The notes under the pieces: model-generated | The model's input: only the letters and a program-made list of their open reading frames with translations | Databases searched by the model: none | What the model was told of the DNA's origin: nothing | Shown here: positions 1 to 64,000 of the stretch, in pieces | How the letters are laid out: each line of letters opens with the position of its first letter | Position numbering within the stretch: position 1 is the stretch's first letter | Position numbers and translations under genes: made by a program | Source: Blastocystis sp. Blastoise | Taxonomy: Eukaryota > Protista > Bigyra: Opalinata | Length of the DNA stretch: 64,000 bases | Assembly (NCBI GenBank): GCA_039096225.1 | Contig: JBBPEB010000013.1 | Location: 1,116,001 to 1,180,000, forward strand | Direction: 5' to 3'

Positions 1-171
1 CTATTTTATGATTATATATGATTTTTTAAAACTATATCTATTTTTTTCATTTATTTAAATTTAGTTTTGTTTATAATTGAATAAATTTATATATATATAC
101 TAATTCTTCACATCAATATCATTATAAACAAAAAACATTGACTGTTTTTATATAATTTTTTAAACAACAAT

Positions 172-471
172 TTAATCATTAATAGGAAATAAGAGCATCA
201 TCATTTTTTCTTCTTCAATTTGTTGACTCAGCGTCTTTTGCTTCTTTTCTTTTTCTTTTTCTTTTTCTTTTTCCTCGAGAGCAACGTTTTCTTGCCGATT
301 CTGCATTTCTTCAAGTTGTTGTTGATGATAATTGGGAATTGTTCTAGCACAAAAGTCATAAGATCGTTTATCGAGATAATAATCAAAAGCTGTATGACCT
401 ATTGGAATAAAAAATCCTAGCGTTGCACCTGCTATAAACCAATGAATACCATTTTGAATGATCGTAGACAT
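172..471 (-). CDS. Small hypothetical protein (N-terminal hydrophobic segment, E/K-rich C-terminus)
   Basis: 99-aa ATG-TAA ORF with GC above its flanks; no family recognised. Confidence 0.4.
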   Translation of the reverse strand: MSTIIQNGIHWFIAGATLGFFIPIGHTAFDYYLDKRSYDFCARTIPNYHQQQLEEMQNRQENVALEEKEKEKEKEKKQKTLSQQIEEEKMMMLLFPIND

Positions 472-973
472 TTTTTTGCTTTTATTAATTTGAACGAATT
501 TCAGAATCCATTGTTCTTCTTAGTAATACTAAATATGAAATAATAATCATATCTGTAAAAACAATAAGGATATATAATGAGACGAAGAAATGTTATTTTG
601 GTTTTCATTATTGATACATCAAATATGTAGCAATTGATGATGAATTTGTATTAATGTATACATTATTTCTCAGATGGGTCCTTCGATAATTAAATATATT
701 TTATTATCTTATTGAGTATCGAAAAGAAAGTTTAATATAGTAGTAATTTATTAGCAATAACAATAATAGTAGTATTAAACACATATAAATATCATGTTAC
801 TAATAAAGAATTTCTAAGAATATCTTTTAGACTAATGTTTATTTAAAAAACAACATAAAATAAATACAAAACGAAAAATATGTTTAATATATCTTAAGTA
901 ATAAAATGAATTCATTTCATATTCTATTTCAATACATACAACAAACAAGATATAGATATATAATAAAAAATAA

Positions 974-2275
974 TTATTCCTTTAAACATTCTTCTAAAGA
1001 TAAATCTTGATACTTACATACATTTAAAATAGTATTCTTAACTCCTTCTATATATTGAATAGCTTCTGATTGTAAGAATGCAGGTGTTGCATAAGTACAA
1101 TTCAATATACATCCATAATCATTTATAGTAAAAGAATGAATATTAATACCACCCATATTTGGGAATACTCTACTAACTGCAAGAAAATGAATAGAATCTA
1201 AATGAAAAGGATGAATTCCTTTATATTCTTGTTGAATACAAGTAACACCTAAAGTACATGCAGTTAAAGATTGACCTGGTAATTTAGTAAAATCAAAAGT
1301 ATCCATAATTTTGAAGAAATCATAAATTTGAGTACGATTTTCTAATTCTTTATATAATTTATCTTTTATTTCTTTACATATTGTCCAAAATAAATCATTT
1401 GAATTTAATTCTTCACGTACATAAATAGCAGCAGCTCCACAAACTAAATCTTCGTGTTGAATTGGATGTTTAAAATGAACACGATTTATTGTTGTAGCAG
1501 GTGTTTGAAAACGAAATATTTTTGGAAATTCAGAATGAAATAATTTCATTTGATTTATTGCAGAAGATAACCATAATAATGATTGAAATGTACATCCATG
1601 TTGATGACATATATTAATCACAGTTTGAAGTTCATTTGAAGGTAAAAAAGCAATATCACTTTGAAAACGAGTATTTTCTATTTTATCTCCTTCATGAAGT
1701 TTTGTTGGTGGAGAATATATATCACCAGTTACACTCTCATAATAAGTATTATGCCAATCTTGAGGAATTTCTATCTCACCTTGAACACTAACCCATTTTC
1801 TTGAAAGAGGAAACTCTTTTGGAGGATTTGAAAGATAGGAAAGTAATGAATGAGCTACTTGCATCGAAGATAATGCATCACAACAAGCATGATTAAAACA
1901 TCCAATAATAACAGTACAATTCTTCTTCATATCTACTAAAATCTTATAGCAACAACTCTTTATACGAGTATCATCATTAGAAACTTTTCTTACAAATGAC
2001 TCATATTCATCCTTAATATCTAATTCACCAAATATTACATCTTCATATATAAATTCAGGCTCATTACTCTTATCATCAACCAAATGCATTTCAAAAGGAT
2101 TCTTTGGATTTGTTTTTATTATCTTACATCTTAAAAAAGGATGCTCACTATGTGTGCATTGAAGAGCATAATGAATTTCATCTTTTGTTACACAAGTATC
2201 AATTTGAATTCTCCAACTAACCGTAAAAATATTACATAAAGCTTCATTTGAATTTAAATTATATATTTCTTCCAT
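974..2275 (-). CDS. CoA-dependent acyltransferase of the condensation / alcohol acetyltransferase (Atf, PapA5-like) type; intronless
   Basis: 433-aa ORF with N-terminal HPFLRCKI and the HxxxD motif (FNHACCDALS). Confidence 0.75.
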   Translation of the reverse strand: MEEIYNLNSNEALCNIFTVSWRIQIDTCVTKDEIHYALQCTHSEHPFLRCKIIKTNPKNPFEMHLVDDKSNEPEFIYEDVIFGELDIKDEYESFVRKVSNDDTRIKSCCYKILVDMKKNCTVIIGCFNHACCDALSSMQVAHSLLSYLSNPPKEFPLSRKWVSVQGEIEIPQDWHNTYYESVTGDIYSPPTKLHEGDKIENTRFQSDIAFLPSNELQTVINICHQHGCTFQSLLWLSSAINQMKLFHSEFPKIFRFQTPATTINRVHFKHPIQHEDLVCGAAAIYVREELNSNDLFWTICKEIKDKLYKELENRTQIYDFFKIMDTFDFTKLPGQSLTACTLGVTCIQQEYKGIHPFHLDSIHFLAVSRVFPNMGGINIHSFTINDYGCILNCTYATPAFLQSEAIQYIEGVKNTILNVCKYQDLSLEECLKE

Positions 2276-2330
2276 AATTCAATCAATTATTTTATATCTG
2301 AACAAGAAAAAAACTATTTAAAAAAATATT

Positions 2331-3770
2331 TAGAGATGGGCAAAAGTAGCTACAAGTTTTGTGGCTACTTGTAGCTACTTTGTAGCTGAAAACAGCTACC
2401 CAAAGTAGCTACAAATTTTCATGATTTTTTCACGGGAGAAAAAAGTGGTTTTTTGGGGTATGATAGATATTATCTCACAAGTATGTTGCAGATATGATAT
2501 AAAGAGGAATGTCTTTTAAATGTCATACGTAGCCTATTTGAAGTGAAAGAATCTAAAAAAATAAGTTAGTCTTAACGATATTCAGAATTACAATTGGTAA
2601 ATCAGAACAACGTTGAATATTGATGATTTAATTGATGATATAAATGTAAATATTGTAGATAACCATAGTGATGTATATTAAATCCTAAAATAATATTTAT
2701 AATAAATTGTTATTCTTTAATTACATGTCATTATAGTGAAATACCACCAAAAACATATCACAAAATGCTTAGATAACTACATTGAAACTATTAAGCCACT
2801 TTATATCATAAAATAATAAAACTTTCTATAATAAAAATATAATATTTCGTTATCGCATAGAATTTAATTATTTTTCTTGTTAAACGTGGTATTTAAAGCA
2901 AGTAGATTATTTATAGTATATTATTCTAAATATTAACATGGTAATGTCACAGTTTTGAAATCATAAAACAATTTTCCTGGTTGTGAGTACAATTACATGT
3001 AGATTATATAGAATAATATATTAACAAATTATTCAAATTATCTTTTTTGAACAAATAAATAAATGAATATACACAAGAACATCACTTTTAAGCAATAAGA
3101 ACGATTAGAACGATGATCATAATGGAAATGAATATTTATTTAAAAAATAGCATCTTACTTTCAGTAATAGAAATTAAAAGACAATTTTTTAAATATACAA
3201 GACAAATTGAGATATTCTTTATACGAGAAATCACTAAATAAAATTACTACAAATGCATTTATTTTAATTATCTTACAATATACAAATATTATTCTGTTCT
3301 GTGACCTATGACTGCATTATTTTGAGTTACATCTGTTCTCTAAATGGAAAAGTGTTCCATTTAAGTGTCATTTGATAAGATTATATTTGTAGTTTATTAT
3401 CTTTTTTCACATTAAAAGCCATTTATGATTAATAATGGTAGAATATGGTAGAGAATAAGTGAAACATAGGAAGTTATTCAAATTAACCATGCTTATAATC
3501 CTTTATTATATCTCTAACATTGGTAAGCACGAGTCTAATATAATAGTCATGATGTTTTAATTTATAATAGAATACTACTACAGTAAATGTTGACCAATTA
3601 TTATGTCCAATTATCAAAATTTTATACTGGAAGTGTGAGAAATAATATAATGAATGTAAAAATATATTAAAACTATTTAAGAAATATGTCCTGGCTATTT
3701 AGAACAAGAATAAAAATTTTGCACATACTTTTTTAGAAAAAAGAAACTCCATGTACCTTGCCCATCTCTA
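2331..3770. mobile_element. Non-autonomous hAT-type DNA transposon, 1440 bp
   Basis: Perfect 13-bp TIR (TAGAGATGGGCAA ... TTGCCCATCTCTA); 8-bp TSD AAAATATT at 2323-2330 and 3771-3778; subterminal GTAGCTAC repeats; no long ORF. Confidence 0.9.
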
Positions 3771-4604
3771 AAAATATTGAATGACTGAAAAAAATTCAGT
3801 GTGTAGATTGAATTCAAGTCTCTTTGACAAGTAGTTTTTTAATTCATAAGGTTCAAATCTCAAATATTCTTTGTTTTATTATTTAACTAAGATGGTTGTA
3901 ATGTCATATATATCAAAATTTACATATATATATGATTATAAATTTCAAATTTTCATGTTATCCTTTTTTCCTATCATAAAGATATTCTAAAAATATATAG
4001 AGTGGTTCATATTATCAAAATAATAATATATTGTGGTTAATGAATATGTTTACAACAGAGAGTAAGCAAATTACTATTTCTAACTTATTTACAGTCAAAT
4101 ATAAACCTTGAAGTCATTGAGATTCTTATAGATCACTTGAGTTCTTCCTATCAAGTCATATCATAAAGTTGAACATAAAAAATAAGTGAGTAAATGACAT
4201 AATTTGTTGAAAGTCATATCATATTTCTCTTCTACAATGTACCTCTCATGTCTTCAATAGTATTCTTAAAAGATTAAGATTTAAAAAAAGCAGCCGTCAT
4301 CCACAAAACTGTATTCTTCTAAGATAAACAATAGAAAAAGATTGGTTCCTGTAGTTAAATATCCAATTGATTCAATAATAAGATTAGTGGTCAAAAGAAC
4401 ATTCTTTGATAAGTATTACTTTTTCGTTTTTTGCTTTATAAATTACATTGCGACATTCATAAGGTATCAAGGAATAGAATTGTCAATAGAAAAGAAGACA
4501 CGACAATTATTCGTCGTGTTGATCAGGTTGATTCATCATTTCATAAATAATAATTATCGTTTAATTCATATAAAAATAATATTTCTGTTCATAGAACTAT
4601 TGCT

Positions 4605-5585
4605 ATGAGATTCTTAATTTGTTTATTCTTCATTTCTCTTGTACTTGGAACGTTGAATTCCAATTCTTATTATCAACAGCAATTTAATAAATATAAAGAA
4701 CAATACCATAAGGTTTATTCATCTCGTCAGGAGATGAGATATCGTCTCCAAATGTTTGCTTATAATATGAATAAAATAGAAATAGAAAATAAGAAAAATC
4801 ATTCTTATGAATTGGGTTGGAGTCCATTCATAGATATGTCTAATGATGAATTTAAATCTAGTAAACTTTGTGGATGTCTACTTGATAATTCACAAAATAA
4901 AATTTATAGAATGAGAAGTTTGAATATATTGAAAGTTCCTGATCATGTTGATTGGAGAGAAGAAGGATATGTAAATGAAGTAAAGAATCAGCTTTTCTGT
5001 GGATCTTGTTGGGCATTTTCTGCTGTTGCTGCAATGGAAGGAGTTATAGCTATGAAAGAAGGTGCTCTTTATAATTTATCTGAACAACAACTAGTAGATT
5101 GTGATTCCCAATCTTTAGGTTGTAATGGAGGATTAATGGATTATGCATTTGAATATGTGATTGGGAATGAAGGTATATGTTCGGAAGAAGACTATCCCTA
5201 TACAGCTCAAGATGATGATTGTAAATCAGACGAATGTACTCCTAAAGGAAAAATTATCAATTATGTTGATGTAGTTCCTAAAGATGGAGATGCTCTTCTT
5301 GAGGCTATTTCACAAAATGTAGTTTCTGTAGCAGTTGAAGCTGATTCATTTATTTTTCAAGCATATAAAAGTGGAATTGTAGATTCAGAAGAATGTGGAA
5401 CTAAAGTTAATCATGGTGTTGCTGCTGTAGGTTATGGACTTGAAGAGAATAGAATGTATTATATTATTCGAAATTCTTGGGGTAAAGATTGGGGTGATAA
5501 TGGATATATAAAGATATTACATACACATTTCGATGAAGGTATTTGTGGTATTAATTTGGCAGCTTCATATCCTGTAGCAGAATAA
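4605..5585 (+). CDS. Papain-family (C1A) cathepsin L-like cysteine protease, preproenzyme; intronless
   Basis: Signal peptide, ERFNIN-like prodomain, QLFCGSCWAFS, NHGV and RNSWG catalytic motifs. Confidence 0.95.
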   Translation: MRFLICLFFISLVLGTLNSNSYYQQQFNKYKEQYHKVYSSRQEMRYRLQMFAYNMNKIEIENKKNHSYELGWSPFIDMSNDEFKSSKLCGCLLDNSQNKIYRMRSLNILKVPDHVDWREEGYVNEVKNQLFCGSCWAFSAVAAMEGVIAMKEGALYNLSEQQLVDCDSQSLGCNGGLMDYAFEYVIGNEGICSEEDYPYTAQDDDCKSDECTPKGKIINYVDVVPKDGDALLEAISQNVVSVAVEADSFIFQAYKSGIVDSEECGTKVNHGVAAVGYGLEENRMYYIIRNSWGKDWGDNGYIKILHTHFDEGICGINLAASYPVAE

Positions 5586-5964
5586 AAAGAAGAAAATAAT
5601 TATCCTTTTAGTTGTAATGATTATACTATATAATAATATTACTAATGATTTTGTTTTAACTATTTGATCAATTAAACTACATACATTGATTTTAACAAAA
5701 CTATATATATATTCAATTATTTAGGTTATAGAAAATAGTAACAAAATAAGGAGATTAATATAGAAACAAAATATTTAGAAATAAGGTTAATAAGAAAAAA
5801 AAATAATTTCTAAACATAATATAATAATCTATAGAATCACCTTGATGTATATAGAGCAGATATAGAATATATATTTTCCCCCAAGAATATGTTCAAAAAG
5901 TAATTATATATAAAAGAAATAAAGAATATATGTATATAGATATATGTATATATATAAGAATAGT

Positions 5965-6295
5965 TTAATGTTCAATAATAGCAACAGTATGATCTCCACC
6001 GCAAACAACTTGTTTTATCTTCTTATTCTGTAAATACTATAGAAGAACGAGATAAAATTAGATATAGAATTCATGGTATAGGTTATGGGATATATATATA
6101 TGTTTAGATATATATATTTATAGATAGTAATTTATATTATAGAGTTATGGGATATATATATATGTTTATATATATATGTATATATATTTCAACAGGTGTA
6201 GGGTCTACTCTATAAGCAGCGATACTTTCTACTTTATCACCTCTACCTAATTGACCATGACGACCTCTACCAAAAGATATATACATATATATATA

Positions 6296-6348
<53 letters not shown>

Positions 6349-8453
6349 GTTATAATAGAATATATTAAAAATATAATATTATTATTAATAGTATATACAA
6401 TTATGATATAATATATATATACAGTATAGAGTGTACCATGTTCATCGACAACAGCAGAATGACCACCTCCAGCAGCAATTTGAGTGATTTTAATATCTTT
6501 TAATTGTTCAATCGCTTTAGGAGAATTGGTATCATTACATTTAGCATTACAAGTCTGACCATTATTACCTCTACCCCAAGCATATACTTCATTCTTATCT
6601 ATATAGACATAGACAGATAGACAGATAATCATATATATAGTTGTATATACAATAATAACAATAATAACAATAATAACAATAATAACAATAATAACAATAA
6701 TATATATATATACTAGAGAGAGCAAGACAATGATATTCACCAGAAACAATTTTAACCATGGGAATATTACGAATGGACTTGATCTTAGTAGGCTTCTCTA
6801 TATACCGAGCACCAGATCCATGACCTAATTGACCATAATCATCACTACCCCTATATATACATATAATATATTTATAGCATATATAACATATTTATAATAT
6901 ATTTATAACATATATATATATAACATATATATATAACATATATATAATATATAACATATATAAATAATACATTTATATAATATATAACATATATATATCC
7001 CAAGTATAGACTTCTCCCTTATCCGTAAGACACATAGAGCTTTCGAGACCACAGGAAATATCTTGTATACGACTACCTTCTAAACCTTCGACTTTCACAG
7101 CCTTATTATATACACCCGTACCAGTTACACCTATATATATATATATAGATATATAGAAATAATAAATAATAAAACATTAATATATATAATGATCAATTCT
7201 TATTTAGAATACTAATAATAAAACATTAATATATATAGAAATAATAAATATTAAAACATTAATTAATATTTATAAAATTATTAATTCTTGAATAGAATAT
7301 TAATAATAATATTATATATATATATATATACCAAGACATCTTTGTTTATTATTACCCCAAGCATAAACTTCTCCCTTTTCTGTTAATGCTAAAGTATGTT
7401 GATTTCCTACAGACACTTTTACCTATATATAATAAACATAATAATATAATAAATTCTATATATATATATATATACAATTTTTTCATTTTCTAATCCAGCA
7501 ACTTTACCAGGACAACCAGGTTCATTATTACTATATATAGATATATATAGATATATATATAATAATCATTATAGAATAAACGAAAATAATATATATACAT
7601 TACTATATATATTATAAATAATAAAAAAAATAATTGAAATGATAAATTATACACTAAAAAGATAATAATATATATATATACGGTTGACCTAATCTTCCCA
7701 TGCTAGCTCTTCCCCATGAATAAACGGCTCCATCTTCAGTAACAGCAGCACAATGATTCACGCCTATAGCGACATCAATAACCTTCTTATCATCAAATTC
7801 ATCTTCAATCTATTTAGTTAATGTATAGTATATAGCATAACTTATAAATCAGAGTCATGATAATTACAAAATTAATTATATATATTAAAATTAAAATAAT
7901 TACAGAATTCATAAATATATATTAAAAATAAAATAAAAATATAGATATATACAGCACGAGGAATAGATTCATTAGGAGATGCAGAAGTAATACCATGTCC
8001 TAATTGATCATTTTCACCTTGTCCAAAAGTCCAAAGAGAACCATCAGCAGTAATTACAGCAGTAGCTAAAAAGAAAAAATAACAATAGAAATTATATTTG
8101 AAAAAGTATAATAACTAGCAAATAAAATACAACATACTATTACCGCCAGCAGCAACAAAAGTACATTCTTCTTCTTCTAATTCATCAATTCTACGAGGTA
8201 AGATTTCATCACTAACGCCTCCGTGACCAAGTTGACCAAATTGACCAAAACCCCATGAAAAAACAGAATCTTTAGATTTTTCATTGGCAAATATGTTTTG
8301 TTTAAGAACATAAGCAGCACCAACACTAGATAAGCCAACAGCTAATCCTAATCCAATAGTTTTCTTAGCAGAAACTTGAGCAGCTCTTGTAGAAAAAGAA
8401 GCTACGAGAGGTAATTTGTTGAAAACAGCCTTTCGAATAGCTGAACAAAACAT
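5965..8453 (-). CDS. RCC1-repeat protein with a mitochondrial-type presequence (RCC1L-like), multi-exon
   Basis: Repeated VFSWGxGxxGQLG and AGGxHS units across exons; basic, Ala/Ser-rich N-terminus; ends VVCGGDHTVAIIEH* with the stop at 5965-5967. Confidence 0.85.
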
Positions 8454-8818
8454 ATTGTGTAATGAAACAGAAATTGAACTCTATGAATTCACTTTATTAC
8501 AGAGTTCATGTAGGACATTTGGGGAATTTTTCTTCTTATTTTTCCTATGATTATTTAAAAAACTTCCAGTGAAATATTCGAAAAAACATAAATAACAATT
8601 TCCAATCAGAAATGTCAATTAAACATTAATACACTGAAATAAATAAATTTTTCCGTGGGAATGTTCATTTCGTTTCAAAAGTTTATCAAATATTTTTTTC
8701 CATTATACTAAGTAATATTTGAAGAAAGAAGGTGATATATTGTAAAAATAGATTTTATTCTTATTGTAGATCTACTCTGTAAAAACTAAATTAATTATTT
8801 AATACTTATTTTGAAATT

Positions 8819-9458
8819 ATGAATTATAAATTCTTATTTGTGTGTGTATTTCTCTTCTTATTCCTAAGTGTATCTATTGCTGATGATAATCTGGAAGAAG
8901 TAGATCCTATAGATGAAGAATTTTTTAGTAATGATATTTTTGATGATCAGATTCAAGATGATGAATACGATGGATATTCTTTATTAGAAGAACAACCTCA
9001 AATGCAAGAAGATTCATCACTTAATTATCCAAACATTGAAGTCCAAGATCAACCATCTGACTCATTAACAAGATTTGTGAATCCTACTTTATTTATTGTT
9101 GATGTCAATGGTGTATTGCATGGTTTAGATGTTGAAACAGGACAAGAAATCTGGTTTACAAATACTGGTGATACAATGATTTCCGCTTATAAAACTGAAC
9201 AACATTATGAACAAGGAACTTCTACAGGTATATATTACTTTTTTAAATTTTTCATGATTTGAAACATTTATTAAACAATGTTTCTAAGAAATATATATAT
9301 ATTATAGATCTCGATTTGAAGAGTTCTTTCGGTCAAGTAATTCCCAGTTTCGATGGACGAATCGGATTAAGAGGTGATAACGGCATTTCATACTTTCCCT
9401 ACACTGTACAAGATATCATGAAAACAAGTCAAATACACCTTGGTATATATTGTTATAT

Positions 9459-9493
<35 letters not shown>

Positions 9494-10117
9494 TTGTTTA
9501 TTTTTATTTATTTATTGTTTATTTTTTTTTATTTTTATTATTAGAGAAATATAATACTTCTCTATGAATTTCTATATTTATTTATTATTATTATTATATA
9601 TATAGAGAAAGAGAAATATACACTATTTGGAGATCGTATCAACTCTTATATGGTCATTGACTCTGTATATATATATATTATTATTATTATTATTATTATT
9701 ATTTTAAACACCTTTACACACTATATTCCCGTGATTATTTCTAGAAAACAGGAGATATACATTCTCTCTATCAACAAGGAAAGAAAATTGATACTTGTCC
9801 CATCGATGTATATATATTATGTTTATTATTATATTTATAATGTTTATTATTAATATATTTATTATGTTTATTATATATATATATTATTATTAATATGTCC
9901 ACTACTATCCATGATCTTCTAGCCTTCGATGTCCTGTGAAGACCCTCTTTCTTTCTATTCACACTCATTACGACTCTATAAGGAACAGAAGATTGTACGG
10001 TGTATCAATGACGCAAAGAACACAGAAATGTGGAATCTAACGGTAGCCAATGCTTATATACAATTCGACCATAAAGATGTATATTATTATTATTATTATT
10101 ATTATTAATATTATTAC

Positions 10118-10187
<70 letters not shown>

Positions 10188-10300
10188 TTTATTTTTATTA
10201 TTATTACTATTAATATCCTATATATAGCAAGTAGATAGCCTCAAAGATTCACCCATTACTGTCAAATTCTTATCGGATTATTTATTACAAGGAATAGATC

Positions 10301-10348
<48 letters not shown>

Positions 10349-12531
10349 GAATGGACATATTCTTTGGACCAAATCATTTCGTGATCTGCCGTTGTCTATC
10401 ACTCAAGTCTATAAAAATGTATATATATATATATATAGTTATATATATTAATACTCTATAGCAATATATGAATCTCATCTCTCCTTCTCTCTCAGATATC
10501 ATGGTATATATATATATAATAATATATATATATATACATATGTAAATATAGAGAGATGAATTAATAGATAAACAGACTTCTCTCATTCTCAGTAAACATA
10601 GACAAGGAAATGCGTATATATACTTATATTTATTATATATACATATATTTATTTATTTATTATATATATAGTATTCTTCATCATACAAGTAAAGGAGACT
10701 TCTTCCTCCCCGTGGGAAATGGACATAAATTAATTACAGATACAGAAATACATGAAGGTATTCCCTCCAAATCAGTGACTCCCTCTCAAAACCCTCCTCC
10801 TCCAGCTGGTGTCATCATTCAGTCCACGTGGATAACACCTTCGGCACATGACTTTGTCGATATTCGTAACGCTAAAGTGAATCGTTATACTCTTTCGGAT
10901 AATTATTTCCCACGTATATATTATTATTATTTTTATTATTATATTTATTATCATTATGAACTCTTATACTACTTTATATATATAGAAAACAATATTAATT
11001 CTCAGATCCCCCTTGATGATCCTCAAACATCCCTCATTATTGTGTTTTTCTGTTTCTTCGTATTTGCTGCATTATGGATTGTTATTGACCGCGTCTGTCG
11101 AGAAACACGGGAACACAAACGACGCACTCTGGATATCCAACCAAAAGTGTATGATTATGAAACACTATTAGAATCCAATAAGAAACTCGATAAAATAGAA
11201 GAGAAAGAAGAGGAAGAAGAGGAAGATATTCATCTTAAAGATGTCAATAATATTTATCCTCCAATAAATCAAGAAAATCTACCAACAAGTCCCTTTTTGG
11301 CTGCAGATTCCCATGGGAATATACCCACATGGGGTAGTAATAGTGAATTAAGTCTATCTACAAAAGATATTTCCGTAGATAGTACAAGTTCACTTGATAA
11401 AGAAAAATATATTCAAAATATAGGTTGGAAACATCCTTCAGATTCCCACGGGAATGGCAGTGAGGATCATCTTCAATTTAGTTCTCAAACAAATCCTTCG
11501 TTAGATATCTCTACACCTACTGCTTCTTCTTCTACTCTTTCTTTTCCTTCTTCTTCTATCAATGGCACAACTTCTTCTTCTCAGTCGAATTCATTAATAC
11601 CTTCTTCGCAATCGAATACACAATATGTATTCCTTAATAGTCAAGAAGAACTCTCTCCTGTAAACACTTCTATGAATATCTCATCATCTATTCTTTCGAC
11701 TTCTTCAAATTCGAACTACTTTCCCGCGGGAAATCTCAGTTTTAGTAATAACTTTGCTCCTTCTATCTCTTTATCTCAATATGTTCCGGATCATTCAATC
11801 GGATTTAGTCAAAGTACACTGACGCGCACTCGGTCATTACCAAGTGATATGCATAATATATATTCTTCGATGAAACTTACATTGAATACAAATGACTTTG
11901 CGTTGAAACATGTGGAACACAACCCCAATGACGCAGGGTCTTTAGTATCCAATCAAGTTGCTCGATTAACAGTGGATTCTACAACGAATTCTATTACACC
12001 AGATCTCTCTAAAGATGATGATGCCAATAACCGCGGGAATGAAGCTCTTCAGAATCCATATAATATCGATATAGATGAGAAAAGTGAGATTTATCGTGAG
12101 CGTGAAGTATATAATAAAATACAAATTCAAGGTCTGATTTTCCCTATTTGTACAGGCAGATATCAACAAGATTTTATGGTATATATAATGATTCTTATGC
12201 TTTTATTTTCTTTATTATAGTAATAAATAATTATATATAAGGAAATTCTTTTTTATTTTCTTTATTATTATAGTATTATACTTATTATTATATATATATA
12301 GGAGAAGCGTATGATAGGTCGTGGTGGGTTTGGAAACGTGTTTTTATGTAGTAAATGGATGGAAGATAAAGAATATGCAGTGAAACAAGTATATATATAT
12401 ATATACATATATATAAAGAGTTACTATTGTTATTTATACTACTCATTTGGGATTATTACTATTATTTCTATTTTTATTTATATATATATATTATGTATAA
12501 TTCTAATTATATCAATATTTCACTCTATCCC

Positions 12532-12565
<34 letters not shown>

Positions 12566-14492
12566 TCAAGTTAGAGTTTAAGAAGGACCACGAGCGTCGT
12601 ATTTTGCGTGTATTAAGAGAAGTGAAGGTCCTTGCTTTCCTTACTCATAATAATATTGTCAGATTCTATTCGGTATATATACATATATATTATCATTATT
12701 TTCATTATTATCATTATATATTATTATAATTATACACATTGTGTTTTTTTTATTATAAAATTATTTTATTAACAAATATATCATATATATATTCCTTTAT
12801 CTTCTATTCCCGCGGTTATAGGCTTGGTTAGAATTAGATATGGATGTATATACAAAAGAATTAGAACTCTTCCAAAAAGATGAGAAGAAAAATAAGAAAA
12901 ACCGCGGTAAGCCAGCACTTAATAACAAAGAGAAAAAACAGGAAAAAGAAATAGCTGAGAAACAACAAAAAGCACCCGTAGAAATAGAGAAAGATATTCT
13001 ATCTCAAGTGTCTGATGGTATATATATATATATATATTATTTATAATAACTATATTATTATATTTTGTAATAATTAATTAGTATATTAGCTATTCAATAG
13101 TTTATTTTGATCCTATATATATATGTATATAGATATTGATTCTTCTTTAGATAGTGAAGGAAAACGATTATTAAATGAAATTGATAATTGCACAACTCCA
13201 GATTGCACAGACTTTGCTGTTACATTTACCCAAACTTTACAAGATAATCACGGGAATGATATCAATGATGAAAAAGATGGAACAAGTATATAAGTTTTAT
13301 TATTATATATTATTAATAATAATTTTTTTTTTAATTTAATTTTTATTAATATTATATATTATGTATATAGCTTCTTATTTCCCAGCTCCTCCTGATTCTA
13401 CTATACCTGATATAAATAATCGTATTCCCGCGGGACAAAAGGTAGATCAATCTATTGTTTCCTCTTCTTCTTCTTCTTCCTTTAGTTCTTCTTCTTCTTC
13501 TACTACTACAACTACAACTACTACTACTACAACTACTACTACTACTGCTACTATTACTCCTACTCCTACTCCTCATAGTGTATCTCCCTTAGATAAATTG
13601 ATTGATAAGTCAAGTTCTATGCCTTTATCGTTTACACAGGATTGTGGAGATAGTACTATGTGTGAAGAGAAAGAAGAGGAAGAGGAAGAGGAAGAAAACG
13701 AGGAGAAGAAGAAGAATGAGAAAGACAAGAAACATGATAATGATAACAATATAATGGATAATAATAGTGATGACGCACTTGATGACGATGATGATGACGA
13801 TGATGATGACGCAGAGGATGTTAAGACAGCTATGACTGCATTAATTGAACGTGAAGGAATCGAACAGAAAAAGAGTTTAATTATGTATATTCAAATGGAA
13901 TATTGTGGAGGAAGAACGTTAAGAAGCTATCTCAATGATAAACATAGAAAGGTATACTAATTATATTTATTATATTTATTATATTTATTTTATTATTATA
14001 TTTATTTTTATAATTATTTCCTTCTAGGTTTCTGAACAAGAAATATTAACCGTGGGAATTGAGATTGGTGAAGCTGTCGCTTATATGCATAAGAAATGTA
14101 TTATACATAGGTATATATATCACCATTATTATATATATATATTTGCAAATAAATAATTTATTTATTTTCCTCTATAATCTATATATATTTATTGAATAAT
14201 TACCTATAGAGATATCAAACCTGAAAATATCTTTTATACGGACGATCGAGAGATCCGATTGGGTGATTTCGGACTGTCAAGATTCGTTGGAGATATCGTA
14301 TATATATGTTTATTATTATTATGTTTATTATTATATATGTTTTCTCTTATTTATTGATATATGTCCCTTCTTTTATATTATTTATAATTCCCCGTGAATA
14401 TTTTTAGTCCGCAAGTCCTGAATGGAAATGGGAAAAGAAACAAAATACAATTACTACTAAAATAGGAACATACTTGTATATATATATATATA

Positions 14493-14564
<72 letters not shown>

Positions 14565-14712
14565 GTTGCCTATTCCCCTACCTTTAGATACGCATCCCCT
14601 GAGCAGGTGGGTACCGAGAGTTACGGCGTAGAGAGTGATATGTTCTCTGTTGGGATGGTTCTCTTTGAAATGGCAAATCCATTCTTTGAAACCACGATGG
14701 AACGATCACAAG

Positions 14713-14776
<64 letters not shown>

Positions 14777-15826
14777 AAAAAAGTTTAATATTATTTATTA
14801 TTATTTATTATTTATTATTATTCATTCTATTGAATAATATTAATATATATATATATTACTATTATGTATAGGTTCTTTATAATGTGCGTTCAGGTCATTT
14901 CCCTTCTTCTCTGCCTATTTCAGACACACTATATATGTATATTAAGCGTTTACTGTCAACAGATGCGAAAATAAGACCAACTGCTAATGAAGTATATTCA
15001 TATATAAAGCATTATTATATTCTATATATGTATTATTGTTATTTTCTATTCTATTATTTTTATATATATATATATCCTTTCTCTTTCTAGATGGTATATT
15101 TCTTCACTGCTCTTCATAATGCTTATTTATATCCGGCTTCTCCCGCAATTCCAGATATGTCTCCCCTCAATCCTCTACCTATAATTACTCCTTCTAATCC
15201 TTATATAAATATCATTTCACCCTCAGTTCTCTCACCACTAAATAATGTTAGTAATAGCAATAATCATGAAAATAATGAGAATTCCTCGGCTAATACGAAT
15301 TCTCCCGTGAATCCCACATCTGCCCCTCAAGAAGACAGTGTAAAAGATGAATTTGGTGAAATTGTACAGAAATATTCTATTAGTATAGAAGAAGATGAAG
15401 ATTCGAATAGGTATATATTATAGATATAATAGAAAGAGAGGAAAATAGTTCAATTAAACAATTTTTTACCATTATTCATTTTATCTATATTTTATATATA
15501 TTATCACTTTTCTTATTTGAATATGTACATATATATATTATTTATTTTATCATTTATATATATAGTAAGCTTCGTGAAATTAGTTCATTGATTTCAAATT
15601 CTTATTTATCTCCATATATACATCAAATTATGTTTAACAGAAGACTTAAGAAAATTGATCTTTATTTATCTGGAACTGAAGTATGCTTTATCAATAATTA
15701 TTTCCTTTTTCTTTCAAAATTTATACATAATTTACTTATTTTTACTTTTTTTTATAGGATAAAATTGCTGATATCATTGAATTCCTCAAGCATATTGATG
15801 GAGTCAAGAATGTCGCTGTTGAATAA
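8819..15826 (+). CDS. PERK-like transmembrane eIF2alpha kinase, multi-exon
   Basis: Signal peptide; IRE1/PERK-like luminal start (LFIVDVNGVLHGLDVETGQEIW); TM helix near 11030-11090; GRGGFGNV, YAVKQ, REVKVLA, long kinase insert, YIQMEYC, HRDIKPEN, LGDFGLS, GTYLYASPEQ; last exon 15758-15826. Confidence 0.9.
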
Positions 15827-16913
15827 AGTCAGAGTCTATTAGTTTTTTATATTCATCCAATATCATCCTCTCTTTAATACATAAATATTATTTTTTTATA
15901 TTATTTTTTTGTTTTCTTATTCTTTTTAGTTTTTAGCCAGTGATTTAATTTTTTTCTTCTTGAAATTCATTACTATGTACATTATTATATTATTTAAAAG
16001 CATATTTTTTTGTTTCTTGTTATCTCAAATGAACCATTTTTAATAATAATAAAGAAAAATAGAACATATGAATCCAAAATTAAAAAAAATGTAAAATCAA
16101 AAAGTAAAAAAGAAAATATGTGTAAAATCATCTTAAAGTTTATAAGAAGTGTTTTAAATTGTGTATTTTTGTATATAATTAATAAATATATATATTTTGT
16201 ATTCAGAAGAGTATTCTAAATGTATTGAAACATGTTATATATATTTATTGTGCAATTCTTATTTTATTAATAAATGATTATCATATTTTATTATATTATA
16301 CCTTTCCTTTTTCAATTATAAACATGATGTAAAGTTATAAAAACAACAACTTAGCTTAAAAGAATATACTCTATCTTATTTTTTTTGACATTTCTTATAT
16401 TATTTTAGCTATCGATAGTTTTAGTTTGTTATTCAAGGCATTGTCAGAACAAATAAACATAACTGATGCAAAAAATAATACTTTAAGAAAAATATATGTT
16501 TTCATACTTTCATATAAAGATACTTATAGTGCATTAAAATAACTTTTATAGTTGTGAATATTATGATCGTATGCTTTTAAATGTATAATAACATGTATTT
16601 GTGATAATTACATCATTTTATTCTTGTTCATACACATTATTCTTATTAAAAACCATATACAATATATTGAATTTTTCAAAACTATATTAAAAATGGACTT
16701 TTGTGAGATAATAAAATGATCACAAATCGACTGTTGAATGAATTGACAAATGTTATGTATTATTTAAAAGAAGTAGCAAGATTTTTTGTGATGACTCTTT
16801 TAATAGTTCAAGATATGACGATGCCTTCAAAAACATAAAAATCCGGCTTCATTCCAAAAAAGATTTCATTTTCTTTACTAATAAAAATCAACATTATTTA
16901 TTTGTAATTGATA

Positions 16914-19626
16914 ATGAAAAAGATTTTGCTATTGCTGTCACTTATATGTATATCATATAAATGAATATTACTCAATATATAGGCATTATACATTCAATTG
17001 AGTGTTCATCAAGTCAAGTTTATTTGAAATATACATTTTTCTGTAATATTTGCACTAATGAGAGCATTGATATAAAAGCTTTCGTGAATAATACTGAAAA
17101 AATTATTATGTCATTGTCATCTGCTAGCCATGACTTCTATAAGAAAGATGAGACATGTGTAGATAAGTCCGATGACCTTCTTTATTCCGTCTCCTATACA
17201 AGAACGTATGATTTTAAATAGTAATTAGTTTTTAATTCTCATAGTGACGATATAAAATCCGATTCTTTTATTGAAATTGATTCTCTGTATAACACAACAT
17301 ATATGAAGAAAAATTATTATCAGTCTAAAACTGCTGTAGATCATTTTATTGGTATGTTCTTATACTTTTATTATGAATTATAAATGTATTAGTTTCTTTA
17401 CCTTTATTTCCTGATCAACAAGCTAAATATAATACTGGATCTGTATCTGATAATTGGTTTTTGACATCTTTTGATGATTCTACATGGCAAACCATTGTTT
17501 CAGGTGATGAAAGATCTGAACTGACTGTTGCTGAATATTATCGTTATACATTTGACTTTACAAATATGCAGAATATAGCGTCATTTACTCTTGGTCTTGA
17601 TTATACAGGTGTTGCTGCTATATATATAAATGAAAATGAATTGTTTTTTGGAGATAAAGAAACGTATATATATTGCTTATTTATATAAATTATTATGTTT
17701 ATATGTATATATTATTATGTTTATATGTATTTGTGTTCATTATTATATGTATATAGGAACTCTACAAATTCTAAAGATTATATACATTATGCCAAGTATA
17801 TATATATATATATACTTATTATTATTCATTCAGTCAATATATGCTATTAGTAATAAAATATATATTTCATATCTGATATATATCTACTATTATAATATAG
17901 ATTTATTGTGTCTTCTTCTATTCTAACTTCTCATAATATTCTTGCTATTCAAATATTCCCGCCAACTGCTAATAATACAGTTGATTCCCGCCATTATTTG
18001 AATTTATTCATCACTCTACATTATGTTAATTATGAAAATAGTATATTCATCATTATTTATTGTTTTATGCATTTATATTATGTTTTATATATATTATTTT
18101 ATTTGTTTTCTTTATTAATTTTGATGTATTTTCTATTGTTTTTCTATTTCTATTTGTATATCAATAATATATATATATATTCATAACATACAGTATAAGA
18201 ATGTCTATATCTATATTTATTTCTATCTATCTATATATACATATCTCTCTCTCTATATATATATATAGATTGTGCTTATACTCTTCCCTTTAGTCATTTC
18301 TTAGATGCTATTTATCGAACATCTCTTCCTTCTGCTATAGATATGAAAGAATATACTACTACTGGATTCTCGATCACCAACCAAAATAATGCAGTCACTT
18401 TTGCTCTTCCTCAGGATACGTATATATATATATATATATACATTAATATTCTATTTAATGAATATATTATTAAACTCTTATATATATATATGTATATACT
18501 CTATATATATAGTTATATTCAGCCTTCTTTATTTTCTTTTCATTTATCTGACAGTTATTCTTATCCTACTACGTTATCGTTAGATCTATATAACACAGTG
18601 AACAGAACACGTGACACGAGCCTTTATGTACAGGATAACCCTGTGTATCATAACAATATCTCCTTTGTAGCCAGTAATATTCATTATTTATATAATCAGT
18701 TTCAAATTACATTCTATAGTATAAATATACTATTCTCATATTACTTATATATTATTCTTGTATATATATTCCATACTATTTTTCACTTCTTTATATATAT
18801 ATATATATATAGAAATACATCTCTCTCTTATATATATATATAGATACTTCTTGGGGTACTGATCTTATTTATTTAAATGAATTATATATATATACATGTT
18901 CAACTCCCCTCCAACCTCTTTCTTATCCACAAACTACCTACATTTTCAATACATTCTTCAACATAACCGCGGTTATTCCATCAATATATGGGTATTCTCA
19001 ATTCTCTATTACTCCTGATCTTCCTGAAGGCATATATATGGAACCAAAAGATGGAAGTATAAGAGGAAGAGTATTTATATATATATTCTATAAGTAATAT
19101 GATATATATATATATATATATATATATTCTATAAGTAATATGATATATATATATCTACCATCTATATTATATTTATGATATATATTAGACATATTATTCT
19201 TATATATATATACTATTCTTCTTCTAGTCTCTTACTGAATTCCCTGCTACTTCATATACAATAACAGCTGCATTACCAGTAGTATCCTCAGTGACGCTTA
19301 CTCTGTCATCCGAATGTATGACGCATTATATGTCATAATAAATGATTTCATTTCTATTTGTTTTTATTATAAAAAATATTTTGCTTTTTTAAATATATAT
19401 ATATATATGTAGATAACTTCATCTCATTTACTATCTATATCTATATATTTATATATCTATATATCTATGTATCTATATATCTATATATCTATATATATAG
19501 TATGTTCTAAGTCGCATCTGAAGATATATCGTCGTTACTCAGAAGATAATAATAGTACTGCTTATATCACTAGTACTACAACACAACAAACTATATATAC
19601 ACTTCCTAGATTCCAAGCCAGAGTCA

Positions 19627-19701
<75 letters not shown>

Positions 19702-22700
19702 GAACAATAGAGTTATTTACACAGTTCGTATACTATATTATATTCTATATATATATATATAGTTTAGATATTATACAGATTTATGTGTTGATCCTGATGT
19801 TTATAATATGACATTAGATGGAAGAGGGTATATATATATATATATATTAGTAGTTATATACTATAATAAATCTTTTCTTCTGAACTATAGGGGCTATGAA
19901 AAAGACACTTGGGATTATTATAGTTATATATATGTATATATCTGTTTATATGAACAAAATCGTAAGGATGACAATTTTGATAATTGTATCGAAATTCTAA
20001 AAGAACGAAAAGAAAGGAACACCACAAATACATTTATATTCACAACGCAATTTCCTCTCAATCACGAACAAAACTGGAAGCATGCACGTGATACACTTCC
20101 GGTTGATTGGTATAAAAAAGAGTTTAACGATGCTGATTGGGCAACTGAAAAAGTTGGTCAAAGTGAATCTACCAATCACATTGACCTTTATAGAACACAA
20201 TTCCAAATTCACGAATCATTCGTTTCTGATGGGTCATTTGAACTTAGTGTGTACTATTTGTACGGTGTTTCAATATATATTAACGGCATAGAATGCTTCA
20301 CATATCGTATTCATGAGTATTTTTTTATTATATACTACAATTCCCGTGGTTATTTCTTTTTTTATTTTTAGTAAAACTGTTACTAGTGTTGCTACTGCTT
20401 ATTATGATCAACCTAAATTTAGAAAGTATATATATATATATATGTATATTGTATATTATAGTATTATAATACACAACCTATATATATATATATATATATT
20501 GTATATTATAGAATCACAATGCCAAATCGTTATTTAACACACGGTGATAACACTATTGCCGTTATGCTCATGGCGAATACGACGGATGCGTCATTCATTA
20601 GACCCTCACGATTTGACTGTGTTCTGCGTATTTTCCCCAATGGTATATTTATACTATTATTATTCTTTCTTTTCTTACTTTATTCTTTTTATTGTTATTT
20701 TTAATATGATAATATATTAATTTTGTATTGATTCTTCAGTAAGCTTTTCATTTTTTATATACTTATATTATTATTTAATATTCTCGGTATAGTTTTAATT
20801 GATATTATTATTGGTCTATATATTTATTTATATATATATATTTATTTATATATGTATTAATATATATATCTCTATATCTATATATTAATATATATGTATC
20901 TCTATCTATGACTATATATTAATCTCTATCAATATATATCTATAGTGGAGACATATGTATTCTTAGAGGGTTCCAGTGTCAGTTATTTGTCGAGTGCGAT
21001 GGATCGTAATTATTATACGTCTGAAGAAATGACACGAACTCAATCTTTAGAATTATATTCAAGTACTAATGAGTATATATATATATCATATTTACAAAGA
21101 ATATAATATAATAATACATATTCATTTTATTATTTTTATTTTATTCTATCAATATTTTAATATTACCTTCTACTCTATAATAAATATATTCATCTATATA
21201 TATAATATATTCTAAATCATGTATACTGTTACATATATATATACTATAGTTTTGTATATATAACTCATTATAATATGCGTATGTGCTATATTGTATCTGA
21301 AGAGAATTGGATAGATACGTGGATACTACAGGGGAGAGTGTATGAACCTGACGGAACACCCGTCATAACTGAAGAGGGATGGGTCACATTACATACAATA
21401 GATCATATTTATTGGGATTATTATAATAATCTTCAAACATTCTTCTTAAATCGGACCGAGACTGGAGATCGTGTTTTCAATCAATATCGAATGATTAATG
21501 TAAAAGCTCCAGATAATAGAACATTAGGTCTTTGTGAATTAGAATTCTTTGTAAGTTCTCATCAGTCACCTTTCCCACTATTTTATTATCCTCCTGAACC
21601 TATTTATATGTATACAAATACATATATTCCCAAGGTAATTCCATTCTTTGCATCATATTATACGAATTATCATTCTATTCCACCTCTTCCTCAAGGATTA
21701 TATCTCAATATAACCACGGGAATCATAACAGGAATACCTCTTGAATCATCTTCTACTTCTCTTTTTACTATAGAGGCGACAGGTATAGATCAAAAGAAAT
21801 ATCGAAATACCGTGGAAATTCATATTACAGAATGTATAAATGATCGAAGTAAAATATTAATTCAATATCAATATATTGCAAAGAATTACTGGGTAGGATA
21901 TACATTAACAGAAGACAAAGCAGCTACAGGAGAAGTACTTGTAAATACTGAAAGAATCTCACCACAATATGGAAGGTATATATATTGATATTAATAAGAA
22001 TAAGAATAATTCTATTCATTATAAACAAACATATTATTAATAATATTTTTAATATTTTCATAATCTATATAATATATATTATTAATGACTATATATATAA
22101 AGACTAGAACATAGATTCGAAGACATTCTTCAAACACGTGACTATCCTCTTTGTGTCAAAAATGATTATTATTTTATGAAGCTTTATGGTCATAATACAT
22201 CATGGCAATTTCCCACGGGATTCTCGGTAACTGATCGATTAGGGTTTCCTATAGCTTCTGGCACTTCTCTTTATGATCCTCAGAAGTCTTTTATTTTCGA
22301 TGTTAAATCCCCTATAGAATCAGGATATACTATATGGTATTATTTGAATACTGATAAATATTTCACAGAATGGCTTGACGCTGATTTCGATTTTAGTCAA
22401 TGGAAACGAACGAAAGGGGGAAATATACATATTGAAGGAAAGAAATATATGTATATACGAACTTATGTATGTATTTATTCATTATTTATATAGTAGGATT
22501 ATATTATTTATGTAGTAGCAATTAATTATTATATATATATAGATGAATATAACAGATATAACAGAGCATTCATTACTTAATTTTAAATGCCAAACTATTC
22601 TTCCTATATCAATTTATATTAATAAAAACTTAGATTATGTCTCTTCTATTCAGTCACTAACAACAAATAATGTCACATTTTCCGTGTTTACTCAACAAAA

Positions 22701-23960
22701 CTTTATTAAGAGCGTTAATAATATTGTTGGTGTTCTATTAGAATTCCCATCTTCTCAGAATGAGTTATATTTCACAATGGATGCTACTTATTCTTATGGT
22801 CAATGTAATCCATTATTTATGGAAGCCATAATTACTAGTTCTGAAACATCTCCTGAATATCCTATTTATAATATGTTTGATAATAGTTTATTAACATATA
22901 CTGTATTCCCTCTAGCAAATAAACATATTATTAATTTAGATTTCTCAACTACTGGAGGATTATTATTTAATTCTATATATATACAACCAGGAGATAAAGA
23001 CTTACCTATATATATACAAGTACTTGCTAAAGAACGTCAGTCTTTTGATTGGATAGAAATAGTTCCTCGAGTATATATATATATATATATATATATAATT
23101 ATTATGGATATCTTATTTTTATTTTCAATTATTTAGTTAGTATACATGATTACTTCATATAGTTATTAATGATATCTATTTATTTTTGTTGTTCTTTATT
23201 CTTCTTTTTCTTATTTATTATTTATATAGACTTATCTCAAAATCATGCCAATGAATCCGATAACACTTTCTGTTCCCATGGGAATTGCTCGATATGATTA
23301 TATACAAATCTTATTTACCGCGGAAGACTCTGAGAAGCCCTCAAAGCCATTCTCTCTTCTTCTTCCTATTTTTTCGTTTACTTATTGTAATTATGAAGGA
23401 CTTTTGTGTTCTGAAGATGACGCATTTCCTCCAATGGGAGAGAATATGTACAGTTATAAAGTGTGCGGCGACGGATATCAAGGATATTTATACAGATTCT
23501 GTGACGGGCTACGTTTAGGAACAATTAAAACGGAACACTGTTCATTACTGTTACCTTATGGATTACGTTATCCTCAACAAGAATACTATTTCAGTACATA
23601 TTCCGAAATTAATGATATTGTTCCTAGTTATCATAATATCATTCAACTCTTCTCTATTACTCCATGTATATATATAAATAGTTTTCTATAAATAAACACA
23701 TTTTTTTTAATTCATATAAACATCTCCTTATTACTTATTATATATAACTTCTATAGCTCTTCCTACAGGTCTTTTCTTCAATACGTCTACTGGTATAATC
23801 ACGGGAATGCCTATTAGTCTTATTCCTAAAACTACGTTTATTATCACGGGAAAGAATGAAAAAGGAGTTACAAATACTACTGTTTCCCTTTGGGTTGTTT
23901 CTGGTGTTTGTACTCAGTACATGGAATTCCCTCAAACTATCATTGGTGAACGTTATTCAG
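16914..23960 (+). CDS. Large type-I surface protein, 5' part (signal peptide, repeated galactose-binding-like and putative Ig modules); interrupted by the transposon
   Basis: MKKILLLLSLIC signal; recurring W..FDDS.W / FNDADW / FDFSQW segments and LPxGLxxNxxTGIITGxP Ig-like motifs; the frame reaches RYS at the TSD. Confidence 0.8.
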
Positions 23961-25223
23961 CAGGGTGTGCCAAAACTGCGCTTTAAGCGCAAAGTGCGCT
24001 TTTCGATGTTGTTTTTGCGCTTAAATCTTTTATTTCATTTTTCTTTTAATTTTTATAAATCTACATAGAATAAAACGTTTAATAATTTTTAGAGGATCGA
24101 GATAAGCTCAATAATGATGTTTTTGACATTTTACACGAGGTTTGTGTTTGTTGATGTAATTTGATTTGTTGTTGAATAAATAATAACCTTACACATATTA
24201 TAATTAGAGAGCAAATTGAATTTTTTAGCATTTTTAGAATGTTAATCATGTAGTTATAATGATTGATTGTCTTTAAGTATTTAACAATTAGGAAAAAAGC
24301 GTGATTATGTGTAGATCTTAATAATATAGTAGTAGTAGAATCATAATAGCAATACATGCTTCAAATTTTTACAAAACTTTGAATTCTTTTAAATTGGCTA
24401 AATACTGATTATTAGTGGTCAAAAAATTTTCAAACTCAGCTCATCAAGACGCATTAATTTACACACTTTTCATGAAAAAAAGACCGGGTGACATAAAAAA
24501 GTAATTCATTAATTGACTATTATACTATGACATGACAGTTTTTAACTTAAAACATATTATTTTGATATATAATGTATAAATGTTTTGAAATAAGTCATCT
24601 AAGAAGATTTTTGTGACACATGTTGTGACAGATACATGACTTAAAAGTTCATAAGTCATCAAATAACAACAAGTATGATTCCTATATTTGACTATTTGTG
24701 TTAATTTGGGTGACAAATAAAAATTATTTTGTGACAAAAGTCAATTGCTTAAGATATTCTTTTGTATATTATTTTAAAGACTTTTATTTATGTTTATAAT
24801 GAAAAATAATGTCAATAAATACTAAAAAATATTATAAAAAATAATAATGTAATTAAAAAGTTTTTATTTTTATAAAATATCATGAAGTAGTCTTGTAGGG
24901 ACTGTACAGATACATCCTGACAAGTAATAAAAATTAAATAAACGAAAAGCATATTAAAATATTATTTTTCAAAAATCAAACAAAAAACAATACAATGAAC
25001 AAAAGCTGGATTTGAAAAAACAATACGTCCAACAAAATGATTTTTAATAGCCTTATAAAATGGTTTTAAAATGTATTTTATATGTAGAATAAGTCACACA
25101 ACACATTTATAATATTTATATTATAAAATATATTGTTTTTATGTTTAAAAATAAAAAAATAAAAAAACGGTTAGTAGTCACTAGCTTTGCAATTATTATA
25201 TGACTTGATGAAAAATATTATAA

Positions 25224-25305
25224 GGGAGTTGTTTGGTCAAATGGTCAGTGCGTATAAAATTTTTACATAGTGGACGGATCGAATCTTACGAGGAACTATT
25301 TTTTT
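25224..25305 (+). ncRNA. Degenerate tRNA-derived / Pol III-like element
   Basis: A-box-like TGGTCAAATGG, B-box-like GGATCGAATC at tRNA-like spacing, followed by oligo-T; stems pair poorly. Confidence 0.4.
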
Positions 25306-25589
25306 AAACTTTTTCTTTTGACTGCTATTTACAATGATTTTATTTAAAATCAACTTTGTTTCATTTTTATTATCTGTAAACATTATTTACATCATTGATA
25401 TCTGCTTTTTAGTTTAGAATCAACATATCAACAAACTTTTTTTTCAAAAAATAGTAATTATTGTTTAAAAACAATTCTAAGTATTTCTAGAATGTTATAA
25501 ATGTAATAAAAGAGCATAAATATAATATTTGAAGATATCAAATAATTTTAAACTTATTATATAGAACACATGAAAAAATAAAATTGAGA

Positions 25590-25668
25590 AATCGGTTGGT
25601 ATAGTTGACCAGCGCTGTAGCTATTATGGTAATTGTCGCTGGATCGAATCTCGCAAGAGGCATTTTTA
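25590..25668 (+). ncRNA. Degenerate tRNA-derived / Pol III-like element (second)
   Basis: TGGTATAGTTGA A-box-like, GCTGGATCGAATC B-box-like, then TTTTT. Confidence 0.4.
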
Positions 25669-26211
25669 TTTTTATTTCTTGGAAAAACATCTTTTTATGA
25701 AACTTGTTCTTTTATATATTTATTTTGATTATCTCTTGATACGATCATTTATTTTGGTTTAATTTAATTAACTTAGTTTATCAAGAGTATTCGCCTTGAG
25801 TATTTATTTTAATTTTTATAATCTGCTTTACTTAATTACTTTCTTTCTTTAGGTATCAAGGCTTTTAGCTTTTAAACAACTCTTTATACTGTGAAATCAG
25901 GATCTATAGCATTCCAGATGGTTCAAATGGATCAACAAATATTTTTTGTATATAATTCGTTTCTTCATTTGTAATATTTATTTGATTTATCTTTATTTTA
26001 TAGTGCAGGATGATCAGTATTTTTCAAGAGTATTTATTGTGCGTTATCTATAAGGTTTATTTAGTATTTATATTAATTATATTATAATTGCTTTTTATCA
26101 TTATTATTTCATTGATTTATTTGTATATTAGTTTATTATAGTGATCGTTATTTTCTTATTTATATTTAAAAGGAATATTATTTCATTTTTGATAACAAAT
26201 TATATATATAG

Positions 26212-32750
<6,539 letters not shown>

Positions 32751-35700
32751 CTGATATATATATATATATATGTATATATTTTTTATTGTTATTTTATTAT
32801 TCTTTCATATATATATATACATATTAAATGAAACTGGGTTGAATATAGGTATCAAGAAGTACCTAAATGTGATTAAAAAGTTGAATAGTTTCTTTTCTTC
32901 TGTCTTTTGTATATTAATGCTTAAAGTAATTATTTCATTGCTTCGTTTAGTTTGAATATGTTTGATGGCTTATATCAAATAAATGATAGCTTTATTTGCT
33001 CATTTATAAAGACATTTTTTTGTATTTAGGTTAACTTTGTCAAAAATATTATGATTTATGGCCATGTATACAAATAAGGTGAAAAGCCTTTCATTCAGTC
33101 TGATGACAAAACTCATGAGTATCATATTTTGTTACAAAAAACTTCCTTATGTGTTTGATAAATTCAGCAGAATTAAGCATGGCTGAAAAAGTGTCACAAA
33201 ATTTGGTGGCAAGTGTCACCAAAGTCAGGAAAGGACTGACTATTTGATTATTTTTAAAACTTCAGTCATTCTTTAAAAATTTCAATGATAATTTCATTCT
33301 TTTGTTAAAGATTCAAATCAGAATAAGATTATTGCCTATAATATTTTTTCAAACTTGCTTTCTATCTGCTTTCTGAACTAATAATGGTTTATCATTAAGA
33401 TTCATATTGGTTTTTGTTGCATTGTGAACTCCTCTTAAATACTAGTCAATATCTACTACATGATGATTTCCCATTGTTTGTTGATTGCTTTGTTACGTAC
33501 TTGCTCGTTATGATCAGTGTTCAATACACATATCTTACAATGTGCTACGTGATGGATACTTATCAGTTACTTATTCTTGGAATGATTACTTGCAATGTAT
33601 AATTTTATGAATATTTACAGTTTGTTGCCTTCCATTTATTATTTACATCTGATTTGGTTACTCACCAAACTTCCTTACTTCTCTTCTTGAATTAGTATAC
33701 TCATTTTTCTTTTTGTAACTTTGCGATTAATGAGATCTTTATTTATGTTGTTTGTATGTTTGATTTTATTCGACTAATGTGCTTTTGATTGCTTGTTCTA
33801 CTTTATAAGTGCTAATTATTTTGTTTTTGTTTTTTATTTTTCTGATACTTCCTTTTTTCATACTGTATTATAATGGTATTTATATATAACGATGACATTT
33901 TCTTATAGATTTACTTATTATGAATTTTCTTATTCTTATTCTAGTATTTAATAAATACTTAAACACTTCATCTCTGCGATTAATACTTACTATGGTTACT
34001 AACATACATAAGTTTCTACTGAAGATAGTAGCAGATTAGTAACAATTGATGTTTATTTCTTTTCATCCTTAAATCCTTTTGTCTATATTACAATATTATC
34101 ATGTACTCTTATTCTATCAAGTTTACTATTATAAGTTTTTGAATGTTTTAGTATCTTATTGTGTAATTCTTTAATATGCTATTATACAGGAAAGTATCTA
34201 TATGATATTTCTTTGTTGTAGTTTTCTGTATAAAATTTTTGAATTTCTTTTTATTCTTTGTATATATTTTCATCTTGGTTAATTATTCTTCAACTTCTCT
34301 TCATGTTATCGTTAGTCTACTATTATATATTGAATTTTTAGTTATAAACCTTATCTTATTTCCTTATCTTATTTCATCTTTTGTTCTTTTAAGGTATTAT
34401 AGCATTACATTAATTGTATTAGTTTTCTGGTTTTTCAGTCTCTTCCTATCTTCTTCGTATGGTATCTTTATATTTATTAGACTCTTCATTTCTTCTGGTG
34501 CTTTTCAATTATTATGTGATCATTCGTAATACTTCACCTGCATGTTCTTTTCCCTTTATTAAAGAGTTTCTAGATGTGCTATTTTTATATTACTTTTATA
34601 TTATCCTTAGTTGATATTCCTTTTTCTCCTATGATAGAATTCTTTATGTTCTTATGTTATTCTAATAGTCGTTTCATATTTCTCTATTAAACATACTATG
34701 AGATTTAATGACGATTTTCTTTTCCTTTAATAATTACAAATTCCTCACTATTATATATTATTATATATCTTAGTTTTATTATTCTAACAGATTTATTTTT
34801 ATATTTGTTTCTATAATTGAAAACATACTCAATTAATTTATTTTCATATTTCATTCAAATATACTCTTCATATACATATTCATATCCTTCATTTATGGTT
34901 TTCTTCGTTTTCTCATGTTCTATATATTATCCCATGGTCTACTTATTTTTGTGCCTATTTTTAATCCTATACTTCCTCATTATCTCTATTTCTTTATCCA
35001 CTTTTCTTTTATTTCTAGTGCTTCTATTGTGTATATTGTGTGCTCATTATTAGACTTATTCATTTTAATACTGCTTCATCATTATCTCTCTTCATATTCT
35101 TTAATGCTCATGTTTATTGTATTTCCTATTTACACAGTTATTATTTCAGAAGCATTTTCCATTTCTTGTCTAAATAATATGGGTTTGAATATTTTTATTA
35201 GTCCTATTTCTTACTATCGTTTTTTATAATTCTTCTCGTTCGTTTCCTTTCTTTTTCTTTCCAACAATTTCTCTCTTGGCACTACTCATCATGGATTTTA
35301 GTAATCAAAGTTAGGATTTGTTCTCATTGTTGTATTACTATTATCTATATACCACAAAAGATATTTTTATTATTTCTCTTCATTCTAAGGTTTTGCTCTT
35401 TTTGTTACTTAAACATATTTATATGGCTACTCTTATTTATTATTATTGTGTACATTCTCTTCTTCTTATTTAATTTTTTATAAAAGCCTAGTATCTACAC
35501 CTTCTATTCCTTCTATTCTTTCTCATTTCTAATTACTCTCATTTTCCAAAAATGATATAATTATATAATAGGATCTATGTCTCCATATTTCTTTCGTACT
35601 GTTATTTAATAAAATACTATCTCTATTTACTTTAAACCATTTCAACTCCCTTTAACTTATTATCTATATACATCTTACATTCATGCTGATATGAATACTA

Positions 35701-35775
35701 TAATACTATTTGTATTTCTTCTATTTTGTTGAATACGGTTGAGGTAGTTCTCGAATTGTTTATTTTCTAAATTTA

Positions 35776-35822
35776 CTAGGGTCACGCCGCAGGTCCGGGG
35801 CCTAACGGCACCGGACCGCGGC
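35776..35822 (-). mobile_element. Helitron-like 3' terminus (GC hairpin plus CTAG|T)
   Basis: Hairpin of about 15 bp at 35786-35822, 6-nt spacer, then CTAG followed by T on the minus strand; 5' end not fixed. Confidence 0.65.
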
Positions 35823-35990
35823 TGCAATGAATAATAACTGTTTGGTTTTTATTTACTTTCTTTCCTTTTTATCTATTATATATTATATATTATATATTAT
35901 ATAATATATATTATTTATTAAATATTATCTATAATATGTTACTTATTATATATTATATATTATATATTATATATATTATTTTAATAACAC

Positions 35991-36060
35991 TTCTTATACT
36001 CTATATGGAGAGTAGCAATCATTTATTGATTGTAATCAGGTTCAATTCCTGATATAAGAA
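35991..36060 (+). ncRNA. tRNA-like cloverleaf element, copy 1
   Basis: TTCTTATA/TATAAGAA closing stem, CTCT/AGAG arm, GCAATC/GATTGT arm, canonical T-arm TCAGG-TTCAATT-CCTGA. Confidence 0.6.
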
Positions 36061-36329
36061 CTAAATAGATTATTTGAATAGTATCTGAAAAACTAAAAAC
36101 AATACTTGAAGAAAATAAGAAATCCTTTTTGAATCATTATATTTGTTATTTATTATTTTAAAAATATATTTTGTATTTATAAATAGTTGAGTTACTGCTT
36201 TAATTATTATGGAGTTTCTAAAGCTAATAAATTTAGAAATGGGTCATAATGTTAAGTATTGAAAAATATTTTTATGTTGTAAAATCATTTTAAATAGATT
36301 ATAATAAAATAGCATAAACTTATTTTAAT

Positions 36330-37310
36330 CATTTCATAAAACTAAAACAAATCTAACACAACAAAGTCAACATTCATTTTGACTTTAACAACTTAAACAC
36401 AAAGTTTTTGAATTAATATTAATAAATTCAATCTAAATAGCATTTCTAAACACAAAAGTGTCAACAATATTACTTTTAGAGAGACTTTACCATTTCGATA
36501 TCAAGTGTATCAAAATAGTTTTAGACATAACTTTCACATAGTATAGATCTCATTATTTTATTTATTAATTCAAGTTTAATGTCTTGAATCTCTGACTTCA
36601 AGATCATTTTTAACACATTTTGAAAGGTTGACACACTTATAATTAATTTTAAAAGCTAATATTATAACATTATACTCATCATAACTCTATCAACATAAGA
36701 GTCACCATTTTGACACTCTTTATAAACATTTTACATTTGGTCATACACTTTGTCAAGTGTATTTTTGTCCTTTCTTTTGATATAATTTAGAATATAATTC
36801 ATAGTTTGATAAATAAAATATTTTATATTGAATCTCATCCTTTGGATAATTCATTTCTACATTTAAAAATATTAATCCCTTTAAACTTGTTTTTAAAAGT
36901 CAAAATTTTCATAGTCTAATGAAAACACAATTTTAAAAGAATATACTAACTCTTTAAAATTTCTAGACAACTCAAACACATTGTTAATTCACTTTTCAAA
37001 AATGAAATTCTCTTATTTTTTAATATGTTGTAGAATTTAGCTTATTATATATTAAACTTCTATTAGAATTTCGAATCTCCTATTTTAAGATAATATTTTT
37101 TATTTTACAACCTTAAAGTTACTTTTATGAGTTAATACGTTCACAAAATTATGTAAATATAAATGCGAGTAAACAGAGAAACTCAAAACTTAAATATCTC
37201 AATTATTGACAGTTTTAAATCAGTAATACTATACAGTGTTAAAAGTGACAATAAATGTTTTAAAATTTAATTCAAATATTTAAAAACTTGACACTATTTA
37301 ACATACTAAG
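36330..37310. repeat. Diverged internal repeat block A (related to 40470-41660)
   Basis: Shared segments such as TTGGTCATACACTTTG (about 36737 and 41492) and GAATCTC...ACATTT (about 36830, 41096, 41585). Confidence 0.65.
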
Positions 37311-37681
37311 TATTTCAAGAATTATCTTAATAGTCGACACAATTTAAATAAAAAAAAAAAAGAAAAAGAACAAAACAAAAATAGCAAAAGAAAACATTTA
37401 AATATAGAATAGCTAAAACGATAACAACAGCATAAATAAATAAATAATATAAAGAAAGCAGATAATAGAAAGCTATTAAATGTGAAAAATAATAATAATA
37501 ATAAGCAAAAGAAAAAGAAAAAGAACTAAAAAAAAAAAAATCTAAACATAACCATAACACTAAGAGAAACTATATAGATAAAAGATATATATATATAATA
37601 AGAGATAGTATAATAAATATATCTAACATATATATATTAAAAGAAATATTATAAATATTTGTTATATATATATATATATAC

Positions 37682-38832
37682 CTTTAGATACATTTTTATT
37701 ATTAAAATGAAAGCTAACATTAGGGTGATAAGATCCCCTATTAGAAAAGACACCTATATATAATATAATAAATGATAAAATATATATAAACAATAAATAT
37801 ATATATATACCTTCTAAAGAAGGAACAGAGGAATCACCATGATATCTTAACTGACTTGAAGAACCTATATATAATGAAAAGATAATTAATAAATCAAAAA
37901 AAAAAGAAAGGAAGAAATAAGAATATACCTGTATCATTATTACTATTAATCCAAGACTCCATAAGAAAAGAACGACCTATATAAGATAAAAATAATAATA
38001 AACTAAATTAAATTTAAAAAGTAGACAACCTTCATCATTAATACGTTCAGCAACTACAACCACAACAGTAGAATAACCTATAAAGAAACAGTAATAGACA
38101 AATAATAAATAAAAAAAAAATAATAATAAATGAATGACAATATATATATACCTTTAATATCATATGAGCAGTCTACCTGATCACCAACAACATCAACAGC
38201 AACATTTACATCAATAAAACAAACCTATATATATAAAAGTAAAAAAAAAAATAAATGAATGACAACATACCTTCAACACCACACAGACATCTATTATCAA
38301 CATCACTGTTAACATGTACAACAACTGAAGAACCTATATATATATAGAAATAATAAAAAAATAATAATAAAATATAAAAAAAAAATAAATGATTGGTAAC
38401 ATACCATCTATAAAGCAAGAAGAACCTACATCAACACCGATATCACTATTGGAATCACTTACAATAACAGAAGAACCTATAAATAAAGAAAAGTTAAAAA
38501 AATAAAAACAAATCATTGACAACATACCTTCACAGTTAGCATAACAGGCAACACCACCACCACTGCATAATTCAAATAGCATAGAAGAACCTAAAATAAT
38601 ATAATAAATAATTAAAAAAAAAAAGAAATGGAAAAATATATACCTTAAAGACCATCATAGCAAGTACCACCAAGACCAAGAGCATACACAACTGGATTTT
38701 ATTGAGTAGAAGAACCTAAATATGAATACTAATAACAAATAGATACAATATACCTGATTTTCTTTGAAATATAAATTATTTTTTATTTCCAGACCTCCAC
38801 CTTGAAGCAATTTTGTTGTTCTTAGACATCAT
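37682..38832 (-). pseudogene. Micro-exon gene: 10 short exons joined by phase-1 introns; decayed
   Basis: Internal exons of 72,63,72,63,73,48,48,54,72 nt, all AG|GT...G|GT; three in-frame TAA and one frameshifted exon. Confidence 0.6.
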
Positions 38833-39604
38833 AATTAATAATTTAATATATAAATGAGTATTAGATTATGTATTTAACAATCCTATTTCATTTGAATTAA
38901 TAAATATAATAGGGTCTATTTTTAAAATATGCTTCTTAAAACATAATAGAAATCAAAAATAGCCTTAATTTTTCATTGATTTTATTACAAAAGTAATAAT
39001 TGGGTCATTCTGGTTTAAAATCATTTTGGGTACCCAAAAAACATAGTTCTTTACTCTTTTTTAAATATTTTATTGTATTGATTGACTTAGTGTGTTTTAT
39101 TTATTTATTTAAAGTTATTTAACTTAGTATTATATTTATCTATTTATATACTAATTTATTTATTTAAAATAATACACTTCTTTATAGGATTCTCTTGTAT
39201 TTGCCTTGGTTGTCATGGTTAGTGGTTCTTGAAGTGGTCCTGGTTAAATGAAATGGTTTATTTAGTGTCAGGTATATAAATATATATATTTTTTATAATA
39301 TTTCATTTTTAATTCATTTGTTTCTTTAATTGTTTCTTTTTTTATTATCTTTTTGGTTTATATTTTCTTTATATATAATTAATCAATAGATTATTAGTTA
39401 TTTTTATTCTATAGGGAAGAAAATGTAACTGATGTGTGTGTTATACTCTTCGTTTTTTCATGTCTTTCTTTTAAATCTGTGGTTTCAGGTTGATTTATAT
39501 GTATATATTTATATTTTATTTATTATTTTTGTTATTTATTGTTTCTTTATTTATTTATATTTTATTTATTAAATTTATTTTATTTATTTATTTATTTATT
39601 TATT

Positions 39605-39643
<39 letters not shown>

Positions 39644-39789
39644 TTATATTTATTATATTTATATGTTTATTTATTTATTATTATTTATTTATTTTATATG
39701 TTTATTTATTTATTTTTAATATTTATTTATGTATTTATTAATTATTTATATTATCTTTTTTATATGTTTTCTATTTTATATAGGTTTAA

Positions 39790-40162
39790 AATCTTCTTAT
39801 TCTTTTTTTTCTTCTTTCTTCTTCCTTCTTACTTCTTTCTCATTCTTTCTACTTCCTATTTCCTTCTTCATTCCTTCTTCCTTCTTCCTATTTCCTTCTC
39901 CATTCATGCTTCCTTCTTCCTATTTCATTCTTCATTCATGCTTCCTACTTCCTACTTCCTTCTTCCTTCTTCCTCATCTTTGATTCTTCTTACTTACTTC
40001 TTCTTCATTCTGGATTCTTCCTTCTTCCTCATCCTTCCTTATTCTTACTTCTTCTTACTTCCTTCTTTCTCATCCTTCTTCCTCATCCTTCCTTATTCTT
40101 ACTTCTTCTTCCTAATCCTTCCTACTTCCTTCTTCCTCATCCTTCCACTTCATTTCCTTCTT
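39790..40162. repeat. Pyrimidine-rich (CTT/CTTC) low-complexity tract
   Basis: Almost purely C/T on the plus strand, with repeated TCCTTCTTCCTCATCCTTCC. Confidence 0.8.
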
Positions 40163-40215
40163 ATTATATATATATATATATATATATTTGATTATTATTA
40201 TTATTTATAAACTCC

Positions 40216-40281
40216 TTTTATGCTCTAGAAGGAGAGAAACAATCATATAGATTGTTTTCAGGTTCAATTCCTGACATAAAG
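40216..40281 (+). ncRNA. tRNA-like cloverleaf element, copy 2
   Basis: Same four stems with a compensatory change in the closing stem (TTATG/CATAA); followed by oligo-T. Confidence 0.6.
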
Positions 40282-40314
40282 TGTTATTTTTTTATTTTTT
40301 AATATTTTATTCAC

Positions 40315-40389
<75 letters not shown>

Positions 40390-40469
40390 TCTTTTTTTAA
40401 TTTATTTTAATCCAGTTTAATTTATACTTTTCAATTTTGACCTTATATATATATATCTAACTTTTTATA

Positions 40470-41660
40470 GTTTTTTTAGACTTCCTCTTCTCAACAACAG
40501 TCACAATGAGAACAAATCTATTTATACTCAAACAAATAAATTATCTCTAAACTGTTTGAATCAATCAATATAGACGTGTCTGACATAATTTATCAATTTA
40601 AACTCAATTTTAATAATTAAAAGTAAACAAACCAAACACACATGTCGACTTTAAAACGTTAAACTCAGTATTAAAAGATAGTTTTTATAGAGTGGACATA
40701 AAACATTGATTTAAACAAAAATGAATTAAAATAATTAACTCTTGACACAACTTTACCATTTGACAAAACACTCATCCACAATATTTTCCAAAGTTCTTTT
40801 AGTAAAGTGTTTATATACACATATTATGTATAAAATGAAAGTCAACTTCTTGAATCTCTTTGTTTAAGACAGTGTTTAAAACATTTTGACAAATTAACAA
40901 CCTTTAACTTGCTATTTAAAGCTGATATTTTAAGAGTAAACTTGATTTAACTACTTAAACACAACTGTCATCATCATAACACTTTTAAAGACACTTTACC
41001 ATTTGCTAATACACTTTGATCAAAATATTTTTGTCCCTTCTTTTAATATAATATAGGTCATACACTCTAGTTTAATGACTAAAAGCTCTTATTTTGAATC
41101 TCGTCCTCTAAGTCACTCATTTTTACATTTTCTAAAAATTAAGACCCTTAGAGTTGACTTTTTGGCTCAGTTTTTTTACAGTGCACGAAATTCACGATTT
41201 TGTATAAACTGAAGTAAAAATAAATTTTAAATAATAGTCACAACCCTTCACACATCAACTCTTTAAAAATTATTTTCTTTGTACTTTTGATATGTTGTAG
41301 AGCTACTATAGCTGCACACTAATTAATATCTCTAAATTTTTTATTCAAAGTTTAAGACTATGTTTTACACATTTATTTAAATTTGACAACCTTAAACTAT
41401 TTATTTAAAGCTCTTATTCATAAAATAGACTTAATACATGATTCTAAACATATATAGAAACCCTTTTACTTTTTAAGACACATTTTGTCATTTGGTCATA
41501 CACTTTGACCATCATAATTTTGACTCTCCTTTTAACATAGTATAGAGTTATAAGTCTAGTTTACTAAATAAAAGTCATTATATTGAATCTCTCACTCTAA
41601 GACCACTTAATTCACATTTTTCAAAATTGTGACACTCAAACTCATTATTTTAAGACTTTG
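40470..41660. repeat. Diverged internal repeat block B
   Basis: Homologous to block A and internally duplicated. Confidence 0.65.
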
Positions 41661-43732
41661 TTTTAACTATAGTAGTTTGAGGACCTATTGATTACTATGA
41701 TACAATATTAGTCAATTATAAGAAGATCGAAGAAAATATCGATCACTCAAAAATCGTCCTCAGGAGCTCAAAATCGCTACACCTAGGTTTTTTGACCTCC
41801 TGAATCAGAATATCATGTCAAAATAAGAATCTAAATTTGACCGTTAAGGCCTCACGTGTTCAATATGAAAAAGTATTAAAAAATAGATAAATATAAAGAA
41901 TAAACACGGATAACGTATATTGTGGGATTGATAAAAAATCAAGTTTACCCCATGTTTATTTTTCAATTGTCTGGTCAACAATTTTTATCGGGATGATCCC
42001 AAAGAGCCAATCAAAAACGACTCAAAAATCATGTTTTCTGTTCTTTTATTAATAACTTTTTAATTATAAATAATATCGCTTAACCAAATATACGGTGCAC
42101 AACTACATGTTATATCCTATTGAACTGTGTTTCAACGAAAAGTTAACTCCCCGTAAGTTTAGAGGAGTTGCGGCGACAAACTATAGTATACATTAGCCAA
42201 TCAAATGGTTTTTCCAAAAACTGACCAATGGGAATTTTTTTGCCTATTCTCATATATATAGTAATGATTTTCATTTCTATTACTTTAGATATTATATCTT
42301 CTTAAGTGCATATGTACATAATTAATATGCTTATATATATTTACACCTGCTTTTTCCGTTATCAGCCGTTACTTCATATTATTTATACAATGTCTAACTA
42401 TTATATACAATTTACTCCGTTTGTTCTTTTACTCATGATGATATAATATAGAAATCAACTTCTTATTACTTCTTATGGTTTATTTATTGTATTTCTATTT
42501 ATAGATTTATATATATTTTTATACGAATATTGTTCTCTCTTCATGTTATTGTCTTTAAAAATATACTAAAAATAATTATTATCGTCTCTTCTACTCATTT
42601 ATCACTGCCGATTATAAATTCAGTTGATATATGCATTCTTCCTTCTTCTTAACTTCAAATTTTATTTACAAGTTTTTAGTTATCTTCTTTATGATCTACA
42701 TATATAAATATATTCTCATTAAGTCTATGTCAATCTTTCCAATAATTTTTCTTCTGATAATCTTTCAAATGCTAACCTTTATATAATATCATGAATCTTA
42801 ATCTAATACTTATTTCATGCTATTATAATATAAAATCCACATTACTTTCTATTATATCATATATTCTAATACTCTTTCGGATATATATAATCCCTCATAT
42901 GATACTTAATATAGATATAACACATCTTGCTCTTTCCTTTTGAATTCATGTATAAATATAAAATTGTTGGTGTAAACGATTTAAGATTCCACTTTATATA
43001 TATGTTTTGGAAAATAGTATATTCTTTAGGAACCAATTGTTATCACTCTCTTTGTGATATTTGATTGATAAGTCAGGTAAATGATTTTAGTAGTTATTTG
43101 GTTCTTTCTATTGATACATTATGATTGAAAATATATTTTGCTATTTATTTATATATTTAATCTTCTTGATTAGATATACTATTTGATTTAAGAAGAGTAT
43201 ACTTTATAGTTGTATATTATACTTTTGATTGAATAAAGATTCTTATTAGTATTGGATATTGTTTTAAAGTATTATACTAGAGAGATTAGTATATATGAAA
43301 TAATTACTTCTAAAATAATATTTATTTTTCATATAAGTAATAATATTTCTCAGTTATTCGTTTGATCTGAATATAATAGTACTTGAAAAAGAATATAATT
43401 AGAAAAATAATTGAAATATAGATAAAAATTATTAAGGAATAGTGATTCTAATTAAGAAACTATATACTATTGATATAATCAAATATATAAAGGAATATTC
43501 AATGTCATCTATTTATAATTATATTTAAAAGATAACAGTATATCTTCTTGAGTTAATTAAAACAATACAAATTATAATGTAACAATAAAACATTATGGAA
43601 TACAAATAGTTAATATAATGAAAACAATATAAATATATAAATATTAATAGTAAAAGAAATCAATGTACTTTGTAGTATAAATACAGTAATTAAGTAGTTG
43701 GATTAGATTAGTGATTTTGTTGCTAGATGTTA

Positions 43733-46466
43733 TCAATCGAGTTTCTTTTTCTTTAATTTATCTATATATAATTAAGAATAGATTCTATATTATGTGAATT
43801 ATGAATATAATACTTATAATATACATACGCTCTAAAACAGTAGTTATAAGTGATGAAGAATCAATGATATCAGAAGTTAATCCAATTGTCATTTGGGTTG
43901 TTGGATTAATAGTGTTTCTGTATTTGTTTTTTATATACACGAGATGACTGAAACCGCTCTCACAGAGATATGAAGTTGCAAAGGGAAGAAAACATTTCTT
44001 GGCTATATCATATAATAATGGAAAACGACTCTTATGGCTTATATAGAACTCATCTATTGGTACGTTATTAAATTCTTCTCTACATGTTTTATCAGCAAGT
44101 AAACAGAAATACTCTTCTTTAACATGAAACTCCATTTTATTTTCGTCAGCTACTTTTGAAAATGGATTAGTAATCCAATATAAAGAATGATCAATAAGAT
44201 TAGTTGTTGGTGTATTTTTTGGTTTTTTTATGTTACTATTCGTTTTCTTCTGCTTTTTATTCTTTTGTACTTCTCCTTGATTTGTATTATTACTTATTTC
44301 ATTTGGAATGATTGCCCCAAGAGTTATTATACAATTGATATTAGCCTGAATTATATTTATATTACTAATGATTCCATTGTATTGTCCTTGAATACTACTA
44401 TTAGGGAAATTATTAAGAACACCAGAAATACTACCTAAAGTGTATCCATATACTAAATATGGAAAGTCAATTCTAATCGTTACTTGAGTTTCTATTAATT
44501 GCTGAGTAACTATGTCAACATAGGTTATTAAGCCATTTACAACTCCATTTGGAGATACGCAACCTTGTAATGATCCAAGAATATTAAATTGGTTTGATAC
44601 TACTGATGTATTGTTATTAACATTACTATTCACTTCATGAGATATATTTGATGTATTATGTGTATTTTCTTGGTCTATTAAATATTCATTAAGGTCTTGA
44701 AGATACGATTCATCACTACCAATATAATTTAGTATTTCTGGGAAATAATTCAGTAAATTACGTCGAAGAGTTATTAGATGATTTTTGATATAAAATATGA
44801 TTGAATTAATATCAAGCTTGGTTGTAGATACATAATCCTTAAGTTTCGTAAATGATGAATAATCGTTATTATTTATTAGTCTTTCTAATCTCAACGATAA
44901 TTTTATAAATAAATCCTTCATAATGTCTATTAACCCAAATATATATCTATGCTGTCCTTGCATTGATTTATTACAATCATAGAATAAACTGGTAACATCC
45001 TCAAGGTATAACATTGAAGCTATGAAGTTAGTATCAATAATGGTGTTATATAAGTCCTTCTTTTCTTTATCCTTTTTTATTACTAGTGTTATTCCATTTC
45101 TAAGTAAATTAAATCTTTTAATTGATGAATGGCATGAAAGCCATCTTGTAGGGCAATAAAGGAGAAGTTTATAACTTCTAATATTTTTTTCCTTTTTTTC
45201 TTCCTTCTTATCATTACTATAAACTTCATGAATATTATTATCTATATTATTATCTGTATCAGATGTATCTAAAAGGGATTCAACTACTTTATTATATTCT
45301 ATCTCTAAAGAAGATATATTATTAGGGGAATCAGGTATGTTATCTTGAGGAGAGAAGATAGAAGAGGTTAATGAATATTCATTATCAATATTGTAATTAT
45401 TGGATTCGTCTTGTCTAACAGCAGACTTCTTTATATATGAAATTATCTCAACAGCACTTTTGAATATATTAGTGAAGTATTTTGGTAAACAGTTTACACA
45501 GAGTTCTTCTCTATGAAGAAAACAGTGGATGAACATACAATTCTTATTCTTCTCTAGTACTCGTGTTTTGAAGGAGTTTTTGTCTCCATTCATATTCGAA
45601 GCACCGTCAAAAGTAGCTGATACGCAATTATTCCACAGAAGGTTATTATTATTAAAGAAATTATCTACCATGTTAAATATATTATCACCTGTTTTGGAAC
45701 TAATCTGAAAAATACTTAAAAATGATTCAGTAAACTTTTTATTATATTCGTATCTAGCATAAACGAGTAAATAGGATTTCATTTCTATGTCAGTTGACTC
45801 GTCAAGCTGAATAGAAAATGATCCTGATTGTCTTATCCTATTTATTACTTCTTGTTGAATTGTCAAAGCAATTTCATCACTTTTTCTTTTGATACTGCTT
45901 GAGGATAACGGAAGATTAGAAAGGACTTTGACATTCTTTAACCTTTCATATTCTTCAATAATAGGTTTAACTAATTTTTCTCCAGTTCTGTAGCTGTATC
46001 CATTCTTTGAAATGGAGTAGGCGATGAAATATGAAAGCTTACTGGATAAATCTGAAAAGCTAAAGAGAGAATTTGAGTATTCTGTGTTTTCATTATGATC
46101 TTTTAAGAGTTCTTGAATGTCATCATATGTGTATTTGCTTAACCCATGTTTATTCTTGAAATGAGTGAAGAGTTTTGAGGCTTCATAACCTTTACACGTG
46201 AGAGTAGACTCACAGATTAAACAAAAATAGGAGTTTTTTGTTAATTTTTTAAATCCATAAACAACTGGATTGGCATTATATCTTTTAACTCCTTCTTTTA
46301 CTTCACTATAATATTTGGATTTAGGATTAATATCTGGTTTATTATTCGTTTCTTCTGTAATTATGTCATCATCTTTTTTTTTTCGTCTGTTGTAGACTTG
46401 TCAATCTATATATATATATATATATTACTATTAATATACTTGTAATTTTTTAAAGTACTGTTCCAT
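43733..46466 (-). CDS. hAT transposase, Buster/Charlie (SCAND3/ZBED5-like) type
   Basis: BED-like CLIC...HFKNKH, FSIQLDESTD, TFDGASNM, HCFLH, TRWLS, PFATSYLCESGFS. Short first exon 46440-46466 and last exon HKLKKKKLD* are inferred. Apparent 1-nt frameshift in the A10 run at 46374-46383. Confidence 0.92.
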
Positions 46467-46669
46467 GTATTTAAACAATAAAAAAAGTTTATCTAATATA
46501 GAATGTTCTTTTTGGTTTAGCAAAACATTTTCCCTTATATTTTTGTTTTTCCCGTGTTTTCATCACTTAAAATAACTATGAAAATCACGGTAATAAAAAA
46601 GTAACTTTGTTATTTAAGCGCAAAAATTTTGGTCCTTTCGCTTAACGAGTAACTACGTGGTGACCCCTG

Positions 46670-47081
46670 TTATTCAGGTCAATGCAAACGAGGAAATATA
46701 GGTCATATTTTATATCAATGTACAGTGAATAAAGATACAAATTCTATTGACTGGGTAGTTGTTGAAGAAAGTTGTACGAGTATCTTATTAATATCCACAA
46801 TTGTTATTGCTGTTACTCTATTGGTTGGTATTATTGTTCTTCTTTATGTTTTTAGAACAGTAGAAAAGAAAAGATTGTATATAGAATATTATTTAATTTA
46901 TTATTATTTTAATAGTATTTATGGTTGATTATCTGTGTTATTTTATTTATCATAATTATAAGATCTATTAGTTTATAATTACAAATATATATATAGGGAT
47001 ACAATTCAGGCATTAAAGAAAAAAGCTGGTGGCATTGATTATACAAATAATTATGATAGTGGTGCTCCAATTGTTATTTAA
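46670..47081 (+). CDS. 3' part of the same surface protein (Cys segment, TM helix, short cytosolic tail)
   Basis: Removing the element plus one TSD copy restores the frame (ERYS-GQCKRGNIGHILYQC ... TM ... KKRL); one intron, then last exon 46997-47081. Confidence 0.85.
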
Positions 47082-48610
47082 TTATAAATTATTATTGATA
47101 ACCATTTATTTCATATTGATTGCAGATTCATACATATAACGAGCAGTTATTGAATATTGTTTTGTTTATAATATGTAATGATTGAATAAATTCAGATAAT
47201 TCAATAATAGAACAACAGTAATGGACAATATTCATTTTGATTAATATCTCATTTGATCATACGAATAATTACGCAGAGTATAACAATATAATCATGACAC
47301 AATTGCCAAGCATCTCAAAATTTAAAAGTTATTCTGATATAAAATATGACGATGCTTGAAGTAAATGATTATTACCACATATTACACAAGCTGAAATATT
47401 CATATACCAATGATGAAGTGACGAAAAACGAATTGATAATTTGAAATATGAATTAATGCAGAATTTTTGATAGGAGTACTTCTGTTTTGTGTGTAAACTG
47501 TAGAGTAACAATTTTTGTTATTCTGAAATAGTTTTGATTATTTGAAAATAATGACTGACAAAATCACAATAGATACAGAGTAATATCTCGGCATCAGAAG
47601 TTTTTTAAATTCATCTTTGATAGATCATACAACTAATCACTGTTGATCCTTTTTTGAAACCATTTTCATCAAGAAAATTGGCATTATGTTCTCAAGTAGA
47701 GTGACGTACTAACGACCCTATAGAGTTTATAGATAAGTCAAAGATATGAATAAATATGTAAGTAATATAAAAAATAAAAAAATCGGAATTAAGTGGCAGA
47801 TTAACGCCTTCGGTGCTATCTTTTCTTAATTAATCGATAAAGAATCGTATAATCTAATAGATTATGAATTTTTAATAAAAAAATGCGAAAAAAAAAAATG
47901 GATGGTGATACATCTCTAAATAAGACTGTTATATTCTCTATTACAGCTTTTTGATTTTCATTTTTGTTCACATATCTACAAAATATAACTTCAATTCAAA
48001 GAATATGAAGCAATTCTTGCAGATAATGTGGAAAAAACACCGGTCTTCTTTCAGTACACTTCAAATAGTATAAGACTTTCAAATAAATATCTAAAATAAC
48101 ATAATAATACTTAGGAAAAAAGATAGAATTCTTCATAGCGATGTCTTAAGAACTGAGCGATTGTAAGTCGTTTTTCCTTGTTGGAATCTGAAGAAGAGAA
48201 TGACGCACTAAAAACATTATCTTTCGCCATTAGTTTCATTTTAGGCACATATAAAAGAGTGGTCAGCAGGGTCCTTATTTCATCCAATCAAGTTGGATAT
48301 TTGTTTCAATATCTATATGATGTGGTTGTGTCTCTATATAAATAACCGTGGAATTTCTTTTCTTTCTAGTGTAATCATTGATAATTTCATGTTGTCGAAA
48401 AAGTGCCTCCATAATTGGATAATTTGGTGAAATAGGTTTGTGGCTAATAAAATAAAGATCTAACTCCAGGGGTAAAAAGAGTCGACACAAATAAGCGATT
48501 CTCCAATCATGTAGGGGTAAACCAAAAGTAAGAAATTAAAAGGACTTCGATGAATAATGAAATAAATTTTAAAAAACAACACTTTTTTTTTATTTTCAAT
48601 ATAGAAAGAA

Positions 48611-49329
48611 ATGGCTACAGATACTGTTAGTATTAAAACTGTATGGTTAAGAGAACTATATTATTTTATGATTCATATATAGGGAGACTTTGAATGGACT
48701 GCTGATGACTTAGGTTGTCCAGGACCACAAAACAAAGAAGCTTTGTTTGATTGGCAAAAGGATTACAATGGCGTTAATGCATTAGAGCGCTTCGGAGGCA
48801 TTGCCGGATTGGTCAAATCATTAAAAACAGACACGGAAAAGGTGAGTTGTTGATTGTCAAGTAAATTTGTTTAGGGTCTTACAACCGAACAAGCCGAGGA
48901 TGAGGAGCGTCTGCAAACGTATGGGAGCAATTACCAGCCACCCAAGAAGTCCAAGAACTATATGCAATTGGTTCTTGAAGAATTCAAAGAATTAACAATG
49001 ATTATTCTTACTATTGCTGGTGTTGTGTCTCTTGCTTTGGGTATCGCGACTGACCCAGAAGGAACAGGTATGATTATAAATAAATACAACTTGGAGTTAA
49101 TAAATAAATATATTTCTTTTATAGGTTGGATTGAAGGATTCTCTATTATTCTTGCCGTACTTATTTGTGTAAACGTTGGTGCTGTTAACAATTATCAAAA
49201 AGAAAAACAATTCCAACAGTTAAATGAAGCTAATGAAAGAGAATTTGTTAAAGTATATATATATTGACTTTATAATATATATAAAGTTGATATTTTATAA
49301 ATAATAATAATAAAAATCATAATAATAAT

Positions 49330-49367
<38 letters not shown>

Positions 49368-52300
49368 TATATATAATATAATATATAGGTGACTCGTGAT
49401 GGTAAGATCGTTGAGATTTTGATATATGATATAGTAGTAGGTGATATAGTTCATATAAATCAGGGTGATAGTATACCATGTGATGGTATATTTATAGCGG
49501 GTAATAAGTTGTCTATAAATGAGAGTAAGTTAACAGGAGAGAGTGATAATGTGATAAAGAATGAGAAAGATCCATTTTTGATATCTTCAACAGAATGTTT
49601 TGAAGGTAGTTGTATAATGTTAGTAACATCAGTAGGAAAGAATAGTGTATTTGGTCGTATGAAATTATTAATAGAAGGTCAAGGTGAAGAACAAACGCCA
49701 CTTCAATTAAAATTAGAAGATTTAACTAAATTTTTATCTACTATTGGTTTAGTAACATGTGGTGTTACTTTATTAGGTATGCTTATTATATATGGTGTAA
49801 GGTATGTAAGATAGAATATATAATAATAATAATAATAAATATATATAAATATATATATATAGATTAGGAAATGAATATGCTGATAAAGAATTTGAATGGA
49901 CAGCAAAGATTGCAAGTGATATATTAGAAATAGTTATTACAGCTGTATCAATGTTAGTTTTAGCTATTCCTGAAGGTTTACCTCTTGCTGTTACTCTTGC
50001 TCTTGCTTATTCTGTTAAACAAATGATGAAAGATAATAATTTAGTATATAAATATAATAAAAATAATAATAATATAATATATAATAAATATAAATATACT
50101 ATAGGTTCGTCATTTAAGTGCTTGTGAAACAATGGGTGGAGCTACAGCTATTTGTAGTGATAAGACAGGTACATTAACTCAAGGTAAGATGAGTGTAGTT
50201 CAAATATGTGAAATGGATAATATAAATAAGAATTTTCATTATTTAAATGAGAATAAAAGTGGAGAAAAAGAAGAATATGAAGAATTTTTAAATAAATGTA
50301 AGAATTTAGATATAAAATATAAAGAAAAGTTATTAGAATGTTGTATATTAAATAATGATGGTTTTTTAAGTAAAGATGAAGAAGGTGAGATAAAAGGAGT
50401 AGGAAGTCCTTTGGATATAGCTTTAATTCATTGGTGTAATCGTTTAGGTATGAATTATGAAGATATTCGTAAGATGTATCCAAATATGGAAGTAATGAAA
50501 GAAGAAGATCGTAATAGAATAGAGAAAGGTGTGATACGTCATTTTGCTTTTCATAGTAATCGTAAGAGATGTTCTTGTTTAGTTAAATATGATAATAATC
50601 ATTATCGTTTATATGTAAAAGGTGCTCCTGAGATTTTATTAAGATTAAGTGATTATGTAGTAGATAATAAAGATATGTTAACTGAATTAACAGGTGAATT
50701 TGAAGAATGTTCTAATGGAAGTATATTAGGTAATGGAAATCGTCGTGAAATAATGAAAGAGAGTGTATATCCAATGGCTACAAATGCTCTTCGTACATTA
50801 GCTATTGCTTATCGTGATTTTGAGAATATAGAAGATTGGGATGAAATGGTTGAATATGAAGATAAGATGAATATAGGTGTAGGTAAATGTCCAAAGATTG
50901 AAAGTCATTTAATATTATTAGGATTTTTAGGTTTTCAAGATCCTGTTCGTCATGAAGTATATATTATATATTATATTATATATTATATATTATATTATTT
51001 ATTATATAATAATATATAAATAAATAATAATAATATATAATAATAATATATAAATAATAATAATTCTTTATAGGTTCCTCATTCTGTAAGTGTTTGTAAT
51101 CATGCTGGTATTCGTGTTCGTATGGTTACTGGTGATAATGTAGCTACTGCTAAAGTAATTGCTCGTCAATGTAATATATATCATGATAAGCCATGGACTG
51201 ATTCTTATGGTATTACTCATTCTAGTGGTATTTGTTTAATGGGTTCTCAATTCCGAGAAATGGCTGGTGGTTTAGTATTACCTGCTCATTTTTATCATGA
51301 ATGTCATTGTAAAGATTGTTCTGAAGAAGATAATTATATAGAGAATTATATAGTATATAGAGGTCAAGAAAAGACTCCTTATCCAAGTATAATTGGTCAT
51401 AAAATATCTGAATGTGATATTTGGACTCCTGAACGAAAAGCTATGGGTAGAAGTGGTTGTACTAGTGAATGTAAAGAACGTGGTTGTATGTATAGTTGTA
51501 AAGATGCTTATGATGATCGTGAAATAGAGAAATATAAGATTGTTCGTAATCAAGGTAAATTTGATGAGATAATAGATACTTTAGATGTAATGGCTCGTGC
51601 TGCTCCTTCTGATAAACAGATTTTAGTAAGTGGATTAATGGAAAGAGATGAAGTAGTAGCTGTTACTGGTGATGGTACTAATGATGGTCCTGCTTTAGCT
51701 AAATCTAGTGTTGGTTTTGCAATGGGTATTGGTGGTACTTCTGTTGCTAAAGAAGCTTCTGATATTATATTAATGGATGATAATTTTTCTTCAATTGTAA
51801 AAGCTTGTATGTGGGGTAGAAATATATATGAAAATATTCGTAAATTTTTACAATTTCAATTAGTAGTTAGTTATGTAGCTGTATTTTTTGCTTTTATTGC
51901 TTCTATGTGGAAAGGAGAAAGTCCTATTCGTGCTGTTCAAATTTTATGGGTTAATTTAGCTATGGATACTATGGCTGGTTTAGCTTTTACTACAGAGAAA
52001 CCAAATGAGAAATTATTAAAGAAGAAACCTTATGGTAAACGTGAAAGTATTATTGCTCCTATAATGTGGCGTAATATATCTGTATCTGTTGTATATAATA
52101 TAATAATATTATTATTAATTCTTGGTTTTGGTGAAGAATGGTTTGAATTAGAAGGACCTAAAAATGATGGAATTAATGAAAATGGAAATACTTTATATAC
52201 TTTTATTTTCCATGTATTTGTATTATTACATGTATTTAATGAATTAAATTCTCGTTGTATTAATAATGAAAGAAATATATTTACTAATTTTAAAAATGCT

Positions 52301-52861
52301 ATTCCTTTCTTTATTATTGTTCTCTCTTCTATTATTATTCAAATTCTTATTGTTCAATTCACTGGACCTGTATTCTCTGTTAAACCATTATCCTGGAAAC
52401 AACATCTATATGCTATTGCTATTGGATTCACTGAAGTCATTCTCTATCAAATAATCGCTTTCATTCCTTATAAATGTTGTGATAAATCTGAAGAAAAATC
52501 TTCTCATCATTATACCTATCAAACTCCTACTCCTACTCCTTCTGCTACTCCTGCTCCTTATTTCGATACTCAGACTCCTATAACTAACTTTGACAAACAA
52601 ATTGAAATTGAAATGACTAAACTTCAAGTTCCTGTTACTACTACTTCTGTTGCTCCTAAACAAGAAGAAACTTATAATGCTGTAGATCATGTTCATGATA
52701 AACCTGTTGCTAAGACTGATGTTAGTGCTCCTATTCAAGAAAAACCTTCAGGTGCAGTTGATGCTGCTATAACTGAACAATCTAAAGATACTGAAGTTAA
52801 ACCTGTTGAACCTACAAAAGAAAATATCAATTCTGAAATTATAAATAATCAAAGTGCATAA
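48611..52861 (+). CDS. PMCA: Plasma-membrane-type Ca2+-ATPase (P2B), multi-exon
   Basis: [60 protein letters not shown]. Confidence 0.96.
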
Positions 52862-54320
52862 GCTTTCTACATATATATTTTTTATATCTTTTTATCTATT
52901 TTATAATTTTGTTGATTAAAAACTTAATATTATTTTATTGTATTGTTTAATATAAATATTCTTTTACATATATAATATGAAACTCAGTTGTTTCTATAAC
53001 TTTACATTTACAAAAAATATATTTTTTATTAATAGTATATAACTGTTTATACAATGGCTTAGAATATTATTTTGTGTAATGCCTGTATGTACGTTTTTAT
53101 AAAAAAGGAAGTAATTTTTCTGATTTGAGGCACATTAGTAATTATAACTGTTTTATGATGTATAATTATAAAATAGAATTTATTTAAAAATTCACATTAT
53201 GTGCTTTTTTTCCTATATACATAATAAGTTGAGACTATAGTTATAGCATTTGCTTTATCATTTTATTTTAACCTTTTAAAATCTTAATAAACGCAAGGTT
53301 TTAGCAAAAAATATAATATATAAAACAGCAATTCTTTTCGATTCTCATCTACGATTTAATTTATATAAGAAATACCCATATGTATTTTTATAATTATTTT
53401 CATACTGAACCATTGACACCAGCTTGAGTAAAAACTAAAAATAATAAATCCACCATTATTGATTATATTATCCAAATTATTTTATATGATATGGGCAGCG
53501 ATAAACATATTAAAGTAGATAATCCTGAAATAAAAATAATACTAATAATAAAAAAAAAAAAAAAAAAATGCAAATTGGAATCCCTATATTCAAAAATGAT
53601 TTTATAAAAAATTAAGTTTAATAAAAACAACTGAATCTTGTTATAACTGTGTGTGTAGTTAGTATTAAAAAAAAAATTAAATGAAAAATATATTTCATTT
53701 GTACATATTTTGCTGATAGAGGAATCTGTTAATGTTTCTGAAATATATTTGTAATTTTGGCTTTGTTTTTGACTTGAACTGAGTTGCAAATTGAAATGCT
53801 TTGATAACTGTTTATTTGATTTTGTATTTTATATTTGCTAAACTTATTTTTACTCTATTCTATATAAATGAGAAAATCGAGAAGGGACTTCAAGGCAAAA
53901 ATGTTTATAGTTACGCTGTTTTAGTTGTTAGATTATAAAATATACTGTCCCTTCTCTTTCTATGTCCATGTTTATGTCAAAACAATGATGTCCATATCAT
54001 CCGAGAGAGTATATACAATGTGTACATGATAATCTATCATGAATTAAAATAAAATAAATATGAAATGCTTGGTTTTGAACAAATTAGTTTATTATTCCAA
54101 AAATGGGTAAAATGTCAGTGAAAATCACGGGAATCACATAATAAGCGCCATGAGACGACAAAAAAATCCAGGGGTTAAATTATTTTCTTCATACAAAATT
54201 GCTGCTTCTTTGAATTTACCCCTTTGAACTTGTTTTTCAAGAAAAAGTTCAAGTGTTGGTTTGTTTTTCTATGTTCTTATTAATATAAACTTTTGTTTAG
54301 AGGTAATTATATTTTTGACC

Positions 54321-54776
54321 ATGTCTTCTAAGATCTCCGTATATATATATACATATTATGGAATTCTTTATCTAATTAACAAATATTCTTATGAACATTT
54401 TTAATTTAATTACAAAGATCTCCAAAAAAGCTACTGAAGGTATTAACTCCCGTCTTCAACTTGTCGTCAAGTCTGGTAAATATCAACTTGGTTACAAGAG
54501 CGTCCTTAAGACCATTCGTTCTGATAAGGCTAAGCTCATTATCGTCGCTTCTAACTGTCCTCCTCTTAGAAAGTCCGAAATTGAATATTATGCTCTTCTT
54601 GCTAACGTAGAAGTTCATCAATATTCTGGTACCAACACTGATCTCGGTACTGCCTGTGGTAAATACTTCAATGTCTCCACCATGAGTATTACTGATCCTG
54701 GTATGTTTTTTATTTTTTGTATTTATTTCTATGTTATTTATATATAGGTGATTCTGATATTCTTCGTAACATCTAA
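54321..54776 (+). CDS. RPL30: 60S ribosomal protein L30 (eL30)
   Basis: [19 protein letters not shown]...[14 protein letters not shown]...LGTACGKYF...DPGDSDI; introns 54339-54417 and 54701-54747. Confidence 0.97.
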
Positions 54777-54886
54777 ATGTTATAAAAGTATAGCCTCCAA
54801 ACAATTTATGATTTGTTTTGTTGTTTTTGTGATGTATAAAAATAGGAATAATAAACATTAAAATAAAAATTAACATATATATAAAA

Positions 54887-55560
54887 TTATTCATTATTTT
54901 CATTTTTTGGAACAAGAACTCTGATTCTCGTTTCAATATCCTTGATCAACCAAGATAAAGCTGCAGTGATGCCACCTTCTTCTAAAGGAAGTACAGCTGA
55001 AGCTTTAAATATACCCCAATGATGAGACATATTACAACTTTGTAAATTCATTTTCTATTATACATATAAGAATATATCTTTAATACAATAATATATACCT
55101 CTGATATCTCCTCCACAGACATACATCCATCTATATCAGACTTATTACATATTAATAATACTGTTGCACCAGCAAGTCTCTCTTCAAGAACAAGATGTTC
55201 AAATTCTTTTCGACAATCATCTATTCTTCTTTTATCAGCACTATCGATAACCCATATAACACCATCAGTCTATATAAAAAAATTATTAATATATATAATA
55301 TGTGAAATTACTTGTTCGAAATAGTTTCTCCAATATGTACGAATCGTTTTCTGACCACCTACATCCCAAATATTTAATTTATATCCATCATATTCAAGTG
55401 TTTTAATGTTGAATCCTAGCGTTGGACTAATACTATTAATGTCCTCGCCACATAATCGTTTTAATATTGTGGTTTTTCCAGAATTATCTAATCCAAGCAT
55501 TAAGATTCTTATCTCTTTTTCTTTTTGTTTGATTTTCTTTAAAACTGATAAAAAACCCAT
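54887..55560 (-). CDS. ARL2: ADP-ribosylation factor-like GTPase 2
   Basis: [61 protein letters not shown]; two introns. Confidence 0.93.
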
Positions 55561-55852
55561 TCTGATAAAATAAAAAAAGTGTGGCAAAAAAAATAAATAT
55601 TAAAAAAAAAATATTATGGAATACAATTATGAAAGAAAAATTAAAAATATAAGAATAATTATGATTATAAAAAGATGAATAAAGATTATGATATGAATAG
55701 ATAATGATTAATTATGAATATGATTATTATTAGTAAAAAATATATAAATATAATAAAAAGAAGAAATAACAAAACAAGAAATGAAGAATGAAATATAATG
55801 AGAAAAAAAATAATAATAATAATTAAAATATATATATATATATATATATTAA

Positions 55853-56415
55853 TTATTTGCCTATTTGTACAGAATTTGTATTTGTGATAGGATTTGCAGT
55901 ATATTCCTAAATAAAAAAAGATGAATAATAATAAAAATAATAAATAGAATAATAAAATAAATAAAAATAAATAAATAAAAATGAATAAAAATAAATAATA
56001 AAAATAAAATAAATAAATACTTGAACCATAGCAATAAGTTTATTAGATCCATTTTGGAATTGTTTAATATCTTCTAAATATAATAATTTCATGACAACAC
56101 AACATTTATTTAACATTTCATTATTTGTATTAAATCCAAGAGGATATTGTTTATAATTCCATTCGATGATTTGAGATTCATTTTGATTTGAATTTATAGG
56201 AAAGCCATTAGGATAACGAGATTTCAGTTCATTTTTGATTTGCTAGTTATAATAATAAATATAAATAAATATAAATAAAATATAATAAATAGAATAATAA
56301 TATACAGTAATAATAGAGAGTAAATCAATATCTTCAGAATAATTAATATTTAATAAATTACATATAGAATGTATTGTTTCTCGATTTATTTCAATCTCTA
56401 TATTATTATTATTAT

Positions 56416-56448
<33 letters not shown>

Positions 56449-56464
56449 TACAGTAATAATAATC

Positions 56465-56501
<37 letters not shown>

Positions 56502-57106
56502 TAATAAATACTTTTCATTATATTTTCTTTATTAGGTATAACATTATTATATAAATCAGCTATATAATAATAAATAGATTAATAATAATAATAATAATAA
56601 TATAAATATTTACCTTTATCTTCATATTCAATACTAATAGCATAAGATGTTATCCATAATAATATCTTTATCTTATTTTCTTCACAATAAGATTCTTTTA
56701 TAGGACAAGCCAAATTATATAAATATTTATATAATTCTTTGTTCCAATTACTATTATTACATCGAATTCCTATTCTTTCTTCAGGAGGATACCTTTAAAT
56801 ATATTTATATTTATTATTATTATTATAATATACATTCTTATAATTGTATCTTCTAACCATGATATAATATTCACAACAATCTGTTTATCTAAAAAATATT
56901 ATTATTTTTATTATTATAATAAAAAATAAAATATAAATAAATTTAATAAATATAATAAATATAATAAATATAATAAATATAAATAAACATAAATAAATAT
57001 AATAAATATAATAAATCATACTTAATAAATTTTGATTTTCTGCAAAAGGACAACCTAAGATATTTAATCGTTTCTTTATTGCATTAATTGAATTATTTAT
57101 TGACAT
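55853..57106 (-). CDS. RTRAF: RTRAF / C14orf166 (CGI-99) homologue, copy 1
   Basis: WLEDTIIRMYPPEER...YLYNLACP...LGFNTNNEML...KLLYLEDIKQFQ...ANPITN aligns by eye with the RLL-motif family. Confidence 0.85.
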
Positions 57107-58202
57107 AATAATTAAATAATAATAAAAAGAAGAAATAAAGAAACAAATAACGAAACAAACTGAAAATGAAAGTAAAACATCTGAATATATTTTAAGAATA
57201 TATTAGTCATTGAAACTGGATTATTTTTGTTGTTTATTTTTTCTTTTCTTTTTTGTTGTTAAAGAGAAAATGAAAATTTCTGATAGAAATTTCTTTATTA
57301 TAGTATTCTTTTCTTTTTAGTAAAAGAAGGATTGATTTTTTTGAATTTGATTTGATTTCTATTTAATATATTAAATATAATACGAATGAGTCGACAAATC
57401 AATTGTTTTGGTTTAATATCTTCTTTAATATTATTTTATATAATAATATATTGTTTATTATATGGTTCTTCTCTAGATTATTCTGTAAGTTTGTTTAATT
57501 ATTGTAATATTTATTATTGTAATATTTAATATATATGATATAGGGTATGTTACGATCATTTGAAAATGAAGAAAAACGTGAAGTAAATATATTTATTTTT
57601 TCTTTATTATGAATATTATGTTGATAAAATATATATTTATTGATTTATTAAATTATATAGGCTCTTGAAAAAGCTCAAAAAATAATTATGAATAAGTTAG
57701 ATAATTTAAATAATAAATAATATTGATTCAAAAATATTTTTATTTTATTTTTTTTTAAATTTAAAAATTTAATTTAATTTTTATATTAATAATATATATA
57801 TATATATATATTATTATTATTTTTTTTTTTTATTGCTGTTTTTAACTAATATTTGCTTGCTTACTATTATTATTATTATCTCTCTTTTTTTTATTTTATT
57901 TTATTTTTTATTTATTTATTTCTAATTTTTAATATTTTATTTTAATTATATTATATTTTGAAAAGAAGAAATGAAATATATTTATTTTATTTTTTATTTT
58001 TTATTTTTATTTTGTAAAAGAAGAAATGAAATTTATTTTATGTTATTTTTTATTTATTTTGTAAAAGAAGAAATGAAACATAATTATAATTTTAACCATT
58101 TATTTAACACAAAACATCTTATCACAATCAAATGAATGCACATTCAAAGAAATATTCATATAATAACACACATTCTAAAACTATTGAAGATAAATATAAT
58201 TT
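55977..58202. repeat. Left arm of an inverted segmental duplication (at least 2.2 kb)
   Basis: Reverse complement of 61771-64000, including introns and intergenic DNA. Confidence 0.95.
57386..57720 (+). CDS. Small (65 aa) single-TM protein, 3 exons, copy 1
   Basis: In-frame spliced ORF MSRQINCFGLISSLILFYIIIYCLLYGSSLDYS/GMLRSFENEEKRE/ALEKAQK...; faint DPM3-like layout, not confirmed. Confidence 0.55.
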
Positions 58203-59503
58203 TATTTAAATATATATAAAAATTATTATGTTTTTAAAAATGTTGATACTTAAGAAATGTTATTGTATAATACTATTATACTTCTTTGTTAATAAAATAG
58301 AACACTGATTTTAATAACTGAATATTTTTTACTCTTTAAATACCTAAAACAAAGTTGCTTACAATATATTGAGTATATATTATACAGTGTTTGAATAGAA
58401 TAAGAAGAAGGAAAAGTAATTCAGAAAACTCATGATGAATAAAACATTATAATGTGGTTCTATATACAAACTTTGTAGTTGTAACTCTCTCCATGTGTAA
58501 AACAACACAATAAAGAAGTATAAACTTATAGTTTCTAATGAATAATAGATAACATCATATGAATATGTTTATTTTGGTTCATAAATATTAAATATCATCT
58601 GAATGTATTCCATGCAATAAACATTAAGATAAAGTATTTTTAGAGAACTTAGAATATGAATTAGCTTCATTCTTTTCAACTAACAATGATTCTGTGGATA
58701 AATGATTTTTCTAAAGATATCAATAAATATATACTGCTATAATAACTAATTGTGAATTAAAATCTGAAAAAAGTAAGATAGAGGCTTTTCATTGCAATAA
58801 TATGGTTCTTTTTAATTAATCTATTACAATCCAATACGATACATTTCTCCATAGCATTGCACAATACGATACAGTTTCTATTACAAATAAAAACATTAAA
58901 TGATTGTAAGAAAGTTTGTTTTATTGAAGCTCCTTTAGATACTATAGTTCTGACATCCAATCATATAGTATATCATTCTATACTTATAAGATAAGTACCA
59001 ATCAAGCTAAATTGAACAATTAAGATAGTATTGATAAAAATATAACTCCAGAAAGCCTATATAATAAAAATAGGTATATCTCCAGACTGAATAAAACGGT
59101 AAATAGTATTCAGTATACTGCTATTCTTTAAATAGGATACCTGTGCTACTAATTTTGTCTCATACAAGTCTATCTCTTGAATATTCACATGTCACTTGCT
59201 TATCTTATTTGCTTAGTGATTTCTATTTGAACCAACCATTTATTCTTATGATAAAAAATGATTTTAAAAACTATTTGAAAATGTTTCTTTTGTCCACTTT
59301 TTGTTTTTTCCCTTTGAAACACAGTATAATCACGGTTTTCGAAAACAACTTGAATAATTCTCATTCGCAAAAAATTTGCTAAATTAAATTTCCGTGGGTA
59401 TTTTTCAAAAACTACAGATTTTCCAAATTTAGACAAAGCACTTTTTTATATCTACTTGGTTGCGTTCATGTTGACATTAATTACACAAAAGATTAACCAT
59501 AAT

Positions 59504-60660
59504 ATGAAGAGATATTTAAACATCCTTCTTTATGTGGAAACTGTTGTGCTGATTGTTGTCGTGTTATCAGTTGCATTGATAGCTAGAGGAGGCAGTTACA
59601 AAAATGGATTTGTATTATTTTCTTTTTCTTTTGACATTGTTTAATTTATTCTTTATGATAGATCCTCAGAGGAAATCCAACAAAAAATATAGTTGGAATG
59701 ACTAAGTACGGGTTTGTAAGCAGTATCCCTGCCACAGAAGGCAATTATGATGTCACTTTGATCACACAAACTTCGTATTTTTAAAAGACTCTTATTTCGA
59801 ATACAAATATTTATATTTAGAACACTAAGACTGTTTTATTTTCCTTATCTTTTATCAAGATGGTCAGGGTATGTTATTATTTAATAGAATTTTATTGTTT
59901 TACTCAATAGTCCTATGGTTGCGGCAATTTTCCTGAAGAAAGCAGATGAAGAGGAGTTTAAAGAATTTATTAATGCTGTTTCATTATCACAACGTCTTCA
60001 TTTAGTTCGTTACCGTCCTGTCGATGAGTCAATTTATCCTTATAATAAATTACGTAATATAGCTGTAGCTCGTGTTACTACTTCTCATTTTTGGGTCGCA
60101 GATATGGACATGTGGCCAGCAGGTATCTATTTATATCATTATTCTAATCTATTATGTTTAATTATATTCAATTATATTCAATTATATTCAATTATATTCA
60201 ATTGTATACAATTATATTCAATTATATACAATTATATTCAATTATATATAATTATATTTAATTATATATAATTGTATATATAATATATATAGAGAATGTA
60301 TATGAAACCCTTCGTAGTTTGCCTGAACAAGTATTATCAAATGATTTCATGGCGGTTATTGTACCCGCCTTTGAATATAAAAAACTTCCTAATTGCGATG
60401 ATTTTGTACCTTGTGTAAAGAAGTAAATCATTCTATATTATATATTATATTAAGATAAACACTTATATTCTTAATACTATCTTTGTTTATTTATCGATAC
60501 ATATATTTATTTCTATAAGTATAATGATGTATGTATATAAATAGAGTAATTCCTCATGTCCCTCGTAATCGTCACGAACTCACTGGATGTATATCTCAAC
60601 AAATGTGTCAACCCTTCAGACCTGGAGCTTGGGTCCATGTATATATATATATATATATAT

Positions 60661-60711
<51 letters not shown>

Positions 60712-61406
60712 TTTTATTTATTTATTTATTTATTTTATTTATCTTCATTGAATAGAATCATATACAATTACATTATTATTTTATCTCTTACTTAAATGTA
60801 CATATATCAATAGGATTATTTAACAGAGGATTGGTATAGAGAGGATTATCATAATCCTCTTCTTATGGTCCCTTGCTTCAAATCTGTCAAACAAGAACCG
60901 TATATATATATATTATTACATATAATCATAAGAATAATACATTTATATTATAATCATATATAATATACGTCTATATGTATATAGTTATGTGATGGTGAAG
61001 CGTTCTGTATATTTACCGCCATTTGACGAGCGGTTTATTAATTACGGTAAAGATAAGATTAGTTGGATTGAACATCTACGATATAGTGGGTATTTATTTG
61101 GTGTTTTGAAGGATGCCTTTGCTATTGATATTCCACATCCAAGGTATATTCATATAAGAACTGTTAGTATTATTAGCATTTATTATATAATTATTATTAT
61201 ATATTACTGCAGTCATTATTAATTAGCTATGTATATATATATATAGATCCGAATTAGCAAAGGTATTTTATAATAAGTTATTCACAGAGGGTGGAATGTC
61301 TATAGATATGAATATTTTATGGTTGGATTTCGTAAAGGAATTACATGAGAAATATCCAGATAGAAGTGTCACTTATCTCTGCGATAAGCTAGGAAAAGAT
61401 TATTAA
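59504..61406 (+). CDS. GT49 / LARGE-like glycosyltransferase, type II membrane protein, multi-exon
   Basis: N-terminal TM, DVTLITQTS, RWSGP, YPYNKLRNIA, ADMD (DxD), VPAFE, EPY, FDERFINYGKDK. Confidence 0.9.
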
Positions 61407-61615
61407 TATAATTATTTAACATTATATATATAAATACTTATTTTATTGCTAATATTTCTTATTATATCTTTTATCTTCCATATTTTGTTTAATATTAGAA
61501 GATATATAGTTCTACCTTTTAATTCTTATATGTATAAGTAGTTTCTTATATACTATTTCTTTTTTAATATTACTACTTATTCTGATTATTATATTATATA
61601 TTTTCCTTTTAAAAG

Positions 61616-61650
<35 letters not shown>

Positions 61651-62251
61651 CGATAGTATTAAAACTTTACAGATCTTGATTTATTAATATTTAAATTCTG
61701 TATGTAATATTATTTATATATAAAAACAATTCTATATCTTCTTATTCTTTTTGGCATATTTTTATATTATAAATTATATTTATCTTCAATAGTTTTAGAA
61801 TGTGTGTTATTATATGAATATTTCTTTGAATGTGCATTCATTTGATTGTGATAAGATGTTTTGTGTTAAATAAATGGTTAAAATTATAATTATGTTTCAT
61901 TTCTTCTTTTACAAAATAAATAAAAAATAACATAAAATAAATTTCATTTCTTCTTTTACAAAATAAAAATAAAAAATAAAAAATAAAATAAATATATTTC
62001 ATTTCTTCTTTTCAAAATATAATATAATTAAAATAAAATATTAAAAATTAGAAATAAATAAATAAAAAATAAAATAAAATAAAAAAAAGAGAGATAATAA
62101 TAATAATAGTAAGCAAGCAAATATTAGTTAAAAACAGCAATAAAAAAAAAAATAATAATAATATATATATATATATATATTATTAATATAAAAATTAAAT
62201 TAAATTTTTAAATTTAAAAAAAAATAAAATAAAAATATTTTTGAATCAATA

Positions 62252-62586
62252 TTATTTATTATTTAAATTATCTAACTTATTCATAATTATTTTTTGAGCT
62301 TTTTCAAGAGCCTATATAATTTAATAAATCAATAAATATATATTTTATCAACATAATATTCATAATAAAGAAAAAATAAATATATTTACTTCACGTTTTT
62401 CTTCATTTTCAAATGATCGTAACATACCCTATATCATATATATTAAATATTACAATAATAAATATTACAATAATTAAACAAACTTACAGAATAATCTAGA
62501 GAAGAACCATATAATAAACAATATATTATTATATAAAATAATATTAAAGAAGATATTAAACCAAAACAATTGATTTGTCGACTCAT
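62252..62586 (-). CDS. Small single-TM protein, copy 2
   Basis: Reverse complement of 57386-57720. Confidence 0.55.
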
Positions 62587-62865
62587 TCGTATTATATTTA
62601 ATATATTAAATAGAAATCAAATCAAATTCAAAAAAATCAATCCTTCTTTTACTAAAAAGAAAAGAATACTATAATAAAGAAATTTCTATCAGAAATTTTC
62701 ATTTTCTCTTTAACAACAAAAAAGAAAAGAAAAAATAAACAACAAAAATAATCCAGTTTCAATGACTAATATATTCTTAAAATATATTCAGATGTTTTAC
62801 TTTCATTTTCAGTTTGTTTCGTTATTTGTTTCTTTATTTCTTCTTTTTATTATTATTTAATTATT

Positions 62866-63475
62866 ATGTCAATAAATAATTCAATTAATGCAATAAAGAA
62901 ACGATTAAATATCTTAGGTTGTCCTTTTGCAGAAAATCAAAATTTATTAAATATGATTTATTATATTTATTATATTTATTTATGTTTATTTATATTTATT
63001 ATATTTATTATATTTATTATATTTATTAAATTTATTTATATTTTATTTTTTATTATAATAATAAAAATAATAATATTTTTTAGATAAACAGATTGTTGTG
63101 AATATTATATCATGGTTAGAAGATACAATTATAAGAATGTATCCTCCTGAAGAAAGAATAGGAATTCGATGTAATAATAGTAATTGGAACAAAGAATTAT
63201 ATAAAGTATTATTATATATTAATATATATATATATTAATATATAATAATAGTATTTATATAATTTGGCTTGTCCTATAAAAGAATCTTATTGTGAAGAAA
63301 ATAAGATAAAGATATTATTATGGATAACATCTTATGCTATTAGTATTGAATATGAAGATAAAGGTAAATATTTATATTATTATTATTATTATTATTAATC
63401 TATTTATTATTATATAGCTGATTTATATAATAATGTTATACCTAATAAAGAAAATATAATGAAAAGTATTTATTA

Positions 63476-63512
<37 letters not shown>

Positions 63513-63528
63513 GATTATTATTACTGTA

Positions 63529-63561
<33 letters not shown>

Positions 63562-64000
63562 ATAATAATAATAATATAGAGATTGAAATAAATCGAGAAA
63601 CAATACATTCTATATGTAATTTATTAAATATTAATTATTCTGAAGATATTGATTTACTCTCTATTATTACTGTATATTATTATTCTATTTATTATATTTT
63701 ATTTATATTTATTTATATTTATTATTATAACTAGCAAATCAAAAATGAACTGAAATCTCGTTATCCTAATGGCTTTCCTATAAATTCAAATCAAAATGAA
63801 TCTCAAATCATCGAATGGAATTATAAACAATATCCTCTTGGATTTAATACAAATAATGAAATGTTAAATAAATGTTGTGTTGTCATGAAATTATTATATT
63901 TAGAAGATATTAAACAATTCCAAAATGGATCTAATAAACTTATTGCTATGGTTCAAGTATTTATTTATTTTATTTTTATTATTTATTTTTATTCATTTTT
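62866..64000 (+). CDS. RTRAF: RTRAF homologue, copy 2 (runs off the window; intron-1 donor is AT)
   Basis: Near-identical inverted copy of 55853-57106. Confidence 0.75.

Follow-up and report, generated by a model that had tools for sequence, protein, structure and literature searches.

A 16.2-kb hAT-superfamily transposon family with an entrapped second hAT-type element, and its 22.7-kb Helitron-bearing copy, in Blastocystis sp. Rus-B

Classical autonomous hAT transposons such as Ac, hobo, Hermes, and Tol2 are typically ~5 kb long, with Gulliver reaching up to 7.1 kb (PMC6710886). Among Dothideomycete fungi, hATs that carry histone H3 have been described, with a ~9.5-kb element in 133 full-length copies in Pseudocercospora fijiensis, and 26 copies of an H3-hAT in Pyrenophora tritici-repentis (PMC6710886, PMC3538342). 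ToxhAT, a 14-kb class II element of fungal wheat pathogens, also carries cargo and nested transposons and was formerly called a hAT; it makes a 2-bp TA target-site duplication (TSD) and has 74-bp terminal inverted repeats, and its authors have moved it to Tc1/Mariner and renamed it ToxTA, which rules it out as a precedent for large hATs (PMC12506042). For Blastocystis, the genome paper gives bulk transposon percentages only (PMC10690189).

Here we describe an interval of 22,709 bp (23961-46669) within a 64-kb window, the whole stretch of DNA analysed, from Blastocystis sp. Rus-B (“Blastoise”, tortoise gut). Taking the explanation as a whole, this interval is very probably a copy of an autonomous hAT-superfamily DNA transposon. 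Like the classical hATs, it has a DDE transposase with a C-terminal dimerisation domain, short terminal inverted repeats, subterminal motifs, 8-bp TSDs, and MITEs that share its ends. However, it is two to four times the cited length range, and the genome holds no short autonomous copy of it, every transposase-encoding copy being at least 16 kb. With the Dothideomycete transduplicating hATs it shares hAT ends, 8-bp TSDs, and host gene sequence amplified to tens of copies along with a transposase. In contrast to those elements, this one has a unit of 16.2 kb, or 22.7 kb once a Helitron is added, rather than 9.5 kb; its cargo is a piece of genomic DNA, introns included, that lies inside an entrapped hAT, instead of a captured transcript; its copies show no RIP and are essentially identical; and its host is a stramenopile gut protist. 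The ingredients (hAT, transduplication, nesting, MITE partner) are already known singly, and the giant hAT is record-size.

Element, interrupted host exon, and copies in the genome

The element's ends and non-coding interior, with the flanking host sequence, are as follows.

23720-23960, + strand: host exon, left part, with He_PIG Ig-like domain
23953-23960: left TSD TTATTCAG, recurring as the identical 8-mer at 46670-46677
23961-24420, + strand: hAT left end, with CAGGG terminus, subterminal GCGCTTWA motifs, and 15-mer at 24012-24026; 100% identity in 18 copies
33239-35775: first non-coding stretch of the core hAT interior; 100% identity in each of the 18 copies, with no credible ORF
42267-43784: second non-coding stretch of the core hAT interior, which covers the sequence 3' of the transposase gene; 99.98% identity to the canonical copy
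46467-46669, − strand: hAT right end, with 15-mer at 46612-46626 and CCCTG terminus; 100% identity in 19 copies
46670-46677: right TSD TTATTCAG, the same 8-mer as at 23953-23960
46678-46925, + strand: host exon, right part, with Cys-rich stretch, transmembrane helix, and basic tail

An earlier note on this DNA had recognised an exact 8-bp TSD, CAGGG/CCCTG ends, and a perfect 15-bp subterminal inverted repeat, and all three were recovered. Exact copies of TTATTCAG flank the interval, which runs from CAGGGTG... at 23961 to ...ACCCCTG at 46669. Terminal inverted repeats of hATs are short (5-27 bp) and start with CAG or TAG; here CAGGG...CCCTG is perfect over 5 bp, followed by 7 matches in 11. The 15-mer TTTTTGCGCTTAAAT has exactly two occurrences in the window, on opposite strands (24012-24026, +; 46612-46626, −), where 0.02 would be expected by chance, and the core motif GCGCTTWA has just four occurrences, each within 65 bp of one of the ends.

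The same note had claimed that removing the element restores a host reading frame. Joining the flanks with one TSD copy indeed gives a 163-codon open frame (80 codons from the left, 82 from the right), for which we estimate a chance of ~3e-7, taking ~25% GC and ~9% of random codons as stops. Pfam He_PIG matches the left part of the restored exon (E 2.8e-8), and with the element in place, each host frame runs into a stop after a few codons of element sequence. This hAT copy sits in an exon of a gene for a He_PIG-domain membrane protein.

A genome-wide search with the element ends found 18 left and 19 right ends at 99-100% identity, forming a family of 18 paired copies and one truncated copy (C22). 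The ends are 16,212-16,222 bp apart in 14 pairs and 16,099, 16,152, 18,385, and 22,709 bp apart in the other four, the last being the window copy. Perfect, mutually different 8-bp TSDs, as hATs make, flank 16 of the 18 paired copies, while those at C16:443718 and C31:218719 have non-matching or offset ones. When the cargo was compared, all internal segments were found at ~100% identity in all 18 paired copies, each inside its own TSD; two copies (the window copy and L050+L051, the canonical one) were read end to end for this, and the other 16 were compared through segment searches and their end loci. Copies differ by 0.015% over the left 1.5 kb and 0.06% over the right 1.5 kb, mostly in homopolymer lengths. 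Amplification of the family is very recent, in keeping with the recent insertion that had been proposed for the window copy.

The window copy is the canonical copy plus a single 6,491-bp insert, and the standard mobile unit of the family is 16.2 kb, not 22.7 kb. This unit comprises a core hAT of ~7.4 kb and an entrapped second hAT-type element of 8.8 kb, X'. Besides the ends with their GCGCTTWA motifs, the core contains an 876-aa DDE transposase gene, located at the right end, and a non-coding interior of 3.9 kb. Thus the earlier reading of a giant hAT that moved as one unit stands as to a real hAT far above the usual size, whose non-transposase content, found in all 18 copies, was aboard during transposition, but the family unit is smaller than the interval in the window. 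Other sequence amounting to ~19 kb, the figure given in the note, separates the left end from the transposase gene. The only other relative of 33239-35775 is a 71-73% relic adjoining a decayed transposase (C15:593870-597974).

The nested Helitron and the 22.7-kb composite

The single insert that sets the window copy apart is a Helitron.

35776-42266, − strand: non-autonomous Helitron nested in the hAT, 6,491 bp with 1 nt of ambiguity at the boundary, missing from the canonical copy L050+L051

It begins with 5'-TC and ends with CTAG-3', has a GC hairpin 10 nt before the 3' end (−19 kcal/mol, z −5.3), and is inserted between A and T with no TSD. It agrees throughout with Helitrons that have 5'-TC...CTRR-3' ends, as an ordinary nested insertion. 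Three further full-length copies at ~100% lie at C11:24852, C22:60405, and C24:255344, all four reading TC...CTAG between a preceding A and a following T, and the canonical hAT copy shows the site unoccupied. We class the insert as non-autonomous because it has neither a match to the Rep domain (PF14214) nor a long ORF; none of the 51 PF14214 matches listed for the genome falls inside it. Autonomous Helitrons elsewhere in the genome, where there are at least 50 Rep ORFs, could be its source of Rep. The earlier note had held that cargo with its own later insertion boundaries would speak against a single giant unit, and such boundaries were found for this Helitron, that is, for one part of the cargo only.

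Because the 17 other hAT copies lack the Helitron, it is a late addition. However, the Helitron also occupies the truncated hAT copy (C22:56001-67024), where its insertion point agrees to the nucleotide and its relative orientation is unchanged; this hAT copy has a different flank (CCTACAAT). The 22.7-kb composite has therefore been copied at least once, and one of the two loci received it, by transposition or ectopic repair. Since at least one locus received the composite, the window copy may have landed as a single 22.7-kb unit with the Helitron already aboard, an arrival that we regard as a serious candidate though somewhat short of an even prospect. Against it, the Helitron-free copies make the Helitron late, the parent locus is indistinguishable from the offspring, with no private shared variants in the 1.5-kb ends, and the copy at C22 is truncated, without a left TSD that could be checked. 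The (CCCTGG)n array that truncates this copy was also considered as a telomere repeat, a reading that is unsupported, the array being found at two loci only.

A rather unlikely alternative is that ectopic gene conversion, or gap repair templated on another copy, spread the Helitron between two hAT copies already in place, and that no 22.7-kb unit ever transposed. Excision of hATs leaves double-strand gaps that are repaired off homologous templates, and copies with ~99.9% identity over 16 kb are ideal substrates for homologous repair. In addition, the unmatched TSDs at C16:443718 suggest recombination between copies. A conversion tract of more than 6.5 kb would be required, however.

The transposase and its relation to Buster elements

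The transposase gene occupies the right end of the core hAT.

43785-46466, − strand: transposase gene, with an 829-codon open frame at 43785-46274 and the annotated ATG at 46466
Transposase motifs: LDESTD 45789-45806; FDGASN 45594-45611; HCFLH 45513-45527; TRW 45135-45149; CESGFS 43947-43964

The frame is 100% identical to WA158_007455 of Blastocystis sp. Blastoise, annotated as a complete 876-aa protein. Pfam Dimer_Tnp_hAT (PF05699) matches at 22.0-22.3 bits against a cut-off of 21.4, and a profile search matches the Hermes transposase (E 1.8e-6); a single-sequence PDB search gave no match. In alignment A1, D205, D270, E819, H297-C298..H301, and R424-W425 are invariant, giving the DDE, CxxH, and RW residues of a hAT transposase.

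From the window alone, a Buster-type transposase had been placed at one end of the element. An intact DDE gene with ZBED5-like similarity does lie at the right end, and the closest named proteins are ZBED5/7/8/9-like at 26-31% identity. The element resembles the Buster family (TcBuster, Mar, and ZBED5/8/9-type domesticates; PMC3517528, PMC3499496) in its ZBED5-like nearest proteins and in a DUF4371-type N-terminal region, which here falls below the Pfam cut-off (18.1 bits against 32.1, with 33.7 in the sister family P0002). The terminus of Mar, CAG(G/A)GGTAGGC, also resembles the CAGGGG/T found here. However, named Buster-type proteins share only 26-31% identity with the transposase, which has a lineage-specific insert of ~150 aa before its C-terminal domain, and the target sites differ. 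The Buster consensus is nnnTAnnn (PMC3517528), whereas the TSDs of this family fit nTnnnnAn, with T at position 2 in 12 of 16 (p 0.003) and A at position 7 in 11 of 16 (p 0.014); TA at positions 4-5 was found in 2 of 16, where chance predicts 2.4.

The near identity of the 19 copies and the 15 open frames among them suggest that the encoded transposase carries out excision and integration. A family that is no longer autonomous, with its burst over, its transposase not made, or its copies moved in trans by another hAT family, is unlikely, though several observations fit it. There is no in-frame ATG for the transposase unless an intron of 34 or 51 nt is removed, and the contigs of run X1 over the transposase start contain no splice joint. 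The A-run at 46367-46387 differs in length between copies, being A10 in the window copy and elsewhere most commonly A11, with A12 in four copies and A13 also seen. Since the reading frame depends on this length and X1 has A11, the window copy as assembled may be frame-shifted near the start, or its A10 may be a homopolymer error of the assembly. Other hAT families are also present in the genome, with transposases 36-40% identical. On the other hand, the 829-codon frame is open in 15 of 19 copies at 100% identity, the full set of catalytic residues is retained, the annotators' model gives the complete 876-aa protein, and the termini are unlike those of the X family. The transposase gene region also stands out in depth in run X1, which consists of contigs only (no strand, no transcript starts) and whose RNA label is a guess. 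There, a 3,083-nt contig over 43588-46669, ending at 43588, has a word depth of 226, against at most 9.5 for the equally repeated 42267-43193 and 28 for the unique flank, a pattern that fits RNA and a transcribed transposase gene. Overall, we favour an autonomous family.

Entrapped cargo, history, and consequences

X', with a piece of the host gene UTP20 inside it, follows the left end of the core hAT and precedes its non-coding interior.

24421-33238, + strand: X', a non-autonomous hAT of a second family, without its first ~119 bp (left terminus), right terminus ...GGAAAGGACTG kept
26302-27150, + strand: UTP20 block 1, corresponding to host 4068-4931 of the reverse complement of L052+L053; blastn identity 87.7%, 8.8% substitutions
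27151-29944: repeat R3, 2.8 kb, splitting the UTP20 fragment and missing from the host gene
29945-32803, + strand: UTP20 blocks 2-3, corresponding to host 5069-7982; 92-96% nucleotide identity, 2-3% substitutions, pseudogenised

Stand-alone X copies (L062 802-9228 and L063) match window 24421-25673 and 33161-33239, and have termini CAGCGACTTCC...GGAAGGCACTG with perfect 8-bp TSDs, ATAAAAGG and ATTATAGT. These CAG...CTG termini and TSDs rule out a Helitron as the identity of the 8.8-kb cargo block. An older relative of X' on C15 has its left terminus intact, is 91.7% identical over window 24421-31705, and carries the same UTP20 fragment with the same left boundary at host 4068. Because the left TSD of X' is missing, we can only infer that X' inserted into the core hAT and then lost its terminus; a composite origin, in which the left end was recruited, would leave the same structure. 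A tRNA-like stretch at ~25590-25660 within X' gave no ARAGORN gene, no Rfam match, and a fold z of 0.1 on the strand and bounds tried.

The parental UTP20 gene is on C34 and extends beyond the captured part, which lies in the element as three collinear blocks. The 3.9-kb fragment, an internal piece 2-9% diverged from its parental gene, occurs in every copy as well as in older relatives of X', as expected of transduplication. Pfam UTP20_N covers 30779-31399 (E 1.5e-23) and is the only domain found when the cargo was searched, ten other ORFs giving no match; six-frame inspection of the remaining interior revealed low-complexity frames only. Copies of R3 at 80-93% identity occupy no fewer than nine further loci, of which at least five lie outside X'-type composites, and its ends fall in (TA)n and (AAT)n microsatellite tracts. 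The cargo had been described as already decayed, which agrees with a UTP20 fragment that is broken, diverged from its host gene, and older than the insertion. The description of the element as a gene-capturing hAT holds in that the fragment is aboard, but capture by the giant hAT is not demonstrable, as the fragment lies inside X' and also in the older C15 relative.

Retention of the fragment for a function, for example as a truncated protein or a regulatory RNA acting on host ribosome assembly, appears very unlikely. At the amino-acid level it reaches 95-99% identity to the host exon in places, and it has been multiplied ~19-fold; however, the fragment comes from the interior of the gene and breaks off within the UTP20_N domain, the 2.8-kb repeat interrupts it, and the 646-codon exon of host UTP20 is broken into several frames in the element-borne version. 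We give almost no credence to an assembly artefact, whether a chimeric join caused by repeats or copies that were falsely multiplied. Near-identical long repeats do assemble poorly, and the copies differ mostly in homopolymer lengths, but unique flanks with matching TSDs on both sides and constant spacing recur at 18 loci, independent contigs of run X1 cross the right junction of the window copy (46642-46881) and those of two other copies, and the restored host exon speaks for a real insertion.

A MITE of 332-333 bp has the termini of the giant hAT. At least 11 copies exist, and 10 of 11 examined have perfect 8-bp TSDs; the first 96 bp of the hAT left end are 86% identical to the 333-bp MITE family. 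The transposase would bind the subterminal motifs, cut at the CAGGG ends, and insert the whole interval with an 8-bp staggered cut, and whatever sequence the ends enclose appears to make no difference to it, at sizes from 333 bp (the MITE) to 16-23 kb. X' would then travel as locked cargo, being unable to leave alone because one of its ends is gone. A history along these lines would begin with entry of the UTP20 fragment into X', 2-9% divergence ago, and the insertion of R3, followed by insertion of X' into the core hAT with loss of its end. The family burst (at most 0.06%) would come next, then the Helitron would enter one copy, and finally the 22.7-kb composite would be duplicated to a second locus.

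A 16.2-kb autonomous hAT in 19 near-identical copies, with a 22.7-kb derivative present twice, extends the known natural cargo range of hATs, and points to a route of cargo fixation in which a second transposon inserts and then loses one of its ends. More tentatively, and with some doubt, we propose that this is the largest naturally active autonomous hAT described, that the 22.7-kb derivative itself moved, and that the same ends drive the 333-bp MITE. If so, a Buster-like transposase handles a 70-fold range of substrate sizes with little penalty and would be a candidate large-cargo transposase, and the family would at present be disrupting genes and shuffling sequence in a gut protist whose active transposons are thought to be few. 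The giant hAT family still breaks genes, here the exon of a surface protein, and multiplies a piece of the essential ribosome-biogenesis gene UTP20; it makes up ~0.9% of the genome.

Mobility of the whole unit

The elements discussed here, in window positions unless a locus is named, are as follows.

Elements of the window and a related MITE family
23961-46669, giant hAT
24421-33238, X', an entrapped hAT-type element
27151-29944, 2.8-kb repeat inside X'
35776-42266, minus strand, nested Helitron
MITE family at loci L019-L029 (e.g. L020:1501-1833), at least 11 copies, matching the giant hAT over its first 96 bp (86%) and its last 9 nt

The giant hAT is flanked on both sides by the 8-bp TSD TTATTCAG, its ends read CAGGGTG... 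and ...ACCCCTG, and the 64 kb of the window contain exactly two copies of the 15-mer TTTTTGCGCTTAAAT, inverted, 52 and 44 nt from the element ends, with its core GCGCTTWA found nowhere else in the window. The exact TSD, CAGGG/CCCTG ends and perfect 15-bp subterminal inverted repeat described from the sequence alone were therefore all recovered, as was the host reading frame said to be restored on removal. Taking out the element with one TSD copy joins the flanks into an open frame of 163 codons; its left half encodes a He_PIG Ig-like domain (E 2.8e-8), its right half a transmembrane helix with a basic tail. We estimate the chance of such a frame in DNA of this composition at ~3e-7. The giant hAT therefore interrupted a surface-protein gene within an exon, with no decay of the flanks since then. 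Downstream of this gene lie exons of a P-type ATPase-like gene (motif CSDKTGTLT, 48962-51019). A contig of sequencing run X1 (46642-46881, depth 28) joins the last 28 nt of the giant hAT to the interrupted exon; if X1 is RNA, this would be a chimeric or read-through transcript over the right junction.

In the assembly from which the window comes (G000:C16:1116001-1180000; 33.3 Mb, 34 contigs), the element's first 150 bp are present in 18 places (100% identity) and its last 150 bp in 19 (99-100%). Left and right ends pair on the same contig and strand, 14 pairs being spaced 16,212-16,222 bp and the other four 16,099, 16,152, 18,385 and 22,709 bp, the last of which is the window copy. Perfect 8-bp TSDs, each different, flank 16 of the 18 paired copies, so the genome-wide search with both ends proposed in the earlier note did yield paired copies with distinct TSDs. 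In the comparison of internal cargo that it also proposed, four internal query segments (7.9 kb together) lie at the expected offsets with ~100% identity in all 18 copies, and so does the match to the host gene UTP20. Mean pairwise substitution divergence over the terminal 1.5 kb on each side is 0.015% and 0.06%, and copies differ there mostly in homopolymer lengths. From the paired ends, distinct TSDs, uniform interiors and low divergence, it follows that the whole unit of at least 16 kb transposed many times, and very recently; at the level of sequence, the 19 copies prove the mobility of such units. The genome has no short autonomous copy, as every transposase-bearing right end belongs to a unit of at least 16 kb. 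The 18.4-kb variant (C31:218719-237103) has a TSD offset by 3 nt (TCT), a ~2-kb deletion and a ~4-kb additional insert; the copy at C16:443718-459931 has unrelated flanking 8-mers (GAACTGAG / CAATCCAC) and is probably a recombinant of two copies; and the 19th right end (C22:56001) is without a left partner.

Nested and entrapped elements

Aligned with the canonical copy (C33:553266-569885), the window copy is collinear at 99.9% identity except for one insert of 6,491 bp at 35776-42266. On the minus strand this insert starts with TC and ends with CTAG, has a 12-bp GC-rich hairpin 10 nt upstream of its end (-19 kcal/mol, z -5.3), and sits between A and T with no duplication made, the empty site in the canonical copy reading ...AAATTTA/TTTTCAT.... 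Full-length copies at ~100% identity occur at C11:24852, C22:60405 and C24:255344, all with A/TC...CTAG/T junctions. The insert contains no Rep gene, and by these features it is a Helitron of the non-autonomous kind, inserted into one hAT copy. Genome-wide, stop-free Helitron Rep/helicase frames of 1,500-1,640 codons number at least 50 (e.g. G000:C4:1529821, C34:607239), and Helitrons appear highly active in this genome. Compared with the earlier reading, the present one is more modest in that 6.5 kb is a later Helitron, and stronger in that 19 copies prove units of at least 16 kb to be mobile.

On C22, the Helitron copy is separated from the solo right end by 4,404 bp, just as the window's Helitron is from the right end there; the junction sequences on either side are identical, as is the relative orientation. 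The hAT copy on C22 has an outer flank of its own (CCTACAAT), and it is truncated 132 bp past the Helitron by a ~790-bp (CCCTGG)n array. Since two insertions are very unlikely to have hit one nucleotide independently, the hAT-Helitron composite was duplicated, either through 22.7-kb transposition or through repair-templated conversion between copies, and either locus may be the parent. In this genome of 23% GC, arrays of the GC-rich hexamer (CCCTGG)n occur at two loci only, L061:283-1069 (G000:C22:~67025-67815) and G000:C32:~749561-750013, which does not support their being the general telomere repeat.

The cargo also has a history of its own. Two frames in 30779-32106 match Pfam UTP20_N (E 1.5e-23), for which the parental UTP20 on C34 scores 143.9 bits (model positions 3-363, 646-codon exon). 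The element holds host positions 4068-7982 of the UTP20 region as three collinear blocks (substitutions 8.8%, 2.0% and 3.2%); the fragment ends within the UTP20_N domain, the long host exon is several separate frames in the element copy, and the fragment is split by the 2.8-kb repeat, which is also present at other loci. A stand-alone 8.4-kb family (L062 802-9228 and L063, 98.8% identical), bounded by CAGCGACTTCC...GGAAGGCACTG and flanked by perfect 8-bp TSDs (ATAAAAGG, ATTATAGT), matches window 24421-25673 and, with its last 82 bp, 33161-33239. On C15 lies an older relative that matches window 24421-31705 at 91.7% identity. It shares with the giant the left boundary of UTP20 (host 4068) and the 2.8-kb repeat, and it still has the CAGCGACTTCC terminus, 119 bp upstream of the point at which its homology to the giant starts. 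Block 24421-33238 is a transposon in its own right, non-autonomous and hAT-type. The C15 relative, termini and TSDs together argue that the UTP20 fragment belonged to X' before X' joined the giant; the earlier note took the giant for a gene-capturing hAT, but a second element had the fragment beforehand. In the giant, X' is without its left terminus and can therefore no longer move by itself. A tRNA-like stretch (25584-25668, ..GGATCGAATC..) in the conserved 5' region of X' gave nothing by ARAGORN or Rfam, and its fold is unremarkable (one strand tried).

The remaining 3.9 kb of interior (33239-35775 and 42267-43784) holds no credible frame. Its sole other relative (71-73%) adjoins C15:593870-597974, an old stop-riddled relic of the giant's transposase (68-72% amino acid identity). 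We read this interior as old core sequence, and the C15 locus is likely an ancestor-like core copy.

Transposase, classification and known hATs

Hypothetical protein WA158_007455 of 'Blastocystis sp. Blastoise' matches the transposase frame at 100% identity, and the frame is open at 100% identity in 15 of the 19 genomic copies and broken in four. The 829-codon frame has the motifs LDESTD, FDGASN, HCFLH, TRW and CESGFS; aligned with seven relatives, it shows no variation at D205, D270, E819, the CxxH motif or RW. A profile made from this alignment matches Hermes transposase (E 1.8e-6), and the Pfam hAT dimerisation domain scores above cut-off. The annotated model (P0001) starts from the ATG at 46466 and removes a GT-AG intron of 51 nt, for which A12 is required at 46367-46387; the window copy has A10 there. 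Among the other copies A11 is commonest (about half of the 19), with A12 in four and A13 in one, and in an A11 copy the frame would be restored by an intron of 34 nt, which leaves the start site uncertain. A 3,083-nt X1 contig over 43588-46669 has A11 and no splice joint. X1 is the only run with this sequence, of which its two sister runs from that study contain none, and its RNA label is a guess. Word depth is 226 for the transposase contig, at most 9.5 for equally repeated DNA just downstream and 28 for the unique flank, a contrast that DNA would hardly account for and that points to transcription of the transposase gene.

By the length of its TSD, its termini and its transposase, the element belongs among hATs. 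Its assignment to the Buster type was only partly borne out: the nearest named proteins are ZBED5-like (26-31% identity), DUF4371 scores below threshold, and TA at TSD positions 4-5, from the nnnTAnnn target site that defines Buster elements (PMC3517528), is at chance level (2/16). Instead, position 2 is T in 12 of the 16 TSDs (p 0.003), and position 7 is A in 11 (p 0.014). In addition, the first 96 bp of the giant are common to 11 loci at 85-86% identity, a 332-333-bp MITE with perfect 8-bp TSDs at ten of them; it ends ...TGACCCCTG and the giant ...GGTGACCCCTG, the last 9 nt being shared. Judging from these ends, the MITE is probably moved by the giant's transposase.

The Russian tortoise Blastocystis (Rus-B; 33 contigs, 33.3 Mb, 23.1% GC) is among eight Blastocystis assemblies in a genome paper that names the Blastoise strain, gives transposons in tortoise Blastocystis only as a bulk figure (5.6-7.5% of the genomes) and does not mention hAT or Helitron elements (PMC10690189). 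Elsewhere, hATs are typically ~5 kb, with Gulliver (7.1 kb) an upper example, and a histone H3-carrying hAT of P. fijiensis with 8-bp TSDs reaches 9.5 kb (PMC6710886); the 14-kb 'ToxhAT' makes TA duplications and is now placed in Tc1/Mariner (PMC12506042). Transduplicating hATs are an established kind. The present unit (at least 16 kb) is thus larger than any hAT named in PMC6710886 and the other sources cited here. The giant hAT is real and well supported, of record size but of an already known kind; the family works like an ordinary hAT, and its nesting and MITE partners are ordinary too. Two further hAT families have open transposase frames 36-40% identical to that of the giant (G000:C2:16235, C23:490060, C33:278071 (P0002), C23:216877 and C28:34433), and, like it, have an insert of ~150 aa, an unusual feature, ahead of the C-terminal domain.
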